Positions 1-64,000 of a stretch of 64,000 nucleotides of DNA are shown here, one piece after another (within the stretch, counting starts at the first letter, position 1; each line of letters starts with the position of its first letter). Location: contig DASUEN010000171.1 of the NCBI GenBank assembly GCA_036275055.1, positions 42,307 to 106,306 on the forward strand, read 5' to 3'. A program made the translations under genes and the position numbers. This stretch comes from Thermoanaerobaculia bacterium. Lineage in GTDB: Bacteria; Acidobacteriota; Thermoanaerobaculia; Multivoradales; UBA5704. A model generated the notes under the pieces. The model worked only from the letters and a program-made list of their open reading frames with translations, had not been told where the DNA came from and made no database searches.

Positions 1-38
1 CTGTCGTTGAACCACTTCACTTTTCCGGTGATACGCAT
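1..38 (-). CDS. Cold-shock protein (CspA family), first 12 codons only; the gene runs off the left edge
   Basis: The minus strand reads GGAG-N9-ATG CGT ATC ACC GGA AAA GTG AAG TGG TTC AAC GAC = MRITGKVKWFND, the canonical cold-shock-domain N-terminus. Confidence 0.6.
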   Translation of the reverse strand, partial: MRITGKVKWFND

Positions 39-64
39 GCTTGAAATCTCCTTGACGATGGCCC

Positions 65-104
65 AAAAAACACGAAAGGGACCCGCCAAAAACCAGGTCC
101 CTTT
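65..104 (-). promoter_or_regulatory. Terminator-like stem-loop plus U-tract inside the csp 5' leader (possible attenuator or thermosensor)
   Basis: AAAGGGACC (75-83) pairs with GGTCCCTTT (96-104) across a 12-nt loop. On the minus strand it is followed by CGTGTTTTTT (74-65), about 27 nt upstream of the csp ATG. Confidence 0.35.
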
Positions 105-288
105 GTCGTTCTCTGGGTGCTGCGACAGGCTTGTTCTGTGCCTGACAGTCGGGAGAGTAGCCGTTGCGCGGAGGTTTGTCAAGTGCCTGGCATGGTTGCC
201 CGTCCAGGGAGGCCCGTCATGGCGTATCCTTTGACGGTCTTCGGCGACAGGGCAGCGACGCCGGAATCCAGCTTGGAGGTGACCCTCG

Positions 289-939
289 ATGCAAGAAGGA
301 CTCTTCGCCGCTCTGGCTCTGGCCGCCCTCACCGTCGGCCCCCTCCACACCCTGGCTCCCGACCACTGGGTCCCCTTCGCGGCGGTGGCCCGGGCCCGGG
401 GGTGGTCCGCCGGCCGCACGGCGCGCGTTACCCTACTGTGCGGCTTCGGGCACGTGACGGTCTCGGTGCTCTTCGGCCTCCTGGGCTTCTTCTTCGGCAT
501 GGAGCTGATCAAGGTGGTGGGGCAGCGAATGGAGGCGGTGGCCGGCGTGCTGCTTATCGCCTTCGGCATGATCTACGCCATCTGGGGGCTGCGCCGGGCG
601 GCCGGGGCTCATTTCCATGGCCACCACCACAGCCATTACGACCACGTCCACGAGCCGGAGAAGGCGACCGTGCTCGGCCTCTTCCTCCTCTTCTGCGCCG
701 ACCCCTGCGTGGCGGTGATCCCCCTCCTCTTCGCCGCCGCCCCGCTGGGCGCCCTGAAGACGACTGGCATCGTCGTCCTCTACGAGCTGGCCACCCTGGC
801 CACCATGGTGGCTCTCGTCCTGCCCGCCCGCGCCGGAGCCAAGCTTTTGCGCGCCCCCTGGCTCGACCGCTACGGCGACGCTGTGGCCGGGGGCTCGATC
901 GCGCTGGTGGGAGTGGCGGTGACGGTCCTGGGCTGGTAG
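289..939 (+). CDS. Polytopic membrane protein with His-rich loop; NicO/RcnA-like Ni/Co transporter family (tentative)
   Basis: 216 aa with a GGAGG RBS about 7 nt upstream and multiple hydrophobic segments. It has an H-x4-DH motif (HTLAPDHW) and a central loop HFHGHHHSHYDHVHEPE. Confidence 0.6.
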   Translation: MQEGLFAALALAALTVGPLHTLAPDHWVPFAAVARARGWSAGRTARVTLLCGFGHVTVSVLFGLLGFFFGMELIKVVGQRMEAVAGVLLIAFGMIYAIWGLRRAAGAHFHGHHHSHYDHVHEPEKATVLGLFLLFCADPCVAVIPLLFAAAPLGALKTTGIVVLYELATLATMVALVLPARAGAKLLRAPWLDRYGDAVAGGSIALVGVAVTVLGW

Positions 940-962
940 GGGCTTCCGCCGGCGGGCGCACG

Positions 963-1697
963 ATGCCTTCCCGTCCCTTCCTCACCGCCCGCTGGCGGTA
1001 CCTCGCGATGCTCAACTACCAGGTGCCGCCAGAGGTTCTCGAGCCGCTGGTGCCCCGCGGCACGGAGCTCGACTCGTGGCAGGGGAAGACCTTCGCCAGC
1101 ATCGTGGGCTTCCTCTTTCTCGACACCCGCGTGCGGGGGATTGCGATTCCCGGGCACCGCAACTTCGAGGAGGTCAACCTCCGCTTCTACGTCCGGCGCC
1201 AGGCGGAGGACGGCTGGCGCCGGGGAGTGGTCTTCGTCAAGGAGATCGTCCCCCGTTTGGCGATCGCCGCCACGGCCCGCCTGCTCTATGGCGAGAAGTA
1301 CGTGGCCCTGCGGATGCGGCACTCGATCACCGGCGATCCGTCCCGCGGCGGCCTGTACGTCACCTACGGCTGGCGGTATCCGGTTTCGCGAGGGCGTTGG
1401 AACGGCCTTGGCGCCGTGGTCTCCGGAGTGCCGCAGGAAGCCGCGCCGGGCTCCGAGGAGGAATTCATCACCGAGCACTATTGGGGCTACTCCTCCCTGC
1501 GCGGCGGCGGCAGCGTCGAGTACCAGGTGGAGCACCCCCGCTGGCGGGTGTGGCCGCTGCAGCGCCCCGTCCTGGACTGCGACGTCGCCGCCCTCTACGG
1601 CCGCCGGTTCGCGGAGCCGCTTCAGGGCGAGCCCTCTTCAGCCTTCCTGGCGGACGGCTCCGAGGTGGCGGTGCATTCCGGGCGGTGGCTGGTCTAG
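963..1697 (+). CDS. DUF2071 (YqjF-like) family protein
   Basis: In-frame ATG at 963 within ORF 117..1697. MPSRPFLTARWRYLAMLNYQVPPEVLEPLVP is the typical DUF2071 N-terminus. The upstream part of the ORF is Arg/Pro/Gly-rich and overlaps the 289..939 gene. Confidence 0.7.
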   Translation: MPSRPFLTARWRYLAMLNYQVPPEVLEPLVPRGTELDSWQGKTFASIVGFLFLDTRVRGIAIPGHRNFEEVNLRFYVRRQAEDGWRRGVVFVKEIVPRLAIAATARLLYGEKYVALRMRHSITGDPSRGGLYVTYGWRYPVSRGRWNGLGAVVSGVPQEAAPGSEEEFITEHYWGYSSLRGGGSVEYQVEHPRWRVWPLQRPVLDCDVAALYGRRFAEPLQGEPSSAFLADGSEVAVHSGRWLV

Positions 1698-1708
1698 CGA
1701 TCCTGGTC

Positions 1709-3409
1709 TTACTCGGCCGCCAGCATCTCCAGCAGCGGCTTGTCCCGCTCGTAGAGGTCTTTGCGGAACTGCACGACTCCGGCGTCGTCCACCCAAACGG
1801 TCCAGTAGGCGAGGTGGACGGGGATGGGATGGTGAAGGGTGACCACCCGCTCCTTGCCGGCGGCGACGGCGGCTTTCAGGGATTCGGGGGTCCAGGCGGG
1901 CTCGTCCTGCAGCAGGTAGAGGGCTAGGTCCAGGGGTTTTTCCAGCCGGATGCAGCCGTGGCTGAAGCTGCGCTCGGCGCGCTGGAAGAGGCTGCGCGAT
2001 GGGGTATCGTGCAGGTAGACATCGAAGCTATTGGGAAAGATGAACTTGTAGCGGCCAAGGGCGTTCTTGGGACCGGGTTTCTGGCGCACCACCAGGCCGG
2101 CACCGGAGGTCTTCTGCCAGTCGATGCTGGCGGGAGAAACCGGGGCGCCTCCCCGGCTGGTCGTGACCTCCATCCCCTCGTGGGTGAGGTAGCCCGGGTC
2201 CCGCCGCATGTGGGGCACGATCTCCTTGGTGACGATGCTGGAGGGGACGTTCCAGTAGGGATCGATCACCAGGTAGGTCATCTTGCCGCTGAAGGTGGGC
2301 GACTTAGTATAGGGTTTACCGACGACCACTCTCATTCCGAGGACGCCGCGCCCCTCCTCGACCACGTCGAGAAGGAAGCCGGCGGTGTTGACCATGATGT
2401 ACCGGTCCCCCAAATCGCGCGGGAGCCAGCGCCAGCGCTCCAGGTTGACCTCGATCTGCTTCAGCCGGTCCGCGGCCGGGACGTTCAGGGCCGCCAGGGT
2501 GCCTTTGCCCACACCGCCGTCCGGTTCCAGGCCATTACGTTCCTGGAAAGCGCGGACGGCCGCCTGGAGGGGAGCATCGAAGAGGTCCCGCCCGCCCGCG
2601 GCGGGGTCCACGAAAGAGGAAGCCTCCAAACGCTCCCGCAGGGCGGCGACCCGCGGGTTGCGGTCGCCCGGGTGGAGGGTCGGCCCCGCTGGCACCAGCG
2701 GCCAGCCGCCCCGCGCCACGATCCCCCGGTAGAAGGCCACGGCGAGGCGCAGCGTCTTGTACGCCTCGGTCTGGGGAGCGAGCTCCTCCAGAACGGAGCG
2801 CACCCGCCGCTCCTTGAGGGCGGAGTCCAGCATGGCGGGCAAGTCGGGCTCGGAGGGCGGTTCCTTCGTGGCGGGTCCGGGAGGCTCGCAACCGGCGCGG
2901 GTGCGCGGGTTCACCCGGCCGTACCGAAGATCCGATGCCAGGTTCAGGAAGACGTCGGTCAGCAGCAGGTCGAGCTCGGCGAACTCGTTCGGGTCCGGAT
3001 GGGTACGGACCGCCTCCAGCCGCCGTTTCAGGTCGGCGGGGTGGTAGTCGTTGGGGCGGAGGCCGTCGTAGACCGAGTCCTCGATGACGGCGAGGAGCTC
3101 GCCAGAGCTTTCCGCGTCGGCGCCCGCCTCGCTGCTCCAGGCCGGCGCGAAACCCCGGCGCTGATAGAAGCACGGCACGCCCGCCGCGAGACGGACGGGT
3201 GAGCCGTTCACCTGGAGCTCGGCCGGCTTGTCCCCGGCGGGAAAGTGGGCCTGGATGACGGTCTGGATTTGCTGGATCAGGCCGGCGGGCTCTGCCGGGG
3301 GCGGTGGGGGAGTCTGGGCGGCCACCGGTAAGCCAGAGAGAGCCGAGGTGAGGGCCATCACGGCGAGCCCCTCCCAGGCAGGGCGCGCGAATCCACGATG
3401 AGGCTGCAT
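1709..3409 (-). CDS. L,D-transpeptidase (YcbB/ErfK type) with peptidoglycan-binding domain
   Basis: Signal-like N-terminus; PG_binding_1-like AVRAFQERNGLEPDGGVGKGTLAALN; YkuD catalytic motif SFSHGCIRL. The start could instead be the internal Met at 3358. Confidence 0.9.
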   Translation of the reverse strand: MQPHRGFARPAWEGLAVMALTSALSGLPVAAQTPPPPPAEPAGLIQQIQTVIQAHFPAGDKPAELQVNGSPVRLAAGVPCFYQRRGFAPAWSSEAGADAESSGELLAVIEDSVYDGLRPNDYHPADLKRRLEAVRTHPDPNEFAELDLLLTDVFLNLASDLRYGRVNPRTRAGCEPPGPATKEPPSEPDLPAMLDSALKERRVRSVLEELAPQTEAYKTLRLAVAFYRGIVARGGWPLVPAGPTLHPGDRNPRVAALRERLEASSFVDPAAGGRDLFDAPLQAAVRAFQERNGLEPDGGVGKGTLAALNVPAADRLKQIEVNLERWRWLPRDLGDRYIMVNTAGFLLDVVEEGRGVLGMRVVVGKPYTKSPTFSGKMTYLVIDPYWNVPSSIVTKEIVPHMRRDPGYLTHEGMEVTTSRGGAPVSPASIDWQKTSGAGLVVRQKPGPKNALGRYKFIFPNSFDVYLHDTPSRSLFQRAERSFSHGCIRLEKPLDLALYLLQDEPAWTPESLKAAVAAGKERVVTLHHPIPVHLAYWTVWVDDAGVVQFRKDLYERDKPLLEMLAAE

Positions 3410-3453
3410 GACTCTAGGATATCAGGGGGGCATCGACACTTGGCCGACACGAC

Positions 3454-3663
3454 ACCGGTCCGTAGAGACGCCCCAGACCCGATACGACACCCTCGCCTCT
3501 ACCATGCCGTCGGGGCGTCTCTCTTCCGAGGCGACGCCGGTTCCTCCCCGGGCCGGTGGGAGAGGTCTCAGGTAGGAACCCGTATCGGCCTGCGGGAGAC
3601 GCCCCGCCGTTGTGGTATCGGAAAGGTCGTCGTATCGGGTCTGGGGCGTCTCTACGGACCGGT
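3454..3663. repeat. Composite palindromic element, copy 1
   Basis: The 35-nt arm ACCGGTCCGTAGAGACGCCCCAGACCCGATACGAC (3454-3488) has its exact reverse complement at 3629-3663. There are inner inverted repeats GTCGGGGCGTCTC / GAGACGCCCCGCC. A shared tail CGCGATG.CGGGCCGGTGTGG continues to about 3730. Confidence 0.9.
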
Positions 3664-3750
3664 GTCGCGATGGCGGGCCGGTTGGTTCTGTGGATGGATA
3701 GCGATGACGGGCCGGTGTGGGTTCCGTGAACGGATGATAGGATTCTGCCA

Positions 3751-4230
3751 ATGGCGCCTGGCGACGATTTGTTTCGTAACCGGTATCGCGTTCCGTCTAC
3801 GCGGTTGAAGGGGTGGGATTACCGGCTGCCAGGCTACTATTACGTGACGATCTGCGTCCTGGACAGGGTCCAATGCCTGGGCGAAGTGGTGAACGGCGAG
3901 AGCGTTCTTTCCCCTGGCGGTGAGGCCGTGGCCCGGGAGTGGGGCCAGATTCCGCAAAGAAATCCACAGGTGACCCTGGACGCCTGGATCGTAATGCCAG
4001 ACCACCTTCATGGTCTCCTGCTCCTGAGCGGCAAGGATTCCCAGCCTCTCGGCGGGGTCATCGGCCAGTTCAAGTCCAAGACGACCAAGATATTGCGCTC
4101 TCGTGGCCAGACCGGTTTCACCTGGCAAGAGCGTTTCCACGACACGATCCTCAGGGACCTCAAACAGTTGGACCACATCCGCGCCTACATCCGTGACAAT
4201 CCCCGTCGCTGGCAAAGAAAGCGCTCCTAA
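3751..4230 (+). CDS. REP-associated tyrosine transposase (RAYT; IS200/IS605 Y1 transposase-like)
   Basis: 159 aa: YRVPSTRLKGWDYRLPGYYYVTICV, the HUH-type motif VMPDHLHGLLLL, and C-terminal IRAYIRDNPRRW (catalytic Tyr region). Confidence 0.85.
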   Translation: MAPGDDLFRNRYRVPSTRLKGWDYRLPGYYYVTICVLDRVQCLGEVVNGESVLSPGGEAVAREWGQIPQRNPQVTLDAWIVMPDHLHGLLLLSGKDSQPLGGVIGQFKSKTTKILRSRGQTGFTWQERFHDTILRDLKQLDHIRAYIRDNPRRWQRKRS

Positions 4231-4265
4231 CGCCTCCTGCACAGACACCGACGGGCCAACACGAT

Positions 4266-4477
4266 ACCGGTCCGTAGAGACGCCCCAGACCCGATACGAC
4301 AACCTCACCTCTACCATGTCGTCGGGGCGTCTCTCTTTCGAGGCGACGCCGGTTCCTCCCCGGGCCGGTGGGGGGAGGCCCGCAGGTAGGAACCCGTGTC
4401 GGCCTGCGGGAGACGCCCCGCCGTTGTGGTATCCGAAAGGTCGTCGTATCGGGTCTGGGGCGTCTCTACGGACCGGT
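4266..4477. repeat. Composite palindromic element, copy 2
   Basis: The same 35-nt arm lies at 4266-4300 and its reverse complement at 4443-4477. The interior is about 90% identical to copy 1, and the shared tail runs to about 4515. Confidence 0.9.
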
Positions 4478-4687
4478 ATCGCGATGACGGGCCGGTGTGG
4501 TTCCGTGGAAATCCCTGCCGCCTCCACACGATACCAATGGAATCTCCAGACGCCCTTCCGCGTTAGCTCCGGCGATGCCCGGGGAGCACGAGAGGCTCCC
4601 GTAGGGTAAGATTCGCCGATTCGCCGGAGATGGGCGCTCCGTCTCCCCTGGAATCCCTGTAGGAAATCCCAACGTTTGGAGAACCGT

Positions 4688-5563
4688 ATGAACAAGCTCT
4701 TCACCCTCTCCGCCGCGCTGCTCGTCGCGGCGGCTGGAGCGGCGCACGGCCAGTCCGGCCAGGCTGCCCAGAAGCCTGCGGCCCCGGCGGCGCAGCCGGC
4801 TCCGGCCGCGCCGGCAAGCCCCAACGCGAGCGGCAAGCCGGAGTCGCTGCAGGACAAGGCCAGCTACGTGATCGGCCTCAACCTCGGCAAGTCGCTGAAG
4901 ACCAATGAGATCCAAGCCAACGTCGACCTCATCGTCAAGGGCCTACGGGACGGCCTCAGCGGCGGCCAACCGCTCCTCACCGACGAGGAGATGCAGGCCA
5001 CCATGCAAAGCTTCCAGCAGCAGGTGATGGCCCAGCAGGAAGCCAAGCGGAAGGCGCAGGGCGAGAAGAACAAGACCGAGGGAGAGGCGTTCCTGGCAAA
5101 GAACAAGGATCGCCCGGGGGTCAAGACCACGGCGAGCGGCCTGCAGTACGAGGTCCTGACCGAAGGGACCGGCCCGAATCCCAAGCCCACCGACACGGTG
5201 ACGGTGAACTACAAGGGCACGCTGATCGACGGCACCACCTTCGACAGCTCCTACGACCGCAAGGAGCCCGCGACCTTCGTCCTCAACCAGGTGATCCCGG
5301 GCTGGACCGAGGGCGTGCAGCTCATGAAGGTAGGCTCGAAGTACAAGTTCTACATCCCGTCCGCGCTGGGCTATGGCGAGCGCGGCGCCGGCAATGCGAT
5401 CGGTCCCAACGCGCCGCTGATCTTCGAGGTCGAGCTCATCTCCATCGGCGCCAAGGAAGCGCCGGCCGCTGAGGGCGCGAAGCCGCAGGCCACTCCGAAG
5501 CCCGCCGAGCCGAAGAAGCCGGCTGCCCAGAAGCCGCCGGCCGACAAGAAGCCCCCGGTCTAG
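4688..5563 (+). CDS. FKBP-type peptidyl-prolyl cis-trans isomerase (FkpA/Mip-like), secreted, with Pro/Lys/Ala-rich C-terminal tail
   Basis: ATG 4688 follows GGAG (4677-4680). Signal peptide [21 protein letters not shown]; FKBP_N-like helix; FKBP core [18 protein letters not shown]...[24 protein letters not shown]. Confidence 0.9.
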
Positions 5564-5593
5564 AGGCCTCCCGCTCGCTCCGGCGCCGTTCCG

Positions 5594-5627
5594 CCTCTCC
5601 CGTCGCCGGCGGGAGAGGTTTTATTTT
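5594..5627 (+). terminator. Rho-independent terminator after the FKBP gene
   Basis: CCTCTCCCG (5594-5602), a 7-nt loop, CGGGAGAGG (5610-5618), then TTTTATTTT. The T-tract overlaps the stop codon of the convergent M23 gene. Confidence 0.7.
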
Positions 5628-6202
5628 GCTGCCTGCTGGATCGTCTGCTGGTCTGCGGCAGCGATCTTCATAAACGGCTCGCCGGCGCGCAGGTAGGTAT
5701 AGGGGTTCACGGCACGCCCGCCGGGGGAATAGAGGCCGTAGTGGAGGTGGGTGGAAGAGATGGCCGCGTTGCCGGAGTTGCCCACGTAACCGATGACCTC
5801 GCCGGCCTCGACCCAGTCTCCTTCCGCCTGCAGCCCAAACTCTTCGAGGTGGGCGTAGTAGTGGCGGTAACCGCCTGGCCCGACGATGTAGATCACTTGG
5901 CCGCCCAGGCCGCGCATTCCCTTGAATTCGACGACTCCCTCGGTGATGCTGCGGATGGGCGTGTTGCGGGCCGCGAAGATGTCGATCCCCTGATGATGCC
6001 GGCCGCCGTCCCGGTGCATTCCCCAGGAGTTGCTGACGCGGGTGACCCCGTCCACCGGGATGTGGAGGATTTTCGGCAATGGCTGGGAGAGGAGTGCGGC
6101 GTACCGGGTGTTGTAGCGGACCGAGGCTTGGTGGCAGCCGGTGAGGGAGAGGGTGAGAACCGCGACGACGAGGGCGGCGGAGGAGATTCGGCGTCGAGCC
6201 AT
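5621..6202 (-). CDS. M23 family metallopeptidase, lipoprotein
   Basis: Internal ATG at 6202 of ORF 5621..7759. Lipobox LSLTGC; M23 motifs HQGIDIF and SSTHLHYGLY are intact. Confidence 0.85.
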   Translation of the reverse strand: MARRRISSAALVVAVLTLSLTGCHQASVRYNTRYAALLSQPLPKILHIPVDGVTRVSNSWGMHRDGGRHHQGIDIFAARNTPIRSITEGVVEFKGMRGLGGQVIYIVGPGGYRHYYAHLEEFGLQAEGDWVEAGEVIGYVGNSGNAAISSTHLHYGLYSPGGRAVNPYTYLRAGEPFMKIAAADQQTIQQAAK

Positions 6203-6360
6203 GTTCACCTCACTTCGAATCCAACGGCGTTCCTGACGGACGATACACGTCGCCGAAGACCGCCTGATTGCCGAGAGACCACGGGCGAAAGACGCCGAAG
6301 TATACACCGGCGGGAGGAAAATCAACCCCCCTCGGATCTGGAGGGATCTGGAGGACGGAA

Positions 6361-8655
6361 TTACAGCCGTTTCACCACCACGACCGTCGTATCGTCCTGC
6401 TGCTCCACGCCCGCGCGGTAGCGGCGCCAGTCTGCCAGCAGTCCGTCGAGGATCTCCGTGGCGGTCTTGCCGGCGAGGCCGTGCAGCACCTCCCGCGGCC
6501 GGTCGTAGCCGTAGGCCGTCCCCCGCAGGTCGGTCGCCTCGAAGAGGCCGTCCGAAGCGAACACTAGGGCTGCTCCGGGCGGAATCTCCAGAGCGGCGTC
6601 GTGGTAGGTCCGTTTCGGGCCCTGGCCGAGGGGAAGACCGGCGAGGGGGATTTCCGAAACCTGCCCCTCGGCGCTCAGCAGGGCATAGGGATGCCCGGCG
6701 TTGGCGAGGTGCCCTGTCCCCGTCCGGGGATCGAGGCGCAGCAGGGCGAGGGTGGTGAAGTGGCGGTGGGCGTTTCTCCTCAGCACCTTGTCCACCCGCT
6801 GCAGCACGCCGGCCGGCGTCTCGGTGGCGGTGATCAGGCTGGAGAGGGAAGCGACCGTCATCGCCTGAGCGATCGAGCAGGAGTAGCCATGGCCGGCCAC
6901 GTCGCCGGCAGCGATCCAGAGGAATCCCTCCTCGTCCCCGAAGAAGTCGTAGAGGTCGCCTCCCGCTTCGCTGGCGAGCAGCGAGCTGGCGGCGACCTCC
7001 CAGCCGGTGATCCTGGGGAGCTGCTGGGGGAGCAGCCCGAGCTGCATGCGGGCGAGCAGGTCCATCTCGTACTTGAGCCGCCGCTCCTCCTCGATCCGTT
7101 TCATGAAGGCCGGCTGCTTCAACTGGTCGAGCTCCGGGTCGGCGGGGCGGCGCAGGCCCACGAAGCCCAGGACGAGAAGGAGGGCCGGCGTTCCCGCCGT
7201 CACCGCCAGCGACACCGGGAGCAAGGCCGCATACAGGGCGCAGAAGGCTGCCGCTTGCAGGAGATAGGTGCTGAGGGCGGCGGTGAGGCCGGCGGCGAGC
7301 CCCACGCGACGGCTCAGGAAGACGAGCACGGTTGCCGCTGCCACGTTCACCGCGGCCTGAAAGAGGGTGGGATGAAGAGAGGTGAAGGGAATGGCGAGGC
7401 CGGCGGCGAGCGCTCCGGCCGCCGCGGCCCACCGGGCGGGCACGAACCGCCAGGCGAGCCCCATGGCGAGCGCTACGCCGCCGGCCAGAACGACGCCATC
7501 GAAGAAAGGCGTCAGAACGTCGAACACCGGCAGGCGCAGGCTCCCTTCTTCGGGCCAGGTGTTGGGCAGGCGCGCGGCCACGGCTTCGGCGGCCAGCCGC
7601 AGCCCGGCAAGCCCGGCACCGCAGGCGATTCCCCACACCAGGGCGCGCCCTCCCCGAGGCCCGAGCCGCCCGGCGCGTAGGGCGTCGAGGCTCACGGTGA
7701 CCTCCGGCTGGGCCGAGCGGAGGTACGACTCGCCGGTGGACCAGAGGATGGAGGCCCACAAGGCGATGAAGAGGACGCCGAGCAGTATGAGGGCTCCCGC
7801 CCAGGTCGGCTCGGCGGCCAGAGTCGGCACCGCGGCCACCACGAAGACGATCCCTCCCAGCCAGGCGCCGTTGACGATGCTGATCCGGCGCCGGCCGAGC
7901 AGCACGAAGAAGAGGATGAACGCGATGCAGCTCCCGGCGATCAGGGGCAAGGCGACGAGGAGCACCCTGGCGACCGTTTCGGCGGTGCTCCTCATGTCCT
8001 TCCCTTTCGGCTTCGGCTCGAGCTGCCGGATCATGAGCAGGCTCCCCGGCATTGCGGACGCGACGATTTTCTGCGGCGGCCGGCTCCCCTGGACCGGGTA
8101 GGTCATGCCTTGGATCCCTTCGAGGCCGCCGGGCCGCGATTGACCCAGGCTCTCCCCGGGGCGGAGCAACTGGCGGACGAAAAGGGCCTGAACCTCGGGC
8201 GCGGGCACCGGGTCCTTGTGAATCGCGCTGGAGATGGTCTCCTGGCTGCCCCCGAACCGGATGGCCAGGGGATGGCCGGAGGTGGAGAAACGGGCGCTGA
8301 GCTCGCGGCGCCGACCTTCACGCCCTGGCATCTTGGCGCCTTGCCTCACCTCGACGATGACTCCGGCTCCCACGTCCGCCGCCTCGGCCGGCGTCAATCC
8401 GTCGAGGACGGAGTCGTCCAGGTCGAAGTTCTTGTCGTGCCTGGCGAAAGCGACGCGGGGTACGCCCGGCTCCAGCCGGACTCCCACCCCCTGCGCCAGC
8501 GCCTGGAAGCGCTCCACGAAGGAAGATTGGGAGGGGAGGCGCTCGGCCTGCCATTCCGGCAGCCACTGCCGCGCCAGGGTTATCCCCAGGGCAAGGACCA
8601 GGGCGCCCAGGGCGAGGGCCAGGAGGAGGCGGAGATTACCGGTTCGCGAGGTCAT
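6361..8655 (-). CDS. Membrane-bound PP2C/SpoIIE-family serine phosphatase (RsbU-like) with large N-terminal sensor and multi-TM region
   Basis: 764 aa with about 9 hydrophobic segments mid-protein. C-terminal SpoIIE domain: GGDLYDFF, AGDVAGHGYSCS, ASDGLFEA. Confidence 0.85.
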   Translation of the reverse strand: MTSRTGNLRLLLALALGALVLALGITLARQWLPEWQAERLPSQSSFVERFQALAQGVGVRLEPGVPRVAFARHDKNFDLDDSVLDGLTPAEAADVGAGVIVEVRQGAKMPGREGRRRELSARFSTSGHPLAIRFGGSQETISSAIHKDPVPAPEVQALFVRQLLRPGESLGQSRPGGLEGIQGMTYPVQGSRPPQKIVASAMPGSLLMIRQLEPKPKGKDMRSTAETVARVLLVALPLIAGSCIAFILFFVLLGRRRISIVNGAWLGGIVFVVAAVPTLAAEPTWAGALILLGVLFIALWASILWSTGESYLRSAQPEVTVSLDALRAGRLGPRGGRALVWGIACGAGLAGLRLAAEAVAARLPNTWPEEGSLRLPVFDVLTPFFDGVVLAGGVALAMGLAWRFVPARWAAAAGALAAGLAIPFTSLHPTLFQAAVNVAAATVLVFLSRRVGLAAGLTAALSTYLLQAAAFCALYAALLPVSLAVTAGTPALLLVLGFVGLRRPADPELDQLKQPAFMKRIEEERRLKYEMDLLARMQLGLLPQQLPRITGWEVAASSLLASEAGGDLYDFFGDEEGFLWIAAGDVAGHGYSCSIAQAMTVASLSSLITATETPAGVLQRVDKVLRRNAHRHFTTLALLRLDPRTGTGHLANAGHPYALLSAEGQVSEIPLAGLPLGQGPKRTYHDAALEIPPGAALVFASDGLFEATDLRGTAYGYDRPREVLHGLAGKTATEILDGLLADWRRYRAGVEQQDDTTVVVVKRL

Positions 8656-8787
8656 CTTGAGGAAGAGTACGGCAAATCGGCGCCCGAGTTCCGGGCTGGC
8701 GAAGCCTCCCCGATCTTGCCTCCCGGTTTGCTAGAATCCCCGGCTCGCGACGGTCCGCCAACTTTCAACCCGGAACCCGGCTACGCC

Positions 8788-10950
8788 ATGACGAAGATCC
8801 GCTTCCTGCCCCTTGCCCTCCTGGCGCTCCTGGCGCTCAACGTTCGGCCGGCGTGGCCGGAGCCGCCCAAGAAGCTGATCATCCTCGGTTTCGACGGCGC
8901 CGATGCCAAGCTGACCCAGCAGTGGATGGACGAGGGGAAGCTGCCGAACCTCGCCAAGCTGCGCGCGGCCGGGAGCTTCTCGCCGTTGCGCCCCACCATC
9001 CCGTCGCAGACCCCGGTCTCCTGGTCCACGTTCTCCACCGGTTGGAACCCCGGCCGGCACGGCGTGTTCGACTTCCTGAAGCGCGATCCCAAGACCTATC
9101 GTCCCACCTTCGCCGCCGCGGAGCCGGGGAAGGCGGACTTCCTCTTCGGCAAGAACAACGGCCCGTTCCTGGGCATCCTCGCCGGGCTGGCCGTGGCCCT
9201 GCTGCTGTTGCTGATCCTCAAGCTCTTCCGGCTGAAGACGCCCGTGGCGGCCGGCATCGCCCTGGTGCTGGGCCTTGCCGCCGGCGTGGGCGCGGGGACG
9301 GCCGCCTCCCGCCTGCTCCCCGTCTCCCGGCCCATTGCCATCAACAACCAGCGGGGCGACACCTTCTGGAAGCTCCTGGGGCAGGCCGGCAAGCGGGTAC
9401 GGGTGATGCGTATCCCCGTCACCTTCCCGCCCAAGGAGTTCGAGCACGGCAAGCTCCTCTCGGGCCTCGGCGTTCCGGATCTTTCGGCGCGCATCGGCAA
9501 GCCGTTCTACTTCACCTCCGAGCTGTTCTTCACCCCCAAAGGGGGAGGCGACTTCAAGGTCGAGGTGGTGGAGCTGGTGGACAACCGGGGCACCATCGAG
9601 ACCGAGATCAAGGAGGTGCCCAACGAGCTCTTCCGCAAAAAGGGGGGCGAGCTCGAGCACCTCAAGATCCCCATGACCCTGACCGTGGCCCAGGACCGCA
9701 AGAGCCTGCGCATTCAGGTTTCGGGCAACGATCTCACGCTGAAGCCAGGCGAGTGGAGCGACTGGGTTCGTTTCACCTTCCCCTTCAACTCGCTGATCAA
9801 GGCCAAGGGGATCGGCAAGTTCAAGCTCCTCTCCCTCGATCCGGAGATCAAGCTCTATCTCTCACCCCTCGACTTCGACCCCGAGAACCTGCCGCCCGGT
9901 TTCGACGTCACCACGCCCGCGAGCTTCGTCAAGGACCTGACCCGCGAGCACGGCCTGTTCAAGACGCGGGGCTGGATGATCGACACCTGGTCGCCCACCT
10001 CCGGCACCATCGACGAGCAGACCTTCCTGGACGACGTGAAGCAGACGGTCGACAAGGACAAGGAGATCCTGAACGGCGCCCTGGCCAAGGACGACTGGGA
10101 CGTGCTCGTCCATTACTTCGAGTTCACCGACCGCGTGCAGCACATCATGTTCCGGTATTTCGATCCCAAGCACCCCCTTTACAACGCGGAAGGCGCGGCC
10201 AAATGGGCGGGCTCGATCCTCCAGTCTTATCAAGAGATGGACCGGATCGTGGGCGAGACCCTGCAGAAGCGGCCGGACGCGGCGATCATGGTCGTCTCCG
10301 ACCACGGCTTCGCCTCCTTCCGCCGCGGCATGAACTACAACACCTGGCTGGTGAAGAACGGCTTCATGACCCTGAACGGCCAGGACGCCAAGCGATTGAA
10401 CCTGGAAGACCTCTTCGAGCAGGGGAACTTCTTCGTCAACGTCGACTGGTCGAAGACCAAGGCCTACGCTTTGGGGCTGGGGCAGATTTATATCAATCAA
10501 GCGGGGCGCGAGGCGAAGGGGATCGTCCATCCGGGCGAGGAGTACAAGAACGTGACGGCCCAGATCAAGGCCGGGCTGGAGGCGTTCGTGGATCCGGCGA
10601 CGGGCGACCACCCGGTGGCCCACGTCTTCACCCGCGACGAGGCGTACAACGGCGTCTACGATCCGGTGCTGATTCCCGATCTCATCCCCTCCAACAGCGA
10701 GGGGTACCGCGTCGGTTGGCAGGACAGCCTGGGCGGCGTCGGCAAGGAGATCGTCGAGCCCAACCTGGACATCTGGAGCGGCGACCACTGCTCGGTCTAC
10801 CCGCCCCTCGTCCAGGGGATCTTCTTCAGCAGCTTCAAGATCAGCGCCCCCAGCGGCGCCTACATGGGGGACGTGATGCCGACCATCCTCGACCTTTATC
10901 ACGTCAAGGCGACGTCGAATTTGGATGGGAAGAGCTTGCTGGTCAAATAG
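8788..10950 (+). CDS. Alkaline phosphatase superfamily protein (type I phosphodiesterase / nucleotide pyrophosphatase-like)
   Basis: ATG 8788 lies within ORF 8110..10950. Signal peptide MTKIRFLPLALLALLALNV; ILGFDGAD...PTIPSQTPVSWSTFSTG (nucleophile Thr region); VSDHGF; two internal hydrophobic segments. Confidence 0.8.
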   Translation: MTKIRFLPLALLALLALNVRPAWPEPPKKLIILGFDGADAKLTQQWMDEGKLPNLAKLRAAGSFSPLRPTIPSQTPVSWSTFSTGWNPGRHGVFDFLKRDPKTYRPTFAAAEPGKADFLFGKNNGPFLGILAGLAVALLLLLILKLFRLKTPVAAGIALVLGLAAGVGAGTAASRLLPVSRPIAINNQRGDTFWKLLGQAGKRVRVMRIPVTFPPKEFEHGKLLSGLGVPDLSARIGKPFYFTSELFFTPKGGGDFKVEVVELVDNRGTIETEIKEVPNELFRKKGGELEHLKIPMTLTVAQDRKSLRIQVSGNDLTLKPGEWSDWVRFTFPFNSLIKAKGIGKFKLLSLDPEIKLYLSPLDFDPENLPPGFDVTTPASFVKDLTREHGLFKTRGWMIDTWSPTSGTIDEQTFLDDVKQTVDKDKEILNGALAKDDWDVLVHYFEFTDRVQHIMFRYFDPKHPLYNAEGAAKWAGSILQSYQEMDRIVGETLQKRPDAAIMVVSDHGFASFRRGMNYNTWLVKNGFMTLNGQDAKRLNLEDLFEQGNFFVNVDWSKTKAYALGLGQIYINQAGREAKGIVHPGEEYKNVTAQIKAGLEAFVDPATGDHPVAHVFTRDEAYNGVYDPVLIPDLIPSNSEGYRVGWQDSLGGVGKEIVEPNLDIWSGDHCSVYPPLVQGIFFSSFKISAPSGAYMGDVMPTILDLYHVKATSNLDGKSLLVK

Positions 10951-10998
10951 ACGATCCCTTCGAGGGAGGTTGGTGCCGGTGAAATAAGGGGGAGGACG

Positions 10999-11361
10999 AT
11001 GCCGAGATTGATCGAGAAGCCTACCGTCATCGCGGCGGCGGGCAACAAGCCGAAGAAGATCGAGGAGTACACCGGCCGGGTGAACTCAGGCCACGAGAGC
11101 GTCAGCGTGGCCCGCATGGTCTCCCCCGAAGGCTGGGTGGAGCCCGGCCAGCGCCCCGAGTTCGAGGAGATCACCGTCGTCCTGAAAGGAATGATCCGCG
11201 TCGAGCACGAGGGTGGCTCCCTCGACGTGCGCGCCGGTCAGGCGGTGGTGTCGGTTCCCGGCGAATGGGTGCGCTACAGCAGCCCCGAGCCGGGTGGCGC
11301 CGAGTACGTGGCCATCTGCCTGCCGGCCTTCTCGCCGGCGATCGTGCATCGGGACGAGTGA
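10999..11361 (+). CDS. Cupin domain protein
   Basis: 120 aa with a GGAGGA RBS. Beta-barrel pattern GWVEPGQRPEFEEITVVLKGMIRVEHEGG...GEWVRY. Confidence 0.65.
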   Translation: MPRLIEKPTVIAAAGNKPKKIEEYTGRVNSGHESVSVARMVSPEGWVEPGQRPEFEEITVVLKGMIRVEHEGGSLDVRAGQAVVSVPGEWVRYSSPEPGGAEYVAICLPAFSPAIVHRDE

Positions 11362-11371
11362 GGAGAAGGCG

Positions 11372-12640
11372 ATGAAGAGGCTCGCGGTCCTCGCGCTCCT
11401 GCTCGCCGCCTTTCCGGCGCTCGCTGCGCCGCCCGCCCCGCTGCTGCTCACGGGCGCGCGGGTGCTCGATCCTGCCGGTGAACGCCTCCTCGACGGCCGC
11501 GACGTGCTGATCGAGAACGGCCGCATCGCCGCCGTCGGCCCTGCCGGCACGCTCACTTTCCCGGCGGGAGCGAGGAAGGTGGATCTCGCGGGCCTTACCC
11601 TGATCCCCGGCCTCATCGAGATGCACTCCCACCTCCTCCTCCACCCCTACGACGAAACTCCCTGGGACGACCAGGTGCTCAAGGAGTCGCTGGAGCTGCG
11701 GACGATCCGCGCCGTGGGGGCCGCCAGGGCCACCCTGGAGGCGGGGTTCACCACCGTTCGGGACCTTGGCACCGAGGGGGCAGGCTTCGCCGACGTGGCT
11801 CTGCGGGATGCGATCGCGCAGGGGATAATCCCGGGGCCGCGGGTGTTCGCCTCCACCCGCGCCATCGTGGCCACCGGCTGCTACGGCCCGTCGGGGTTCG
11901 ATCCGCGTTGGGAGGTCCCGAAGGGAGCACAGGAGGTGACCGGGCCCGCCGAGATGCGCAAGGCGGTGCGCCAGCAGATCGCCGCCGGAGCGGACTGGAT
12001 CAAGGTCTACGCCGACTACCGCCGCCGGCCGGGCATCACGACGCCCACGCTGACAGAGGAGGAGATCGCCGCCGCGGTGGACGAGGCGAAAAGCGCCGGG
12101 CTGCCGGTCGCCGCCCACGCCTACACGGAGGAGGGGATCCGCCGCGCCGTCGCCGCCAGGGTGAAGACGATCGAGCACGGCACGAACGTCACCGCGGAGC
12201 TGCTTGCTCTGATGAAGGAGAAGGGGGTAGCCCTGGTCCCCACCCTCGCCGCTTCCGAGGCCGTCTCCCGCTACGCCGGCTGGAAGCCGGGCGAGCCCGA
12301 GCCGCAACGCGTCAAGGAGACCCGCGAGATGTTCGCCCGCGCCCTCAAGTCCGGCGTGACGATCGCCAACGGCAGCGATGTCGGCGTCTTCGCCCATGGC
12401 AAGAACGCCCGCGAGCTGGAGCTGATGGTGGCCTACGGCATGTCCCCGGCGCAGGCCCTCAAGGCCGCGACTCTCACCGCCGCCGCCGTCCTGCGCAAGG
12501 GCCAAGATTTGGGGCGGATCGCCCCCGGCTACCTCGCAGACCTGGTGGCGGTGAAGGGGAATCCGCTGGCGGACGTCGCAGTGATCGAGCAGCCGGCTGT
12601 CGTGTTGAAAGAGGGGCAGATTGCGATCGACCGGCGCTGA
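11372..12640 (+). CDS. Amidohydrolase family protein (secreted; imidazolonepropionase/prolidase-like)
   Basis: ATG 11372 follows GAGGAG. Signal peptide MKRLAVLALLLAAFPALA; metal motif IEMHSHLL; C-terminal GRIAPGYLADLVAV typical of the family. Confidence 0.85.
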   Translation: MKRLAVLALLLAAFPALAAPPAPLLLTGARVLDPAGERLLDGRDVLIENGRIAAVGPAGTLTFPAGARKVDLAGLTLIPGLIEMHSHLLLHPYDETPWDDQVLKESLELRTIRAVGAARATLEAGFTTVRDLGTEGAGFADVALRDAIAQGIIPGPRVFASTRAIVATGCYGPSGFDPRWEVPKGAQEVTGPAEMRKAVRQQIAAGADWIKVYADYRRRPGITTPTLTEEEIAAAVDEAKSAGLPVAAHAYTEEGIRRAVAARVKTIEHGTNVTAELLALMKEKGVALVPTLAASEAVSRYAGWKPGEPEPQRVKETREMFARALKSGVTIANGSDVGVFAHGKNARELELMVAYGMSPAQALKAATLTAAAVLRKGQDLGRIAPGYLADLVAVKGNPLADVAVIEQPAVVLKEGQIAIDRR

Positions 12641-12646
12641 TCCCTT

Positions 12647-13099
12647 TCAAGTCGAAGCGAGCCAGTTCTCAACCCTCAGGGTGGGATCGATGCGCCGGAG
12701 ATCAGAATAGATCCCGTCGGCGCTGATGAGCGTGCAGCCTTCTGTGATGGCCGTGGCTGCCACCATGACGTCCATGTTATGTCTCTTGCTGGCCTTGTCG
12801 CTCAGTTGACGAAGTATCCGTAGCCGGGCTTTCAGAGTTCCGAAGAGTCGGGCGGCTTCAGGCGTGAGAGGCAGAAGAGAAAACTGATTCTGGGCATCTG
12901 AGATCCGTCGTCGGATCGCTGGTTTCATCTCCTCGTCGGCATTCGCATACCCGTACTCCAGCTCGTAAATGGAGAGAATGGAGACGACGATGTCGTTAGC
13001 CTTGCCGAAGGAGGCAATCCTCCGGGTGATATTCGAGTGACCGGGGGAGAGAGGTTCGTAGAAATCGGAAAGACTGTCGGAGTCGAGTAGGAAGAGCAT
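12647..13099 (-). CDS. vapC: PIN-domain toxin (VapC family)
   Basis: 150 aa from the internal ATG: MLFLLDSDSLSDF... with a C-terminal TLISADG.. motif. Its start overlaps the antitoxin stop (TAATG). Confidence 0.8.
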   Translation of the reverse strand: MLFLLDSDSLSDFYEPLSPGHSNITRRIASFGKANDIVVSILSIYELEYGYANADEEMKPAIRRRISDAQNQFSLLPLTPEAARLFGTLKARLRILRQLSDKASKRHNMDVMVAATAITEGCTLISADGIYSDLRRIDPTLRVENWLAST

Positions 13100-13365
13100 T
13101 AACGCTCGTCGTGTGGAAAGGAAAGGTTCCGACGGAACTCTTTCCGATCCGCATCGAATTTCTTCGCGTAGCTGCCGAGAGAGAACTGCCCACTCTCGAT
13201 TCGCTGAACGAGTTGAGCCCACCGGGACGGCTCCGCCTCGGTCGGCGGAGAAGGGGGCGAGTCGGCCAGGGCTGCTTCGACCGCCCGGGTGACGAACTCA
13301 TCACGATCGGGAAGTTGCCGGACCCGTTCGGCGATCTCGTCGGGAAGGGAGACGATGAGCTTCAT
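13099..13365 (-). CDS. Ribbon-helix-helix (CopG/VapB-like) antitoxin
   Basis: 88 aa: MKLIVSLPDEIAERVRQLP (RHH beta-strand pattern). It lies immediately upstream of vapC and overlaps it. Confidence 0.65.
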   Translation of the reverse strand: MKLIVSLPDEIAERVRQLPDRDEFVTRAVEAALADSPPSPPTEAEPSRWAQLVQRIESGQFSLGSYAKKFDADRKEFRRNLSFPHDER

Positions 13366-13433
13366 CGGCCGAAGCTTACCACGAAGCCCGGCGGCCTTGG
13401 TGGCCGCCGGGCCGGTTCTTCCTTCACAACGGT

Positions 13434-16037
<2,604 letters not shown>

Positions 16038-16291
16038 GGTCTCGATCTCCTTGAGGCTGCTGGTATGCGGGTGCCGAGCCCGGCGGGGCGAATCGAAGCT
16101 CAGCCGTTGATTAGAGATTGCACGCGCCATGGGGAACCTTCGGAGGTTTGACCGCGGCCCGCCGCCCCGTCCCTAAGTATAAGGACGTTCCGGCCAGGGA
16201 GGACGGGACAGGAGACCCCTCCCGGAGATGGTTGAGCGATGCGGAGCGGTTTTTACGTCTTTATAGGGAGCGGGAGATTTTTTCCCGGGGC

Positions 16292-16320
16292 TTGACAATG
16301 TGGCCACTAGAGGCTACATT
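16292..16320 (+). promoter_or_regulatory. Sigma-70-type promoter with embedded palindromic operator for the phd-vapC module
   Basis: TTGACA (16292-16297), N17, TACATT (16315-16320). The spacer holds the imperfect palindrome TGTGGCCACTAGAGGCTACA (16/20). ATG 16328 is 7 nt after the -10, implying a leaderless or near-leaderless mRNA. Confidence 0.45.
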
Positions 16321-16327
16321 GCTCTCT

Positions 16328-16624
16328 ATGAGGGAGGTAGGAATCCGTGAGCTCAAGAATCGTCTCAGCGAGTACGTCCGTCTGGTCAAGGAAGGGGAGG
16401 TCGTCATGGTGACCGATCGTGGGGAAGTGGTGGCCGAGTTGCGCGCGCCGCAGCCGGCGAGCGAGCTCGAGCGGCAGTACCCTCTCCTGGCGGAGATGGC
16501 CCGCCAGGGGCTGGTCCGGCTGCCGCTCAAGCCGAACGGACCGGATGCCTATCCGCTTCTGCCGTCGGTGACACCGCCGGGAACTGCCGCCCGGCTCCTC
16601 GATGAAGAGCGGGGAGACCGATGA
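16328..16624 (+). CDS. Phd/YefM-family antitoxin
   Basis: MREVGIRELKNRLSEYVRLVKEGEVVMVTDRGEVVAEL is the typical Phd/YefM N-terminus. An ATGA overlap joins it to the downstream PIN gene. Confidence 0.8.
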   Translation: MREVGIRELKNRLSEYVRLVKEGEVVMVTDRGEVVAELRAPQPASELERQYPLLAEMARQGLVRLPLKPNGPDAYPLLPSVTPPGTAARLLDEERGDR

Positions 16625-17046
16625 AGCTCTATGCGGAGTCGAGCGCCGTGCTCTCCTGGCTGCTCCGGGAGGGGCCGGCCGTCCTCCTGAAGGAGATCCT
16701 GGAGCGAGCTGAGCTCGTCGTGGCCTCGGAGCTGACGCTGGTCGAGTGTGACCGGGCGCTCATCAGGGCGGAGGCGATGGGCGAGCTCTCCCAATTCGAA
16801 ATGGCCCAGCGGCGAGCGCTCCTCGAAGCGGTCTCGGCGCGGTGGCTCCTTTTGAAGCTCGGAGGCGAGATCGTCCAGAGGGCTCGGCGGCGATTTCCCC
16901 AGGAACCAGTACGGTCGCTGGATTCCCTCCATCTGGCGTCGGCTCTCACGGTGCGGTCCACCCTGTCGGATCTCACCCTCCTCAGCCTCGACCAGCGGGT
17001 GCGGGACAACGGCGCCGCCCTCGGTTTCGACGTCCTTCCCGGCTGA
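16621..17046 (+). CDS. vapC: PIN-domain toxin (VapC family)
   Basis: 141 aa with PIN-like acidic residues (LYAESS.., ..SLDSLHLASA.., LLSLDQRV), coupled to the antitoxin. Confidence 0.8.
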   Translation: MKLYAESSAVLSWLLREGPAVLLKEILERAELVVASELTLVECDRALIRAEAMGELSQFEMAQRRALLEAVSARWLLLKLGGEIVQRARRRFPQEPVRSLDSLHLASALTVRSTLSDLTLLSLDQRVRDNGAALGFDVLPG

Positions 17047-17110
17047 TCCTTCCCCGGGCTCCGGAGCGTGAGGCCCGGAGCCCGCCGCCACTCAGTTATC
17101 CTTCCTCTTC

Positions 17111-17563
17111 ATGCCGCGCCGTGATCTCGACGCTCTGCTGACCTATCTGCGGGAGAATGCCGGCCGTTTCTCTCTGGAGGCGCTGCGGGCCCAGATGGTG
17201 AAGGCCGGGCACAAGCCCGAGGCGATCGAGCGGGCCCTGCGCGTCTTCCAAGGGACGGAGCCGCCGCCCGACCCACCCTCCTGGCCCGGGGCCGTGGTGG
17301 TGGCGGCGGCCGACCTCCTGCTGGTGGCGCTCTTCGCCTGGCTGTTCACCCATGCCCACAAGCAAGGCGGCTGCGCCATCCTCGGTCTGCTGCCCGTGCT
17401 CTGCCTGCTGGAATTCGTGGTCGGCCTGACGCTGCTCGCCTCGGCGGACCGCCAGCGCCTGGGGCGGGCGCTGTTCTTCGGCGTCCTCGTCTTCTTCGGC
17501 GTCAGCCTGGCGATCGTCTCCGTCTGGGGCGCCACCAAGATGGGCGGGCTCGCCGGCTCCTGA
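17111..17563 (+). CDS. Hypothetical membrane protein (soluble N-terminal helix bundle plus 3 TM segments)
   Basis: 150 aa with high GC3 and three clear hydrophobic segments. No family recognised. Confidence 0.55.
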   Translation: MPRRDLDALLTYLRENAGRFSLEALRAQMVKAGHKPEAIERALRVFQGTEPPPDPPSWPGAVVVAAADLLLVALFAWLFTHAHKQGGCAILGLLPVLCLLEFVVGLTLLASADRQRLGRALFFGVLVFFGVSLAIVSVWGATKMGGLAGS

Positions 17564-17583
17564 CGGCGGCGACGTTCGAAGCC

Positions 17584-17970
17584 TCAGGACCGGCCGCGGT
17601 TCGTGTTGACGAGGAGGAAGAGCTTTTCGAGCTCCCGGTGGATGACCTCCAAGCCTTCCCGGACCGCGTGCTGATAAGGATCGTTGCTCTCGGCAGGGCG
17701 GGGCGGGGCCTCCGTTCCGCGGGCTTTCTCCGCCGCGTCCTCCCGCAGGCGGTCGTTGCGGCTCGCCAGGATCTCTTCTTCGAGCTTGGCGTGAGTGACG
17801 CCCAGCCCCTTGGCGAGCCGGGCCTGGAGCTTGGCGCCCGGCATGCGCCGCCCCTGCTCGTAATGCGTCCAGGCGTTGGCGCTAATCCCCCCTTGCCGGG
17901 CGCACTGCGCCTGTGTCCGGCTGCCCCGCAGCCGCTTCAAGGTCCGTGCTACATCCTTCTTTTTGATCAC
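17584..17970 (-). CDS. XRE-family helix-turn-helix transcriptional regulator
   Basis: RLRGSRTQAQCARQGGISANAWTHYEQGRRMP is an HTH_3-like motif. Confidence 0.75.
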   Translation of the reverse strand: MIKKKDVARTLKRLRGSRTQAQCARQGGISANAWTHYEQGRRMPGAKLQARLAKGLGVTHAKLEEEILASRNDRLREDAAEKARGTEAPPRPAESNDPYQHAVREGLEVIHRELEKLFLLVNTNRGRS

Positions 17971-18237
17971 CGCAGGATCATAGGGATCTTTTTCTCTCCT
18001 TGCAATCCAAGTCCAACGTAATCAAAGGGTTACGCGTGATGACCAGAAATGGTGAAGCGCCGTAACCAAGGCTCGGAAAAGTGACGGGCTTCGCTACGAA
18101 GATGGAGCAGCCGCGGAGAGATCGTGGCCGGGACGAGTAAGGAACGGGCCGCCGTGATTTGATCCGTTGTGGGCGCGATCCTACGGCGGCAGGCAGACCC
18201 TGGACAGCGGCGCCTGAGCTGCACTAGCCTCTGGGGA

Positions 18238-19101
18238 ATGCCAGTAAGATGTCTCGCCGTCGCGGTCCTTCTTGCAGGACTGGCCGCCTTGAGTTGCAGA
18301 AAAGACCGGCCCGACGAGACGGCCGCCCTCAAGGCCCAAGTTGCCGCCAGCGAAGCCCGGGAGAAAGTGCTCGAAGCCCGTGAGAGGGCGCTCCAGCGCA
18401 AGCTCCGGGACCGGGAGAACGGTGCCACCGATTCGCCGGGCGCTCCCCCTGCGGCCGCTCCCGAGCAGGCGCCGCCCGAGCCCGATCCCATTCGCCTCCT
18501 GGGGGTCGAGGCACGGTTCCTGCCTCCGCAGCGATTCGACGTGGTGGTGAAGGTCTCCGTTCAGGTGAGGATTCAGAACCTCGGCGACGAGGTGGTCCCG
18601 GCCGTGGCGGACCTCCGTGTCCTGGACGACGCCGGAGATGCGCTCAAAGCTCTGCGCAGCGACCTCGAGCTGTCCCCGCGCCAGGTCACCAGCTTCTCGA
18701 AGGAAATCGGCATTCCCAGGGACTCGCAGACCAACACCCGGCGGGTGAAGGTGCAGCTCACGACACGCTGGGGGAGTCTCAGTGGCGAAAACGCCATAGT
18801 CGATGAGGGCGAGGCCCCGCCGGCCGCCGCGGAACCCTCTCAGGGAGATGACGCCGTCCTGCTGGGCACGCCCGACGTCGGCGTATACGAGGACACCGTC
18901 AAAGTGTCCTTCGTCCTCTACAACCCGGGTTCGTCGCCGCACTTCGGCCAAGCGGCGGTGAGGATCCTGAAAGATGGCCTCGCCTTCGACCGCGCCAGCG
19001 TCGCCTACTCGCTTCCCCCAAGAGGGCGGCAAGAGCTTTCCCAGACGTTCCAGAAACCCGGCAAGGGACCCGGCAAGTTCACCGCCGAGGTCGTTCCCTG
19101 A
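18238..19101 (+). CDS. Hypothetical lipoprotein
   Basis: Internal ATG 18238. MPVRCLAVAVLLAGLAALSC resembles a lipobox, followed by a coiled-coil segment and a beta-rich C-terminus. No family recognised. Confidence 0.55.
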   Translation: MPVRCLAVAVLLAGLAALSCRKDRPDETAALKAQVAASEAREKVLEARERALQRKLRDRENGATDSPGAPPAAAPEQAPPEPDPIRLLGVEARFLPPQRFDVVVKVSVQVRIQNLGDEVVPAVADLRVLDDAGDALKALRSDLELSPRQVTSFSKEIGIPRDSQTNTRRVKVQLTTRWGSLSGENAIVDEGEAPPAAAEPSQGDDAVLLGTPDVGVYEDTVKVSFVLYNPGSSPHFGQAAVRILKDGLAFDRASVAYSLPPRGRQELSQTFQKPGKGPGKFTAEVVP

Positions 19102-19135
19102 GGCCGGCCCTGGCTGCGCCGGGATGAAGGGAAAT

Positions 19136-19211
19136 TGGTGGAGCAGAAGGGATTCGAACCCTCGACCCCCACGTTGCGAACGTGGTGCTCTCCCAGCTGA
19201 GCTACTGCCCC
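19136..19211 (-). tRNA. tRNA-Ala: tRNA-Ala (anticodon CGC), CCA encoded
   Basis: The reverse complement is GGGGCAGTAGCTCAGCTGGGAGAGCACCACGTTCGCAACGTGGGGGTCGAGGGTTCGAATCCCTTCTGCTCCACCA. It is 76 nt with a cloverleaf, a G3:U70 pair, anticodon loop TTCGCAA and T-loop GGTTCGAATCC. Confidence 0.92.
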
Positions 19212-20548
19212 ACGGTGCGGGAGGGCGGTATTGTACTCGCGGGGGCTCCCCCCGGCAAGCGCGCGGGCTCGCAGCCTTCGCAACGGTTCAGCAGGCCGGC
19301 CAGGGTGAGACCGGTGAGGTGCTCGCCCCGGGACGCCGCGAGGTCGCCGATGATCTCGTCCAGCCGCCGCTCGATCTCCCCGCCCGCCAGCTCCGCCCCC
19401 CGCTTCGCCCGGTGGTCGTAGGCCGCCAGCACCTTGTTCACGTCCACCTCGCTCGGGTCGGCCGCCAGGCCGTACTCGTCGTCGCCGTGGATCTTAAGCA
19501 GGTCCTGGGTGACCAGCGGATGGAGGATGCGCTCCAACTCGCCGTGGGTGAGGCAGAGGCGATCCGCCAGCTCCTCGCGGGAGATCGAGGGCTCGCCGCG
19601 GGCGAATCGCCGCGAGATGAGCAGCAGCGCCGCCAGCCCCACCCAGCTCGCCTGCACCGGCGGATGGCGGTGGAGCCCCCGCGCCAGCAGCGAGAAATGC
19701 TGCGCCGTGTACGCCGCCTCGCCGCCGAAGAGGATGATGGTCCACATCAGCTCCAGAGAGATCATGAAGAGCAGGGCGAAGGCGAAGCTGCCATAGACGA
19801 TGCTGACGTTGCGGAACACCTCGACGTAGGAGCCGAACCCCTGGCGCAGGATCTCCAGCAGGATGCCGGCGAGGAGCCCCCCGGCCAGGGCGTTGCGGAA
19901 GCGGACGCGGGTGTGGGGGACGATCCAGTAGAGCGTCGTGAGCCCCAGGACCGTGGCGGCGAAGGGTGCCACGTTGAGCAGGAACGAGCGCTCGAAGAGC
20001 ATGCGCAGCGCCGAGTTCTGCCGCAGCAGGATGAGGCTGGAGAAGGTCGCGCCCAAGAGCAGCGGCCCCCAGAAGAGGAGGAGGACGAAGGAGAGGAGCC
20101 GCATCCGCAGCGGCCGCCCCTTGGAGACGTTCCAGATCTTGTTGAGCGACTCCTCGATGGTGGAGAAGAGGAGCAGCGTGGTGGCGAAGAACATGACGAT
20201 GCCGAAGCCGCGGATGGTCTCCGCCTGGTCGAGGAACTCGGCGATCTTGTCGACCACGCTCTTGTCCGAGTAGGGGATGATCTGGACGAAGACCTCCAGC
20301 GTGCGCTGCGGATACTGGCTGAAGACGCGGGCGCCGATGAAGGAGAAGGCCGACATCAGCGGCACCAGCGACAGAGCGGTGACCCACGCCAGGGCCGAGG
20401 CGGTGAGCAGGATGGAGTCCTCGTAGCACTGCCGGAAGGTGAGGTGGAAGTACCGGGCGAGCCGCCCCGCGAGCGACGGCCCCCCTTCGTCCCGCCGGCG
20501 GGGCCGGCCCACGAAAGTCATGTCGCCGGACGTTTCGACGTCTACCAT
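19202..20548 (-). CDS. YihY/BrkB (ribonuclease BN-like) family inner membrane protein with C-terminal winged-helix extension
   Basis: Internal ATG 20548 of ORF 19202..21883 (alternative start 20521). Six TM segments of the YihY pattern, then a soluble tail ISREELADRLCLTHGELERILHPLV. The last 10 nt overlap the tRNA-Ala 5' end. Confidence 0.8.
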   Translation of the reverse strand: MVDVETSGDMTFVGRPRRRDEGGPSLAGRLARYFHLTFRQCYEDSILLTASALAWVTALSLVPLMSAFSFIGARVFSQYPQRTLEVFVQIIPYSDKSVVDKIAEFLDQAETIRGFGIVMFFATTLLLFSTIEESLNKIWNVSKGRPLRMRLLSFVLLLFWGPLLLGATFSSLILLRQNSALRMLFERSFLLNVAPFAATVLGLTTLYWIVPHTRVRFRNALAGGLLAGILLEILRQGFGSYVEVFRNVSIVYGSFAFALLFMISLELMWTIILFGGEAAYTAQHFSLLARGLHRHPPVQASWVGLAALLLISRRFARGEPSISREELADRLCLTHGELERILHPLVTQDLLKIHGDDEYGLAADPSEVDVNKVLAAYDHRAKRGAELAGGEIERRLDEIIGDLAASRGEHLTGLTLAGLLNRCEGCEPARLPGGAPASTIPPSRTVGQ

Positions 20549-21930
20549 GGCACCGAGTCTCCGCTCAGGGGGAGGACGGGGTGGGGCCACCCCAGCTCTT
20601 CGGCGATCGCCACCGCCAGGGCCTTGCGCGGCGGGTCTTCGCCGTGGTTCAGGAAGATCCGCTGCGGCGCCGCCGGCAGGGCGCGGCACCAGCGCAGCAG
20701 CTCGTCGCGGTCGGCGTGGGCGGAGAGGCTCTGGATCTGCTGGATCTTCGCCTTCACCCAGACCGTCTGGCCGTGGATGGCGAGCGTCTCGCAACCATCC
20801 ACCAGGGCCCGCCCGCGGGTTCCGGCCGCCTGGTAGCCCACGAAGACCACCGAGCTGCGGGGATCCCCCAGGTGATGGAGGAGATGGTGGACCACCCGGC
20901 CGCCGTTCGCCATGCCGCTCGCCGCCACGATCACCGCCGGCGCGCTCCGGGAGTTGAGGGCTTTCGACTGCTCCACCGTGCGCACCCGCACGAAGCGCCC
21001 CTCCTGGAGGGGATCGTGTTCCAGGGTGTCCAGCTCCTCGTCGTGCTCGGACTCGGCGCGCGCGTAGAGCTGGGTGGCCTCGATCGCCATCGGGCTGTCG
21101 AGGAAGACGGTGGTGGGATCGAGCCGGCCGGCGTCCACCAGGGCGGAGAGGTAGAAGAGGACGTCCTGGGTCCGCCCCAGGGCAAAAGCTGGAATCACCA
21201 CCATGCCGCCCCGCGCGTAGGTCTCTTCGATGACCTTGCCCAAGGCCTCGCCAGGATCCTCCTGGAGGTGGCGGCGGTCGCCGTAGGTCGATTCGAGGAG
21301 CAGCGCGGCCGGCGGCTCCGGCGGCGGCTCGGGGTCTTTCAGGATGGGCACCCCGTAGCGGCCGACGTCGCCCGAGAAGCACCAGGTGCGGCGCTCGCCG
21401 TCCGCTCCCTTGGCGGTGATCTCGACGCTCGCCGCTCCCAGCAGGTGGCCGGCGCGCACGCAGCGCAGCTTGACGCCGGGGAAGAGCTCGCGCTCCTCCT
21501 GAAAGGAGAGCGGCCGCAGGAGCTTCAAAACCCGCCGGGCGTCCTCCTCCGTGTAAAGCGGCTGCGGATCGTTGTGCCGGCTGTACCCCTTGCGGCGGGC
21601 ATAGCGGGTCTCTTCCTCCTGGAGCTGGCCGGCGTCCCGAAGGACGAGGGAGATCAGCCCGCGGCTGGGACCCGTGCAGTAGATGGGGCCGGAGTACCCC
21701 TGCGCCACCAGGCGGGGGAGGAGCCCCGTGTGGTCGAGGTGGGCATGGGTCACCACCACCGCGCCGAGCGCGGACGGGCGGAAGGGGAAGGGCTGCCAGT
21801 TGCGCCTCTCCAGCTCTTCGCCGCCCTGGTACAGGCCGCAGTCGACGAGCGCTTGGTGATCGCCCCACTGAAGGTGCGTGCAACTGCCGGTCACGACGCC
21901 GCAGGCGCCGTAGAAGGTGACGGTCGACAT
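20542..21930 (-). CDS. MBL-fold metallo-hydrolase, beta-CASP RNA-metabolising family
   Basis: ATG 21930 follows AGGAGGAG. MSTVTFYGACGVVTGSC...; HxHxDH motif THAHLDHTG; beta-CASP and C-terminal RNA-specificity region (SAHADRDELL). Confidence 0.85.
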   Translation of the reverse strand: MSTVTFYGACGVVTGSCTHLQWGDHQALVDCGLYQGGEELERRNWQPFPFRPSALGAVVVTHAHLDHTGLLPRLVAQGYSGPIYCTGPSRGLISLVLRDAGQLQEEETRYARRKGYSRHNDPQPLYTEEDARRVLKLLRPLSFQEERELFPGVKLRCVRAGHLLGAASVEITAKGADGERRTWCFSGDVGRYGVPILKDPEPPPEPPAALLLESTYGDRRHLQEDPGEALGKVIEETYARGGMVVIPAFALGRTQDVLFYLSALVDAGRLDPTTVFLDSPMAIEATQLYARAESEHDEELDTLEHDPLQEGRFVRVRTVEQSKALNSRSAPAVIVAASGMANGGRVVHHLLHHLGDPRSSVVFVGYQAAGTRGRALVDGCETLAIHGQTVWVKAKIQQIQSLSAHADRDELLRWCRALPAAPQRIFLNHGEDPPRKALAVAIAEELGWPHPVLPLSGDSVPW

Positions 21931-22078
21931 GGCTCCTCCTGGCGCGCCCGAGTCTACCACCGGAAAAAACCTGTCCGGGCCGGCACGATTTCTGCTATCA
22001 ATGGAGAGCGACCCTGCCGGAGACGCCGGCAGCTTTTTTTCGATTTTCACCGTCCCCGCCTGGGACATGGAGGCAGAG

Positions 22079-22468
22079 ATGTCCGATCTCAAGAGCGATC
22101 TCAAGGAAAGTGCCGATTCGGCACGCGAAGCCGTTTCCGATACCGTCGATTCCGCCCGTCAGCGGTTCCAGAAGCTGGGTGACGACGTGCAGAGCCGGTA
22201 CAAGAAGGTCTCCGAAGACGTCCGCCGGGGCGCCGAGCGCGCCCAGCAGGAGATCCGCCGCGGCGCCGAGCGGGCCAAGGACGCCTACGACGACGTCTCC
22301 AAGAAGGCCGAGAAGAGCTACCGCCGGGTCCGTTCCCAGGCGACCACTGTGTCGCGCGAGGTCAGCCTCTACGTGCGCGACAACCCGGGCAAGTCCGTGC
22401 TCATCGCCGCCGGCGTCGGCTTCCTCCTCGGCCTGCTCACGCGCCGGATCGGGCGGGACGACGACTGA
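22079..22468 (+). CDS. YqjD/ElaB (DUF883) family membrane-anchored stress protein
   Basis: ATG 22079 follows GGAGG. Repetitive charged helices end in a C-terminal TM anchor NPGKSVLIAAGVGFLLGLL. Confidence 0.8.
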   Translation: MSDLKSDLKESADSAREAVSDTVDSARQRFQKLGDDVQSRYKKVSEDVRRGAERAQQEIRRGAERAKDAYDDVSKKAEKSYRRVRSQATTVSREVSLYVRDNPGKSVLIAAGVGFLLGLLTRRIGRDDD

Positions 22469-22486
22469 GGACCCTCATCACCCCGG

Positions 22487-22612
22487 CCCTCTTCTCCCGC
22501 CCCCTCGCCACCCCCTCACCGGGAGAAGAGGGAGCCCCCGCCCAACAGCAAAAACGGTTCGGCTGGTCCCCCTCTCCCGGTGAGGGGGGTGGCGAGGGGG
22601 CGGGAGAGGGGC
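22487..22612. repeat. GC-rich nested palindromic intergenic element (REP-like)
   Basis: CTCCCGCCCCTCGCCACCCCCTCACCGGGAG (22494-22524) faces its near-perfect reverse complement at 22573-22605. The left arm also holds its own 12-bp hairpin CCCTCTTCTCCC/GGGAGAAGAGGG. Confidence 0.8.
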
Positions 22613-22683
22613 AGGGGTGAGGGTCTTGGGTGGGGGAAAGCTCCGCTTCAGATAAGCTACGATTCAACAAGGGAGACACCGAC

Positions 22684-22923
22684 ATGGAAATCATCGAGCG
22701 GGACTCAGTCGTCGACGAACTGGTCGACGAGCTCGTGCCGGCGGAGCTGGACTGGGAGCGGCTGGTGGTGACGTATCCGCTGCCCGCCCTGGCCCTGGTT
22801 GCCCTCGGCGGCTTCTTCCTGGGACGCCGCCACGGCCGCGAGCTCGTCGCGGCGATCTCCACCTTCGCGGCGGCCCAGGTCACCGCCAACGTCGGTGCGA
22901 TCCTCGGCCGGGAGCTGGGATAA
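22684..22923 (+). CDS. Small membrane protein (hypothetical)
   Basis: 79 aa from ATG 22684 (GGGAGA upstream), with high GC3 and one or two hydrophobic segments (LPALALVALGGFFLG). Confidence 0.5.
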   Translation: MEIIERDSVVDELVDELVPAELDWERLVVTYPLPALALVALGGFFLGRRHGRELVAAISTFAAAQVTANVGAILGRELG

Positions 22924-22958
22924 ATCGGGATCATTCGCAGGTCGAGCGGACAAGAGCC

Positions 22959-23888
22959 CTGCGCACCATCCTGCACATTTCCGACGTCCACTTCGGACCG
23001 CCGCACCTGCCCCGCGTCTCCGAGGGCGTGCTGGAGCTGATCGACCGCCATCCGCCTGACTTCGTCGTCGTCTCCGGCGACCTGACGCAGCGCGCGAAGC
23101 CCGAGCAGTTCCGGCAGGCTCGCGCCTTCGTGGACCGCATCCCCGTGCCCAGCTTGGTCGTTCCAGGCAATCACGACGTCCCCCTCTACCGCGTCTGGGA
23201 GCGGGCCTTCGACCCTTACGGCGCCTACAAGAAATACTTCAGCCCCGAGCTCGAGCCCGTCTGGCAGGACGGCGAGCTGCTGGTGGTGGGGATCAATACC
23301 GCCTTTGGCTGGACTTTCAAGGACGGCCGCATCACCCTGCGCCGGCTGCTGGAGGTGGAGAGGATCCTCAAGTCCGTGCCGGACGAGGTCTGCAAAGTGG
23401 TGGTCGCCCACCATCACCTGATCCCCCCTCCCAACTTCGGCACCCAGACCGTGCTGGCCAACGCCTACGAGGCGATCGACCTCTTCTCCAACGCCGGCGT
23501 GGACCTGATCCTCTCCGGGCACCTGCACCAGGCCTACATCGGCAACTCCGAGGAGTTCTATCCCAAGGGCCGGCCGCGGGTCGTCATCGTCCACTCGGGG
23601 ACGACGACCTCCAACCGCGGCCGTGCGGGCGAGCGGGAGAGCAACACCTGCAACTGGATTCAGGTGGACGGCAAGTCCATGGTGATCTCTCACCTGCGCT
23701 GGCACCGCGACCTCGGCCGTTTCGCCGAGCACAGCCGCCATTGGTATCCCCGCCAGGAGCTCAGTCCCTACACCCTCGACGGTCTCGCGCACCAGAGTTG
23801 GGCCACGGAGCGCCTCGCGGCCGGGAAGGAAGATCCGGTGCCGGCCACTCCACCGGCGGGTGATGAGGGCTCGGCGCCTGCGCTATGA
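22959..23888 (+). CDS. Metallophosphoesterase (calcineurin-like); the start appears non-canonical
   Basis: The track ORF starts at GTG 23028. However, the essential first motif ILHISDVHFG (22968-22997) is encoded in frame upstream, with no ATG/GTG/TTG before it. CTG 22959 would give MRTILHISDVHFG. Later motifs GDLTQR, VVPGNHD and VVAHHHL are present. Confidence 0.75.
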   Translation: MRTILHISDVHFGPPHLPRVSEGVLELIDRHPPDFVVVSGDLTQRAKPEQFRQARAFVDRIPVPSLVVPGNHDVPLYRVWERAFDPYGAYKKYFSPELEPVWQDGELLVVGINTAFGWTFKDGRITLRRLLEVERILKSVPDEVCKVVVAHHHLIPPPNFGTQTVLANAYEAIDLFSNAGVDLILSGHLHQAYIGNSEEFYPKGRPRVVIVHSGTTTSNRGRAGERESNTCNWIQVDGKSMVISHLRWHRDLGRFAEHSRHWYPRQELSPYTLDGLAHQSWATERLAAGKEDPVPATPPAGDEGSAPAL

Positions 23889-24213
23889 TCTCCATTCAAG
23901 CTTTGGAGGACCGAATGGCCGAAGAGCCCGCAGAGTGGGAAATCGTCAAAGTCGTGGGGACCACGGAGGAGGCCACCATCGTGGTGGGATTCCTCAACAG
24001 CAGCGGCATCGACGCCGAGGCCGAGTCCCTGCACGTCAGCGAGCTGCCGACGGATCTCGGCGACTTGTCGGAGATCCGCATCCGCGTTCCCCCCGAGCAG
24101 GCGGAGGAGGCCACGGCGCTGCTCAACGCCCGGGAGGACATCGCCACGGGCGACGAAGGGGAGGACTCCGGAGAGCCTCTGGAGGAGGCGCCGGGAGAGG
24201 ATCAGGGCGAGCC

Positions 24214-24217
<4 letters not shown>
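23885..24217 (+). CDS. DUF2007-like small protein (putative signal-transducing protein) with acidic tail
   Basis: 110 aa: WEIVKVVGTTEEATIVVGFLNSSGIDAE. It has an ATGA overlap with the upstream gene and a GTGA overlap with the downstream kinase. Confidence 0.65.
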
Positions 24218-26437
<2,220 letters not shown>

Positions 26438-26448
<11 letters not shown>

Positions 26449-27757
26449 TCTCGAGAATCCGCGCTTCCATCACGCCCATCCTGCAATCTTGGAGGCGCCG
26501 CCGAGCCTCAAGGCGCTCCCCGGCCAGGTACGCCTGGAGCGGCTGGACAACGGCCTCACCGTCTGCCTGCTGACCAACCGCCAGGCGCCGGTGGTGACTT
26601 CGGCCCTCTTCTACCGCGTGGGCACCCGCGACGAGCCGGCCGGCCATGGCGGCGTCGCCCACTTCCTGGAGCACATGATGTTCAAGGGCTCGGCCCGCTA
26701 CGGGCCGGGGGAGATCGACCGCATCACCCAGGCCCTGGGCGGCGTCAACAACGCCTTCACCAGCCACGACGGCACCGTGTACTACTTCAACTTCGCCGCC
26801 GACCGCTGGACCGAGGCGCTCGCCATCGAGACCGATCGCATCGCCAACCTCACCCTCGACCCCGAGCACGTGGCGAGCGAGCGGCAGGTGATCCTCGAAG
26901 AGATCGCCATGTACGACAGCGAGCCGTGGGACTCGCTGGAGATGGCCGTGCACGAGCGCCTGTTCGCGGGGCACCCTTACGGCAAGCCCGTGCTCGGCAC
27001 CCGCGAGGAGCTGCTGGCGACCGGCGGTGAGGCCCTGCGCGACTTCCACAGCCGCTTCTACCGGCCCGACAACGCCGTGCTGGTGGTGGCCGGAGACCTC
27101 GGGGACGAGGCCTTGGAGGCCGTCGACCGCACCCTCGGCCGCCTCCCCGCGGGAGCCGCCAAGCGCCGCGGCCCGACGCCCCCGTCCGTGCTCCCCACCG
27201 CCCTGGAGCGCCTGGAGCGCCGCAAGGGCGAAGTGGCCCGCATGTTCCTCGCCGTGGCCGCGCCCGCCGGCTCGCACCCGGACCACCCGGCCCTGCGCCT
27301 GGCGACCACCCTCCTCGGCGATGGCCGGACGAGCCGCCTGCAGCACACCCTGGTGGAGGAGGAGCAGCTCTGCGTGTGGGCCGCGGCCGACCTTTCCGAG
27401 GGATTGGACGCGAGCCTCCTCACCGTCGCCGTCGAAGTGGTGCCGGGCGTCGAGCCGGAGCGGGTGGAGGCCCGAGTTCTGGAATTGATCGCCGAAGTCG
27501 CCACCCAGCCCCCCGGCGAGGAGGAGCTGGAGCGCTGCCGGCAGATGGCCGTCGCCGACTGGGTCTTCGGCCACGAGAAAGTCCACCAGCAGGCCGTCTC
27601 CGCGGGCCTCGCCATGGCCCTCTTCGACCTCGAGCACCTCGACCGCCACCTGGACCAGCTCCTCGCCACCACCGCCGACCGTCTCCTGGAAGTCGCCGGC
27701 CGCTACCTGCGCCCCGAGAAGGGCGGCGTGGTGGGTTGGTCGTTGCCGAAGCTGTGA
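26438..27757 (+). CDS. M16 (pitrilysin) family zinc peptidase, catalytic subunit
   Basis: The inverted zinc motif HFLEHMMFKG is present. The start overlaps the kinase stop. Confidence 0.9.
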
Positions 27758-28977
27758 TGACCCTCGTCACCCCGGTCGCCGACGAGCAGATCGCCCGCTG
27801 GCGCCGGGATACCCCCGGTTGCGCCCGGCGGCTGCACCTCAACAACGCCGGCTGCGCGGTGCCACCTGAGTCGGTGACCGGGGCGACCGTGGCTCACCTG
27901 CAGCGCGAGGCCGAGATCGGCGGCTACGAGGCGGCGGACGAAGCGGCCCCGCGCGTGGCCGAGGCCTACGGGCACGTCGCCCGCCTCCTCGGCTGCGCCC
28001 CCCGCAACGTCGCCGTGGTGGACAACGCCACGGTGGCCGTCTCCCAGGCCCTCTCCGCCTTCGACTTCGCGCCCGGCGACGCGCTGGTGACCACCCGCAG
28101 CGACTACACCTCGAATCAGTTGATGTACCTGGCCCTCGCCCGCCGCCGGGGCGTCGAAGTGCTGTGGGCGGAGGAGCTGCCGGCCGGGGGCGTGGACCCT
28201 GGCTCCGTGCGCGAGCTCGTCCGCCACCCCCGCTGCCGGCTGGTCTCCCTCACCTGGATCCCCACCAACTCCGGCCTCGTGCAGCGGGCGGAAGAGGTGG
28301 GGGAAGTCTGCGCGGAGGCCGGAATTCCCTACGTGGTGGACGCCTGCCAGGCCGTGGGGCAGATGCCCGTGGATCCGACCCGCCTGCGTTGCGACTACCT
28401 CGCGGCCACGGCGCGGAAGTTCCTGCGCGGCCCGCGGGGAATCGGCTTCCTCTACGTCTCGGACCGCGCCCTCGACCGCGGCGATCACCCCCTCGCCATC
28501 GACATGGGGGGCGCCCTGCTCACCGGCCCCGGCCGCTTCGAGCTGGTGGACGGCGCCCACCGCTTCGAGAACTGGGAGTTCGCCTATGCCCTGGTGATGG
28601 GCCTGGGCGAGGCGGTCCGCTACGCCCTCGAGGCCGGCGTCGAAGGCTGCGGCCAGCGCGCTGCGGAGCTGGCGGTCCACGCCCGGGAGCGGCTGGCGGC
28701 CGTACCCGGAGTGCGGGTGGCGGACCGCGGCGAGCGGCTGTGCGCCATCGTCACCGCCCAGATCGCCGGCTGGGCCGCCCCGGACGCCGTCCGGCGCCTG
28801 CGCGCGGCCGGCGTCAACACCAGCTCCGCCACGATGGGCTACGGTCCGCTCAACGCCCCCGGCACGGGAGCGCCGACGGCGGTCCGCCTGTCTCCTCATT
28901 ACTACAATACCCACGACGAAGTGGACGCTGCCGTGGCGGCCATCGCCGAGCTCGCCAGAGAGGGGGCAAGAGTTTGA
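27757..28977 (+). CDS. Aminotransferase class V (cysteine desulfurase / isopenicillin-N epimerase-like PLP enzyme)
   Basis: ATG 27757 overlaps the upstream TGA. LHLNNAGCAVPP...; PLP-Lys region ATARKFLRGPRGIGFLYV. Confidence 0.85.
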   Translation: MTLVTPVADEQIARWRRDTPGCARRLHLNNAGCAVPPESVTGATVAHLQREAEIGGYEAADEAAPRVAEAYGHVARLLGCAPRNVAVVDNATVAVSQALSAFDFAPGDALVTTRSDYTSNQLMYLALARRRGVEVLWAEELPAGGVDPGSVRELVRHPRCRLVSLTWIPTNSGLVQRAEEVGEVCAEAGIPYVVDACQAVGQMPVDPTRLRCDYLAATARKFLRGPRGIGFLYVSDRALDRGDHPLAIDMGGALLTGPGRFELVDGAHRFENWEFAYALVMGLGEAVRYALEAGVEGCGQRAAELAVHARERLAAVPGVRVADRGERLCAIVTAQIAGWAAPDAVRRLRAAGVNTSSATMGYGPLNAPGTGAPTAVRLSPHYYNTHDEVDAAVAAIAELAREGARV

Positions 28978-30176
28978 GATTCCGGGTGAAGCGGGTGGAA
29001 GGCGCCCCTGTGGTGGCCGTCCGCCTCTACCTGCAGGCGGGCTCCCGGGAAGAGGTCCTTCCCGGCCAGGCCCTGGTGACCGGCCGCATGCTCACCGAAG
29101 GAACCCGCAGCCGCGACTGGCGGCGGATCGCCGAAGAGGCCGAGAGCAAGGGGATGTCCCTCGAAAGCACCGGCCATTTCGAGTCGATCGGCGTCTCCGT
29201 CGATGCCCTGGCCAAGGACTGGGAGCTGGCCCTGGAATGGGCGGTCGAGATCCTGCTCGACCCCATCTTCCCCGCCGACCGTGCGGCCTGGACGGCCCGC
29301 CAGGCCGCGGCCGAGCTGGAGAGCCTGGCGGATCAGCCGGACGTCAAGACGATGTGGGGATTCCTGGAGCAGCTCTACACGCCCCATCCCCGATGCCGCC
29401 CCACCCATGGCACCGTGGAGAGCCTCCTCAGCCTCACCCCCGGCGACTGCGCCGCGTTCCATCAGCGGTCGCAGGCGCACGGCATCGTGGCCGCCGTGGC
29501 CGGCGTGGTGGACGAGGATGCCGTGCGCGACCGCCTCATCCGTCTGCTCGGCCGTCCGGGCGTGGACGCCGAGCGCTACCCGCCGCCGTCGGCGCCTGTG
29601 GGCCTCGGCCCCCGGCACGTCGTCTCCCTCGAAGCGAGCGATCAGGCCCATCTCTACATCGGCCACCTCACCGTTCCCCGCCGCCATCCGGACTACGCGG
29701 CCCTGGAGCTGCTGGCCGTCGTCCTCGGCTCGGGCGCTGGGCTGACCGGGCGGATTCCGGCCCGTATCCGCGAGCGCGAAGGGCTCGCCTACACCGCCTT
29801 CGCGCAGACCGTCTCCGGCGCCGGCTTCGACGCCGGCCGCCTGCTGACCTACGTGGGCACCTCGGCCTCCACCGTCGAGCAGGCCGAGCGGGGCGTGGTG
29901 GAGGAGATCACCCGACTGGTGGCGGACGGCATCGAGGATTCTGAGTTGGAAGAGGCCCGCGCCTACCTCCTCGGCCGTGAGCCCTTCCGCCACGAGACCG
30001 CCCGTCAATGGGCCGACCTGCTCGTCGAAGCCGAGGAGTACGACCTCCCCTTGGACGACTTCGCGCACCGCAAGACCGAGCTCGAAGCGCTCGACCGCGC
30101 CGCCGTGGAAGCCGCCGCCCGCCGCCATCTCCATCCGGAGGCGCTGCAAGTGACGGTGGGGATGCCGGAGGCGTGA
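28974..30176 (+). CDS. M16 family peptidase, non-catalytic (no HxxEH) partner subunit
   Basis: TTG 28974 (TTGA overlap) or GTG 28986. M16 fold pattern, with no zinc motif visible. Confidence 0.8.
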   Translation: MRFRVKRVEGAPVVAVRLYLQAGSREEVLPGQALVTGRMLTEGTRSRDWRRIAEEAESKGMSLESTGHFESIGVSVDALAKDWELALEWAVEILLDPIFPADRAAWTARQAAAELESLADQPDVKTMWGFLEQLYTPHPRCRPTHGTVESLLSLTPGDCAAFHQRSQAHGIVAAVAGVVDEDAVRDRLIRLLGRPGVDAERYPPPSAPVGLGPRHVVSLEASDQAHLYIGHLTVPRRHPDYAALELLAVVLGSGAGLTGRIPARIREREGLAYTAFAQTVSGAGFDAGRLLTYVGTSASTVEQAERGVVEEITRLVADGIEDSELEEARAYLLGREPFRHETARQWADLLVEAEEYDLPLDDFAHRKTELEALDRAAVEAAARRHLHPEALQVTVGMPEA

Positions 30177-30280
30177 AGGGCGTCTCGGGGGGCGGCCTTG
30201 GAGCAAAAGGCAGCGCTGGTGAGACATTAGAGAGCCCTCATGGGACATTGCGGTGTGCTGTGGACGGGAGGAGGAGCGCC

Positions 30281-30385
30281 CCGCAATGTACCACGAACGT
30301 CCCCCAATGTGCCAAGAGCACGCCGCAATGTGCCACGGGCGCACCGCTATGTGCCCTGAGCATTCCGCAATGTTCCACGGAGGGA
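30281..30385. repeat. Five exact-phase 21-bp direct repeats with core CCGCAATGTGCCAC (iteron-like)
   Basis: Cores begin at 30281, 30302, 30323, 30344 and 30365. A further in-phase copy lies at 30428 (+63 bp) and an inverted copy ACATTGCGG at 30245-30253. Spacers between cores are not conserved. Confidence 0.85.
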
Positions 30386-30467
30386 CATCAGGTCAGGAGA
30401 GGCGCTGAGGGCTCCGGATGGAGCGCGCCGCAATGTCTCTTCGCCGCTCGCGAAGCGAGGAGAGGCG

Positions 30468-30878
30468 CTATTCCTTCGCTTCCGGGGAGGCCGAAAGCTT
30501 GCGGTAGACCGTCAGCCGCTTTCCGCTGCCTTCCTCCGCCACTCCGAGGACGCCGTCGAAGATCAGCTCACGCAGGGCGCGATGGAGAGAAGACCGTCCA
30601 GGCTCACGGTCGAGCACGCGGCAGACGTGGTTCTTGGTGAATTCCTCCGGTAGCTGGTCCATCGCCGCCTTCACCTCCCTGTAGAGCGACCAGGGTTCTT
30701 GCTTGCCGGCGGGCAGGGACGCTACGGTGGCCTCCGAGTCCTCCGGCTCGCCCTGAGCCGCCCAGAGCGCCTCCAGGGCCTGAGCCTCCGTCCGATGCGC
30801 CGCCTCCAGCAGCTCGACCCCGGCGCGCAGCCGCTCGTCGAGCTCGCGTTTGCGCTGGACGTACTCGGAATGTCTCAT
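30468..30878 (-). CDS. Hypothetical protein: N-terminal coiled coil plus C-terminal winged-helix-like segment
   Basis: 136 aa from ATG 30878: MRHSEYVQRKRELDERL...; the C-terminus NHVCRVLDREPGRSSLHRALRELIFDGVLGVAEEGSGKRLTVYRK looks wHTH-like. No family recognised. Confidence 0.5.
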   Translation of the reverse strand: MRHSEYVQRKRELDERLRAGVELLEAAHRTEAQALEALWAAQGEPEDSEATVASLPAGKQEPWSLYREVKAAMDQLPEEFTKNHVCRVLDREPGRSSLHRALRELIFDGVLGVAEEGSGKRLTVYRKLSASPEAKE

Positions 30879-31020
30879 GGGACAAAGAGTGGAACAAATA
30901 GGGGGATGGGGGCAAGGGGGGGCGCCTCTCGGAGCCGACCGCGCCTCCATCGTAGATTGGCAAGTGGAGATGCTGCCCGCGACGAGGAGGAAGGAGTAGA
31001 ATGACCGAGAGGATAAGCCC

Positions 31021-31212
31021 ATGAGCCGGAATGCTGCCAGGAACTATCGGAAAGAGATGCCAGGTCCTAACGACGCGACCTCTCCCACGCGCGTTGCGGA
31101 CGATTCGAAGGAGATCAGGCGCAGGCAACTCGCCGAGGTTTTGAGCCAGCAGGGAAAGATTGATTTGGATATCGACCCAGAGAGGCTCGTTCAGCTTCGC
31201 TCCGCTCAATGA
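31021..31212 (+). CDS. VapB-like antitoxin remnant (C-terminal toxin-binding tail recognisable, N-terminus atypical)
   Basis: 63 aa. The C-terminus GKIDLDIDPERLVQLRSAQ resembles the W/x-GDLDxMR tail of VapB antitoxins. An ATGA overlap joins it to the PIN fragment. Confidence 0.4.
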   Translation: MSRNAARNYRKEMPGPNDATSPTRVADDSKEIRRRQLAEVLSQQGKIDLDIDPERLVQLRSAQ

Positions 31213-31295
31213 TCCTCGTCGACAGCTCCGCGCTCATCGAGTACTACAGACCTTCCGGCTCAGCGGGGACTCGCACTGCTGTGGCGGCGGCTTAG
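31209..31295 (+). pseudogene. vapC: Truncated vapC (PIN toxin), N-terminal 28 codons only
   Basis: MILVDSSALIEYYRPSGSAGTRTAVAAA* carries the canonical PIN N-terminus (ILVDSS). It ends at TAG 31293-31295, exactly where GC content drops. Confidence 0.6.
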
Positions 31296-31296
31296 G

Positions 31297-31623
31297 CTAT
31301 CTCCTAGAGGCAACCCGCTGCAGAACCTTCCCGATTTTCTCCAAAGCCTGCCCGATCTCGCCTAGTAACAGGCGATCCTCTCCGGTAAAGACCTGTTGAG
31401 TGATAATGAGCGGTTCTTTGCGGGGTCTCCCTTTCCTTGCCAATCCTTCCTCCCGGAGCTTGAGGAAGACTGGTATGGCTTCCGGAGGATAGCGGCGTTT
31501 TCGTCCCTCTCCCTGGCAGGGGATGCGAGCCGCGTATTGACTAGCGTATTTTGAAAGAGTTGTAGCGTTGATGCCGGTCTTTTCGGCAATCTCTGTCAGC
31601 GTAAGCAACGTGTCCGATTGCAT
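31297..31623 (-). CDS. MerR/excisionase-type helix-turn-helix DNA-binding protein
   Basis: ATG 31623 follows AGGAG. LLTLTEIAEKTGINATTLSKYASQY...RKRRYPPEAIPVFLKLRE is a MerR-like HTH followed by a wing. Confidence 0.7.
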   Translation of the reverse strand: MQSDTLLTLTEIAEKTGINATTLSKYASQYAARIPCQGEGRKRRYPPEAIPVFLKLREEGLARKGRPRKEPLIITQQVFTGEDRLLLGEIGQALEKIGKVLQRVASRR

Positions 31624-31640
31624 GGCGTTCTCTCCTAACT

Positions 31641-32996
31641 TCACAAAGAGGGTGTCCCACCTTCAAATTTCACCCCACAAGGTCGGGGTATCCAGGTTGC
31701 TCTTAGATGAGATGAGATGACTTTTGGATAGTCATTTGTAAGGAAGGTGCCATCGGCGACAGCATTCACCAAAGACGCCCAAAGTTGTAGGCTATCTCTT
31801 GTAAGCCCCCATTCGCCCAACTGTCGACCTACTTTCTTGGCTAACGAGATCGCCTCATGAGACTCCTGAAGCAGCAGGCGGACTTGTATGCGGTCTATTG
31901 CCAGCAGCGTAGCATCGAAATACAGATGGGCTTGCATGTAGGTATTGGCAGCATTGTCAAGGAATCTCTTGGCGTACTGATACGCTTGATTTGCAAGAGC
32001 GATCCGACCTCTCAGCCAAAGATAATCCCCGGTAATTTGTGGATCAGAATGGCGAGCATATAAATAAGTGTAGGTCTCAACTATGGAACCTGCTTCTTCC
32101 ACCTCTCCCAAGCTCAGGTAGCAACGGGCTAGGGTATGGCGTGCTGATAACTCCGCAATGTCAAGCTTTCCTTCTTTGTCAATCTGAATTAGGACCGCTA
32201 GCCCCTCTTCCGCGATTTCGATAGCGTGGGCTGGATCAACGTGAGTCACGATATACGCCTGTTGAATGAGCGTAAGGGCGACACCTTTGAGATCTCCCAC
32301 TTTGCGAAACATAGATATAACTCGGGTTAGCAGGGCTGCTCCCTCCAAGAAGAGTCCAATGGCGTATAGCAAGTTTGCGGTATTGACTCCTAACATAGCG
32401 TCCTCAAGCATGTCGCCCGAACCGTGCGTCAGTTCACGCCGTGCCAACTCCAAGGCTTCTGCCGCTCCCGTCAAGTCTCCTGCGCGAGTTTTTACCATTC
32501 CAACATTAGAGAACGCCTGTCCTCTGCAATCATGCACCAATCCGGGTCCGTATTGGTCTTCAGGTAACCTGAGTGCTATTTCTAAGGCTAGCTCGGCTAG
32601 GTCTACGCCATATAGAACATCCACTCGGCAAGCGATCCGTACCAATTTCGTAACGTGCGCGAAGAATTCGATGGTCTGGAGAAGGGGATTTCCTCGTACG
32701 ACCTGGAGGCGAAACGGGTGTTCAGATTCTTTTAGCCAGTCCCACAACTCAGCGGCCTTGCCCTTCTGCTCTTCGCGCTCGATCTGAGCGAGCTGCGCAG
32801 CAAATGATGCACGAGAGAAAGCCCGATCGTAACTGCTTGTGAGATAAGCATCCCTAAAGGACTGAAGCACCGCTCCGCATCGTTGGCATTGGGTCAAGAG
32901 GTGAGCCACCACGGACTGGCACTCCTCCCTATTGTTTAGGGAGCCGGCAAGGAACAGAGATAGGGACTCGACAGAGGGGTGGTCCGTACGCGGCAT
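31641..32996 (-). CDS. Soluble protein with N-terminal anti-sigma-type zinc finger (zf-HC2/ZAS-like) and a ~380-aa TPR-like helical repeat domain
   Basis: 451 aa with an AGGAG RBS. The N-terminus SLSLFLAGSLNNREECQSVVAHLLTQCQRCGAVL follows the anti-sigma zinc-finger pattern (H-x4-C-x2-C here). No TM segment. Repeated helical hairpins run throughout. Confidence 0.75.
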   Translation of the reverse strand: MPRTDHPSVESLSLFLAGSLNNREECQSVVAHLLTQCQRCGAVLQSFRDAYLTSSYDRAFSRASFAAQLAQIEREEQKGKAAELWDWLKESEHPFRLQVVRGNPLLQTIEFFAHVTKLVRIACRVDVLYGVDLAELALEIALRLPEDQYGPGLVHDCRGQAFSNVGMVKTRAGDLTGAAEALELARRELTHGSGDMLEDAMLGVNTANLLYAIGLFLEGAALLTRVISMFRKVGDLKGVALTLIQQAYIVTHVDPAHAIEIAEEGLAVLIQIDKEGKLDIAELSARHTLARCYLSLGEVEEAGSIVETYTYLYARHSDPQITGDYLWLRGRIALANQAYQYAKRFLDNAANTYMQAHLYFDATLLAIDRIQVRLLLQESHEAISLAKKVGRQLGEWGLTRDSLQLWASLVNAVADGTFLTNDYPKVISSHLRATWIPRPCGVKFEGGTPSL

Positions 32997-33052
32997 GAGA
33001 ATAGGCTCCTATTGGGTAATTCGCCGCAGTATACTTCATTCTTGTCAAGAAA

Positions 33053-33076
33053 GCCCCAGGTACTTTCCCCTGGGGC
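33053..33076 (-). terminator. Hairpin with short U-tract between the peptide gene and the ZAS-TPR gene (partial terminator)
   Basis: The minus strand reads GCCCCAGG-GGAAAGTA-CCTGGGGC followed by TTTCTTGAC, 15 nt after the peptide gene stop. Confidence 0.5.
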
Positions 33077-33090
33077 CGGAGACTTGGCCA

Positions 33091-33384
33091 CTAGCTGTGG
33101 GTGCATCCCCAAGGGTCAATCGATCCCCTGATATCGCAGGTCGGTGAGTCCTGTTGAGATGAGATGGAGGCAGTCCCGCATAGCCCCCACGGATCAATGC
33201 TACCCCGTAGGCAGGTTGCCTCAGTGAGCTTGACCAGTACGGAGGTAAGACGGTCCCATGCTGAGATTGCAGTAGGACGGGCTGCCGCCCCCCTTCCCCC
33301 TCTTGGCTTCTGGGCTTCCAACGGGCTACAGAGGGTCAAAGACAGGGCTAAGGCGCCGAGAGCAAAGGCTATGCGCTTCCTCAT
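33091..33384 (-). CDS. Small secreted peptide precursor with two Cys-bracketed RGSIDPWG repeats
   Basis: 97 aa with a GGAAGGA RBS. Signal peptide MRKRIAFALGALALSLTLCSPLEA|Q. Mature part contains TCLRGSIDPWGLC and TCDIRGSIDPWGC. Confidence 0.6.
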   Translation of the reverse strand: MRKRIAFALGALALSLTLCSPLEAQKPRGGRGAAARPTAISAWDRLTSVLVKLTEATCLRGSIDPWGLCGTASISSQQDSPTCDIRGSIDPWGCTHS

Positions 33385-33799
33385 GGGTGCATCCTTCCGA
33401 GGGGGCGGACTTACCTAACCCGGAATGGGATAGGAGTTAGGGCATTCCCCTCCATTTGGACAGTGAGGAAGCTACTCCGTTGGGGCGACATAGGGATAAT
33501 CTCTAAACGTCACAACCTACATGGTTTATCGCGCTAAAACATCGGGCTGCTTGTTTTAACGGGCAGCTTTGAGTCTGGTTCCGTGCTGTCGGAGAGGAAC
33601 AAGATTTCGAGGGGAAGACACCTTGACGCGGCTGGAGGGCGGCTGGGAAAAGAGGGCCGAGGTGATGAGGGTCTTGGGGAGGTGGAAAGCCGGCTGGGAG
33701 CAGACGCCCGGCAGACGGTGCGGCGGGAAGGGAACCATCCCGAGCACATCCCCCAGCGTTCCCTGCTACTCTTGAGGACATCCTGATTTCGAGGTCCGG

Positions 33800-34432
33800 A
33801 TGTCCGACGCTGACGCAGCCATTCAGGCGATCGTCGCCGATCTCCAGGCGGGGCGGGCCGTCGAGGAGGGCTTTCGTCTCCTCTGCGAGCGCTTTCACCG
33901 CCCGGTGTACAGGTTCTTCGCCCGGCGCGGCTTCCCCGAGGCCGACTGCTTCGACCTAACCCAGGAGACATTCCTTGGGATCTATAGGGGGATCGGGTCG
34001 TTCCGGCGCGATGCCCCGTTCACGACCTGGCTGTTCAAGGTGGCGACCAATGCCTACCGCAAGCGTCTGCGCCTGCAGGGCGCGGGAAAGCGGGCCGGCT
34101 ACGAGGTCCCCTTGAGCTCCCAGCCTGAGGAAGAGGACGATCGCCCCGCCTTCCAGCCCGTGGCGCCGGGTCCTCTTCCCGAGGCCTCACTGCTTCAGGC
34201 CGAGCGCGCCCGGCTGCTGCGCGAGGCCGTCCACGAGTTGCCGGACCAGATGCGGAAGTGCTTGATCTTGAACGTTTACCATGAGCTCAAGATGAGGGAG
34301 ATCGGCCAATTGCTCCACCTGTCGCCCGAGACGGTGAAGGTCCACCTCTTCCAGGCGCGGCGGCGGCTGCACAAGGCACTGGGCCCCCTCTTCGCGAGCT
34401 CCATGCCGGACGGAGGCGAGGCATCGTCATGA
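33800..34432 (+). CDS. ECF (group 4) RNA polymerase sigma factor
   Basis: Region 2 is FDLTQETFLGIY...TWLFKVATN. Region 4 is DQMRKCLILNVYHELKMREIGQLLHLSPETVKVHLFQARRRL. Confidence 0.9.
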   Translation: MSDADAAIQAIVADLQAGRAVEEGFRLLCERFHRPVYRFFARRGFPEADCFDLTQETFLGIYRGIGSFRRDAPFTTWLFKVATNAYRKRLRLQGAGKRAGYEVPLSSQPEEEDDRPAFQPVAPGPLPEASLLQAERARLLREAVHELPDQMRKCLILNVYHELKMREIGQLLHLSPETVKVHLFQARRRLHKALGPLFASSMPDGGEASS

Positions 34433-35238
34433 GCGATCAAGAGCCCGAGATCCGCCAGGCCGTGGAGGAGTGGACGGCCGAGACCGGCGGGGCCGGCGAG
34501 GGCGGCGGCGAGCACCCCGACGCGGAAACGCTGGCCGCCTACCATACCCGCGAGCTGCCGCCCGCGGCGGAGCAGCGCATCCAGGATCACCTCCTGCTCT
34601 GCCGCGAGTGCGCCGGGTTGCTGCTCGACCTCGAAGAGCTGGACGACCCGGATTTCGGCCGCGAGATCGAGGTTCCCGCGGGCACGGGAGAGGCCCTCTG
34701 GGACGGCCTGCGGCAGGAGATCACCCGCAAGGAGCCGGCGCCACCGGCGGCTGCGGTGATCCCGTTCCCCTCCCGCCCGCGCCCGGCTCCGCCGCTCTGG
34801 ATCTCCTCCCTGGTCGCCGCCCTCGTGGTGGCCGTGATCGGCCTCTCCGTCTGGGTCGCGTCGCTGCGCCGGACCGTGGGGGAGCTGTCCCGGCCGGAGG
34901 TCAACTCCACGGTGCTGGACCTCGTCCCCCGCGGCATCGGGCAGCGGGAAGGGGGGGAGGTACCGGCCGCCGTGGTGCCGTCCGGCTCCCGCATGGTCAC
35001 GCTCATCCTGAGCCCTGCCCGGCGTGGGGATTTCCAGGATTACGAAGCGGAGATCGCGCGCGCCGCCGGCGGGGCGGTGTGGCGGGAGCGGGGGCTGCGG
35101 CCGAACGACTACGGCTCGTTCAGCCTGACCCTGCCGCGCCGGGCCCTCGGCACCGGCGAGCACCGGCTCCGCCTGTTCGGCATCCGGAATGGCGCCCGGG
35201 AGGTCCTCGGCGAGTATGCGTTGCGGCTCGCGCCCTGA
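34429..35238 (+). CDS. Zinc-finger (ZAS, H-x3-C-x2-C) transmembrane anti-sigma factor
   Basis: ATGA overlap with the sigma gene. HLLLCRECAGLL motif; single TM LWISSLVAALVVAVIGLSVWVA; extracytoplasmic domain of about 125 aa. Confidence 0.8.
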   Translation: MSDQEPEIRQAVEEWTAETGGAGEGGGEHPDAETLAAYHTRELPPAAEQRIQDHLLLCRECAGLLLDLEELDDPDFGREIEVPAGTGEALWDGLRQEITRKEPAPPAAAVIPFPSRPRPAPPLWISSLVAALVVAVIGLSVWVASLRRTVGELSRPEVNSTVLDLVPRGIGQREGGEVPAAVVPSGSRMVTLILSPARRGDFQDYEAEIARAAGGAVWRERGLRPNDYGSFSLTLPRRALGTGEHRLRLFGIRNGAREVLGEYALRLAP

Positions 35239-38188
35239 GACGGCGGCGCTCCTGGCTGCCGCTCTCCTGCTCGCCGGCTGCGAGCGGTCGCCGCCGGTGC
35301 ACAAGCCGGCGGCGGGTTCCCCCGCGCCGCGCGTCGCTCCAGCCCGCCCTGCCGCCGCCCGGCTCCTTCGCCTCGCTCCGGGAGTCCTCGACGAAGTCGT
35401 GCTGAAGGGCGGCGAGGAAAGCGCCTATCTCCTCGATCTCGCTACGGGTCAGTACGCTGGCCTGGTGGTCGATCAGCAGGGGATCGACGTGGAGGTGAGG
35501 CTGCGGGCGCCCGGCGGGAAGATCGTGGCCGCCGTCGACAGCCTCAACGGCATGATCGGGCCTGAGCCCCTGCCGTTCGTGGCCGAGACCGGCGGACGCT
35601 TCCGGCTGGAGATCGGGTCGTCCTCTCGTGGAGCACCAGCCGGCCGCTACGTCCTGCGTCTCGAAGCCTTGCGCCCGGCGACCGCGCGAGACCGCGCCCT
35701 GGTGGAGGCCGAGCGGGAGCTGGCGGAAGGGGAACGGCTCTACCAAGCGGGCACTCCCGCGTCTCTTCAGGCGGCCCTGGCGCGCGAGAAAGAGGTCCTC
35801 GCTCGCTTCCGCGTTCTCGGCCTGCCTGCACGAGAGGCCGAAGCTCTGTTCAGTCTGGGAAGTATCCACGAGAAACTGGACGCGGGGGAGGCTGCCGCCA
35901 GTGACTTCCGGCAGGCCCTGGAGATCTTCAGCGGCCTGGGGGACGAGGCGCGGGCGGGGGTCACACTCGGCAATCTCGGTACGTTGGAGCGCGCTCAAAG
36001 CGGCCGGCGGGCACTCACCTTACTTCGCCAGGCACTCCCTTTGCTCCGCCGGTCCCACAACCGGCTGGAAGAGGCCGCGACCCTGAGCAACATTGGTAAG
36101 GCTGCCATGGAGGTTGGCGAAACCGGCGAGGCCCTCGCGGCTTTCGAGCAGGCGATCTCTCTTGAGCGCTCCCTGGGCGATCGAGCCGACGAGGGGAAAT
36201 TGTTGCTCAATCTCGGTTTATTGGAGACCGACCTGGGCCAGACGTCACGGGCTCTCGATCACCTCGGCCAGGCCGTGGCACTGCTGCAGGCCGCCGGGGA
36301 TCGCCGCGGGCTGGGCGTGGCCCTGGCCCGGACGGGGATGGCTCTTGCGGACGGCGGCCACCCCCGTGGAGAGGTCGTGGCGGCTTTTCAGCGCGCCCTC
36401 CGGCTCCAGCGCGAAATTGGAGACCGGCGCCGGGAAGCCGTGACACTCACCAATCTGGGCTGGTACTACCATCAGCAAGGAGAGATCCGGCAGGCGGAAC
36501 AGATTTTCCGTGAGACGCTCGCCATCTTCCAGGCCCGTGGCGATCGCGGCGAGGAGGCCGGAGCCCTCGTCAACCTGGGCGGTATCGATCTGGAGCGCGG
36601 GCGTCTCGCTGAGGCCGAGAAGTCCTTTCTGCGAGCGCAGGCTCTCTTCACCGAGATCGGTGATCCTGAGGAAGAGGCCACCGCCCTGTTTTTCTTGGCA
36701 CGGGTTCGGCGCGCCGAAGGGCAGCTTGTGGCGGCCTTCACCGCCATCGAAAGCGCTGCCGCCCGCATCGAGGCGCTCCGCAGCAAACCGCCCAGCCCGG
36801 ACCTGCGCCTCACGTTCTTCGCCTCCAAACAGGATATTTATGGGCTCCGCGTCGATCTCCTGATGGAGCTTCACCAGGACGCGCAGGCTCTGATGGCCAG
36901 CGAGGAGGCGCGGGCACGCACGCTCCTCGACCTCCTGGACAAGGTGGACGTCCAGCCGGCGGGCTCCGGCACTCTACTGACCTCCCGGGAGATCCAACGG
37001 CAGGTCGTGGAGAAAGGCACGCTCCTCCTCGAATACTCCCTGGGAAAGGAGCGCAGCTTCCTGTGGGCCGTGACGCCGGAGTCGCTGGAGAGCTTCGAGC
37101 TTCCCTCACGAAAAGTGCTGGAAGAGGAAGCCCGCAACGCCGCGTTCCTCCTGGCGTCCAGCGGCCGGACCCTCGCGCGTGCGCAGACCGACCTGGCTCT
37201 GGCCGGCCTTTCCCGCCGGCTGCTCGGGCCGGCGGCTCACCGGCTGCGCGCAGCGGACCGGCTGGTGGTCGTCCCGGACGGTGCGCTCTGGGCCGTCTCC
37301 TTCGCAGCCCTGCCGGACCCCGACACTGGCGCGCCGCTCATCGCCGGCCATGAGATCGTCTCCCTCCCCTCGGCCTCGGTGCTGCCCCGGCTGCGCGCCG
37401 CCGCTGCGGGGCGGCACCCGGCAGCCGGCGCGGTCGCCGTGGTGGCCGATCCCGTCTTCAGCGCCAACGATCCGCGGGTGACGCCCCCTCCAGGGGTGCC
37501 CACGGCGGCTCCCGAGCCCCGAGGCGGCCCTGTGGCACCTTTCGCAAGGCTGCCCTTCTCCCGCGCCGAAGCGCAGGCGATCCTTTCCGTGGCTCCTCGC
37601 GAGGGGACGCTCGCAGCCCTCGACTTCGCGGCGAGCCGCGAAACCGTCCTCAGCGGCCGCCTGGCCCGGTACCGGATCGTCCACTTCGCGACCCATGCCC
37701 TCCTGAATACCGAAAACCCCGAGCTTTCGGGAGTCATGCTCTCGCAGGTCGACCCCCACGGCCGCCCGCGCGACGGTTTCCTACGGCTCGACGACGTCTA
37801 CCGGCTGAACCTTGCCGCGGACCTGGTGGTGCTTTCCGCCTGCCGGACGGCGCTCGGCCGGGAAATCCGCGGCGAGGGTCTGGTCGGCCTCACCCGGGGC
37901 TTCTTCTCGGCCGGCGCCCGCCAGGTCCTGGTCAGTCTCTGGCCGGTGGAGGACCGCGCCACCGCCGAGCTCATGCAGCGCTTCTATCTCGAGATGCTCG
38001 GCCGGGGGCGTCCGCCCGCCGCCGCTCTCCGGGAGGCGCAGATCGCGATGTGGAGAGACGAGAGCCGGCGGCCGGCCTATTACTGGGCGGGATTCACCCT
38101 CCAGGGGGATTGGCACACGGCGGATAAACCATTTTCCCCGAAGCGGATCTCTAAACCCTCCATACGGCGAACCCAATCCGGAGGATGA
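35216..38188 (+). CDS. Lipoprotein with N-terminal beta domain, TPR array and C-terminal CHAT (caspase-like) protease domain
   Basis: Lipobox LLLAGC (alternative start 35189). At least six TPR-like units (xLxNLG motifs). CHAT catalytic dyad context: IVHFATHA (His) and LVVLSACRTALG (Cys). It overlaps the anti-sigma gene by 23 nt. Confidence 0.9.
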   Translation: MRCGSRPETAALLAAALLLAGCERSPPVHKPAAGSPAPRVAPARPAAARLLRLAPGVLDEVVLKGGEESAYLLDLATGQYAGLVVDQQGIDVEVRLRAPGGKIVAAVDSLNGMIGPEPLPFVAETGGRFRLEIGSSSRGAPAGRYVLRLEALRPATARDRALVEAERELAEGERLYQAGTPASLQAALAREKEVLARFRVLGLPAREAEALFSLGSIHEKLDAGEAAASDFRQALEIFSGLGDEARAGVTLGNLGTLERAQSGRRALTLLRQALPLLRRSHNRLEEAATLSNIGKAAMEVGETGEALAAFEQAISLERSLGDRADEGKLLLNLGLLETDLGQTSRALDHLGQAVALLQAAGDRRGLGVALARTGMALADGGHPRGEVVAAFQRALRLQREIGDRRREAVTLTNLGWYYHQQGEIRQAEQIFRETLAIFQARGDRGEEAGALVNLGGIDLERGRLAEAEKSFLRAQALFTEIGDPEEEATALFFLARVRRAEGQLVAAFTAIESAAARIEALRSKPPSPDLRLTFFASKQDIYGLRVDLLMELHQDAQALMASEEARARTLLDLLDKVDVQPAGSGTLLTSREIQRQVVEKGTLLLEYSLGKERSFLWAVTPESLESFELPSRKVLEEEARNAAFLLASSGRTLARAQTDLALAGLSRRLLGPAAHRLRAADRLVVVPDGALWAVSFAALPDPDTGAPLIAGHEIVSLPSASVLPRLRAAAAGRHPAAGAVAVVADPVFSANDPRVTPPPGVPTAAPEPRGGPVAPFARLPFSRAEAQAILSVAPREGTLAALDFAASRETVLSGRLARYRIVHFATHALLNTENPELSGVMLSQVDPHGRPRDGFLRLDDVYRLNLAADLVVLSACRTALGREIRGEGLVGLTRGFFSAGARQVLVSLWPVEDRATAELMQRFYLEMLGRGRPPAAALREAQIAMWRDESRRPAYYWAGFTLQGDWHTADKPFSPKRISKPSIRRTQSGG

Positions 38189-38192
38189 GACG

Positions 38193-38507
38193 ATGACCAT
38201 TTCGACAGTGACCCCGCGTTCGATTCCGGCGACCCCCCGTGTCTCGGTGATCCGAGATTGCGTGCTCGGACTGTGCCTCATGCACGAGCTGGCCTTCTTG
38301 TGCCTTTTGCGCGAGTTGGACCTGAGGTTCCGGCGGCGATCACGGCCCAAAAACTCGGATTCCGCCGCCCGCAGGAGTGACGGCGAAAGCCCGAAGAGCC
38401 GCCTCAGAGAATTTGTCTACCGGCGCCTCGACCATGTGATCAACACCGCCACTGGAACCATCATCGACATCGACGACAAGGTCAAGACGGGCCCTGGCCA
38501 AGGGTGA
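38193..38507 (+). CDS. Small hypothetical protein (104 aa), last gene of the sigma/anti-sigma/CHAT operon
   Basis: GGAGGA lies 7 nt before ATG 38193, which is 4 nt after the CHAT stop. A Cys-rich hydrophobic segment (CVLGLCLMHELAFLCLL) is followed by a basic segment. GC3 is fairly high. Confidence 0.55.
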   Translation: MTISTVTPRSIPATPRVSVIRDCVLGLCLMHELAFLCLLRELDLRFRRRSRPKNSDSAARRSDGESPKSRLREFVYRRLDHVINTATGTIIDIDDKVKTGPGQG

Positions 38508-38550
38508 GCCGCCGGCGAAGATACGGCCACTCTCACCGATTTTCTCGATA

Positions 38551-38584
38551 GGGCGCCCTCCGCGTGGGGCGCCCTTTTCTTTTG
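38551..38584 (+). terminator. Rho-independent terminator
   Basis: GGGCGCCC (38551-38558), an 8-nt loop, GGGCGCCC (38567-38574), then TTTTCTTTT. Confidence 0.7.
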
Positions 38585-38726
38585 ACATCGGCATACGTCG
38601 AGCTGATTCGGGACGAGCCGGTAAACCGAATCTTCCGGAGCGGATCTGTCGCTTCGTGGAATCGCCGGACGGGCCGGCGGCAGCCTGAACGAAAATCATT
38701 CGAAGGTTGGAGCGAAAGGAGCTCTC

Positions 38727-39200
38727 ATGTCAACGTACGTCATTCCCGTCACGACCATCTCGCAGCCGGACATGCAGTACGACTACTACCAAATCAACCC
38801 TCCCCAGCACGCCGAGAAAGCCTACCAGCCAAACCAGGGGGATCAGTTCCCGCCGGTTTCGACAGTGCCGGCGAGGAGCCCGTCCGGACAAGTCGTCGTG
38901 ATGGTGACCAACATCCACAACCAGGTGCCCTTCGCCGTTGGGCAGATGGAGCTTGTCGATTACAACTCTCTGATCCGGTTCAACGGGGGCGTTTTCCCCA
39001 CTCCCGCGCAGGTGCAGCAGATCGTCAATCAGCATCCGGAGATCGTCGCCGCTCACCTCAGTGGACAGACGCCGTTCCTGGCAAGAGTATCCGTTGCGCC
39101 GAACGACCCGATCACCGTGAGGCCGCTCACCGGCGGCTACATGGCGAAAGCCGTCAGCTATGAAGACTTCGTGGCCTGTCACGGAAGGCCCTCGATTTAA
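38727..39200 (+). CDS. Hypothetical protein (157 aa), Gln/Pro-rich N-terminus
   Basis: AAAGGAG RBS. Composition is more AT-rich than the backbone. No signal peptide and no family recognised. Confidence 0.55.
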   Translation: MSTYVIPVTTISQPDMQYDYYQINPPQHAEKAYQPNQGDQFPPVSTVPARSPSGQVVVMVTNIHNQVPFAVGQMELVDYNSLIRFNGGVFPTPAQVQQIVNQHPEIVAAHLSGQTPFLARVSVAPNDPITVRPLTGGYMAKAVSYEDFVACHGRPSI

Positions 39201-39371
39201 CGTCACGAAACCGGCTTTGGCGGGGCAACGGAAGCCCCTGGCGACGGTTTAGGGCGACTTCGGTTGGGAGACCTCGCTGCCGCCCTACGGCTCGCGTTGG
39301 TGGCCTGCGAGGCGTGCCTGGAGCGAAACAGTCGAGCCGCAGGAGCGTAGAAGAAGAGGAAGGAGGACGGC

Positions 39372-39578
39372 ATGGACTTGATCTTCGGGCTCCTCGATCT
39401 GGCCGAGCTGCTTCTCGTACCCTTCGACCTGAGCGGCAGGCGCGCGAAGCGGCGTCAGGAGATGGAGGATCTCGACCGGGGCGTTCCCAAGGATTGGGAA
39501 CGGCTGGCGTCGCCGGCTCAGGGCGGCTCCGAGATCCCGGGCTGCCGGAGGCCGGCGGCAGCCCGGGGCTTCAGGTGA
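39372..39578 (+). CDS. Possible small protein (68 aa)
   Basis: Strong GAAGGAGGA RBS 5 nt upstream of the ATG and high GC3. Its stop lies 2 nt from the stop of the convergent 39581..41794 gene. Confidence 0.35.
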   Translation: MDLIFGLLDLAELLLVPFDLSGRRAKRRQEMEDLDRGVPKDWERLASPAQGGSEIPGCRRPAAARGFR

Positions 39579-39580
39579 TC

Positions 39581-41794
39581 TCAGAGGGTATTGGAGGTGG
39601 AGAAGAGTTTGTCGCCGACGCGCGGCACTATGCACTCCAGTGTGGCTCCGGGCACCCAGGTGAGACCCGCCGGCACGGCAGCCGCGGCCTCGTAGAGGCC
39701 CTTCTTCGTCTGGTAGCCCGACACGCTGGGCGTAGTCTGGGTACCGATCTCGAACACCAGCTTGCTGCCTCCCGTCCCACCGGCGTCCGCGATGTGCCAG
39801 TCGCGGAAGACGCGGTCGCCGACGTTGACCAGCACGCCGTTCTGCGCCAGGTGGAAGTAGAAGCCGAAGGAGCCGTCCTCGTGCTGGATGCTGAGCCAGT
39901 TGCCGATGCTCGAGGGATCGATCGAATCGACGACGGGGTGGGACGCGTCGAACGCCACCACCCTGCCGCCGCGCGCGGCGTAGACGTCGCCCCCCGTGGA
40001 ACCGGAGAAAGCCAAAGCGTACTGATGAGGGGCGCTGTAGCCGGAGGTCGGGTCGTCGGAGTTCCCCTTGATGACCAGCCAGAGCGGATAACCGCCGGTA
40101 TAGGGGAGGTAATAGAAAGAATCGAGGGAGCCCGCGCAGTCGAAGACCCGGTCGCGTACGATGCTCGGCAGGGTGACGGAATATTCGAACTGCTTGCCGT
40201 TCGTGTTGACGCCGAAGATGGCCGGCCAGCTCAGGCCCGCCACGTGGTCGACGCCGTTGGTGCCGAGGTTGGTGGGGGCGTCCGCTCCGTCGTCGTAGAG
40301 CTGGTCGGTCTCATAGATCGCGAAGCTGTCGCCGATCAGCACGCCGGTGGGGAAATCGGCGGGATTGTTGTTGGTGATCTTGTATCCCATGGCGCCGAAG
40401 GTGGGGTTGGGATCGGGAACGCTGGTGAGGGTGAGGCCGGTGATCTTGGCCGGCTGCCAATCGTTGATCACCTGGTTGCCGCCGACGTCGAAAACCGTTC
40501 TGTCATAGGTCACCGAGGCGTAGTGGCCGAAGGGAAGCACGACCAGTGCGAAGGCCTCGGAGCCCTGGACCTGGGGAGCGCTGCAGGTGAAGACGCAGGT
40601 GGTCTGGAAAGTGGTTGCGGTGACGGTGGCGGGCTGGCCGATCACGAGCGCGCTGGGCAGCGATACCGGCACATCGCCGTCCTTGAGGGCGTTGGCGATG
40701 GTCCAGGTGGTGCCACCCTGGGTGACGTCGATTTTCATCGTGTAGTGGGTGAAGGAGATGCCGCCTCCGGAGCAGCCGGAGGCGATTTGGGCGGCCAACC
40801 GCTGGAGGCTCTCGAGGGCGAGGATGCCGAAAAAGCCTTGGGAGTAGCCCCCTTTTTCGCGGAGCCGGTAGGGCTCGCTGGGATCACTTTTGAACGGCGG
40901 GAATTGTTGGAACGGCGCCACGGAGGCCGAAAGGCACGGCGTCGTCTTGAGCGCCGGTCCCGGAGCAGGCAGCTCGCTGCGCAGCGAGGTCAGCAGCGCA
41001 GTGCCGTCGGCAAAGCGGAGGCCGCGGCCGTCGATGGTCCGCCCTGGCATCAGCCCGGGCGGCAACGCGACCGCGGCGATGCCGGTCAGACGATCGCCCT
41101 CCATGCGGAAAGTGCGGGAGGCATCGTCGACCTCGATCACGCGGCCGTGCAGCCGGCCGGCTCCCACCACCTCGCCGCAGGCGGCGCGCGCGAGGCCGCT
41201 GACGGCGCGAGCATCCTCCACCACTTGGTGGACTCGAGCTTGGTGGACGCGCAGGAAGGCCACGCTCATGGCGCCTTCGGCGAGGCCGGTCCTGGCGTCG
41301 CGGGCGCCGAGGAGCCCGGGCGCCTGGGCGCGGATCGCGCTCTCGAAGCTCGTCTCCCCTCCCTCGAGGCCGGTCACGGTGGCTGCGAAGAGATCGGCGG
41401 CGCGGCAAACGTCGCCCTTGCGCATCACCTCCGCCGCCTCCTCCAGACCCAGGCTCCCGCCGCGCAGGGCATGGCCCGTTTCCGCGTAGGCAGGGTCGGA
41501 CTCCAGCGCCGCGGCCTGCTCGTCGAGTTTGGAACGGACGGGATCGACCACGGCTTCCGGCGTTAGGGCAAGGTCCAGCGCCGAGCAACCCTTGCCGACG
41601 AGGGTGGCGCCGCGCGGAGTGGAGAGGCAGAGGTCCAGGCGGTCGGGGACGCCGTCGTGATCGCGATCCGGCAGCGTTGCGGCGAATCCGGCGGTCGCCG
41701 TGAAACCGGCGAGAGCCAGGAAGACCACCGGGACGGCGTGCGCCCGGCGGCGGTGGAAGGGACGATGATGCTCGCGAACCAGAGAAGTGTTCAT
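39581..41794 (-). CDS. Secreted large protein with C-terminal degenerate M23/LytM-like domain
   Basis: Signal-like VVFLALAGFTATAGFA and a thrombospondin-type-3-like DRDHDGVPD. The C-terminal M23 fold pattern (VYAARGGRVV...LSIQHEDGSFGFYFHL...GDRV) is present, but the HxxxD and HxH zinc ligands appear replaced (HQYALAF; SKLVFEI). Confidence 0.7.
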   Translation of the reverse strand: MNTSLVREHHRPFHRRRAHAVPVVFLALAGFTATAGFAATLPDRDHDGVPDRLDLCLSTPRGATLVGKGCSALDLALTPEAVVDPVRSKLDEQAAALESDPAYAETGHALRGGSLGLEEAAEVMRKGDVCRAADLFAATVTGLEGGETSFESAIRAQAPGLLGARDARTGLAEGAMSVAFLRVHQARVHQVVEDARAVSGLARAACGEVVGAGRLHGRVIEVDDASRTFRMEGDRLTGIAAVALPPGLMPGRTIDGRGLRFADGTALLTSLRSELPAPGPALKTTPCLSASVAPFQQFPPFKSDPSEPYRLREKGGYSQGFFGILALESLQRLAAQIASGCSGGGISFTHYTMKIDVTQGGTTWTIANALKDGDVPVSLPSALVIGQPATVTATTFQTTCVFTCSAPQVQGSEAFALVVLPFGHYASVTYDRTVFDVGGNQVINDWQPAKITGLTLTSVPDPNPTFGAMGYKITNNNPADFPTGVLIGDSFAIYETDQLYDDGADAPTNLGTNGVDHVAGLSWPAIFGVNTNGKQFEYSVTLPSIVRDRVFDCAGSLDSFYYLPYTGGYPLWLVIKGNSDDPTSGYSAPHQYALAFSGSTGGDVYAARGGRVVAFDASHPVVDSIDPSSIGNWLSIQHEDGSFGFYFHLAQNGVLVNVGDRVFRDWHIADAGGTGGSKLVFEIGTQTTPSVSGYQTKKGLYEAAAAVPAGLTWVPGATLECIVPRVGDKLFSTSNTL

Positions 41795-41880
41795 GACGAT
41801 CTCCAGAAGAAACTCCCAGACCGGTCATCGGCCAGGGTCTGTCTGGAGAGGGATGCGGAGGAAGCAGGAAAAAAGGGACA

Positions 41881-42483
41881 TCACGGCCCGGGAGGCGGGC
41901 TGCCGACGAGCTCGCTGAGGAGGAAGGCACGGGCCTTCCGCCAGTCGCGTTTCGCCGTGCGCTCCGTCAGGCCCTGCACCTCGCCGATCTCGGCGAAACC
42001 CAGGCCGGCGAAGAAGCGGAGCTCGACGAGGCGGGCCAGGCGGGGGCTCTCGGCCGCCAGACGCTGCAGGGCGGCATCGAGGGCCAGGAGGTCGCCTGTG
42101 AGCCGGGCGTCTTCCGCGGCCGCCGGCTCTCCCCGTCCGTCGAGCTCGAGGCGCACGACGTCGCCCGAGCGTTTGGCGGCGTCCCGCCGGCGGGCGTAGT
42201 CCACCACCACATGACGCATCACCCGCGCCGCGAGGTTGAAGAAATGTGACCGGTCCACGGCGGAGAGGCCCGCCGGCTGGGCGAGGCGCAGGTAGGCCTC
42301 GTGCACAAGAACGGTGGTGCCGAGGGTCTCGCCGGGCCGTCCGCGGACGCCGAGCTGCCGGTGGGCCAGGGCGTGGAGATCGCGATAAACGCGGGAAAAC
42401 AGAGCGTTGGCGGCGGCTGGATCGCCCTCCCGGACCGCGGAGAGCAGGCGGGTGATTTCCTCGGTGGATTTGTAAGGAGACAT
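41881..42483 (-). CDS. ECF sigma factor of the Ser/Thr-kinase-associated type
   Basis: AGGAGG RBS. EITRLLSAVREGDPAAANALFSRVY...LVHEAYLRL...FAEIGEVQGLTERTAKRDW. It lies directly downstream of a TPR kinase. Confidence 0.9.
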   Translation of the reverse strand: MSPYKSTEEITRLLSAVREGDPAAANALFSRVYRDLHALAHRQLGVRGRPGETLGTTVLVHEAYLRLAQPAGLSAVDRSHFFNLAARVMRHVVVDYARRRDAAKRSGDVVRLELDGRGEPAAAEDARLTGDLLALDAALQRLAAESPRLARLVELRFFAGLGFAEIGEVQGLTERTAKRDWRKARAFLLSELVGSPPPGP

Positions 42484-42498
42484 TTTTCCTCCTGGATG

Positions 42499-45405
42499 TT
42501 ATCCAGCGCGCCGCAGCAGGGCCGCCGCTTCGTGAGTGGCCGCATGGCTCTCGCCGCGATGCTCGCGCAGGCGGGCCACGGCTTCGGTGAGGTCCTGCCT
42601 GGCCCGGGTCCGGTCGCCGGCGGCGAGGGCGATGCGGCCGCTCGCCACCAGGAATTCGTCGAGACGAGGGTGTCCGGGATCGCTCTGGCGCAGGAAAGCG
42701 ATCGCCGGGTCGATCCCGCGCCGCGCTGCGATCAGGTTTTCGCGGCCGCCAAGGGCCAGCAGGTCGAGGGCAATCTGATAATCGGACGTTGCCACACCGA
42801 GGTGAGCCGCGGTGCCGAAGAGCTTGAGCTCGATCTCCCGGGCCCGCCGGTGAAGGGCCAGGGCCTGGCCGGCATGCCCCCGCCGCCGCTCCACCTCGCC
42901 CAGATATTTGAGCGCCGAGCGGATCTCGTTGCCTTCGGGATCGTGGTGCTCGTCATGCTCCACGACCTGGGAGAGCGTGCGCTCCGCCTCCTCCAGCCGG
43001 CCGAGCCGCAGCCGCGCCCAGCCTTCGCTCAGCCGGGCGGCCCACACCAGGGGATGGTCTTCTCCCACCTTCTGCCGCAGGAACCTCTCCGCCGCCACGA
43101 GCTCCTGCTCCGCCTCGGCGTAGCGCTCCTCGCTCATCAGGCAGAAGCCCAGGTAGCGGCGGGCCGTGCCCGCGTCGTAGTGACCGAGAGGTTCCAGGAT
43201 GCGGATCGCATCGCGTAGCGCCCGCTCGGCCTCTGCATAGCGCCGCATCTCGGAGAGCAGGAAGCCGTACTTGATCTGCGTCTGGGCCACTTCGAGATGA
43301 TCGGGCCCCACCGCGGCCCGCTGCTGGGCGAGGGCGGCAGCGTACTGGGCCGCGGCCTCCTCGCGGCGGCCGGCCGTGGCGAGGAGCTCGGCCAGCATCC
43401 GGCGGGCGAACGAGACTTCGAGGGGGGAGGCCCGGGGCGACGCCTCCAGAATGGCGAGGCCCTCCTGCGCCGCCCGCTGCGCCTCGTCGAAGCGGGAGAG
43501 GTCGCCGAGGATGGCGGCGGTCTCGTAGAGCCAGCGCCCCGTCTCGACGCTGCGGGGGCCGTAGCGGCTGCGGGTGCGGGCGATCATCTCGCGGCCGAGG
43601 GCGAGAGCCTTGTCCGGCTCCCCCCGCTGGCCGAGCAGGAAGAGGCGGATGCTGGCCAGGCGCAGCCCCTCCTTGCTCTCCCGGCCGAAGTGCCGTGCCA
43701 GCAAGGGGCGCGTGCGTTCGGCGAGACGCCATGCCTGGTCCAGATGGCCGCGATTGGCTTCGATCTCCGCCAGCGTCGTGAGGCTGAGGGCCGCCTCCGC
43801 CGAGCCGGCGCCGAAGAGCCGCCGCCTCCCGGCGAGAGAGGCCCGCCCCGCCTCGCTCCCGGCGTCGTACAGACCGAGGCTGAGATCGATCTGGGCCAGG
43901 GCGTCCAGCAGCTCGGCCTGCACCTCGGGCTCCTGCGCCAGCTCCTTCTCCACTCGGCGGGAGCCCACGGCGAGGATCTGCCGCGCCGTCAGCTCCGGCC
44001 CCTGCCCCTTCTCCGGAGCAGCCTCGTGGAAGATGGAGAGCAGGAGCTCCTTGACCCGCTCCGCCCGCTGCGCCTGGGCCGTGGCGATCCGCGCCTCCCG
44101 CTGCGACATGGCGACACCGGCCACCAGCGACAGCACCGCCGCGCTCATCGCCGCCGCCGCCAGCTTGTGGCGCAGCACTAGCTTGCGCGCGCGGTAGAGC
44201 GCCGAATCCGGGCGTGCCCGCACCGTCCGCCCCGCGAGGAAACGCTGGAGATCCGTGCCGAAATCGGCGGCCGAGCGGTAGCGGCGCGCGGGGTCGCGAT
44301 GCAGGGCGGCGAGCACCACGGTATCGAGGTCTCCCTGGACCCGGCGGGCCAGGCGCCGCCGGTCGGGGATGCCGGCTTCGTCGTCCGCGGCCTTGGGATC
44401 GGCCTCGCGGAGCACGGCCGACGGGCGCTCCGTGGGCTCACTGGCGTCCTGGCGGGCCAGGGTGGCGAGCGAGCGGCCGGTGGGATGGGGGGAGCGGCCG
44501 GTCAGCAGCTCATAGAGGATCACTCCCAGGGCGTAGACGTCCGTGGCCATGGTCACAGGCTCGCCCAGGAGCTGCTCCGGAGCGGCATAGGCCGGCGTCA
44601 GCGGCGTGCCCACGTGCTGCGTGGACCACTCCTCAGGAGTTTCGGCCAGCAGCTTGGCGATGCCGAAGTCCAGAAGCTTCACCTGTCCCTCGGCCGTGAC
44701 CAGCAGGTTCGAGGGCTTGAGATCGCGATGCACGACCAGGCTGCGGTGCGCGGCATCCACTGCTTCGCAGGCGGCGATGATCAGGCGCAGGCGCTCCTCC
44801 AGCGACACTTTGACGCGCCGGCAATACGAGGGGATCGGCTCGCCCTCGACGAGCTCCAGCACGAAATAGGGGCGGCCGTCCGGAGCCGTGCCGCCGTCGA
44901 GCAGGCGGGCGATGCCGGGATGCTCCAGGCGGGCGAGGATCTGGCGCTCGCGATGGAACCGCCGCACGATCTCCTCCGAATCCATGCCGCGCTTGATGAG
45001 CTTCAAGGCCACCCGCTGCTCGAAGGCGCCATCCGCCCGCTCGGCGAGGAACACCTCGCCCATGCCGCCCCGGCCGAGGAGGGCGAGGAGCTGATACGGG
45101 CCGATGCGATCCGCCGGGAGGGGTGTCTCCGGTTCCGCGTCAGCGACGAAAGCCGAGGCCACGAATACCGGTGCCCGCTCGGCCACCGGCCGCGAGAGTC
45201 CCTCCGGCCCCTCCGCATCGGCCGCGAAGAGCCGAGCCAACCGCGCCGCCAGCTCCGGCTGCGTCCGCGCCAGCTCCGCGAGTCTGGCCGCGCGCTCCTC
45301 AGCGGCAAGCTCCGCGAGCTCATCGAACCAGCGCAACCACTCCGGCTCTCCGCCCGGAGCCACCCAAGTGCTGGCTCGTTTGTCGAGAAGCAGGTCTGTG
45401 GACAT
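42499..45405 (-). CDS. Ser/Thr protein kinase with one TM segment and a long C-terminal TPR array
   Basis: GRGGMGEVF, ALKLIK, HRDLKPSNLLV, DFGIAKL, APEQ. TM segment LAAAAMSAAVLSLVAGVAM, then more than 500 aa of TPR-like repeats. Confidence 0.9.
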   Translation of the reverse strand: MSTDLLLDKRASTWVAPGGEPEWLRWFDELAELAAEERAARLAELARTQPELAARLARLFAADAEGPEGLSRPVAERAPVFVASAFVADAEPETPLPADRIGPYQLLALLGRGGMGEVFLAERADGAFEQRVALKLIKRGMDSEEIVRRFHRERQILARLEHPGIARLLDGGTAPDGRPYFVLELVEGEPIPSYCRRVKVSLEERLRLIIAACEAVDAAHRSLVVHRDLKPSNLLVTAEGQVKLLDFGIAKLLAETPEEWSTQHVGTPLTPAYAAPEQLLGEPVTMATDVYALGVILYELLTGRSPHPTGRSLATLARQDASEPTERPSAVLREADPKAADDEAGIPDRRRLARRVQGDLDTVVLAALHRDPARRYRSAADFGTDLQRFLAGRTVRARPDSALYRARKLVLRHKLAAAAMSAAVLSLVAGVAMSQREARIATAQAQRAERVKELLLSIFHEAAPEKGQGPELTARQILAVGSRRVEKELAQEPEVQAELLDALAQIDLSLGLYDAGSEAGRASLAGRRRLFGAGSAEAALSLTTLAEIEANRGHLDQAWRLAERTRPLLARHFGRESKEGLRLASIRLFLLGQRGEPDKALALGREMIARTRSRYGPRSVETGRWLYETAAILGDLSRFDEAQRAAQEGLAILEASPRASPLEVSFARRMLAELLATAGRREEAAAQYAAALAQQRAAVGPDHLEVAQTQIKYGFLLSEMRRYAEAERALRDAIRILEPLGHYDAGTARRYLGFCLMSEERYAEAEQELVAAERFLRQKVGEDHPLVWAARLSEGWARLRLGRLEEAERTLSQVVEHDEHHDPEGNEIRSALKYLGEVERRRGHAGQALALHRRAREIELKLFGTAAHLGVATSDYQIALDLLALGGRENLIAARRGIDPAIAFLRQSDPGHPRLDEFLVASGRIALAAGDRTRARQDLTEAVARLREHRGESHAATHEAAALLRRAG

Positions 45406-45552
45406 GAGGGATCTCCGGGCTCCAGGTCGGATAGGTTGAGCTGTCAGAGAGTGACCTCGGGCGGGAAACCATTTCGAGCCCTGGAGCGGCGATTACTCGC
45501 TTCCTGCCGCTGTAGAATTCCGCTGATATCTGGGAAAGGAGACTGACCGGCC

Positions 45553-46317
45553 ATGTCATCGAGTCTTGGGCAAACCGTCCCCGTCAACGATATGGAGATG
45601 TATTACGAAACCCGCGGCGAAGGTGAGCCTCTGGTGCTGCTGCACGGCGGGGGAGGAGCAGGTATCAATTGGACACTTCACTTCCCGGAACCACCCGAAG
45701 GATACCGGCTCATCGTGCCGGACCTGCGCGGCCATGGGAGGTCGACCAATCCCGCGCAGAGGATCACCTACCGGCAATTGGCGCTCGACGTCTTCGCGCT
45801 GTTGGACCACTTGGGGATCGAACGCTTCAAGGCCGTGGGATTGAGTCTGGGCGCCAAGACGCTGCTGCACGTGGCCACGCAGCAGCCGGACCGGCTCGAA
45901 GCGGCTGTGCTGGTCAGCGCAACGCCCTACTTTCCGGAGCAGGCGCGTGCGATCATGCGCCAGATGACGCCGGAAAATCGCACCGACGCAGAGTGGGACC
46001 AGATGCGCCAGTGGCACCATCATGGTGACGAGCAGATCCGGGAGCTGTGGCGCCAGATGAACGCCTTCAAGGACAGCTATGACGACATGACCTTCACGCC
46101 GCCCTATCTATCGACGATCACCGCCCGCACGCTGATCGTGCATGGCGACCGGGATCCTCTGTACCCCGTGAGGCTGGCGCTGGAAATGTACGAGGCGATC
46201 CCCAAAGCGTTCCTCTGGGTCGTTCCGAACGGCGGGCATGGCCCCATCTTCGGCGAGAGGAGCCAGCGTTTCGTGGAGACAACGCTGGCGTTCTTGCGGG
46301 ACGACCCCAACCTTTAA
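45553..46317 (+). CDS. Alpha/beta hydrolase fold protein
   Basis: LVLLHGGGG, nucleophile elbow GLSLGA, C-terminal GGHGP. Its stop overlaps the convergent RND gene stop. Confidence 0.85.
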   Translation: MSSSLGQTVPVNDMEMYYETRGEGEPLVLLHGGGGAGINWTLHFPEPPEGYRLIVPDLRGHGRSTNPAQRITYRQLALDVFALLDHLGIERFKAVGLSLGAKTLLHVATQQPDRLEAAVLVSATPYFPEQARAIMRQMTPENRTDAEWDQMRQWHHHGDEQIRELWRQMNAFKDSYDDMTFTPPYLSTITARTLIVHGDRDPLYPVRLALEMYEAIPKAFLWVVPNGGHGPIFGERSQRFVETTLAFLRDDPNL

Positions 46318-49300
46318 TCCGTCACCGGCGACGGCTCTCCGATCACCTTTTTCGGGCGACTCTTGCGCACGGTGAACAGCGCTCCCAGGCGCGAGAAGAC
46401 CTTCGAGTTCGCCCAGTCGTCGAAGATGCTGTAACTGACCGGCGTGCCGATCAGCGTCAGCAGGAGCGAGAGGAGCTGGCCGCCCAGGATCACCGAGGCG
46501 ATGGCCCGGTTCGTCCCCGCTCCTGTACCGCTCGAAGCCACGAGCGGAATCATGCCGGCCACGAAGGCTAAGGTGGTCATCAGGATCGGCCGCAACCGGT
46601 CGCGGTTCGCCTCCCGAATGGCCTCCGCCCGCGGCATTCCCTGCGCCCGCAGCGCGTTGGTGTGGTCGATCTGCAGGATGGAGTTTTTCTTCACGATGCC
46701 GAACAGCACCAGGATACCGAGCATCGAAAAGATGTTGACCGACTGGTTCAGCATCAGGATCGACAGCAGCGCGAACGGCACCGTCATCGGCAGCGACAGC
46801 AGGATGGTGAACGGGTGGAGCCAGCTCTCGAACTGCGCTGCGAGGATCAGATACATGAAGATGATCGACAGCAGGAAGGCGATCATGAACGACGTGAACG
46901 CCTTCCCCTGCTCGCGCGAGCGGCCGGTCAAACCGGAGGAGAAGCCGGCCGGCATCTTGAGGTCCGCCGCCGTGCGGTTCAGCGTGTCGATGGCCGTCTG
47001 CGACGAGAAGCCCGGCCGCATGTTGGCGGTGACCATCACCTGCCGCCGCCGGTTGAGGCGATTGATCAGCGACGGGCCCGTGCCCTCGTTTAGAGTGACA
47101 AGATCGCGTAGCGGCACGGTGCCGCGGCTCAGCGAGGGCACTTCCATGGCGGCGATGGCCTGGGCGTTGTTGCGGTCGGCCTCGTCGGCCCGCACATGCA
47201 CCTCGTACTCCTCGCCTCCCTCGAAGTAGGAAGTGGCCTTCTGGCCGCCCACCAGGACGTTGAGCGAACTCGCGATGTCCTGCACCCGCACGCCGAGGTC
47301 GGCCGTCTTGTCGCGGTCGATGCGCACGCCGAGCTCGGGTTTGCCGACGATGAAGTTGGTGTCCACGTCGGTGGTGCCCGGCACCTTCACGAGCGCGGCC
47401 TTGAGCTTCTGCGCGTACTCGTTGAGCTTGTCGAGGTCGGGGCCGCCGATCCAGAACTGGATCTCGTTGTCCACGCCGTTGCCGAAGGCCGAGACCTGTG
47501 CCACCTGGGCCCGCACCTTGAGGGCTTCGTACTGCGGCAGGATCTCCTCGCGCACCCGCTGCATGAGGTGGAACTGATCTTCCTTGCGCGTCTTCGGATC
47601 GCTGAGCTGAACGTAAACCAGACCCAGGTTCAGCGTCTGCTGCGGGTCGTTGCCGATGGTGTTCACCGTCGTCACCACGCCGGGGAGCTTGCGCACCTGG
47701 CTGGCCACGGACTCCAGGATGGTCTGCGTCGTCGTCAGATTCGCTCCCTCGGGCACGCGCACCACCACCTGGAATTGCGACTCGTCGTCGTTGGGCAGGA
47801 AGTTTTTGTTCACCGCCATGAACAGGGGGATGGTGGAGAGGAACACCAGCACCATCGCGATCACCACCACCCAGCGGTGAGCCATGGCGAAGTCGAGCAA
47901 GCGCAGGTAGACGCGCTCGACGGCGGCGTAAACGCCCCGCTGGCGCGAGCCTTCCCCGGGCTGGGCGGTATCGTTCGACCGTAGCCACCGCGAGGCCAGC
48001 ATCGGCGTCAGCGTGAACGCGACGATCAGCGACACGGCGATGGCGAACGCCATGGTGATACCGAAGGAGTACATGAAGCGGCCCACGATGCCGCCCATGA
48101 AGGCCACCGGCAGGAAGACGGCGATCAATGACAGGCTGGTGGCGAGCACGGCGAGGCCCACCTCCTTGGTGCCCTCGACGGCCGCCTGCCGCGGCGTCAT
48201 CTTTTTCTCTTCCATGAAGCGGAAGATGTTTTCGAGCACCACCACCGCATCATCGATCACGATTCCCACCGCCAGCGTCAGCGCCAGCAGGGTGAGCACG
48301 TTGAGCGTGAAGCCCATGTACTTCATGGCGGCGAAGGTGGCGATGAGCGAGCTGGGGATGGCCACCGCCGAGATCAGCGTCGGCCGGAAGCGGCGCAGGA
48401 AGAGCCACACGATGCCGGCCGCGAACAGCGAGCCCACCATCAGGTGCTCTTTCACGGCGTCGACCGCGGCGACGATGAACTTCGACTGGTCGCGGACGAT
48501 CTCCGCGTGCCAGCCCGCGGGGATCTGCCCTTTGAGGTCCTCGAACCGCTCCTTGATGGCATCGACCACGGCGATCGTGTTGGTGCCTGACTGCTTGATC
48601 ACCTGCAGCACCACGGCCGGCTTGCCGGCGACGGTGGCGACCGACTCGGCCTCTTCGACTCCGTCCTCGATGCGGGCGACGTCGCCCACCCGCACCGGGT
48701 AGCCGTTGCGGGTGGTAATCGGCAGGCGCGCGAAGTCGGCGGGCGTGCCGACGCGGCCGTAGGTGCGCAGCGTCAGGTCGCGACGGTTCTGGGCCACCTT
48801 GCCGCCCGGAATCTGCACGTTCTGGCTCCCCAGGGCGTTGACCACGTCCGCCGCCGTCAGGTTCAGGCTGTCGAGCTTCGCCGTGTCGGTGATCACGTTG
48901 ATCTGCCGCAGCCGCTGACCCACGAGCTTCACCTGGCCGACGCCGAAAACGGTTTCCAAACGCCGCTTCAGCACGCGGTCGGCATATTCCGAAATGTCGC
49001 GCTGCGAGGCGGGGCCCGAAAGCGCGATCGAGATCACCGGATCGGCGTCCGCGTTGATCTTTTGAATGATCGGCGGATCGGCGTCCTTGGGCAGGTTGGC
49101 CAGGATGGCGTTGACCTTGTCGCGCACCTCCTGGGCGGCCACGTCCGGGTTCTTCTCCAGCGTGAATTGGATCTGCACCAGCGACACGTTCTCCGAGGAG
49201 GTGGAGATCAACTGATCGATGCCGTTGATGGTGTTGACCGCCTCCTCGATCTTGTCGGTGACCTCGGTCTCCATCTCCTCGGGCGCGGCGCCCGGCAGAA

Positions 49301-49451
49301 CGGTGGTGATGACGACGAAGGGGAACTCGACGTTCGGAAAGCGGTCGACGCCGAGCTGGAAGTAGGCGAAGATGCCTACCACCACCAGCGCGAGAATGAG
49401 CACCGTCGCGAAGACGGGCCGGCGGACGCAGAGCTCAGCGAGCTTTTGCAT
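46314..49451 (-). CDS. RND efflux permease (AcrB/HAE1-like)
   Basis: ATG 49451 follows GGGGAGGA. MQKLAELCVRRPVFATVLILALVVVG...; 12-TM plus two large loop architecture; 1045 aa. Confidence 0.95.
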   Translation of the reverse strand: MQKLAELCVRRPVFATVLILALVVVGIFAYFQLGVDRFPNVEFPFVVITTVLPGAAPEEMETEVTDKIEEAVNTINGIDQLISTSSENVSLVQIQFTLEKNPDVAAQEVRDKVNAILANLPKDADPPIIQKINADADPVISIALSGPASQRDISEYADRVLKRRLETVFGVGQVKLVGQRLRQINVITDTAKLDSLNLTAADVVNALGSQNVQIPGGKVAQNRRDLTLRTYGRVGTPADFARLPITTRNGYPVRVGDVARIEDGVEEAESVATVAGKPAVVLQVIKQSGTNTIAVVDAIKERFEDLKGQIPAGWHAEIVRDQSKFIVAAVDAVKEHLMVGSLFAAGIVWLFLRRFRPTLISAVAIPSSLIATFAAMKYMGFTLNVLTLLALTLAVGIVIDDAVVVLENIFRFMEEKKMTPRQAAVEGTKEVGLAVLATSLSLIAVFLPVAFMGGIVGRFMYSFGITMAFAIAVSLIVAFTLTPMLASRWLRSNDTAQPGEGSRQRGVYAAVERVYLRLLDFAMAHRWVVVIAMVLVFLSTIPLFMAVNKNFLPNDDESQFQVVVRVPEGANLTTTQTILESVASQVRKLPGVVTTVNTIGNDPQQTLNLGLVYVQLSDPKTRKEDQFHLMQRVREEILPQYEALKVRAQVAQVSAFGNGVDNEIQFWIGGPDLDKLNEYAQKLKAALVKVPGTTDVDTNFIVGKPELGVRIDRDKTADLGVRVQDIASSLNVLVGGQKATSYFEGGEEYEVHVRADEADRNNAQAIAAMEVPSLSRGTVPLRDLVTLNEGTGPSLINRLNRRRQVMVTANMRPGFSSQTAIDTLNRTAADLKMPAGFSSGLTGRSREQGKAFTSFMIAFLLSIIFMYLILAAQFESWLHPFTILLSLPMTVPFALLSILMLNQSVNIFSMLGILVLFGIVKKNSILQIDHTNALRAQGMPRAEAIREANRDRLRPILMTTLAFVAGMIPLVASSGTGAGTNRAIASVILGGQLLSLLLTLIGTPVSYSIFDDWANSKVFSRLGALFTVRKSRPKKVIGEPSPVTD

Positions 49452-50385
49452 GGGATTCCTCCCCTCCCAGCTCGACGCGCGCGAAAAGGCCAGGACGCAG
49501 GCGCCCATCGGAGTTGGGGAATTCGGCCTCGGCGAAGAAGGTGCGGGTGGACGGATCGATGACGCCGCCCAAGGTCTTGATCCGTCCACTGAACGTCTCG
49601 CCGGGATAAGGGTCCACACGGGCGATGATCGGTTGCCCGGTCTTAAGGTTCGGAAGGTACCGCTCGGGAACGCTGAAACGGAGCTTGAGCGGCGCCGTCT
49701 GCACGATGACGAAAGCGACGCCGGCTTCGCCGAGGCGCTCGCCCGGATTGGTCTTGCGCTGATCGACGACGCCGGTGATCGGCGAGCGGATCACCGCATC
49801 TTCCACTTTCTGGCGGGCCAGGGCCAACGCCGCCTCGGTCGATTGGCGTGCGGCCTGGGCCTGGTCCAGCGCGGCCTGGGCTTTGTCGAACGTGGCCTGT
49901 GGGATCGATTCGTTGGCGAGCAGCCCCTTCTTGCGGGTCCACTCGCGGCGGGCGTCGTCCTCGGCCGCCTTGGTCCGGGCGAGGTCCGCCTGGGTGCGCT
50001 GCACGTCGAGCTTCAGGTACTCGGTCTCCAGCACGAGCAGGGGCTGCCCCTTGCTCACCCGCTGCCCGGCGTCCACGTACACGGTCGCCACGCGACCCGG
50101 CGTCTTGGGCGCCACCTGGGAGCTTGCCGGGGAGACGAACTCGCCCGTGGGCTCCAGGCTGGAGAGAGCGCCCTTCGCGTTCGTCTCCTCTGGTTTCGTT
50201 GCGGCGGCCGGTGCCGGGGTGCCCGGGGTCTCCGGCTGGGCGAGCTTGGCGACGTCGGCCGGCAGGGCCGGGGTGGGAGTTGCCGCGGTGGCCGCAGCGT
50301 CCTTCGACTTATCGTGAGCGCAGGCGGCGGCCAGCATCAGGGTGATCAGCGTGGCCGCGGCGAGCGCGAGGCTCTTCCCATTCAT
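49435..50385 (-). CDS. RND efflux membrane fusion protein (HlyD family), lipoprotein
   Basis: ATG 50385 follows GAGGAG. Lipobox LMLAAAC; coiled-coil hairpin and beta-barrel pattern. It overlaps the RND start by 17 nt. Confidence 0.9.
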   Translation of the reverse strand: MNGKSLALAAATLITLMLAAACAHDKSKDAAATAATPTPALPADVAKLAQPETPGTPAPAAATKPEETNAKGALSSLEPTGEFVSPASSQVAPKTPGRVATVYVDAGQRVSKGQPLLVLETEYLKLDVQRTQADLARTKAAEDDARREWTRKKGLLANESIPQATFDKAQAALDQAQAARQSTEAALALARQKVEDAVIRSPITGVVDQRKTNPGERLGEAGVAFVIVQTAPLKLRFSVPERYLPNLKTGQPIIARVDPYPGETFSGRIKTLGGVIDPSTRTFFAEAEFPNSDGRLRPGLFARVELGGEESHAKAR

Positions 50386-51728
50386 TTCGTGCTCTCCTCG
50401 GTGAGGATCAGAGTCTTCAAAGTTCCAACCGCGGACCACACGTTCAGCTCGGCCAGGTCGCGGTTCAAGGTTCCGTTCACCACCGCCCGGCGCGAGGAAG
50501 CGAGGGCGGCTTCCGACGTTTGCAGGTCGAGCGAGGTCGCTTCCTGGGCGCGGTAGAGCTCGAAGCTCTGGCCGTACTCGGCCTCGGCCGCGGCGAGCTG
50601 CTCCTTGGCGAGGGCTAGGTCCGTCTCCGCCGTCTTCAGCTCGAGCAGGGCCTGGAGGACGTCCTCCCGCACCTGGCGCTTGGCCTCCGCCAGTGCGATC
50701 TCCGCCTGGCGCTGGCGCTCGCGGGCCACGGCCACCTTGGCCGAGATCTCGCCGCTGTCGAAGATCGGCATCGTCAGCTTGATCGAGAGCGACGCCGTCC
50801 GGTCCGCCGGGAACGACGTGCGCTGGCTGACGAAGTCTCCCTCGGCCCGCACGGTGGGGAGGCGGGCCGCCTGCTGCTTCGAGGTCTCGAGCTGGGCGAT
50901 CTGGAACGCCAGGTCCGCCTGCTGGACAGTGGGATGATTCGCCTGCGCTTGGGCTACCAGCTCCTCGGCGGGCGGCAGGGGCGGGAACTTGAGGTCCGGC
51001 GACGCCACCTGGAGCGTGGCGCCCGCGGGCTGGTCGAGGGCGAGGTTCAGCCGCAGGCGGCTGGCCGCGAGGTCCCGGCTTTGGACCGCCGCCGCCAGGG
51101 CCCGTTCGGCCGCCTTGGTATCCGTCTCCACCCGCAGCACGTCCACCTTGGTCTGCTCTCCCGCTTCATAGAAGGCCTGTGCCTGCTTGCGCCGGCGTGC
51201 GGCCAGCTCCAGGTTCCGCTGCTCCACGTCGACCAGGGCCTGCCCCTGGACGATCCCCAGGTAGTTGGAGGCCGTCGCCAGCAGGACCATGTCCTCCGTC
51301 GACCGCAGCCCCACCTCGGCGCTGGTCACTCCCATGCGCGCCTGGCGCAGCGCCTTGAGCTCCCGGGCACCGGCGTAGATGGGCTGGCTGAAGATGAGCC
51401 GCGCGTTCCAGTCGTTGCGCGGCAGGATCGTCGCCCGGAAGCCGTTCACGTCGAAAGCCACCTCCTGGCCGTTGCGGATGACCGCGCTTTCGAGGTCGAG
51501 GTGGGGCAAGATCGACGTCTTGAGCTGGCGCACCTGCGCTTGCGAGGTCGCCACTTGGGAGCGGGCCGTGGCCGTGGCCGCATTCGCCTCCAGCGCCCGC
51601 CGCAGCGCCTGTTGCAGCGTCAGCGCCGGAGCGGGCTCCTGGGCGCGGGCGGCGGGGGATGGCAACGACAACAGCGCGAGGGCCAGAGCGATTCCGCCCC
51701 TCCCGCCAGGTCTCGTCCAAAAATTCAT
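50382..51728 (-). CDS. TolC-family outer membrane efflux protein
   Basis: ATG 51728. Signal peptide, then two OEP repeats (LTLQQALRRALE...; VLQALLELKTAETDL...). ATGA overlap with the MFP gene. Confidence 0.9.
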   Translation of the reverse strand: MNFWTRPGGRGGIALALALLSLPSPAARAQEPAPALTLQQALRRALEANAATATARSQVATSQAQVRQLKTSILPHLDLESAVIRNGQEVAFDVNGFRATILPRNDWNARLIFSQPIYAGARELKALRQARMGVTSAEVGLRSTEDMVLLATASNYLGIVQGQALVDVEQRNLELAARRRKQAQAFYEAGEQTKVDVLRVETDTKAAERALAAAVQSRDLAASRLRLNLALDQPAGATLQVASPDLKFPPLPPAEELVAQAQANHPTVQQADLAFQIAQLETSKQQAARLPTVRAEGDFVSQRTSFPADRTASLSIKLTMPIFDSGEISAKVAVARERQRQAEIALAEAKRQVREDVLQALLELKTAETDLALAKEQLAAAEAEYGQSFELYRAQEATSLDLQTSEAALASSRRAVVNGTLNRDLAELNVWSAVGTLKTLILTEESTK

Positions 51729-51962
51729 GTCTCTTTTTCCTCCCGAGCCTCTCCTTTGCACCGAGAGGGTGCGAGGAGGGCCGGCCTACTGCCTTTTCGT
51801 CCAACGGCTGATTTCAAGGTAGATTTGCCGCGAAAGCTCCCGGGACCTCTCCGCCCCGCCCGAACCTTGGACATACGGTAGAAACCGGCTGAAGTTTACG
51901 GCGGAACCTTGTGCCCTTTCCTGCGTTCTATGAGAATCGTCCGGCGAGGAGAACCATTCCCC

Positions 51963-52874
51963 ATGATCCAGAAACGTCACATCCTGCTCCCGGCCCTCAC
52001 CGTCCTCACCCTCGCCTCTGGGGTCTCCGCCCAAACGGCGGCGAAGCCTCCCGGCTACCCCGAGCTGTTCGACCAGGCCTCGGTCTCCTACGAGAAGGGG
52101 GACTGGGCGCACTGTGGCGAGCACTTCGCCGCCGCCGCCAAGGCCGCCCCCCTCGATCGCCAGGCCGCCCGCGCCCTTTCCGGCGCCGCCCGCTGCCATG
52201 CCCATGGGGGTGACAAGGACGCCGCCCTCCACGACCTCGAGCAGGCTTCGTCTCGCGGCTACCGCGACGCCGACCGCGTCGCCACCGATCCCGACTTCGA
52301 TTCCCTGCGGCAGGACCCGCGCTGGAAGACCTTCGTCGACCAGGTGAGGGCCCGCGACACGGCGGCTCGCAAGGGCCCCCTCAACCCGGAGCTGGAGAAA
52401 CTCTACAACGAAGATCAGGCGGACCGTGCACCCGAGATGGGGAAGGTCGATTGGAGCGTCGTCGCCAAGCGGGACGAGGAGCGCCGCAAGCGGGTACTGG
52501 AGATCGTGGCCCAGGGGGGCACCAAGGAGGCCCCCGACTACGTTCACGCCGCCATGGTCCTCCAGCACGGCCAGGCGCCCGAGGACTTCCAGCACGCCCA
52601 TGAGTGGTGCCTCAAAGCCGTGGAGCTCGATCCGGACTACCCCGGCGCCCGCTGGCTCGCCGCCGCCGCCCAGGACCGCTACCTCATGAACCTCGGTAAG
52701 CCGCAACTCTACGGCACCCAGTTCAAGCGGGACCCTAAGGGCGGCCCCTGGTATCTCTACCAGGTTGATCCTACGATCACCGATGAAGAGCGAGCGAAGT
52801 GGGACGTGCCGCCCCTCGCCCGGGCCAAGGCGCGCGTCGAGGCGCTCAATGGGGGGACGTTCCAGCCGCATTGA
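51963..52874 (+). CDS. Secreted hypothetical protein (DUF6624-like, tentative)
   Basis: ATG 51963. Signal peptide MIQKRHILLPALTVLTLASGVSA, then a helical-repeat-like body. Confidence 0.55.
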   Translation: MIQKRHILLPALTVLTLASGVSAQTAAKPPGYPELFDQASVSYEKGDWAHCGEHFAAAAKAAPLDRQAARALSGAARCHAHGGDKDAALHDLEQASSRGYRDADRVATDPDFDSLRQDPRWKTFVDQVRARDTAARKGPLNPELEKLYNEDQADRAPEMGKVDWSVVAKRDEERRKRVLEIVAQGGTKEAPDYVHAAMVLQHGQAPEDFQHAHEWCLKAVELDPDYPGARWLAAAAQDRYLMNLGKPQLYGTQFKRDPKGGPWYLYQVDPTITDEERAKWDVPPLARAKARVEALNGGTFQPH

Positions 52875-52876
52875 CT

Positions 52877-53040
52877 CAGAGGGTGTTTGGAAACGCATCC
52901 TGAATCCGGGGGTCTGCGCTTGGAATCCTCTCCCCCTCTCCCGTCTCCCGGCGGGGGGTAGGGTGGGAGACCGGAGAGGGGGAGAGGATTCCAAGCGCAG
53001 AACGGCCGGATTTTCCAAACTCCCTCTCAGACATTGACTC
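52877..53040. repeat. ~160-bp imperfect palindrome (REP-like, same GGAGAGGG flavour as 22487-22612)
   Basis: The inner arm CTGCGCTTGGAATCCTCTCCCCCTCTCCCGTCTCCC (52925-52960) faces its reverse complement at 52976-53011 with one mismatch. Outer arms are AGAGGGTGTTTGGAAA and TTTTCCAAACTCCCTCT. Confidence 0.85.
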
Positions 53041-53182
53041 GGAGGTATCGGCGCTCGCGACTAGCACAATCTTGCTATCTCGCATGGGAACGCTCCCCAG
53101 GCCAAACACTCTCCGTCTACCTCGCGTAGGAAATACCAGCGGCACTCTGCCGCCGAAGGTGTCTTCGCAGAAAGGAGACGAC

Positions 53183-54463
53183 ATGGCCTTCAAGTTGCGG
53201 ATCCTGTTCGACGGCCTCTGCGTTTTCGTTCCAAACACCGACGAGGGCAAAGGGATGCGGGTGCTGGTGATCGATGGACGCGCGCCCGGCCTCGCCTCGA
53301 ACGGTGAGAGCCAGGTCTCGCATATCCCGAGCCTGCGCTTCGCCATTGCCGACCTCGCCGCCGCCGATCACCAGCCAGCCTACCGCATCGACTACAGCTC
53401 GGCGGACCCCGTCCCGAAAGGCGCCTGGCTCCTCAACGGCGACGATCTCGAGATCCGCGTCGACGGGGCGCCGCTGGCCGACGGACCGCTCACCATCTTG
53501 CGGTCGGAGCCGAGCCGCGACTTCGCGCTCGTTCCGAGCATGCGGATCATCTATCCGGAGACTCTGGGAATCGAAGTCCGGGAGGAGTGCCTGGATCGAA
53601 ACCTCAAGCGGCTGGCCGATGCGGGCCTGGCGGCGCGAATCCGTCTCCAGAACGGCGTCGTCGGCGCTTGGGACGGCGCGGATGGCCGGTACATCTCCAG
53701 CGACGAGTTCATGTTCATCGGCACTCCGGGTTTCCATCGTCAAAGGGTTGCCGGCTGCGTCTTCTTCGAGACCGAGGTCGCGGGAGAGACAGTGGAGATC
53801 GTCTCGCGTCAGCGCGGTCATGGACCTGTTTTCCAGCCCGCCGATGGGCAAACGTTGGAAATCAGCCTCCGGAACGATCCGCCGGAGGAACTCATGGGGG
53901 CACGTCCGACGAACCCTGAGGCTGACTATGACTTCGAGTTGGTTTACAAGGTCGCCAAGAATCCCCCGGCCGAGCTCCGCGTCCCAGTTCTGGCCACGGC
54001 GGTCTGGCCCGGCGCGACGGCGGCGGCAACCGCTACAGAGCAGACCGGCGATTCGCCCGCGACGTTCAACCCAAGCAGCGAGGCGGACCCGCCCGGCAAA
54101 TGCATGCCGGCCAGCTACAATCCCAGCAGCGAGGCCGACCCGCCCGGCAGCAGGTGCATTCCGGCGAGCTACAATCCCAGTAGCGAAGCGGACCCTCCCG
54201 GTCGTTGCATGCCGGCGAGTTATAACCCGAGCAGTGAAGCGGGTGGCCGGCCGTATTGCTCCGGGGCAGAGTACAACCCGAGCCAGGAGGCGGGTGGCAT
54301 AGACACCGTCCGTTGTAATCCTGTGGCATACAACTCCAGTAGTGAAGCCGGAAAATACCCTGTCGTCTGCCTGCCTGCCGAATTCAACCCGAATCACGAA
54401 GCTGGTGGGTTCGCTCGTCCACTCTGCTTCGGCGTAATCTATAACCCAACTCCCGAAGCCTGA
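53183..54463 (+). CDS. Hypothetical 426-aa protein: unknown ~290-aa N-terminal domain plus seven tandem single-Cys peptide units delimited by [F/Y]-N-P-x-x-E-A
   Basis: AAAGGAG RBS and ATG 53183, with no signal peptide. The C-terminus reads ATF|NPSSEADPPGKCMPASY|NPSSEADPPGSRCIPASY|NPSSEADPPGRCMPASY|NPSSEAGGRPYCSGAEY|NPSQEAGGIDTVRCNPVAY|NSSSEAGKYPVVCLPAEF|NPNHEAGGFARPLCFGVIY|NPTPEA*. Confidence 0.75.
   Translation: MAFKLRILFDGLCVFVPNTDEGKGMRVLVIDGRAPGLASNGESQVSHIPSLRFAIADLAAADHQPAYRIDYSSADPVPKGAWLLNGDDLEIRVDGAPLADGPLTILRSEPSRDFALVPSMRIIYPETLGIEVREECLDRNLKRLADAGLAARIRLQNGVVGAWDGADGRYISSDEFMFIGTPGFHRQRVAGCVFFETEVAGETVEIVSRQRGHGPVFQPADGQTLEISLRNDPPEELMGARPTNPEADYDFELVYKVAKNPPAELRVPVLATAVWPGATAAATATEQTGDSPATFNPSSEADPPGKCMPASYNPSSEADPPGSRCIPASYNPSSEADPPGRCMPASYNPSSEAGGRPYCSGAEYNPSQEAGGIDTVRCNPVAYNSSSEAGKYPVVCLPAEFNPNHEAGGFARPLCFGVIYNPTPEA
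54065..54460 (+). repeat. Coding tandem repeat (7 units of 17-19 codons plus a terminal half unit)
   Basis: See the 53183..54463 CDS. The units are conserved at the amino-acid level and diverged at synonymous sites. Confidence 0.85.
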
Positions 54464-54465
54464 TT

Positions 54466-56355
54466 TCAACCCGCGGGGAGCGGCGTTACAACCGCTCCCC
54501 GGTCGGGCTCGCCCTCGAGGATGCCGTTCGCAATCCAGAGGGCGAAGTCCTGGCGCGGGGGGGCGACGCAACCTGTCAGGCAGTCCATCGCAATCTCGAG
54601 GGTGGTCACGGAAACCTGCGCAATCTCCACTGCCACGGCTTCCGCGGGCAGATAAACGTTCTGGAGATTGTCCCATCCCTCCCGCTCGGCGGCGCCTGGG
54701 ACCGACCAGCCTCCCGCGAAATGGTTTCCGAAGTACGTCTTCCCACCAACCTCGACTCGCAGGGCTAGACGATTGACGATCGCCGGGATCTCGGGAGTGC
54801 CACTACCCAGAGGGCCGGGCGGATCGGTCCAGGCGAGGGTGATCTTGAGTGGCTGCGCGGCGTCGGCGAGGCGGATCGGCCAGATTCTCTGCTGGCCTGA
54901 GGAGGTAAAGAGAAGGGTTTGATCGAGCCAGGCGCGCCTCAGATTGGGGGCCAGGACGTTCTCGAGGTTGAGCCTTCCCCAGCCTTGCCGGCGATTGGGA
55001 ATGGGGCCGCCGTCGCCCGTATCCACGGCGCCGTTGACGATCAGGGCCCGCAGCAAGGCCGGTGACGGATCGCGGCCGGCCGTGGTCCGCCACCACTGCG
55101 TCAGCAGGGCGCAGGCTCCCGAGGTCAGCGCTGTGGCTCCAGAGGTGCCCCCTCCCCAGGTGAGCCGTCGGCTCAGGTACTTTCTTTCTCCCGGCTGGGC
55201 GCCATGGTTGGCCGTGGCAGACCATTGCCCAGGCGCCACCACGTGAGGACGGATGCGGCCATCGCCGCAATTGCCGAGACTGCTCGCATAAAAGCCGGTG
55301 TCGTAGTCGCCCGAATAGACCGCGGAGATGGTTTCGGCTTCGATTCCGCCGTCGCGCGGCCGGTAGGTGCTCGAGTTGCCGGTTACCAGGACGTTTTTCG
55401 CCCCTGCAGGACGGTTGAGGCCCTTGGTTCCTTCGTTTCCGGCAGCGAAACAGATGGTGAGAGGCTTCGGTGTCGGTCCCCTCGGATCGGAATTGCGCAC
55501 CATCCGATCGTAGAGTGCCTCCTCGGAACCATAGTCCATGGGGTTGCGCGTGCCCTTGCCAAAGGAGTTGTTCTGCACCGTCCCCGGGGCGCCGGAAGGA
55601 CCCGCCTCGGTTACCGTTTGGCGGCAGACCTCCTCGGGCGGGTCGAAGCGGTCTTGAGCCAGCAGGTCCGCCGCGGGCGCCACCCCCAAGCCGTAAAGGT
55701 ATCCGGCCTCGTCGCGCTCCTCCAGATAACGGCCGGCCGCGAGCCCTGCCATTGCCGTACCGTGCCAGGATTTCTTACCGTTCGCGAGGTCGCGAATACG
55801 GCCGGTAAAGGCGGGGTGATCGACGTTGACTCCGCTATCGACGATGCCGATCGTCACTCCCGCGCCGTCGAGCCCGTGCGCCCTCAGCCATGCGAGATAG
55901 GAGCCGCTCGGTATGCCTTCCCGGTCGTATTGGCCTGCGAGGATGAGGCCGGTCACCTCGTCCTGAAGGACCGGCGGCTCCCGGCTTTCGACCGCCAGTA
56001 CGTGCGGCACGGCGAGGACTCTCCGCTGCGCCTCTTCCGTCAAGCGTGCTGGTATACGCAGGAAGTACACCCCGGTGGAAGGCTGCGCGGTCAGAACGAC
56101 CCAGACGCTTCGGCTTCCACCCTTGGGGAAATCAACGCGCGGCTTCATCGCCGGAGTCAGCGGCACGACCTGGCGAACGAAAGAGAGCCCCTCTGCCGTG
56201 CGAAGTGCAGCGTCTGTGCCCGAGCCGAGATAGGTCCCGGCAGATCGATACTGGAGAAGCTCTACGCCGCGGCGGCGCAACGCCTCCGGCCAGCAGGGCT
56301 CGACCGGGCCGGCCAACTCCACGTAAGCAAGCGAGCGGTGTCCAGAGTGGCTCAT
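54466..56355 (-). CDS. Subtilisin-like S8 serine peptidase, no signal peptide, with N-terminal pro-like region and C-terminal beta domain
   Basis: The start is taken at ATG 56355 (MSHSGHRS...), because the longer ORF overlaps the divergent amidase gene. Catalytic triad contexts: GIVDSGV (Asp), SWHGTAMAG (His), GGGTSGATALTSG (Ser). Confidence 0.85.
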   Translation of the reverse strand: MSHSGHRSLAYVELAGPVEPCWPEALRRRGVELLQYRSAGTYLGSGTDAALRTAEGLSFVRQVVPLTPAMKPRVDFPKGGSRSVWVVLTAQPSTGVYFLRIPARLTEEAQRRVLAVPHVLAVESREPPVLQDEVTGLILAGQYDREGIPSGSYLAWLRAHGLDGAGVTIGIVDSGVNVDHPAFTGRIRDLANGKKSWHGTAMAGLAAGRYLEERDEAGYLYGLGVAPAADLLAQDRFDPPEEVCRQTVTEAGPSGAPGTVQNNSFGKGTRNPMDYGSEEALYDRMVRNSDPRGPTPKPLTICFAAGNEGTKGLNRPAGAKNVLVTGNSSTYRPRDGGIEAETISAVYSGDYDTGFYASSLGNCGDGRIRPHVVAPGQWSATANHGAQPGERKYLSRRLTWGGGTSGATALTSGACALLTQWWRTTAGRDPSPALLRALIVNGAVDTGDGGPIPNRRQGWGRLNLENVLAPNLRRAWLDQTLLFTSSGQQRIWPIRLADAAQPLKITLAWTDPPGPLGSGTPEIPAIVNRLALRVEVGGKTYFGNHFAGGWSVPGAAEREGWDNLQNVYLPAEAVAVEIAQVSVTTLEIAMDCLTGCVAPPRQDFALWIANGILEGEPDRGAVVTPLPAG

Positions 56356-56424
56356 CAGACGGATAGAATAGCCCCCTTCGAAGGGACTCAACGCGTCAGC
56401 CCTTGTGGTAGCGTCTGCGTCGCC

Positions 56425-57459
56425 ATGCGAATCCATGTCGCCGTCGCCGCGTCCATCCTTGGGCTCACCGCTGCCGTCACGGCCGCCCAGCAGGGGCCGA
56501 AAACACACCGCCTCGAAGCCACGCCGTCCACCGTTGCCTACGGCTACTACTGGTCCGAAGCGAAGCCGGTGCTGCGCATCGCCTCGGGCGACGTCATCGA
56601 CGTGGACACGCTGTTGACGAACACTCCCGCCGGGCTCCAGCGTGCCGGCGTGCCCGACGACAAGATCCAGAGCTCGCTGAAAGCGATCGTGGCCGAGGTC
56701 ACCGGAGACCGTCGCGGGCCTGGGGGGCACATCCTCACCGGTCCGGTGTATGTCGAGGGAGCGCAGCCGGGCGACGTGCTCGAGGTGAAGATCCTATCGA
56801 TCGATTTCGCGATCGGCTACGGCTACAACGGCTGCAGCGGCTTCCTGCCGGAAAACTGCGATCGTTCCCTCGCCCCGCGCATCCTTCCCATCGATGCGAA
56901 GGCGAGGACCGCGGAATTCGCGCCTGGCATCGTGATCCCACTACATCCGTTCTTCGGCAGCATGGGCGTCGCACCGGCGCCGGAGCTCGGCCGGGTCAGC
57001 AGCAACCCGCCGGGGAAACACGCGGGCAATCTCGACAACAAGGAGCTCGTCGCCGGTTCGACGCTGTTCATTCCGGTCTTCACACCTGGCGCGCTGTTCG
57101 AGGTGGGCGATGGCCACGCCGCGCAGGGTGACGGCGAGGTCGATCAGACGGCGATCGAGACCTCCTTGCGCGCGCGGATTCAGCTCACCGTCCGCAAAGA
57201 CCTGAAGCTCACATGGCCGCGTGCCGAGACGGCGGCCGACTACATCAGCATGGCGACCGATCCGGATTTGACCGTCGCCACGAAGGCCGCGATCCAGGAG
57301 ATGATCGATTTCGTCGCGTCGACGCGGAAGATGACGAAGCACCAGGCGTACCAACTGGTGAGCATCGCCGGCAACGTCGCGGTGACGCAGCTCGTCGACA
57401 AGCCGAACGTCGGCGTCCACGTGCGGCTGCCGAAGAGCATCTTCAAGGAGGGCTCGTGA
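56425..57459 (+). CDS. Acetamidase/formamidase (FmdA/AmdA) family protein, secreted
   Basis: ATG 56425. Signal peptide MRIHVAVAASILGLTAAVTAA; GPVYVEGAQPGDVLEVKI and GDGHAAQGDGEV are typical of the family. Confidence 0.85.
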   Translation: MRIHVAVAASILGLTAAVTAAQQGPKTHRLEATPSTVAYGYYWSEAKPVLRIASGDVIDVDTLLTNTPAGLQRAGVPDDKIQSSLKAIVAEVTGDRRGPGGHILTGPVYVEGAQPGDVLEVKILSIDFAIGYGYNGCSGFLPENCDRSLAPRILPIDAKARTAEFAPGIVIPLHPFFGSMGVAPAPELGRVSSNPPGKHAGNLDNKELVAGSTLFIPVFTPGALFEVGDGHAAQGDGEVDQTAIETSLRARIQLTVRKDLKLTWPRAETAADYISMATDPDLTVATKAAIQEMIDFVASTRKMTKHQAYQLVSIAGNVAVTQLVDKPNVGVHVRLPKSIFKEGS

Positions 57460-58094
57460 GGGCGGAAGAGCCGCTGATTCCGAAACATGGCGGGTACCGG
57501 AAGCTGCGGAGCTTCCGGGTGGCGCAACTCGTCTACGACGTTACGGTACGTTTCTGCGAGCGTTTCGTCGACCGCAACAGCCGAACCCGCGATCAGATGG
57601 TGCAGGCGGCGCGCAGTGGAGTGCAAAACATTGCCGAGGGGAGCCAGGCGTCGGGAACCTCGAAGAAAACCGAGCTCAAGCTGACCAACGTGGCGCGGGC
57701 CAGTCTCGAGGAGCTGCGGCTCGATTACGAAGACTTCCTGCGGCAGAGGGGGCTCCCTCTGTTGTCACCGAATCACCCGTCCCTGGTGCGCTTCAAGGCG
57801 AGGCGCTGCGCCACCGTGGAGGACGTGCGCCTATGGGTCGAGGACGAGCAGGGACGGACACGGACGGGCAAGGACGAAAAGAAAAAGACCGACAGCTCGT
57901 CCGTGCCTGTCCGTGAAGTCCGTGTTTCGTCCGTGTCCTCTTCCACCTTGGTGGCCAACGCGGCCCTCTCTCTGCTAAACCTTTGCTGTTACCTGCTCGA
58001 CCGCCAATTGGCGGCCCAGGCCCAGGCTTTCGAAACCGAAGGCGGCTTTACGGAGCGCCTCTACAGGATCCGGAGTCAGCGGAGAAGGAGCTGA
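57456..58094 (+). CDS. Four-helix-bundle protein (23S rRNA intervening-sequence protein family) with internal low-complexity insert
   Basis: GTGA overlap start. YRKLRSFRVAQLVYDVTVRFCERF...DQMVQAARSGVQNIAEGS; C-terminal NLCCYLLDRQL. Confidence 0.8.
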   Translation: MRAEEPLIPKHGGYRKLRSFRVAQLVYDVTVRFCERFVDRNSRTRDQMVQAARSGVQNIAEGSQASGTSKKTELKLTNVARASLEELRLDYEDFLRQRGLPLLSPNHPSLVRFKARRCATVEDVRLWVEDEQGRTRTGKDEKKKTDSSSVPVREVRVSSVSSSTLVANAALSLLNLCCYLLDRQLAAQAQAFETEGGFTERLYRIRSQRRRS

Positions 58095-58118
58095 TTCCTT
58101 TTCAGAGGGACCCCAACC

Positions 58119-58742
58119 ATGCCCCGAGCCAAGACTGCCAACCCCTACAGCGTTCACCCAGGAGTGCTGTCGACCCAGACCTGGATTCAGACCCTGCCTG
58201 AGAAGACCGGCCGCTCGCTGGAGGAGTGGATCCAACTCGTCCAGAAGGAAGGGCCGCCCACGGAAATCAAGCGGCGGGACTGGCTCAAGACTGAGCACAA
58301 ACTGGGTACCAATTCCGCTTGGTGGATCGCCGAGCGCTCCTTTGGCAAGGGGGACGAGGCCGGTGACCCGGAGTCCTACCTGAAGGCCGCTCTGGGCTAC
58401 GTCGAGGACATGCTCGCCGGCCCCAAGGCCGCCCTGCGGCCGATTTACGATGCTCTCCTCGACCTCGGCCTCTCGATCGGCCCGGACGTCAAGGCCTGCC
58501 CCTGCCAGACCATCGTACCCCTCTACCGCAACCACGTTTTCGCGCAGATCAAGCCGACGACGAAGACCCGTATCGACTTCGGCCTGGCCCTGAAGGACAC
58601 CCCCGTCACCGGCCGTCTTATCGACACCGGCGGCTTTGCCAAGAAGGACCGAATTACTCATCGCTTCGCAATTACCAGCCTGGCGGAGATCGACGACGAG
58701 GTGCGGCGGTGGCTGAAGAGGGCGTACGAAATGGACGCCTAG
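58119..58742 (+). CDS. DUF4287 plus DUF5655 two-domain protein
   Basis: 207 aa: ...TWIQTLPEKTGRSLEEWIQLVQKEGP...WLKTEHKLGTNSAWWIAE... (DUF4287-like), then a C-terminal half CQTIVPLYRNHVFAQIKP. Confidence 0.75.
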   Translation: MPRAKTANPYSVHPGVLSTQTWIQTLPEKTGRSLEEWIQLVQKEGPPTEIKRRDWLKTEHKLGTNSAWWIAERSFGKGDEAGDPESYLKAALGYVEDMLAGPKAALRPIYDALLDLGLSIGPDVKACPCQTIVPLYRNHVFAQIKPTTKTRIDFGLALKDTPVTGRLIDTGGFAKKDRITHRFAITSLAEIDDEVRRWLKRAYEMDA

Positions 58743-58756
58743 GTGCGGCGGTGGCA

Positions 58757-60048
58757 ATGCTCATCTTGCTCAAGATTGTCGCCGCCTCGCTAGGAATGGC
58801 CGCGTTGCTGTCAAATGCAGCCAGTGCCCAAGGTCAGGGAGCTAGCGGCTCCACGAACGAATCGGTCTACCAGACCCTCGCGGAGCATGGCGTCACCGCC
58901 TCGCTCGTCTACGATGGCGAAGGATTCGCGGACCTGTCAGGTGGTGCGCGACGGGGCGCGACGTACCTCGGCAACCTGAACCTTCTGCTCACGCTTGATG
59001 GAACGCCTCGCCAGTTGGCGCGGTGCCACGGTTTTCATCGATGGCCTCGATATCCATGGGGGCCGGCCGAGCCGGTTTGCCGGGGACGCCCAGGGCGTGA
59101 GCAACATCGAAGCTGCGCCGGAATGGAAGCTCGAAGAGGCGTGGATTGAGCAGAACCTTTTCGGTAACAGGTTTTCGGCCCTGGTCGGGCTTTACGATTT
59201 GAACAGCGAGTTCTACCACCTCCACGCCGCGGACCTCTTCCTCAATTCGTCGTTCGGCATCGGCCCGGAGATCTCGCAGAGCGGTAAGGGCGGCCCGTCC
59301 GTCTTCCCGAATACGTCGGTCGGTGCCCGCTTCGAGGTCAAGCCCATGGAAGGTGTTGTGCTTCGTGGCGCCGTGCTCGACGGCGTTCCTGTGGAGCGTC
59401 CGAGTGGGAGGGAAGTTTTCGCGAAGGCCGACGGCCTGCTTATCGTCAGCGAGGCGGCTTTCCTCTATCGCCCGGCCCCGCCGGACGCGTCGCCGCGGAT
59501 GCCACACCGGTTTCTCCTGGGCCGAGAAGCGCAATTGCCTCCTTATGACGACAAACTGGCGGTCGGCGTGTGGCACTACACGTCGAGCTTCGACGACCTC
59601 GTTCGAACGCGAGAGGACGGCACGCCGCTGACCCACCAGGGAAGCTCGGGCGCGTACGTGATTCGGTGATGCGATCGTGTACAAGGAAGAGTCTGGGCGC
59701 CAGATGCGAGTGTTCGGCCAGGCCGGCCTCGGCGATTCTCGCGTGAATCGTTTCGGCCTGTATACAGGTTGCGGGGTCGACCTTGCCGGCTGGGTCCCGG
59801 GCCGCCAGCAGGATGAAATCGGATTCGCCGTGGCGGCGGCCCGCAACGGCAGCCCGTTCATCGACCAACAGCGGCAAGCGGGGCAACGCGCCGGCAGGTC
59901 CGAAGTGACTCTCGAGCTGGCGTACCGTTCCAGCGTTACTTCCTGGCTCAACGTTCAACCCGATTTGCAGTACGTCTTCAATCCGAACACCGATCCGCGA
60001 GTGGCGAATGCCTTGGTCTGTATGATCCGTATCGAAGTTTCGTTCTGA
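58757..60048 (+). pseudogene. OprB-family carbohydrate-selective porin disrupted by two +1-type frameshifts (or sequencing errors)
   Basis: Three consecutive frames carry one continuous porin. Frame 1 holds the signal peptide to ...NLNLLLTLD (to ~58996). Frame 2 holds ERLASWRGATVFIDGLDIHGG...SSGAYVI (to ~59663). Frame 3 holds (GDAI)VYKEESG...NVQPDLQYVFNPN...IRIEVSF*. C59664 is a candidate inserted base. Confidence 0.6.
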
Positions 60049-60082
60049 GCGCGTTTCCGAGAACCTGACACGCGGGCAGTGC

Positions 60083-60111
60083 TTGACATCGACGGGTCGC
60101 CGTTCTACAGT
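60083..60111 (+). promoter_or_regulatory. Sigma-70-type promoter for the Cys-rich peptide gene
   Basis: TTGACA (60083-60088), N17, TACAGT (60106-60111). A GGAGG RBS at about 60138 precedes ATG 60150. Confidence 0.45.
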
Positions 60112-60149
60112 TACAAAACAACTGTTGTTTCCCCTTCGGAGGGAACGAT

Positions 60150-60371
60150 ATGAAGAAGAAGTCGCCTTCCAAGCTCCACCTCAACCGTGAAACGCTGCGA
60201 TCCCTGACGGAGTCGGCTCTCGCCCAGATCCCGGGTGCCACCTGCAGCGCCTGCAGGACCAACGAGACCAATTGCAGTCAGACGGACCCCTGCAGCAGTC
60301 CCTGCACTGTAGAGTGCTCGAGGTACTGCCCCAGCCCCGTTCTCACAGCGGAACCTGCCGGGGGATTGTGA
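60150..60371 (+). CDS. Stand-alone precursor-like peptide (73 aa): Lys-rich leader of the KLxLNRETLRxL type plus a Cys/Ser/Thr-rich C-terminal region
   Basis: MKKKSPSKLHLNRETLRSLTESALAQIPGA|TCSACRTNETNCSQTDPCSSPCTVECSRYCPSPVLTAEPAGGL. A GC hairpin GGCCCCGAG/CTCGGGGCC (60372-60391) starts directly after the stop. Confidence 0.55.
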   Translation: MKKKSPSKLHLNRETLRSLTESALAQIPGATCSACRTNETNCSQTDPCSSPCTVECSRYCPSPVLTAEPAGGL

Positions 60372-60453
60372 GGCCCCGAGCCCTCGGGGCCCTCGCCACT
60401 CACTAGTCGCTCTCTGCTCGCCGGGGTGGGCCGGGTTCCCCCCAGTCTACTTC

Positions 60454-60483
60454 TTGACCGGAACATACCGAAAACGGTATAAT
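60454..60483 (+). promoter_or_regulatory. Sigma-70 promoter with palindromic operator for the toxin-antitoxin pair; leaderless start
   Basis: TTGACC (60454-60459), N18, TATAAT (60478-60483). The palindrome ATACCGAAAACGGTAT (60465-60480) overlaps the spacer and -10. ATG 60489 is only 5 nt after the -10. Confidence 0.5.
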
Positions 60484-60488
60484 GCGTC

Positions 60489-60872
60489 ATGGCTCGGTTC
60501 CCGACGACCACGGAAAAGCCCCTCCATTGGGTCGGCGCGTCAAAGAAGGACTTGCTGACGTTTCCTGGCGATGTGGTGGACGACTTCGGATATGCCCTGA
60601 GCGTCGTCCAGCATGGCGGTACGCCACCTTCTGCCAAGATGTGGAAGGGTGAAGGCCCGGGAGTCTTCGAGCTGGTCGAAGAGTATCGTGGCGATGCGTT
60701 CAGGGCCGTCTACACGGTGCGCTTTGAGAAGGCGGTTTATGTCCTGCACTGCTTCCAGAAGAAATCGCCCTCAGGAATGCGCACGGCTAAACAGGATATC
60801 GACCTGATCCATGAGCGCCTGAGAACGGCACAAGCAGACTATGAGGTGCGCTATGCGAGAAAAGAAGACTGA
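60489..60872 (+). CDS. RelE/ParE-superfamily toxin of the phage Gp49-like (DUF891) type
   Basis: KPLHWVGASKKDLLTFPGDVVDDFGYAL...GVFELVEEYRGDAFRAVYTVRFEKAVYVLHCFQKKS is the family hallmark. Confidence 0.8.
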   Translation: MARFPTTTEKPLHWVGASKKDLLTFPGDVVDDFGYALSVVQHGGTPPSAKMWKGEGPGVFELVEEYRGDAFRAVYTVRFEKAVYVLHCFQKKSPSGMRTAKQDIDLIHERLRTAQADYEVRYARKED

Positions 60873-61188
60873 GACGGTGGATGCTGGGAGCGGTGACGTT
60901 CTGGTGGATCTTGGTTTCCCGGATGCTGACGAGAGGAAGCTGCGTGTACAGCTAGCGATGCAGCTCAACGAGCTGATCGCAGCCTGCCGTTTGACGCAGG
61001 CCCGCGCGGCAAAGCTTTTCGGCATTCCGCAGCCCCATGTCTCGGAGCTCAAGCACTACAAGCTTAACCGGTTCTCCTCCGAACGATTGCTGCATTTCGT
61101 CACTCTCCTCGATCGTGACATCGAAATCATCATCCGGCCGAAGGCCAAGGGGCACGCATCGGGAGTCGTATTTGTGTCGGTCGCCTGA
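60853..61188 (+). CDS. XRE-family HTH antitoxin partner
   Basis: VLVDLGFPDADERKLRVQLAMQLNELIAACRLTQARAAKLFGIPQPHVSELKHYKLNRFSSERLLHFVTLL. It overlaps the toxin 3' end. Confidence 0.8.
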   Translation: MREKKTETVDAGSGDVLVDLGFPDADERKLRVQLAMQLNELIAACRLTQARAAKLFGIPQPHVSELKHYKLNRFSSERLLHFVTLLDRDIEIIIRPKAKGHASGVVFVSVA

Positions 61189-61366
61189 GCTTTCTCCGCT
61201 CTCAAGCACCGTCCGCATTCATTCCGCCCGCGGCGCGGGGCCGGAGAGGAGGAGGCGTAGCCCTGCTATCATGTCGCGATGGTTCGGTCGTTCAAGGACC
61301 GCGGTGCTGGCAGGATGAAGCCGGCTTGGCCGCGACTACAATAAGTTCTTCTTGGAGGGACCAACC

Positions 61367-61765
61367 ATGCCCAGGGCCCAAGACTGCCAATCCCACAGCG
61401 CCCACCTGGGAGTGCTGTCGACCCAGAGCTGGATTCAGACGCTTCCTGAGAAGACCGGCCACTCGCTGGAGGAGTGGATCCAACTCGTCCAGAAGGAGGG
61501 CCGCCTACGGAGATCAAGTGGCGGGACTGGCTCAAGACTGAGCACAAGCTGGATACCAACTCCGGTTGGTGGATCGCCGAGCGCTCCTTTGGCAAGGTCG
61601 TGCCCCTCGGCCTAGAAGGACACCCCCGTCACCGGCCGCCTCATCGACACCGGCAGCTTTGCCAAGAAGGACCGCATCACGCATCGTTTCGCCATCACCA
61701 CGTTGGCGGAGATTGACGGCGAGGTGCGGCGGTGGCTGAATAGGGCGTACGAGATGGATGCATAG
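61367..61765 (+). pseudogene. Degraded duplicate of the DUF4287/DUF5655 gene (1-nt deletion plus ~230-nt internal deletion)
   Basis: Nucleotide-level similarity to 58119..58742 runs from the RBS region to the stop. GAAGGAAGGGCCGCCCACGG in the intact copy is GAAGGAGGGCCGCCTACGG here (one base shorter). The segment between TTTGGCAAGG and GAAGGACACCCCCGTCACC is missing. Confidence 0.75.
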
Positions 61766-61768
61766 GTT

Positions 61769-61879
61769 ATGAAGCAGACATCATCTCATACTGACTGGGA
61801 AAGTCTCGCATTGATGAAGGATGACGAGATCGATTATTCAGATATCCCGTCACTTGCGGGTGAATTCATCCAAGTATAG
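61769..61879 (+). pseudogene. Possible truncated BrnA/DUF4415-like antitoxin fragment (36 codons)
   Basis: MKQTSSHTDWESLALMKDDEIDYSDIPSLAGEFIQV* resembles the TDWERL...DEEIDYSDIPEL N-terminal motif of that family. It lies at the left edge of low-GC island 2. Confidence 0.3.
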
Positions 61880-62030
61880 GTGGCTGAATAGATAGAATCT
61901 CCTGAATATGTACACGTCAATGTGTGTATAGACTCTAGACACAGCGGCTAAGATGTGCTAAAAGTTGAGTAGCCTGAATCTTTGTTCCCAGTGAACGCCT
62001 ATTGCCATCTCCATTGGTTTAGGAGCAGTT

Positions 62031-63194
62031 ATGGACGCCGCGTTGAAGGCTGATAAACAAGAAGGTCTCGATGAGTTTTGGAAGAAGAATCTTGGGCTTC
62101 TGAGTTGGATGGTGCTGCTGTTCTTCGGAGGTAGCTTGCTCGGCATCTACTACGCAAGCATTGGCTATTTTCCTGAGATCGACTGGCAGGCCTCGTTGAG
62201 CTATCTTTTTGCCATGTCGGCGATTGGCTTGATCATGTTGGTCATCTATGGCCTCCTTCTGTTTGTGCCTGGATGGATCTGGTCCGAGGCGTTGGTTCAT
62301 CATTACCTGATGGAGGAAACGGTTTGTAGGGAAGACGAGAGTCCGAGAAAAGGCAAGGTTTTTGTTATCTTTGGATTCCCCTTTATTTTGACCGTAGTGG
62401 CGGCGCACTGGGCTCTCGCAACGCGGAGCTTTAGTGCTTGGTCGGTGACCATGAGCGCTGTAATCTTTTCGGCAGCCTGGGTATGCCGAGCTCTATGTGG
62501 TGCAACAGCTTCAAGAATTCCGCTTTCATCGAGCCAGAAAGGTCAAAAGACAACTCCGGCGGTCTCTGTCCAGGTTCGCAAGGTTAAGATAAATCAAAAC
62601 GAAATACCGCTTATGGATCTCATAGAACGCCTTGGATTTTTCGAGCTGTCTCTCCTGTCCAGCATCGCTTCCTTGGCCGCTATTCATTATTTGGCGGCTC
62701 AAGACCCCAGGAAAGATGCGTGGATGCTGGCGATCTGTAGCTTGGTAATGGTCGTGGCAAATTTTCTGGTGGCGATTTACTTCAGGGATAAGCGTCGAAC
62801 CGCAGTTGTCTGCGCAGTGGCCTCAGCCTTTCTTCTTCTTGTGTTGGGCAACATTCTTGTAACGAGGCGAGAGGCTCAGCTACCCTGCCAGATTCTGCGC
62901 CTCTTCGGTGTCGGATCTGGACAGTCCGTAACTCTGATTCTGACCAAGGAAGCCGCTGAAGTAGTTAAGTTGGAGGACATACCTTTTGAGCCCATCGATC
63001 ATAAAGATGGTGCGGTGAAGGTCGAGGCCGCTGAAATTCTATCCCGCCTGGGTTCAGAGTATTTTCTGCACGCTTACGGCAAGCGGTTCTCTCTTCCCAA
63101 GGCTATGGTCCTCTCTTGGTCTGTGGACGATACTCCCAAGGAGCAGCTATGCCCTCTTCCTTTCCTCGATGTCCAGATCTGCCCGCTGAAGTAG
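62031..63194 (+). CDS. Hypothetical polytopic membrane protein (about 8 TM segments plus a ~100-aa soluble C-terminus)
   Basis: 387 aa with an AGGAG RBS and AT-rich codon usage. No family recognised. Confidence 0.6.
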   Translation: MDAALKADKQEGLDEFWKKNLGLLSWMVLLFFGGSLLGIYYASIGYFPEIDWQASLSYLFAMSAIGLIMLVIYGLLLFVPGWIWSEALVHHYLMEETVCREDESPRKGKVFVIFGFPFILTVVAAHWALATRSFSAWSVTMSAVIFSAAWVCRALCGATASRIPLSSSQKGQKTTPAVSVQVRKVKINQNEIPLMDLIERLGFFELSLLSSIASLAAIHYLAAQDPRKDAWMLAICSLVMVVANFLVAIYFRDKRRTAVVCAVASAFLLLVLGNILVTRREAQLPCQILRLFGVGSGQSVTLILTKEAAEVVKLEDIPFEPIDHKDGAVKVEAAEILSRLGSEYFLHAYGKRFSLPKAMVLSWSVDDTPKEQLCPLPFLDVQICPLK

Positions 63195-63257
63195 AGTCCG
63201 AGCGTCAGGCGCTCGTCACAGAATAACTGCGTCAGTCCTTACTCAGCTCCTGAAGGC

Positions 63258-63491
63258 TTAGGGGGCTGAAGTGCGCGCCAAACCCCGAAACGCAAGGCTT
63301 GCCCGGATATCCGCCTCCTCGATTGAAGGGTACTGACGCAGGATCTCCTCCCGGCTCTCGCCAGCGCTCAGGAACTCCAGAATCGTCTGGACCGTGATCC
63401 GCTTGCCGCGGATGGTGGGCTTGCCGTTGCAGACGGTGGGATCGATCGTGATCCGGCTCTCCAGCGGGCTGTTCGACGCGGGGGTAGGCAT
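63258..63491 (-). CDS. DUF433 family protein (antitoxin-like), orphan
   Basis: ITIDPTVCNGKPTIRGKRITVQTILEFLSAGESREEILRQYPSIEEADIRASL is the DUF433 hallmark. No DUF5615/PIN-like partner lies downstream. Confidence 0.75.
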   Translation of the reverse strand: MPTPASNSPLESRITIDPTVCNGKPTIRGKRITVQTILEFLSAGESREEILRQYPSIEEADIRASLAFRGLARTSAP

Positions 63492-63517
63492 GACAAGGGG
63501 ATTATACTCCCCCAAGC

Positions 63518-64000
63518 ATGCCCCCCCTCACCCTCCAAGACCTCGGCTTCACCGACTTCTTCGCCGCCGCCTTCGAGCCCTATCGCGCTCAGGAGGGGCT
63601 CGTTCCCGCCCGCGTGGTCGCTCAGATGGGGCTGCTCAAGGTGTCGACGGGGGAGGCGGAGCACTTTGCGGACCTCTCCGGCAAGCTTCGCCATGAGCTC
63701 AAAGGGCCTGGCGGCGGCTCGGGCTATCCGGCGGTGGGGGACTGGGTGGCGCTGAGGCCTCCGGCGGGGGAGGGACGGGCCGTGATCCATGCGGTGCTTC
63801 CCCGCAGGTCCAAGTTCTCGCGCAAGACAGCCGGCCACAAGACCGAGGAACAGGTGGTGGCGGCCAACGTCGATACCATCTTCCTCGTCTCCGGTCTCGA
63901 CGGCGACTACAACCCCCGCCGCATCGAGCGCTATCTCACCGCGGCGTGGGACAGTGGCGCGCAGCCCGTGGTCGTCCTCAACAAGCTCGACCGTTGCGAC
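63518..64000 (+). CDS. rsgA: Ribosome small-subunit-dependent GTPase A (RsgA/YjeQ), N-terminal 161 codons; continues off the right edge
   Basis: Not in the ORF track because it has no stop. Translated by hand: MPPLTLQDLGFTDFFAAAFEP...GDWVALRPP...AVIHAVLPRRSKFSRK...ANVDTIFLVSGL...RIERYL...VVVLNKLD (OB fold, then the circularly permuted GTPase NKxD). Confidence 0.85.
   Translation, partial: MPPLTLQDLGFTDFFAAAFEPYRAQEGLVPARVVAQMGLLKVSTGEAEHFADLSGKLRHELKGPGGGSGYPAVGDWVALRPPAGEGRAVIHAVLPRRSKFSRKTAGHKTEEQVVAANVDTIFLVSGLDGDYNPRRIERYLTAAWDSGAQPVVVLNKLDRCD

Follow-up and report, generated by a model that had tools for sequence, protein, structure and literature searches.

Does a compact gene cassette of foreign base composition, found in the genome of an acidobacterium of the class Thermoanaerobaculia, encode a peptide signal together with its receptor, a kind of cell-to-cell signalling so far known only from Gram-positive bacteria? 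In this work, we addressed this question on a window of 64,000 nucleotides (the whole stretch of DNA analysed; assembly GCA_036275055.1, contig DASUEN010000171.1, positions 42,307 to 106,306). An initial annotation, made from the sequence alone, had described three co-oriented low-GC genes encoding a secreted Cys-loop peptide, a soluble protein combining a ZAS domain with a TPR-like domain, and a MerR-like HTH protein. It had proposed that they follow the logic of RRNPP-type peptide quorum sensing, and that the ZAS-TPR protein could act as a second, peptide-responsive anti-sigma factor for the divergent ECF sigma gene at 33800. We conclude that the cassette is a candidate peptide-signal/receptor module with an anti-sigma-type output, new for a diderm phylum and belonging to a large undescribed family, with peptide binding and re-import inferred only.

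We first verified the gene anatomy, and the observation proved correct: all three ORFs are intact on the minus strand as described (Table 1). Base composition sets the cassette apart, as its GC content is 0.49-0.58 against 0.70-0.75 in the flanks, and its GC3 is 0.52-0.62 against 0.85-0.92 for host genes. The coordinates nevertheless required one correction, since the conserved unit is longer than the three genes and takes in ~245 nt upstream of the peptide gene, with a conserved ~215-nt leader.

Table 1. Position of the cassette and of its features in the 64,000-nt window
Feature	Position	Strand	Description
Conserved unit	31296-33628	-	Three genes plus upstream region, 2.3-kb similarity block
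Leader/promoter region	33385-33628	-	Conserved region upstream of the peptide gene
ECF-like motif	33582-33558	-	GGAAC-N16-CGTT
Inverted repeat	33561-33532	-	CGTTAAAAC-N12-GTTTTAGCG
Inverted repeat	33529-33503	-	ATAAACC...CGTTTAG
Anti-SD element	33475-33463	-	GTAGCTTCCTCAC, complementary to the Shine-Dalgarno region
Shine-Dalgarno region	33398-33389	-	GGAAGGATGC, with RBS GGAAGGA
Peptide gene	33091-33384	-	97-aa secreted pro-peptide (predicted)
Stem-loop	33053-33077	-	GGCCCCAGG-N8-CCTGGGGC, 13 nt after the peptide stop codon, followed by CTTTCTT
Invariant element	33028-33034	-	GTATACT/TATACT, between hairpin and receptor gene
Receptor-like gene	31641-32996	-	451-aa cytoplasmic protein (predicted), ZAS-like Zn-finger and TPR superhelix
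HTH gene	31297-31623	-	108-aa MerR-type HTH protein; ATG 17 nt after the receptor stop codon, RBS AGGAGA
Flank	31021-31295	+	63-aa ORF followed by a 28-aa ORF (MILVDSSALIEYYR...) stopping exactly at the cassette boundary
Neighbouring ECF sigma gene	33800-34432		Divergent from the cassette, outside the conserved unit

The peptide precursor has a positively charged N-terminus, a hydrophobic core (KD 1.68 over residues 5-23) and 'PLEA/QK', features of a Sec-type signal peptide, and an amphipathic W..L helix. Two C-x10-C loops (Cys58/69 and Cys83/94) each hold RGSIDPWG, as C-LRGSIDPWG-L-C and C-DIRGSIDPWG-C. Thirty homologues were found, all unannotated, and the family alignment shows invariant D, P and G. 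Searches of Pfam, NCBIfam and PHROGs gave no hit for the peptide.

The 451-aa protein carries H6, H32, C37 and C40, which are invariant in 49 homologues and conserved in at least 90 % of 80, then a long linker helix and a TPR superhelix of roughly 8 repeats. There is no signal peptide and no convincing TM segment, the only hydrophobic window (residues 209-227) being a charged TPR helix. Pfam and NCBIfam gave only generic TPR models, with weak TPR hits in Pfam, so that no sequence model of a known RRNPP family matches. The AF2 model is all-helical and confident (pLDDT 92.5), and Foldseek matched its TPR body to RapF (4i9c, TM 0.55/0.65, the best TM-score), RapJ (4gyo), NprR (5dbk) and phi3T Rap (8rsv), with TM 0.47-0.65 for RapF, RapJ and NprR. 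Among bacterial structures the body is closest to Rap/NprR/PlcR pheromone receptors, and every bacterial PDB neighbour in the top 50 is an RRNPP receptor, both for this protein and for its XRE-HTH-TPR homologue. However, this rests on prediction only, TPR folds are generic, and the eukaryotic LGN/Pins scored better than Rap by E-value. Divergence of the receptor is uniform at 32-53 % along the protein, and no hypervariable patch was seen at this depth.

Concerning the N-terminal domain, a profile of residues 1-92 hit DdvA (E = 0.004), ChrR (0.008), RslA (0.017) and the DdvA-type CHAT protein (0.03) in the PDB, with no other credible hit, the only other match being a GATA factor at E = 3.5, whereas Pfam zf-HC2 matched only 2 of 80 family members. 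The class I ZAS motif is H/C-x(23-26)-H-x3-C-x2-C, while the spacing in the window protein and in most members is H-x4-C, with one extra residue, H-x3-C being found in the homologue P0005 and at the related locus L014 (loci of relatives are designated L, receptor homologues P). We refer to this domain as ZAS-like.

The 108-aa protein has an N-terminal MerR-type winged HTH (residues 6-62), which passes the Pfam MerR_1 threshold (PF13411, 22.5 bits against a cut-off of 21.6, residues 15-60), albeit by a small margin, and it also matches HTH_17 (E = 8e-5) and phrog_66 'excisionase and transcriptional regulator' (E = 5e-5). A weak match to the CarA MerR domain (2jml) and coiled-coil matches for residues 76-105 were also obtained, the latter corresponding to a C-terminal amphipathic helix suited to coiled-coil dimerisation. 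In contrast to MerR-family proteins, it has no effector-binding domain and carries a basic AT-hook-like RKGRPRKEP segment, and it is always encoded after a ZAS-TPR gene.

Regarding the non-coding elements, nucleotide identity of the leader is 66-80 % between loci whose receptors are ~40 % identical, and nhmmer found the leader only in loci that carry the MerR-type HTH, with which it co-occurs 1:1; leader and HTH (65-94 % identical across loci) are far better conserved than peptide and receptor. RNAalifold pairs the anti-SD with the SD, but only 4 pairs show compensatory changes, and the window leader alone is not more stable than shuffles (z -0.57), although that of L006 is (z -3.75). Rfam gave no match over 30000-34000. 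The post-peptide hairpin folds at -22.9 kcal/mol, which on its own is not significant (z -1.4), and its U-tract is weak. It is however kept at the same place in six other loci with a changed stem sequence (CCGGGGG/CCCCCGG), the stem changing in a compensatory way in L005, L006, L007 and L012, and it could be an attenuator/terminator or a stabiliser that uncouples peptide and receptor expression. A consensus sigma-70 promoter and terminator scan found no promoter, including no MerR-type promoter with its long spacer of 19-20 bp, and did not call this hairpin. The GTATACT/TATACT element is invariant in all 7 aligned loci while the surrounding sequence varies, and may be a -10 element of an internal promoter, a function inferred only.

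In order to determine whether the three genes stay together, a point on which the initial annotation had staked its reading, we examined their synteny in relatives. The same 2.3-kb block sits in unrelated neighbourhoods in at least six other Thermoanaerobaculia contigs, with the receptor only ~40 % identical, and the three genes are syntenic in every relative of this subfamily that could be examined (L001/L002, L003, L005, L006, L007 and L012/L013). The receptor family itself is much larger, with 1326 cluster representatives at E<=1e-3, and several paralogous systems occur per genome or contig (L003; ERZ25039530). All taxonomically labelled relatives are Thermoanaerobaculia MAGs, the genome scan having covered close relatives only.

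The two-gene core is far more widespread than the cassette, as the peptide-receptor pairing extends to distant relatives at 22-35 % identity. In 38 of 40 evaluable relatives without a sigma gene upstream, a signal-peptide gene with 2-5 repeats of [hydrophobic]-D-P-x-G lies just upstream, and 32 of 35 such ORFs fall in 9 % of the strand space (P about 2e-30). Reciprocal look-ups starting from four peptides all landed next to a receptor gene. Each of 28 peptide N-termini inspected has a charged, hydrophobic, AxA-type signal peptide, and the last repeat lies at or near the C-terminus. Repeats within one precursor are alike (0.59 identity at variable positions) but differ between loci (0.28), which matches tandemly duplicated Phr pro-peptides (PMC11343458). 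Conversely, ten evaluable sigma-linked loci have no detectable peptide gene.

Relatives also swap the output. In 22 related loci the receptor gene directly follows an ECF-like sigma gene, confirmed by Pfam, which is the canonical sigma/anti-sigma arrangement, and about five loci read peptide-sigma-receptor. The TPR part is homologous to XRE-HTH-TPR proteins (E 1e-71 to 1e-44), the homologues P0155, P0156, P0158, P0159 and P0161 having a fused XRE HTH, and one of the XRE-HTH-TPR proteins has an adjacent 3x GCG[IL]DPxGxC peptide gene. Finally, small XRE HTH genes abut the receptor's 3' end in L008, L011, L014 and L018.

Taken together, these data partly support the interpretation given in the initial annotation. 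The synteny, the family-wide pairing and the resemblance of the TPR body to RRNPP receptors support it, and a peptide-responsive soluble anti-sigma factor is a reasonable reading of the family, whereas the neighbouring ECF sigma is probably not a conserved partner. The explanation we favour, with no more than even confidence, is a self-contained, horizontally moving regulatory module. In this view, the pro-peptide would be exported by Sec, and outside the cytoplasm its two RGSIDPWG units would be bracketed by disulfides and probably cut out by proteases. The Rap/NprR-like TPR superhelix of the cytoplasmic receptor would bind a DPxG-containing peptide, while its N-terminal zinc-finger domain would hold a transcription factor, most likely the co-transcribed MerR-type HTH protein in this subfamily, an ECF-like sigma factor encoded immediately upstream in related subfamilies, the zinc finger being replaced by a fused XRE HTH in others. 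Peptide binding would switch the hold on or off, and the released factor would act on the conserved inverted repeats of the cassette's own leader, giving an autoregulatory loop, and on targets elsewhere. The hairpin and an SD-sequestering leader helix would set the peptide-to-receptor expression ratio. Our analysis establishes the gene anatomy, the synteny, the pairing across the family, the fold and profile similarities and the conservation pattern, whereas export, processing, re-import, binding of the peptide to the TPR domain, binding of the ZAS-like domain to the HTH protein or to a sigma factor, and the operator role of the leader are inferred. Several points weigh against this view: the receptor is cytoplasmic and the peptide exported, yet the host is a diderm and the cassette carries no importer; the mature peptide (~72 aa, or Cys-bracketed 12-mers) is unlike the short linear RRNPP pheromones; a ZAS domain is not known to sequester a MerR-type protein; and adjacency is equally expected for a regulator and its target gene.

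Compared with RRNPP(A) systems of Bacillota (Rap-Phr, NprR-NprX, PlcR-PapR, PrgX, Rgg, AimR-AimP), the cassette shares a two-gene core in which a small pro-peptide gene with a Sec-type signal lies next to that of a cytoplasmic TPR receptor of 400-500 aa, active-looking units at the C-terminal end that may be tandemly duplicated, and a receptor with an N-terminal effector domain and a C-terminal TPR superhelix, a sister clade having the classical XRE-HTH+TPR architecture. It differs by its host, as RRNPP systems are described only from Bacillota and their mobile elements (PMC10075063, PMC9765709), by an effector domain that is an anti-sigma-type zinc finger (ZAS-like) and not an HTH or a Rap three-helix bundle, by its peptide-first gene order, and by the motif ([hydrophobic]DPxG, often Cys-bracketed) and length of the peptide. 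The proposed logic is that of Rap anti-activators (RapF-ComA, Rap of pLS20), TPR receptors that control transcription indirectly by sequestering a DNA-binding protein through their N-terminal domain and are released by a peptide, although the N-terminal fold and the partner type differ and the interaction is here only postulated. Relative to class I zinc-binding anti-sigma factors (RsrA, ChrR, RslA, DdvA), the protein has an N-terminal H...H-x(3-4)-C-x2-C motif that is invariant in its family, though with the deviating H-x4-C spacing, and, like RsrA, is predicted to be soluble, but its C-terminal sensor is a large TPR superhelix and the cassette carries a MerR-type HTH gene instead of a sigma gene. 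We found no such architecture described: the ECF reclassification (PMC7826278) lists TPR only as an extension of ECF42 sigmas and in a FecR-like anti-sigma factor. Literature searches likewise returned no papers on IDPNG/IDPWG-type motifs, on RRNPP in Acidobacteriota or on ZAS-TPR anti-sigma factors.

Among the alternatives, the one that survives best, although we consider it unlikely, is that the receptor-like protein and the HTH (or the sigma factor in relatives) sense some other cue and switch on the adjacent gene, whose secreted DPxG-repeat peptide would be the output, e.g. an antimicrobial, adhesive, metal/Ca-binding or interspecies signal peptide, and not the ligand. The peptide gene indeed comes first, with its own strong RBS, long leader and downstream hairpin, as with highly expressed structural or precursor genes; the mature part is long and Cys-rich; no importer is present; the sigma-linked loci lacking a peptide gene show that the receptor can exist without it; and the adjacency statistics fit this reading equally well. 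On the other hand, the block that moves contains nothing else, with no immunity, modification or transport gene, the nearest bacterial folds are peptide-binding pheromone receptors, repeats are homogenised within a precursor and diverge between loci, and the pairing survives three different output domains (ZAS, XRE HTH and sigma).

The proposal that the ZAS-TPR protein is a second, soluble anti-sigma factor for the neighbouring ECF sigma, which would itself drive the cassette's promoter and close a loop, appears improbable. The N-terminal domain is ZAS-like, relatives sit directly next to ECF-like sigma genes, and the ECF-type GGAAC-N16-CGTT is present in the window and in L012, the two subfamily loci with an adjacent ECF sigma/anti-sigma pair. 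Nevertheless, the sigma gene lies outside the conserved block, is adjacent in only 2 of 7 subfamily loci (it is absent next to the cassette in L001, L003, L005, L006 and L007) and is co-transcribed with its own membrane ZAS anti-sigma factor; the sigma is only 35 % identical to that of L012 and is unrelated to the sigma family that abuts receptor genes elsewhere. Moreover, the promoter motif was rejected as a family trait, since it is not enriched upstream of 28 other peptide genes (0-3 matches against 0.9-2.3 in shuffles).

Slightly less likely still is a secretion-coupled partner switch, in which the receptor would bind the pro-peptide before export, as ExsC binds ExsE or as FlgM is handled, so that transcription would report export flux rather than cell density. 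This would remove the re-import problem, and it is consistent with a cytoplasmic receptor and with a peptide that has a conserved amphipathic W..L helix besides the repeats, but Sec export is constitutive and fast, Cys brackets around the motif in several clades point to a function in an oxidising compartment, and C-terminal repeats with concerted evolution look like released units. Lastly, an accessory module of a mobile element or defence/addiction island (an arbitrium-like lysis-lysogeny switch or a toxin-antitoxin-like pair) is very unlikely, because, despite the low GC persisting in all copies of the subfamily, the variable contexts, the excisionase/regulator PHROG hit of the HTH and TA-like genes nearby (SocA_Panacea, DUF433 and RHH in L016/L018 and, in the window flank, a possible vapB plus truncated PIN-toxin gene that may mark an insertion or deletion scar, a reading based only on resemblance to PIN N-termini and not confirmed by Pfam), no integrase, transposase or phage gene lies in or beside the block in any locus, no toxin-like domain is present, and no relatives were found in IMG/VR viral contigs (two profile scans), GenBank phages or PLSDB plasmids.

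Genetically encoded peptide signalling with cytoplasmic TPR receptors is treated as a hallmark of Bacillota and their phages, diderm bacteria being thought to rely on small molecules instead. A bolder reading, which remains tentative and less likely than not, is that of a large, unrecognised family of peptide-pheromone systems in Acidobacteriota (class Thermoanaerobaculia), in which a secreted, genetically encoded DPxG peptide would directly gate a sigma factor or, as in this cassette, a small MerR-type DNA-binding protein, through a Rap/NprR-like receptor fused to an anti-sigma zinc-finger domain. Its output domains would be modular (sigma, trans-HTH or fused HTH) and its peptide/receptor pairs would diversify between conserved flanks; it would be the first RRNPP-like quorum-sensing family outside Gram-positive bacteria and the first peptide-gated soluble anti-sigma factor. 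If this holds, a family with at least about 150, and possibly several hundred, sequence clusters in soil Acidobacteriota follows the same two-gene logic but ends in an anti-sigma domain, which would widen the known phylogenetic range of peptide quorum sensing, add a new input type (a peptide-binding TPR) to ECF sigma/anti-sigma signalling, give a handle on regulation in an abundant but almost uncultured soil lineage, and supply compact, orthogonal peptide-switch parts for synthetic biology. If the peptide turns out to be the output and not the ligand, the family still defines a new soluble anti-sigma architecture and a new class of secreted repeat peptides.

Three co-oriented ORFs were found on the minus strand, encoding a small putative secreted peptide, a receptor-like protein and a MerR-type HTH protein (table below). 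Their base composition is clearly foreign, with a GC content of 0.49-0.58 in a background of 0.70-0.75 and a GC3 of 0.52-0.62 against 0.85-0.92 for the surrounding genes, although other ORFs of the window also have an atypically low GC3 (0.52-0.70), so that the region holds further compositional islands. The small protein has a charged N-terminus (MRKR), a hydrophobic core (KD 1.68 over residues 5-23) and PLEA/QK, and the four cysteines of its mature part bracket two copies of RGSIDPWG, as C58-C69 and C83-C94. The receptor-like protein has no signal peptide. The third protein passes the Pfam MerR_1 threshold narrowly (22.5 against 21.6 bits), also matches HTH_17 and an excisionase/regulator PHROG, and carries an AT-hook-like RKGRPRKEP segment and a C-terminal coiled-coil-like helix. 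The RBSs, the 17-nt gap and the hairpin, which lies 13 nt after the peptide stop (15 nt in the initial annotation), are otherwise as described in the initial annotation, whose observation of a low-GC three-gene cassette is confirmed.

Coordinates of the features discussed in the text (L numbers designate related loci)
Locus	Coordinates	Strand	Feature
Window	31296-33628		Block of similarity shared with related contigs
Window	33384-33091	-	Peptide gene, 97 aa
Window	32996-31641	-	Receptor-like protein gene (ZAS-like domain and TPR), 451 aa
Window	31623-31297	-	MerR-type HTH gene, 108 aa from the ATG; 115 aa from a GTG at 31644
Window	33386-33600	-	Conserved leader, ~215 nt
Window	33561-33532		First inverted repeat of the leader
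Window	33529-33503		Second inverted repeat of the leader
Window	31021-31295	+	63-aa ORF followed by a 28-aa ORF ('MILVDSSALIEYYRPSGS...')
Window	33800-34432	+	Neighbouring ECF sigma gene
Window	33800-38188	+	Trio: ECF sigma, single-pass ZAS anti-sigma factor (269 aa), TPR-CHAT protein (999 aa)
Window; L006; L026	30274-30381; 3417-3523; 3900-4098		Tandem arrays with a 21-nt period
Window	28980-30176		M16 peptidase gene
L001; L012; L018; window; L001; L008	5500-8850; 1-3316; 7278-8215; 27376-30176; 3811-5340; 8181-9368		Sortilin-Vps10/BNR and secreted-type peptidase genes near cassettes
Window	12647-13222	-	Atypically low GC3
Window	59978-63194		Atypically low GC3
L003	9792-11770	-	Second, divergent cassette
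L058; L057	1483-2052; 3186-3713		Examples for the loci with ZAS-TPR genes flanked by paralogous ECF-like sigma genes
L058	3630-3851		One-repeat peptide gene (VEIDPAGGW), downstream
L012	5371-6073		ZAS-TPR gene with an internal deletion

In order to delimit the unit, the region was compared by BLASTN with related contigs. The resulting block of similarity starts at the base after the HTH stop codon and ends ~245 nt upstream of the peptide gene, and nothing beyond either end is similar. The same block (i.e. leader, peptide, hairpin, receptor and HTH) occurs in L001/L002, L003, L005, L006, L007 and L012/L013, and partly in L004, each with different neighbours (phosphoketolase, Tex, a metallophosphatase, an S10 peptidase and others). 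Three of these are Thermoanaerobaculia MAGs, and every relative with a taxon label is from that class. In L012, an 8.8-Mb contig, residues ~60-285 of the ZAS-TPR protein are missing and the ORF is split into 110 + 135 aa whereas peptide, leader and HTH are intact, which is either decay or an assembly error. L003 additionally carries a second, divergent cassette convergent on the first, with two short peptide genes (GSGFDPLG/GGGLDPNG and GSGWDPNG/GSGADPWG) and a 450-aa ZAS-TPR gene but no HTH gene of its own, showing tandem paralogous systems in one genome. Low GC is a persistent property of this subfamily (0.53-0.59 in hosts of 0.65-0.72), while more distant family members are near host composition.

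On the left edge, the 28-aa ORF ('MILVDSSALIEYYR...') stops exactly at the block boundary. Together with the preceding 63-aa ORF it resembles vapB plus a PIN toxin gene truncated by insertion of the cassette or by a deletion, but Pfam gave no hit in support of this reading. No recombinase is in or next to any copy, and no relative was found in viral contigs, phage genomes or plasmids. Tandem arrays of 3.5-9.5 copies lie within 1-3 kb of cassettes in three unrelated loci (the window, L006 and L026), with the same period but different unit sequences. Sortilin-Vps10/BNR proteins of ~1100 aa recur near cassettes in three loci, and secreted-type peptidases lie close to three cassettes, i.e. M16 in the window (preceded by an ORF that may or may not be a second M16 subunit), S10 in L001 and S8 in L008. 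This may be coincidence or may point to processing enzymes.

An exhaustive search for homologues of the receptor-like protein returned 1326 cluster representatives at E<=1e-3 and 365 at E<=1e-10. Most of the best-scoring 150 are 400-470 aa long and matched over most of their length, and none of them carries a name beyond 'TPR repeat protein' or 'hypothetical'. Residues H6, H32, C37 and C40 are invariant in 49 sequences and conserved in at least 90% of 80, with a spacing (H-x4-C-x2-C) one residue longer than the canonical ZAS motif, although some members have H-x3-C. A profile of residues 1-92 searched against all PDB sequences returned only anti-sigma ZAS domains at E below 0.05, namely DdvA (0.004), ChrR (0.008), RslA (0.017) and a DdvA-type CHAT protein (0.03; 8rot_B), whereas Pfam zf-HC2 matched just 2 of 80 members. 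The AF2 model is confident (pLDDT 92.5, pTM 0.83) and shows three short N-terminal helices, a 50-residue helix and then a TPR superhelix. When this model was compared with the PDB using Foldseek, the eukaryotic peptide-binding LGN/Pins TPRs had the best E-values, but every bacterial hit in the top 50 was an RRNPP receptor, and the highest TM-score overall was obtained for peptide-bound RapF (4i9c, 0.55/0.65), followed by RapJ, NprR and phi3T Rap.

The small proteins encoded upstream in close and distant relatives share one plan: a signal peptide, an amphipathic W..L helix, and 2-5 repeats with the consensus [K/D]-x-x-x-x-[I/M/V/L]-D-P-[N/D/W]-G, the last repeat lying at or within a few residues of the C-terminus. 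The variable peptide positions are -5 to -1 and the x of DPxG. Several clades bracket the motif with cysteines (C..RGSIDPWG.C here, DQCSMIDPNGRC, and GCGIDPDGRC). No database names these proteins and no paper on the motif was found. Reciprocal look-ups from four peptides each landed ~100 nt upstream of a receptor gene. A metagenome scan with a profile of a different clade found 232 relatives, of which 80 loci were kept, and there are more relatives in MAGs. Among loci where the ZAS motif is visible and no sigma gene intervenes, 38 of 40 evaluable ones have a co-oriented DPxG-repeat ORF just upstream. Of 35 ORFs with two or more motifs in those loci, 32 fall in the upstream window, which represents 9% of the strand space (binomial P about 2e-30). 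All 28 non-redundant peptide N-termini inspected show a charged/hydrophobic/AxA signal peptide. Furthermore, repeats within one precursor are much more alike at the variable positions (0.59) than repeats from different loci (0.28), which is the pattern described for tandemly duplicated Phr pro-peptides (PMC11343458).

The family keeps the TPR body and the peptide partner but changes what sits at, or next to, the N-terminus. In 22 loci, a gene recognised by Pfam as Sigma70_r2 + r4_2 (ECF-type) abuts the start of the receptor gene, i.e. the canonical sigma/anti-sigma layout, and a second sigma paralogue often lies downstream. About five loci read peptide-sigma-receptor (L061, L066, L072, L085 and L097). 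In L057-L081, L089 and L098, the ZAS-TPR genes are flanked on both sides by paralogous ECF-like sigma genes, which suggests tandem sigma/anti-sigma arrays. A profile search also hit XRE-HTH+TPR proteins of ~490 aa (E 1e-71 to 1e-44), one of which (locus L010) has a convergent 3x GCG[IL]DPxGxC peptide gene immediately downstream; its AF2 model again has Rap and PlcR as its only bacterial neighbours. In L008, L011, L014 and L018, a small XRE HTH gene abuts the 3' end of the receptor gene in convergent orientation. In the subfamily of the window, a MerR-type HTH gene follows in the same orientation, 15-18 nt (L001-L007) or overlapping by 4 nt (L006, L012) downstream. Finally, one subclade (L063, L068, L075, L077, L082, L088 and L092) has a 3-5-repeat IDPDG peptide gene, then a ~100-aa ORF weakly similar to sigma region 2, for which Pfam gives no support, then a TPR protein that lacks the ZAS N-domain. 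A fused HTH in one clade and a separate transcription-factor gene beside a ZAS domain in the others provide a Rosetta-stone-type argument, suggesting that the ZAS domain recruits a transcription factor in trans.

The leader is 66-80% identical between loci whose receptors are ~40% identical, with long invariant runs such as GGAGTAGCGTCCTCAC, and is better conserved at the nucleotide level than the coding genes it precedes. Using nhmmer, it was found only in loci that carry the MerR-type HTH, and in all of them. The HTH protein itself is 65-94% identical, against 39-46% for the receptor and 44-68% for the peptide, and the window reaches 85-87% nucleotide identity with L006/L012 over the HTH gene. 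The leader holds two inverted repeats, which are candidate operators, and a segment complementary to the Shine-Dalgarno region; RNAalifold pairs this segment with the Shine-Dalgarno region, with few compensatory changes, and no match was found in Rfam. It could be an operator array, a translational control element, or both. The hairpin after the peptide gene is kept with a compensatory change of stem sequence and is followed by an invariant TATACT. Conserved flanks (leader and HTH) around a fast-diverging centre (peptide and receptor) fit either pherotype-like diversification or recombinational mosaicism.

The neighbouring ECF sigma gene, proposed in the initial annotation to encode a target of the soluble ZAS-TPR protein, is divergent from the cassette, lies outside the conserved block and is co-transcribed with its own membrane ZAS anti-sigma factor and the TPR-CHAT protein. 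This trio resembles the DdvS/DdvA system of Myxococcus, where the CHAT domain is part of the anti-sigma factor (PMC11506125). Among the other subfamily loci, only L012 has an ECF sigma/anti-sigma pair next to the leader, and its sigma is 35% identical to that of the window. These same two loci carry GGAAC-N16-CGTT in the leader, which keeps a local link possible, but the motif is not enriched upstream of other peptide genes, and the window sigma is unrelated to the sigma family that abuts receptors elsewhere. We consider this sigma as an occasional neighbour, not the partner of the module.

Our best account, held with moderate confidence, is a signal/receptor module in which the exported DPxG peptide would be the signal (candidate forms are RGSIDPWG, CLRGSIDPWGLC, CDIRGSIDPWGC and the full mature peptide), the TPR body its cytoplasmic receptor, and the conserved leader the autoregulated target, the ZAS-like domain holding a transcription factor, i.e. 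the MerR-type protein here and an ECF-like sigma elsewhere. Gene anatomy, synteny, the pairing statistics, the fold and profile similarities and the conservation pattern were established by the analysis, whereas export, processing, uptake and every binding step are inferred. The main weaknesses of this account are the absence of a known import route in a diderm, the unusual size and disulfides of the peptide, the generic nature of TPR folds, and the fact that adjacency fits a regulator/target pair equally well. The latter reading, with the peptide as output, is the main rival, although we regard it as less likely. An anti-sigma role towards the neighbouring sigma is doubtful, and pre-export partner switching of the ExsE/ExsC type is slightly more so. 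An accessory function for a mobile element is the least likely.

The interpretation given in the initial annotation is supported only in part: the peptide-receptor logic of RRNPP type and the anti-sigma nature of the second protein, which both remain inferred, are strengthened by family-wide evidence, whereas the specific link to the adjacent ECF sigma is weak. Functionally, the closest analogue is RRNPP signalling, especially Rap anti-activators that sequester a DNA-binding protein. The cassette is not a member of this group according to the tests performed, as no sequence model matches, the effector domain differs and the host phylum differs; the literature searched describes RRNPP systems only in Bacillota and their mobile elements (PMC10075063, PMC9765709). 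As an anti-sigma factor, the receptor-like protein would represent a new soluble architecture. The ECF reclassification (PMC7826278) lists TPRs only as ECF42 sigma extensions and in a FecR-like protein, and also notes that undetected soluble anti-sigma factors probably exist. On the basis of comparative genomics only, the cassette shares with known systems the combination of a peptide and a cytoplasmic TPR receptor, and departs from them by a new output domain, a new peptide motif and a new phylum.

Follow-up and report, generated by a model that had tools for sequence, protein, structure and literature searches.

The 97-aa open reading frame at 33384..33091 of the window (the whole stretch of DNA analysed, 64,000 nt) belongs to a family of small export-type peptides with a repeated D-P-x-G core, and these DPxG peptides are encoded beside members of a single family of cytoplasmic TPR proteins, even where receptor identity has fallen to 22–30%. 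Neither the peptides as a family nor their strict linkage to these TPR proteins has been described; a full-text literature search gave no paper on DPxG peptides, and no curated family was found either. The peptide gene is the first of a cassette that may be a Rap-Phr-like peptide signalling module outside Firmicutes, the ORF then encoding an exported propeptide; by analogy with known systems this reading is given an even chance. The cassette and its genes:

31296..33628 (-): three-gene cassette of 2.33 kb, GC 50–57% against 67–75% in the flanks
33091..33384 (-): propeptide gene, 97 aa, with orthologues
31641..32996 (-): 451-aa cytoplasmic Zn-finger and TPR protein, an all-helical superhelix
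31297..31644 (-): small DNA-binding protein with a predicted winged HTH of MerR/excisionase type

The genes are co-oriented in the order peptide (33384..33091), 451-aa protein (32996..31641), HTH protein (31644..31297); the stop of the peptide gene lies 94 nt upstream of the receptor start, and the trio was found in every orthologous locus (L001, L004–L007, L009–L011). Nucleotide homology is sharp-ended: it starts at 33628 (CGTCAAGGTGTC), 244 nt upstream of the ATG of the peptide gene, and ends at 31296 with the HTH stop. The block stands in differing genomic contexts (L001, L004/5, L006/7, L010); direct or inverted terminal repeats reaching 8 nt are absent from its borders, no recombinase was found, and no tRNA gene lies near the cassette, the window's only one being far off at 19136–19211. 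Alleles of the TPR gene are 40–46% identical and were swapped independently of the flanking genes; L005 carries a window-like peptide and HTH gene and an L009-like TPR gene. The HTH protein (70–94% identical among orthologues) may start at GTG 31644, which overlaps the TPR stop (115 aa), or at ATG 31623, as in the orthologues (108 aa); an AT-hook-like KGRPRK and a coiled-coil-like C-terminal helix are its further features.

An operon of ECF sigma factor, zf-HC2 anti-sigma factor and TPR-CHAT protein (33800–38188) adjoins the cassette and is not conserved with it. Its ECF sigma gene (33800–34432) is divergent to the cassette and has its own anti-sigma factor; BLASTP gave no meaningful similarity between this sigma factor and the HTH protein, and no sigma gene is present inside the window cassette or its orthologues. 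Opp-type importer genes were absent from the window. A known defence system was considered and rejected; PADLOC and PHROGs gave generic HTH/TPR matches only for the cassette proteins.

The product of the peptide gene reads MRKRIAFALGALALSLTLCSPLEA, then, after the predicted cleavage point, QKPRGGRGAAARPTAISAWDRLTSVLVKLTEAT-CLRGSIDPWGLC-GTASISSQQDSPT-CDIRGSIDPWGC-THS; the putative mature part starts with QKP. A Shine-Dalgarno sequence, GGAAGGA, is located 7–8 nt 5' of the ATG. Elements of the peptide gene:

33313..33384 (-): predicted Sec signal peptide, aa 1–24, from inspection and a simple filter
33217..33267 (-): pro-region helix ISAWDRLTSVLVKLTEA, holding the family-wide [FL]xx[LA]-W-xx-[LF] (alignment A14, Trp nearly universal)
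33178..33213 (-): repeat and predicted loop 1, C58-L-RGSIDPWG-L-C69 (C-x10-C)
33103..33138 (-): repeat and predicted loop 2, C83-DI-RGSIDPWG-C94 (C-x10-C)

By inspection, the predicted signal peptide has a basic N-terminus, a hydrophobic core and an AxA-like cleavage site, L-E-A; in the alignment, equivalent N-termini are found throughout the peptide family. The duplicated motif had been pointed out in the initial annotation as kept identical in protein and recoded in DNA, and the reverse complement of 33103..33213 bears this out: it reads T-C-L-RGSIDPWG-L-C ... T-C-DI-RGSIDPWG-C-THS and stop, with RGSIDPWG encoded by CGG GGT AGC ATT GAT CCG TGG GGG in the first copy and by AGG GGA TCG ATT GAC CCT TGG GGA in the second. 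Six of the eight codons are changed, all synonymously (6/7 of the codons able to differ, Trp having a single codon), pS between the two copies is 0.97, i.e. saturated, and Tandem Repeats Finder detected no DNA-level repeat in the gene. Apart from these copies, a six-frame translation of the window (111,625 further residues) contains a single match to the pattern [IMVLY]DP[NDWHSY]G; the duplicated motif is far beyond chance.

A search of 5.8 billion proteins returned three homologues, 67–86% identical, in which both loops are kept, so that the motif proposed as a search pattern is indeed retained outside the window; in Thermoanaerobaculia MAGs, more distant orthologues stand beside genes for related receptors. 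The peptides matched no model of Pfam, NCBIfam, PHROGs or PADLOC. Whole-gene pairwise dN/dS among the orthologues was 0.16–0.60, mostly 0.2–0.4. Two motif copies are present in 7/7 orthologues, and therefore the duplication is old and predates their divergence. The peptide copy of L007 had been missed by gene calling. Judged by substitution pattern and homologues, this is a genuine gene, and purifying selection acts on it and on the motif, as the annotation had argued from the two motif copies. The opposite view, a spurious ORF with a chance repeat in non-coding or antisense sequence, could draw on the small size and the lack of annotation only; it is refuted by dN/dS well below 1, by a motif kept despite saturated synonymous change, and by the good ribosome-binding site, the predicted signal peptide and the family-wide linkage set out below, and its probability is negligible.

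The conserved unit is wider than the Cys-flanked octapeptide on which attention had been fixed. Common features of the family are an N-terminal export-type signal, the [FL]xx[LA]-W-xx-[LF] helix and C-terminal DPxG units of the form D-x-[GR]-x-x-[IMLV]-D-P-x-G, which stand in 1–4 copies at the C-terminal end of small peptides (36–120 aa) and are separated by hypervariable, low-complexity linkers of Gly, Pro, Ser and Ala. Loop 2 of the window fits this terminal unit and lies 4 residues from the stop; 18 of 36 peptides terminate exactly at the Gly of the last DPxG, several run on for 25–90 residues beyond the last motif (L030, L031, L048a), and a subgroup of 36–40 aa consists of the Trp helix and one unit alone (L035, L038, L040, L053). 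At the position between P and G most clades have N or D, the window clade and those closest to it have W, and S, H, F, Y or A is found elsewhere; RGSIDPWG is thus, by alignment, a Trp variant of the wider unit, the Trp being clade-specific.

The two predicted disulfide loops fared similarly. The C-x10-C spacing is kept in 13/14 loops of the seven orthologues; in loop 1 of the window lineage the motif is shifted by one residue (C-x1-RG...-x1-C, not C-x2-RG...-C) with unchanged ring size. Cys residues flank the unit in several unrelated clades, with other spacings (C-x7-C, C-x8-C, C-x11-C), but are missing in most family members, and the putative loops thus belong to particular lineages and do not define the peptide family.

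Linkage of the peptides to the TPR gene: 48 metagenome loci of a different subfamily (25–30% identical to the window protein) were taken together with individually looked-up loci, 44 being usable, and small ORFs beside the TPR gene were scanned for the motif within 1.1 kb. An ORF with the strict motif was found in 33/44 loci and with the relaxed motif in about 38/44; background, away from the TPR gene in the same loci: 5 motifs in 421,100 translated residues (ca. 1e-5 per residue). Later look-ups of intermediate members were positive in 2/2 cases: L062 ends with ...SD-C-RSTIDPWG-C-PED and stop, L063 with ...GDAGGVLDPWG and stop; a third look-up gave a 93-aa gene immediately upstream. Relatives with XRE-HTH and TPR domains are adjoined by Cys-flanked DPxG peptides (L013, L034, L042); that of L013 has three G-C-G-[LI]-DP-[NSD]-G-x-C units, the first of which is followed by ...LCGTAS, exactly as in the window.

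The partner family was collected by exhaustive HMMER search: 1,326 cluster representatives (clusters at 50% identity) at E < 1e-3 and 365 at E < 1e-10. Uncultured soil bacteria are the source of almost all of the family; members are nearly all of 430–460 aa and match end to end. The closest genome matches are Thermoanaerobaculia MAGs, and one cluster member is Acidobacteriota according to NCBI. Viral contigs contained no relatives of either TPR subfamily, and therefore nothing points to a phage-borne, arbitrium-like origin. When 34 diverse members were aligned, H6, H32, C37 and C40 proved invariant; the putative zinc pattern is H6...H32-x4-C37-x2-C40 (x3 in P0009) and spans helices 1–3. For the N-terminal 45 residues, hhalign gave an alignment with the zf-HC2 domain of the anti-sigma factor encoded in the window (E 2.5e-4, probability 43%); Pfam zf-HC2 (PF13490) was sub-threshold, E 0.035–0.13 in 4/10 N-termini. 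In the family, Pfam found nothing beyond TPR repeats, RRNPPA-specific Pfam and NCBIfam models found no match in it, and weak NCBIfam matches among the 34 members were to NsdA (NF053720; 17/34, best 6e-14), HaaT (6/34) and FxSxx_TPR (3/34); the window protein itself gave no match to NF053720. It has no signal peptide and no transmembrane segment, its sole hydrophobic 19-mer being a TPR helix.

The AlphaFold2 model of the window protein is all-helical (pLDDT 90.5, pTM 0.81). Foldseek against the PDB returned peptide-binding TPR superhelices: best E-values were to LGN/Pins, best TM-scores and rmsd to pheromone-bound Rap (8rsu, TMt 0.61; 8rtc; RapF 4i9c, 0.60) and NprR; the Myxococcus anti-sigma factor DdvA was among the matches. 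The family profile matched RapJ (1.8e-6), Rap105 (1e-5) and NprR (1.7e-4); generic TPR proteins scored better, LGN at 1e-13. Profile searches also retrieved XRE-HTH and TPR proteins (P0161–P0166; L013, L031, L034, L042), the C-terminal 360 residues of which are clearly homologous to the family TPR domain (hhalign probability 100%, E 3e-50, 362 columns). A shared TPR domain with different N-termini thus indicates one sensor domain joined to two alternative output modules. The clade of L014–L016 has the order sigma, Zn-finger-TPR, sigma, sigma, the Zn-finger-TPR gene directly following an ECF-type sigma gene, which is the classical sigma/anti-sigma arrangement.

Non-coding elements of the cassette:

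33385..33628 (-): conserved non-coding leader, 244 nt, with nucleotide homology to all related loci
33532..33561 (no strand assigned): palindrome CGTTAAAACA-N10-TGTTTTAGCG, candidate operator, unique in the window
33385..33478 (-): candidate structured 5' UTR (ca. 95 nt), in which an invariant GC(G/U)UCCUCA pairs with the Shine-Dalgarno GGAAGGA
33053..33076 (-): terminator-like hairpin separating the peptide and TPR genes, CCCCAGG...CCUGGGG with CUUUCUU after it

Conservation of the leader exceeds that of the coding sequence, and both arms of the palindrome are conserved in the orthologous leaders. In the candidate 5' UTR, 90.5% of cells were paired with 5 compensatory pairs (slid controls, 42–60%); its folding energy is ordinary for its composition (z = -0.52), which weakens the structure candidate. 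The position of the terminator-like hairpin is conserved, L005 having a different hairpin at the same place; its location after the peptide stop suggests that the peptide may be transcribed in excess over the receptor. Rfam (30000–35000, E ≤ 1) gave nothing, and a sigma-70 promoter scan of 30900–33900 gave no site. A search of RNA sequencing runs gave none that contains the locus. An ECF-type GGAAC-N16-CGTT of the window leader was rejected as a conserved promoter, sequence and spacing not being kept in the orthologues. A 9-nt perfect pairing of 33464–33472 with the start codon was likewise set aside: it is lost where the N-terminal codons differ, and the anti-SD/SD pairing is preferred.

Taking as shown that the gene is real, that it has a peptide family and is linked to the TPR gene, and that the domains are homologous and the fold as modelled, we infer each step of the following course of events by analogy with Rap-Phr and other RRNPPA systems. 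The propeptide would be exported by Sec; extracellular or periplasmic proteolysis would free two C-x10-C DPWG hairpin units, in this lineage possibly disulfide-closed; the peptide would re-enter the cell and dock in the concave groove of the TPR superhelix. Binding may then alter the grip of the anti-sigma-like N-terminal zinc finger on a transcription factor, in the window probably the presumably co-transcribed MerR-like HTH protein and in other clades an adjacent ECF sigma factor. The HTH protein may act at the palindrome in the leader of its own cassette, which would give an autoregulated density- or diffusion-dependent switch. Signalling is proposed because an exported propeptide with C-terminal units, an adjacent TPR protein, HTH-TPR relatives and a separate transcription-factor partner match RRNPPA systems. 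The broader proposal is that DPxG peptides and their Zn-finger-TPR or HTH-TPR partners form a family of peptide-pheromone systems, widespread among Acidobacteriota and further Gram-negative bacteria of soil, whose receptors are cytoplasmic and which are functionally analogous to RRNPPA, the anti-sigma-like zinc finger holding a sigma factor or a small HTH protein; these would be the first outside Firmicutes, and the proposal is tentative, its chance falling somewhat short of even.

Several observations, however, speak against signalling. The similarity to RRNPPA receptors is no stronger than that to generic TPR proteins, LGN/Pins having the better E-values; a disulfide-closed peptide must pass two membranes and then enters a reducing cytoplasm, and an Opp-type importer is missing from the window; the conserved Trp helix of the pro-region is unexplained. 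Pherotypes typically show co-diversification of peptide and receptor, whereas here a TPR gene that has diverged to 40–46% identity, and whose alleles are exchanged independently of the peptide, goes with a core motif that hardly varies. An invariant DPxG core with little pherotype diversification would suit a generic sensor of cleavage products better than strain-specific communication, and the propeptide might accordingly be a bait, cut by proteases of the cell itself or of competitors, which reports export or extracellular proteolysis rather than cell density, the signal being private or self-sensed and the receptor logic the same. The genetic architecture fits this equally, but such a reporter shares all of the steps proposed for signalling; it is held to be improbable.

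A secreted bioactive product, either a bacteriocin-like, disulfide-constrained hairpin or a multi-core RiPP with unlinked maturation, whose production the TPR and HTH proteins would regulate without sensing, is unlikely. Repeated core-like units after a conserved leader-like helix, the C-x10-C loops conserved in this lineage, the weak NCBIfam matches to TPR proteins of peptide pathways (HaaT, FxSxx_TPR) and to the regulator NsdA, and the radical SAM gene that L012 and L062 have 2 kb away from the pair are in its favour; however, across ca. 45 loci no gene for a modifying enzyme, for transport or for immunity is conserved beside the pair, Cys is absent from most family members, and the only consistently linked gene is that of a cytoplasmic TPR protein of peptide-binding type. 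Sec-type signals are unusual in RiPP precursors, and one is predicted here. The suggestion of the initial annotation that the ORF is a signalling peptide or a multi-core precursor thus divides: a multi-copy signalling propeptide is best supported by the genomic context, whereas a classical multi-core RiPP is disfavoured because no modifying enzymes are linked. The amphipathic Trp helix and the 25–90 residues after the last motif in the longer peptides would be accommodated by a small folded or membrane-associated envelope protein of structural, metal-binding or protease-related role, anchored by the helix and with DPxG as Asx-Pro turns, its regulators answering other cues, e.g. envelope stress; the ECF sigma/anti-sigma/CHAT operon beside the cassette points the same way. 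Yet half of the peptides stop exactly at the last DPxG, conservation is confined to short units between hypervariable, low-complexity linkers, the 36–40-aa variants are a helix and one unit only, and the ECF/CHAT genes are not conserved with the cassette; an envelope protein is accordingly considered rather unlikely.

If peptide signalling is correct, sensing of peptides by cytoplasmic TPR proteins, which is regarded as distinctive of Firmicutes with their phages and plasmids (PMC10075063, PMC9765709), would extend to diderm Acidobacteriota; hundreds of "hypothetical" small ORFs would gain a function; receptor output would take a new form, an anti-sigma-like zinc finger with sigma factors or small HTH proteins as its targets; and the signal core would be short, almost invariant, chemically distinctive (Asx-Pro turn D-P-x-G) and synthesisable. 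Even if the function differs, the TPR linkage gives a rule for finding small secreted peptide genes missed by gene callers.

Comparison with known systems: RRNPPA is treated as a Firmicutes family (PMC10075063, PMC9765709), and a literature search gave nothing relevant on RRNPP outside Firmicutes or on anti-sigma, TPR and secreted peptide in combination. Rap-Phr (Bacillus and its phages, among them phi3T and phi105 with tandemly duplicated pheromones) is like the window system in having a small gene for a Sec-exported propeptide (export being predicted here) beside a cytoplasmic TPR protein, a receptor not itself DNA-binding with an N-terminal helical effector module, and an active unit at or near the C-terminus, possibly in several copies (PMC11343458); tandemly duplicated pheromones inside one propeptide were shown experimentally in phage Rap-Phr systems (PMC11343458). 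The best TM-score matches of the predicted window structure are likewise Rap-pheromone complexes. Differences from Rap-Phr: the window system occurs in Acidobacteriota (Thermoanaerobaculia MAGs) and other high-GC soil bacteria and not in Firmicutes; its N-terminal module is an H/H/C/C anti-sigma-like zinc finger, not the Rap 3-helix bundle or an HTH; the DPxG core is nearly invariant and not hypervariable; a Trp helix is conserved in the pro-region, and in this lineage there are Cys-flanked loops. We know of no counterpart of this helix in RRNPPA propeptides. PlcR-PapR, NprR-NprX, Rgg-SHP and AimR-AimP are resembled by the relatives of the window protein in which XRE-HTH and TPR are joined beside a small exported repeat peptide gene; the window protein itself, unlike these receptors, has no HTH and is followed by a separate MerR-like HTH gene, and the peptides here are longer (36–120 aa) and multi-copy.

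ZAS anti-sigma factors (zf-HC2; RsrA, ChrR, DdvA), whose motif is H-x3-C-x2-C with an upstream His or Cys ligand, are resembled in the N-terminal pattern H...H-x(3-4)-C-x2-C in helices 1–3, and the gene of L014–L016 directly follows an ECF-type sigma gene; in contrast to them, the window protein gives a sub-threshold zf-HC2 match, has no sigma gene in its cassette and no transmembrane segment, and as putative sensor it has cytoplasmic TPR repeats, paired with a peptide predicted to be exported. NsdA of Streptomyces (NF053720) is likewise a soluble TPR-like regulator without a DNA-binding domain; to our knowledge, no zinc finger or linked peptide has been described for it. Multi-core RiPP precursors (cyanobactins, graspetides) have a similar leader-like conserved segment followed by repeated short cores with variable linkers, but here no maturases, proteases or exporters are linked, the signal is of Sec type and the linked gene is that of a regulator. 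The window system is thus not RRNPPA by sequence, taxon or N-terminal domain, and is not a canonical ZAS anti-sigma factor because there is no cognate sigma factor in the cassette and zf-HC2 is sub-threshold. Its proposed working would be closest to that of Rap-Phr; its novelty lies in the peptide family, the DPxG core, the zinc-finger output and the phylum.

Alleles of the TPR gene (window 31641–32996), whose product is the proposed peptide receptor, share just 40–46% identity with those of the orthologous loci L005, L009, L010 and L011, whereas the peptide and HTH genes flanking it are 70–94% identical across the same loci. L005 is a mosaic; its peptide gene, leader and HTH gene are window-like, and its TPR gene is L009-like (81%). 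Since the relationships of the TPR gene are incongruent with those of the flanking genes, the sequences imply that the receptor gene was swapped by recombination inside the cassette.

A dispersed intergenic element of ca. 70 nt was found in the window and in other loci; it consists of a 12-bp hairpin (CTCCCTCTTCTCCC...GGGAGAAGAGGG) followed by CCGGGGTGATGAGGGTC, and no match to it was obtained in Rfam. Copies of the element:

33641–33675, window
22470–22498, window
423–457, L016 (locus with a related TPR gene)
3289–3319, L023 (another locus)
7080–7114, L001 (orthologous locus)
549–574, L005 (orthologous locus)

In the copy adjoining the cassette the 5' arm is missing, and the break lies exactly at the border (33628); copies are also close to the upstream side of the cassette in L001 and L004/L005.

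A candidate 5' UTR structure (window 33385–33478, −) is conserved with modest covariation (5 compensatory pairs across 7 sequences); its folding energy is unexceptional. The Shine–Dalgarno sequence of the peptide gene would be sequestered in the predicted fold. Further upstream in the leader (33577–33601, −), an ECF-type promoter-like GGAAC-N16-CGTT was noted, of which neither sequence nor spacing is kept in the orthologous leaders. Within the peptide–TPR intergenic region (window 32997–33052, −), L007 and L001 share the hexamers TTGACA and TATACT with the window without a mismatch; a standard sigma-70 promoter was ruled out because they are only 9 nt apart.

Sigma-factor genes near TPR genes were located as follows:

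33800–38188 (+), window: ECF sigma factor, zf-HC2 anti-sigma factor and 999-aa TPR-CHAT protein, divergent from the cassette
1017–4704, L014; 1957–5043, L015; 1945–4964, L016: one ECF-type sigma gene, Zn-finger-TPR gene and two more sigma paralogues

The three window genes apparently form one operon, which is not kept beside the cassette in other genomes. Among the L014–L016 clusters, the upstream DPNG peptide gene is retained only by L014 (598–909).

The smallest members of the peptide family (36–40 aa; L035, L038, L040 and L053, each 5' of a TPR gene) are made up solely of MLRT[LI]W..[LF]..L[FL] and, after a short spacer, a single DLGHx[IMV]DP[ND]G unit ending at the stop; as a separate signal peptide is missing, export may be directed by the Trp helix. 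L048 (1084–1877) carries two paralogous peptide genes in tandem 5' of a single TPR gene, with three G[GS][TD]IDP[ND]G-RPVPP repeats apiece. The peptide gene of L007 (1638–1928), identical to database protein P0002, was missed by the source's gene caller, and the family is likely under-annotated in general.

Two unrelated loci (L012, 8313–9779; L062, 5816–6934) have a radical SAM gene 2 kb away from the peptide–TPR pair; none was noted elsewhere among the loci, and this proximity could be coincidence. Elsewhere in the window (60489–61188, +), two adjoining small genes, whose products match Gp49 (HigB-like toxin) and HTH_37 (HigA-like antitoxin), probably constitute a toxin–antitoxin pair.

Follow-up and report, generated by a model that had tools for sequence, protein, structure and literature searches.

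The ECF sigma factor, zinc-finger anti-sigma factor and TPR-CHAT protease encoded side by side in this Thermoanaerobaculia contig are a real conserved functional unit across Acidobacteriota and not a chance adjacency. The CHAT protease probably controls release of the sigma factor. We consider the chance about even that the trio is a three-component extracytoplasmic signalling module, a "split DdvA", in which the CHAT protein acts on the anti-sigma factor as a site-1 protease. The features discussed are given below by their positions in the window, the whole 64,000-nucleotide stretch of DNA that was analysed.

33759 to 33799, + strand: conserved non-coding block immediately 5' of the sigma start, TTCCCTGcTACTCTTGAgGACATCCTGATTTCGAGGTCCGG
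33800 to 34432, + strand: ECF sigma factor, 210 aa (Pfam Sigma70_r2 and Sigma70_r4_2)
34429 to 35238, + strand: predicted single-pass zinc-finger anti-sigma factor, 269 aa (alignment A3, AF2 model, Foldseek)
35216 to 38188, + strand: predicted exported TPR-CHAT caspase-like cysteine protease, lipoprotein, 990 aa (Pfam, alignment A1, AF2, Foldseek)
38193 to 38507, + strand: orphan ORF, 104 aa, 4 nt past the CHAT stop, GC3 0.77
38550 to 38584, + strand: intrinsic terminator, stem 38550-38575 followed by a T-run to 38584

The overlaps, gap, ribosome binding site, terminator and motifs described in an earlier note on this DNA were all borne out when we rechecked the sequence. The sigma and anti-sigma genes meet in an ATGA overlap (34429-34432), and the CHAT gene begins with the ATG at 35216, ahead of the anti-sigma stop codon at 35236-35238, giving a 23-nt overlap. 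Through these overlaps the sigma, anti-sigma and CHAT genes are translationally coupled. The 23-nt overlap is kept in three of six orthologous loci, those of the closest relatives (L001, L086 and L087). The CHAT stop codon (38186-38188) is followed, after the 4-nt gap, by the ATG of the 104-aa ORF at 38193, which has GGAGGA upstream. The terminator stem has 10 pairs, eight of them G-C, with TTTCTTTTGA directly after the stem; this hairpin is kept in L087 and partly in L086.

The sigma factor has sigma2 and sigma4 domains only (Pfam Sigma70_r2, 1.4e-12; Sigma70_r4_2, 6.9e-13). The superfamily model TIGR02937 was the sole NCBIfam model to pass its cutoff, and the nearest PDB sequences were of the RpoE, AlgU and SigW type. 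The main text of the Casas-Pastor ECF classification does not mention CHAT. A second, unrelated ECF sigma factor was detected with Pfam at 41881-42483, 3.7 kb away. The block 5' of the sigma gene contains a TGnTAnnnT motif, resembling an extended -10 element, and a GAGG Shine-Dalgarno sequence. It occurs once in the window and is nearly invariant in L001, L086, L087 and L088, in which sequence farther upstream could not be aligned; a related TGATATCGT lies 5' of the sigma gene in L003, L090 and L092. The block may be a promoter. No ECF-type autoregulatory promoter ([GT]GAAC-N14-19-CGT/GTC) was present upstream of the sigma gene in the 16 loci scanned, a scan for consensus sigma-70 promoters found none, and an Rfam scan of 33000-39300 returned only chance matches below threshold.

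The layout that the earlier note had read for the anti-sigma factor, an H-x3-C-x2-C finger, one transmembrane segment and an outer domain, was confirmed by alignment A3 and the AF2 model. The finger (H54-x3-C58-x2-C61) and the upstream H29 are all invariant in 29 homologues in this alignment, and matches to Pfam zf-HC2 (18.6 bits, threshold 22.2) and to NCBIfam "antisigma" (1e-7) both fell below the cutoffs of these models. In the AF2 model a single long hydrophobic helix spans residues 123-154, with the transmembrane helix at about 124-146, followed by a conserved juxtamembrane segment (LRRTVgELSRPevN) and an outer part of about 115-120 aa that contains an Ig-like beta-sandwich (160-267, pLDDT above 90). 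The model is consistent with a single-pass topology that places the ASD in the cytoplasm and a further domain outside it. The region between membrane and sandwich is modelled nearly without flexible linker, only residues 151-160 dipping to a pLDDT of about 62, and the candidate cleavage site within it, E-L-S-R-P, varies among homologues and places Pro at P1'. Searching PDB sequences with the anti-sigma factor gave no matches, and Foldseek searches with its model gave only generic Ig/FN3-like ones. A profile search with the broader anti-sigma alignment A5 neither enlarged the family nor found more fusions, probably owing to the word prefilter.

The CHAT protein matched the Pfam CHAT family (E=6e-71) and TPR_12 in four stretches. 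It begins with a lipoprotein signal (residues 1-22, lipobox LLLAG|C, C22), followed by a Pro/Ala-rich tether (23-48), a beta-sandwich (56-154), a solenoid of about 20 TPR-type helices covering some 420 residues (157-576) and the CHAT domain (590-966). Relatives in alignment A1 carry lipoboxes such as LLLAAC and LAAGC, and nearly all family members have a lipobox or signal peptide. These conserved export signals support the proposal of the earlier note that the CHAT protein and the outer domain of the anti-sigma factor are predicted to occupy the same extracytoplasmic compartment; the lipoprotein may be anchored in either the inner or the outer membrane. The catalytic His and Cys motifs that the note had pointed out are present (YRIVHFATHA and LVVLSAC), and the dyad is conserved: neither H823 nor H827 varies among the 22 sequences of A1, and 21 of them retain C876, with Ser replacing the catalytic Cys in homologue P0064. 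Foldseek searches with the AF2 model of the CHAT protein (pLDDT 84.9, pTM 0.73) ranked DdvA first (8RW5 and 8ROT, E ~3e-15), followed by Csx29 and separase. Structure-based identity to DdvA was 17%, the sequences are too dissimilar for phmmer, which did not detect DdvA, and a PDB sequence search found only TPR proteins (LGN/Pins and kinesin light chain), neither DdvA nor Csx29. In these models the kinship to DdvA is thus visible at the level of the fold only. We also considered a homotypic pairing between the outer domain of the anti-sigma factor and the N-terminal beta-sandwich of the CHAT protein, and rejected homology of the two domains (BLASTP E=0.64; hhalign probability 0.45%).

The trio recurred in every close orthologous contig (L001, L086, L087, L088 and L003), with varying flanking genes. 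The co-occurrence check proposed in the earlier note was run on 80 species-representative TPR-CHAT loci, including 54 from Acidobacteriota and 22 from cyanobacteria. Linkage was scored when a sigma or anti-sigma gene lay within 1.5 kb of the CHAT gene, with the expectation taken from distal flanks. A sigma or anti-sigma gene was linked in 31 of the 54 acidobacterial loci, against an expectation of about 8% (binomial tail 2e-15), and both were linked in 27; none of the 22 cyanobacterial loci had either. Linkage is therefore conserved well beyond this genome. The sigma pair was missing from 23 of the 54 acidobacterial relatives and from all the cyanobacterial ones, so the protease family also serves other functions. 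Two gene orders were found in Acidobacteriota, sigma-anti-CHAT and CHAT-sigma-anti, mostly with short gaps or overlaps, and in both orders the linked anti-sigma factors matched essentially the full length of the family profile, outer beta-sandwich included. In the reciprocal test, all three anti-sigma homologues found independently on long contigs were preceded by a sigma gene and directly followed by a TPR-CHAT gene. Finally, anti-sigma factor and CHAT protein are fused colinearly in the metagenomic protein P0106, whose gene is preceded by an ECF sigma gene: residues 23-276 of P0106 are colinear with the anti-sigma factor (E=2e-16), and 285-1283 align with residues 50 to 966 of the mature CHAT protein.

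The 104-aa ORF does not belong to this conserved unit. The earlier note had described a four-gene operon; the sigma/anti-sigma/CHAT trio stood, and the fourth ORF proved to be an orphan whose status as a real gene is doubtful. Its GC3 of 0.77 is coding-like, and it may be translated. Among 1.84 billion representatives it matched only itself and one further sequence at E ~1e-3, it had no tblastn match in the orthologous loci, and it had no Pfam, NCBIfam or PADLOC match. Small ORFs at the equivalent position in eight other loci were unrelated to it and to one another, and we rejected it as a conserved component of the module. Its absence even where the CHAT proteins are 70-75% identical excludes a general role as substrate, inhibitor or cofactor, the functions that had been suggested for it.

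The closest precedent is DdvA of Myxococcus xanthus, a fused TPR-CHAT anti-sigma factor in which CHAT was proposed to be the site-1 protease ahead of RseP (PMC11506125). DdvA forms a dimeric assembly, and without its TPR-CHAT part the anti-sigma factor becomes sensitive to RseP and is degraded in an RseP-dependent manner; its dyad mutants behaved like wild type in the absence of signal, and its site-1 role is unproven (PMC11506125). DdvA-like proteins have been reported only from Myxococcota and one Comamonas, and according to the same authors only a subset of the pairs adjoin defence systems (PMC11506125). DdvS/DdvA and the present locus share an ECF sigma gene adjoining that of a zinc-finger single-pass anti-sigma factor, a predicted extracytoplasmic TPR-CHAT region with a His-Cys dyad, and the proposed logic of CHAT followed by RseP. 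They differ in that TPR-CHAT is a covalent part of the periplasmic region of DdvA, whereas here an ORF of its own encodes it together with a lipoprotein signal, and only P0106 has the two parts fused. The outer part of the anti-sigma factor is a small Ig-like domain here and a helical scaffold in DdvA; the DdvA linker is long, whereas the anti-sigma factor modelled here is nearly linker-free; the zinc site is HHCC here and CHCC in DdvA; and the phylum is Acidobacteriota rather than Myxococcota. Control of an adjacent CBASS/CRISPR defence island is a further feature of the DdvS/DdvA type; here no defence genes, and so no CBASS, CRISPR or cas genes, were found in a Pfam scan of most larger ORFs of the window or in a PADLOC scan of ten proteins encoded in and near the operon, in agreement with the earlier description of a locus without CRISPR genes. 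For the four operon genes PADLOC returned no defence-system model except a generic TPR match.

That description had instead drawn an analogy to type III-E Craspase, which comprises Cas7-11, the TPR-CHAT protein Csx29, Csx30, Csx31 and an RpoE-type sigma factor (PMC10028731). The pairing of TPR-CHAT with an ECF-type sigma factor, the sigma-freeing proteolysis proposed or shown, and the presence of Csx29 among the top structural matches to the CHAT model uphold the analogy. It is a distant one, however: Csx29 is a cytoplasmic protein that RNA-bound Cas7-11 activates, whereas the CHAT protein here has an export signal and a classical membrane anti-sigma factor as its partner; Csx30 and Csx31 have no counterpart, the sole extra ORF being an orphan; and the closer precedent, DdvS/DdvA, had been overlooked. 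The locus also resembles canonical regulated intramembrane proteolysis (RIP; RseA-DegS-RseP and RsiW-PrsW-RasP) in its single-pass anti-sigma factor with a modest outer domain, of about 120 aa as in RseA. A single-pass anti-sigma factor of this kind would need trimming before it could become a site-2 substrate. Known anti-sigma site-1 proteases are serine or metallo-proteases, usually encoded elsewhere; the candidate here, in contrast, belongs to the caspase-like cysteine proteases, and its gene shares an operon with that of the anti-sigma factor. In the actinobacterial ECF54 group, genes for CHAT, subtilase or carboxypeptidase proteins occur in the conserved neighbourhood and proteolytic regulation has been proposed (PMC8999054). 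ECF54 shares with this locus an ECF sigma factor linked to a CHAT-domain protein; it is without an anti-sigma factor, whereas the Thermoanaerobaculia locus has a dedicated one.

Given the conserved trio, the P0106 fusion and DdvA as the closest structure, the locus is best assigned to a known, poorly understood kind of system, of which it is a split variant with a lipoprotein protease. In the mechanism that we propose, the ECF sigma factor would be held at the inner membrane by the zinc-finger anti-sigma factor, whose Ig-like beta-sandwich would face the periplasm. The TPR-CHAT lipoprotein, translated together with these two, would be exported to the same compartment and serve as a signal-sensing regulator of the outer part of the anti-sigma factor. 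The likeliest partner of its TPR solenoid and N-terminal beta-sandwich would be either a protein ligand or the anti-sigma factor itself. Binding would turn on the His/Cys dyad and the anti-sigma factor would be clipped between membrane and beta-sandwich, a site-1 cleavage, after which a site-2 protease of the RseP type, together with cytoplasmic proteases, would clear the remainder and free the sigma factor. From the data above we infer that the two proteins interact physically, that cleavage occurs and that the steps follow this sequence, and likewise the signal and the regulon; the assignment of the CHAT protein as site-1 protease is in our opinion a reasonable one. It is favoured by the overlaps, the conserved unit, the linkage, the single anti-sigma family, the reciprocal test, P0106, the predicted shared compartment, the dyad and the DdvA fold. 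Counting against it are the unproven site-1 role of DdvA itself and the wild-type behaviour of its dyad mutants without signal, the short segment between membrane and sandwich, the variable E-L-S-R-P, a similarity to DdvA invisible to phmmer, and the CHAT relatives without a sigma pair.

Three other explanations were weighed against site-1 cleavage. That three unrelated neighbours came together by chance in a gene-dense, ECF-rich genome could be imagined, since Acidobacteria encode many ECF sigma factors and an unrelated one lies close by, but the linkage statistics, the reciprocal test, the conserved overlaps and the P0106 fusion make this extremely improbable, and the conservation data effectively refute it. 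The CHAT lipoprotein could alternatively be an output, an envelope protease or a defence or cell-death effector tied to the sigma factor by the operon, with the anti-sigma factor sensing another cue through its own beta-sandwich. Genes conserved near ECF sigma factors may be targets and not regulators (Casas-Pastor et al.), the sigma pair is lacking beside many of the protease's relatives, and the conserved upstream motif is of the housekeeping extended -10-like type, with no ECF-type autoregulatory promoter in the 16 loci. Nevertheless, the colinear P0106 fusion and the fused architecture of DdvA argue for direct physical coupling, the identical, specific outer domain of the anti-sigma factor accompanies the protease in two gene orders, and the protease gene is upstream of the sigma gene in CHAT-sigma-anti loci. 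We therefore consider an output role unlikely.

A non-proteolytic role appears no more probable than an output role. Here the CHAT protein would be a partner of the RseB/CnrX type, either a co-anti-sigma factor or a ligand sensor, that stabilises or destabilises the anti-sigma factor through binding by its TPRs and beta-sandwich, its protease being aimed at other substrates or at itself. The large TPR solenoid with a separate beta-sandwich in front would suit such a partner, P0064 has Ser for the catalytic Cys, and the DdvA dyad is resting and misaligned, its mutants being silent (PMC11506125). Apart from the P0064 substitution, however, strict conservation of His and Cys is seen throughout the family, which argues against a pure binding role because the dyad is unnecessary for binding, and the inactivation of single-pass anti-sigma factors is established as proteolytic (RIP).

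The linkage of TPR-CHAT proteases to sigma factors is a recent theme, represented by Craspase, SAVED-CHAT cascades and DdvA. Its extracytoplasmic version so far rests on one characterised protein, DdvA, for which the trigger and the proposed self-cleavage are unproven. Reconstitution is far easier with the split form, in which the protease is separate and soluble and the anti-sigma ectodomain small, and the wide conservation of this form in Acidobacteriota, a phylum abundant in soil, poorly studied and under-represented in ECF classifications, indicates that the principle is no myxobacterial oddity. More tentatively, and at somewhat less than even probability, we suggest that operon-encoded secreted TPR-CHAT proteins are dedicated in-trans site-1 proteases of the Ig-ectodomain anti-sigma family across Acidobacteriota, an ancestral or alternative two-protein form of DdvA. 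If this is true, caspase-type proteolysis would be a widespread extracytoplasmic switch for ECF sigma factors, and genomes would carry many paralogous modules, each sensing different periplasmic protein cues. The module provides a first functional handle on the exported bacterial TPR-CHAT proteins, a very large family.

The earlier note had described four co-directional open reading frames (ORFs) on the plus strand, and exactly this layout was found:

33800-34432, plus strand: ECF sigma gene (210 aa; Sigma70_r2 and Sigma70_r4_2 in Pfam)
34429-35238, plus strand: anti-sigma gene (269 aa; H54-x3-C58-x2-C61, plus H29 further N-terminal)
start ATG 35216, plus strand: TPR-CHAT gene (990 aa; CHAT at E=6e-71 and several TPR_12 stretches in Pfam)
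38193-38507, plus strand: 104-aa ORF, after a 4-nt gap from the CHAT gene
38550-38584, plus strand: strong terminator, 3' of the 104-aa ORF
38727-39200: 157-aa ORF downstream of the terminator, no Pfam, NCBIfam or PADLOC match

The sigma stop and anti-sigma start overlap in an ATGA at 34429-34432, and the CHAT start lies 23 nt ahead of the anti-sigma stop. The superfamily model TIGR02937 was the sole NCBIfam model above cutoff for the sigma factor, and its closest solved relatives in a PDB sequence search were RpoE, AlgU and SigW. The conserved block 5' of the sigma gene contains a TGnTAnnnT motif, and related TGATATCGT motifs are present at more distant loci; this tentatively suggests a housekeeping-type extended -10 promoter, not an ECF autoregulatory one. 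H29, H54, C58 and C61 of the anti-sigma were invariant among 29 homologues (anti-sigma alignment A3), its zf-HC2 match in Pfam was sub-threshold, and its 25-residue spacing resembles that of the HHCC site of ChrR. The AF2 model (mean pLDDT 79) comprised a helical N-terminal domain, a single long TM helix (123-154) and a beta-sandwich of seven to eight strands (160-267, pLDDT above 90), for which Foldseek returned generic Ig/FN3-like folds only. Since the zinc-finger domain must be cytoplasmic to bind sigma, the beta-sandwich would face outward.

The CHAT protein begins with a lipoprotein signal (MRCGSRPETAALLAAALLLAG|C). Most of its Thermoanaerobaculia relatives retain lipoboxes (CHAT alignment A1), and nearly all relatives, cyanobacterial ones included, carry a hydrophobic N-terminal signal. 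The predicted model (mean pLDDT 84.9, pTM 0.73) contained the following parts:

N-terminus: signal helix
residues 23-48: disordered Pro/Ala tether
residues 56-154: beta-sandwich
residues 157-576: solenoid of ~20 helices
residues 590-966: CHAT alpha/beta domain, with a disordered loop after C876

The HFATH and LSAC motifs were conserved among the relatives in A1, with H823 and H827 invariant and C876 present in 21/22 sequences. By comparison with the 'HG' motif of caspases, H827 is probably the catalytic histidine.

Conservation of the gene linkage, named in the earlier note as a test, was borne out. On every contig fetched with a CHAT orthologue at 50-75% identity (L001/L002, L086, L087, L088 and L003/L004), sigma, anti-sigma and CHAT genes occurred in identical order, and the 4-nt and 23-nt overlaps were retained in the three closest (L001, L086, L087). 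The flanking neighbours varied between these contigs (e.g. LRR-PPC protein, DsbA/VKOR, thymidylate synthase). We then considered 80 CHAT loci from a CHAT-alignment scan of species-representative genomes, detecting sigma and anti-sigma genes by ORF calling and iterated HMMs built from the window proteins. One or the other lay no more than 1.5 kb from the CHAT gene at 31/54 acidobacterial loci, 27 of which had both, against a chance expectation of 8%, a generous figure taken from the density of sigma matches in distal flanks (binomial tail 2e-15); none of the 22 cyanobacterial loci had either nearby. The linked genes often overlapped or sat a few nucleotides apart. Reciprocally, three anti-sigma homologues picked solely for their position on long contigs (P0155, P0170, P0167) were each preceded by a sigma gene and directly followed by a TPR-CHAT gene. 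Five agreeing lines of evidence place the linkage above chance, and chance adjacency of the three genes is excluded. The feature is real and conserved beyond this genome.

The order sigma-anti-CHAT was found chiefly in Thermoanaerobaculia and Holophagales, and CHAT-sigma-anti chiefly in Blastocatellia and Pyrinomonadaceae. Anti-sigmas of both orders matched the family profile over essentially their full length, including the outer beta-sandwich. CHAT-linked anti-sigmas of Blastocatellia often lacked the zinc cysteines and carried a coiled-coil insert between TM helix and beta-sandwich (broad anti-sigma alignment A5). At the CHAT-sigma-anti loci L005, L013, L021, L039, L047, L070 and L082, from Blastocatellia and Pyrinomonadaceae, the HxxxCxxC cysteines were absent and the insert was a charged coiled coil of ~60 residues. 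Association with CHAT therefore does not require the zinc finger; what accompanies the protease throughout is the outer beta-sandwich. Some genomes had several modules (one Pyrinomonadaceae MAG was the source of L029, L068 and L084), and tandem copies occurred at L034 and L041, a pattern typical of paralogous signalling modules.

In a clade at 45-55% identity, a second short ECF sigma gene (182-184 aa) follows the trio in L003 and L092 and is missing from L090. All three loci have a downstream Pyr_redox_2 (thioredoxin-reductase-like) gene and then a ~500-aa protein, with a faint AAA_5 match in L090 and L092; a VWA gene comes next in L003. These genes may form a conserved target or partner operon.

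A natural fusion bears on cooperation between the two proteins. P0106, a 1284-aa CHAT homologue with a zf-HC2 match from the TARA marine scaffold L089, is colinear over residues 23-276 with window anti-sigma residues 27-267 (E=2e-16), spanning HxxxCxxC, the TM helix, an RRxxELRxP juxtamembrane segment and the beta-sandwich. Its residues 285-1283 align with window CHAT residues 50-966, residue 50 being the first strand past the lipid-anchor tether. Because both segments align with the respective window proteins, P0106 corresponds to the anti-sigma plus the CHAT protein minus its signal peptide; an ECF sigma gene lies 5' of it. No other of the 120 best CHAT matches was a fused form. As a Rosetta-stone argument from sequence, P0106 indicates that anti-sigma and CHAT protein cooperate in the same compartment. 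Beside the P0106 gene, divergent from its sigma gene, L089 encodes a second, shorter CHAT-domain protein (3678-5339, minus strand, 553 aa), followed by two large function-unassigned proteins of 886 and >1400 aa.

The 104-aa ORF has a good ribosome-binding site (GGAGGA, within the 3' end of the CHAT gene) and a coding-like GC3 of 0.77. It had no match in Pfam, NCBIfam or PADLOC, none by tblastn in orthologous loci, and, among 1.84 billion representative proteins, only itself and one match at E about 1e-3. Eight other loci had a short ORF (50-121 aa) right after the CHAT gene, and these were mutually unrelated. Lacking homologues in databases and orthologous loci, the 104-aa protein, which the earlier note had proposed as substrate, inhibitor or cofactor, is excluded as a general component of the module. 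The ORF may have arisen recently, may evolve fast, or may be a high-G+C artefact. L086 (55%) and L087 (71%) retained the 157-aa ORF 3' of the trio, and L001 and L088 lacked it. Conservation in L086 and L087 extended to about 100 nt of non-coding DNA 5' of this ORF (CCGrTAAACCGAATCTTCsGGAG.GGATCTGTCGCTTCGTGG...GCCGGAC.GGCCGG). This DNA is hairpin-capable, had no match in Rfam and may represent a promoter, operator or 5'-UTR element.

Homologue names placed the source organism in Acidobacteriota, class Thermoanaerobaculia. The surroundings of the operon contained these features:

31297-31644, minus strand: 115-aa MerR/HTH_17-like gene, 4-nt overlap with the 451-aa gene
31641-32996, minus strand: 451-aa TPR-like protein, N-terminal H-x4-C-x2-C motif
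33091-33384, minus strand: 97-aa ORF, signal-like N-terminus
39581-41794, minus strand: M23 peptidase, 737 aa
41881-42483, minus strand: PF07638-type ECF sigma
42499-45405, minus strand: Ser/Thr kinase with TPRs

Directly upstream of the operon, 30000-33800 has a G+C of 0.56-0.60 versus about 0.68 elsewhere and a GC3 of 0.52-0.62 versus about 0.85 in adjoining genes, and orthologous loci have different genes in its place; it looks like a horizontally acquired insert. The last three features form a second, unrelated ECF module (39581-45405) resembling kinase-regulated ECF43-type systems. An RND efflux operon lies at 46314-51761; in L001, L086 and L087 it lies downstream of the trio, past one or two small ORFs, and the second module appears to have been inserted between them. 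At 16118-17046, two overlapping genes encode a paired Phd/YefM antitoxin and PIN-domain toxin.

Full-text literature searches on CHAT proteins with ECF or anti-sigma factors led to hardly any system other than DdvS/DdvA of Myxococcus xanthus, and to no paper tying CHAT, sigma factors and Acidobacteria together. DdvA is a single polypeptide with zinc-finger ASD, TM helix, flexible linker, helical scaffold, TPR and CHAT, and DdvA-like anti-sigmas were reported only from Myxococcota and one Comamonas (PMC11506125). When the CHAT model was compared with PDB structures by Foldseek, DdvA came first (8RW5, 8ROT), then Csx29 (Craspase) and separase, whereas phmmer against PDB sequences found no CHAT structure. 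The window locus shares the parts and likely logic of DdvA, but lacks its defining fused TPR-CHAT anti-sigma, has another outer-domain architecture and belongs to another phylum. The earlier note's analogy to type III-E systems is legitimate in that protease fold and linked sigma are common to both, but it is more distant than DdvA: Csx29 is cytoplasmic and Cas7-11-dependent (PMC10028731), and the window locus lacks Csx30 and Csx31. Among the ORFs scanned around the locus (Pfam, PADLOC) there were no CRISPR genes, as the note had stated, and no CBASS genes, a further difference from DdvA. In actinobacterial ECF54, CHAT genes also lie near the sigma gene, but, unlike at the window locus, there is no anti-sigma (PMC8999054).

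Four arguments, namely the fusion, the fold kinship with DdvA, dyad conservation and the way in which single-pass anti-sigmas are generally inactivated, lend good support to a probable functional coupling between the exported TPR-CHAT protein and the sigma/anti-sigma pair, within the signalling of that pair. Among specific mechanisms, the likeliest is the one proposed in the earlier note, CHAT acting as site-1 protease on the anti-sigma, which we put at close to an even chance. DdvA becomes sensitive to the site-2 protease RseP once its periplasmic part is truncated, and for the site-1 step the authors of that work suggest that a signal induces CHAT to cleave itself in trans (PMC11506125). However, they could not demonstrate autoproteolysis, for want of an identified signal and because dyad mutants were silent (PMC11506125), and the precedent is itself unproven. 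In the anti-sigma model, only a very short hinge separates the beta-sandwich from the membrane, and many CHAT family members have no sigma partner. It is rather unlikely that the protease is instead an output or effector of the system, and a non-proteolytic co-sensor role for the CHAT protein is comparably improbable.

The window module is best classed as a variant of the DdvA-type TPR-CHAT/ECF module in which the protease is split off as a lipoprotein, and this variant is widespread in Acidobacteriota. It extends a mechanism previously thought clade-restricted, and as a two-protein system offers a simpler experimental test of caspase-like proteases activating ECF sigma factors from the periplasm.
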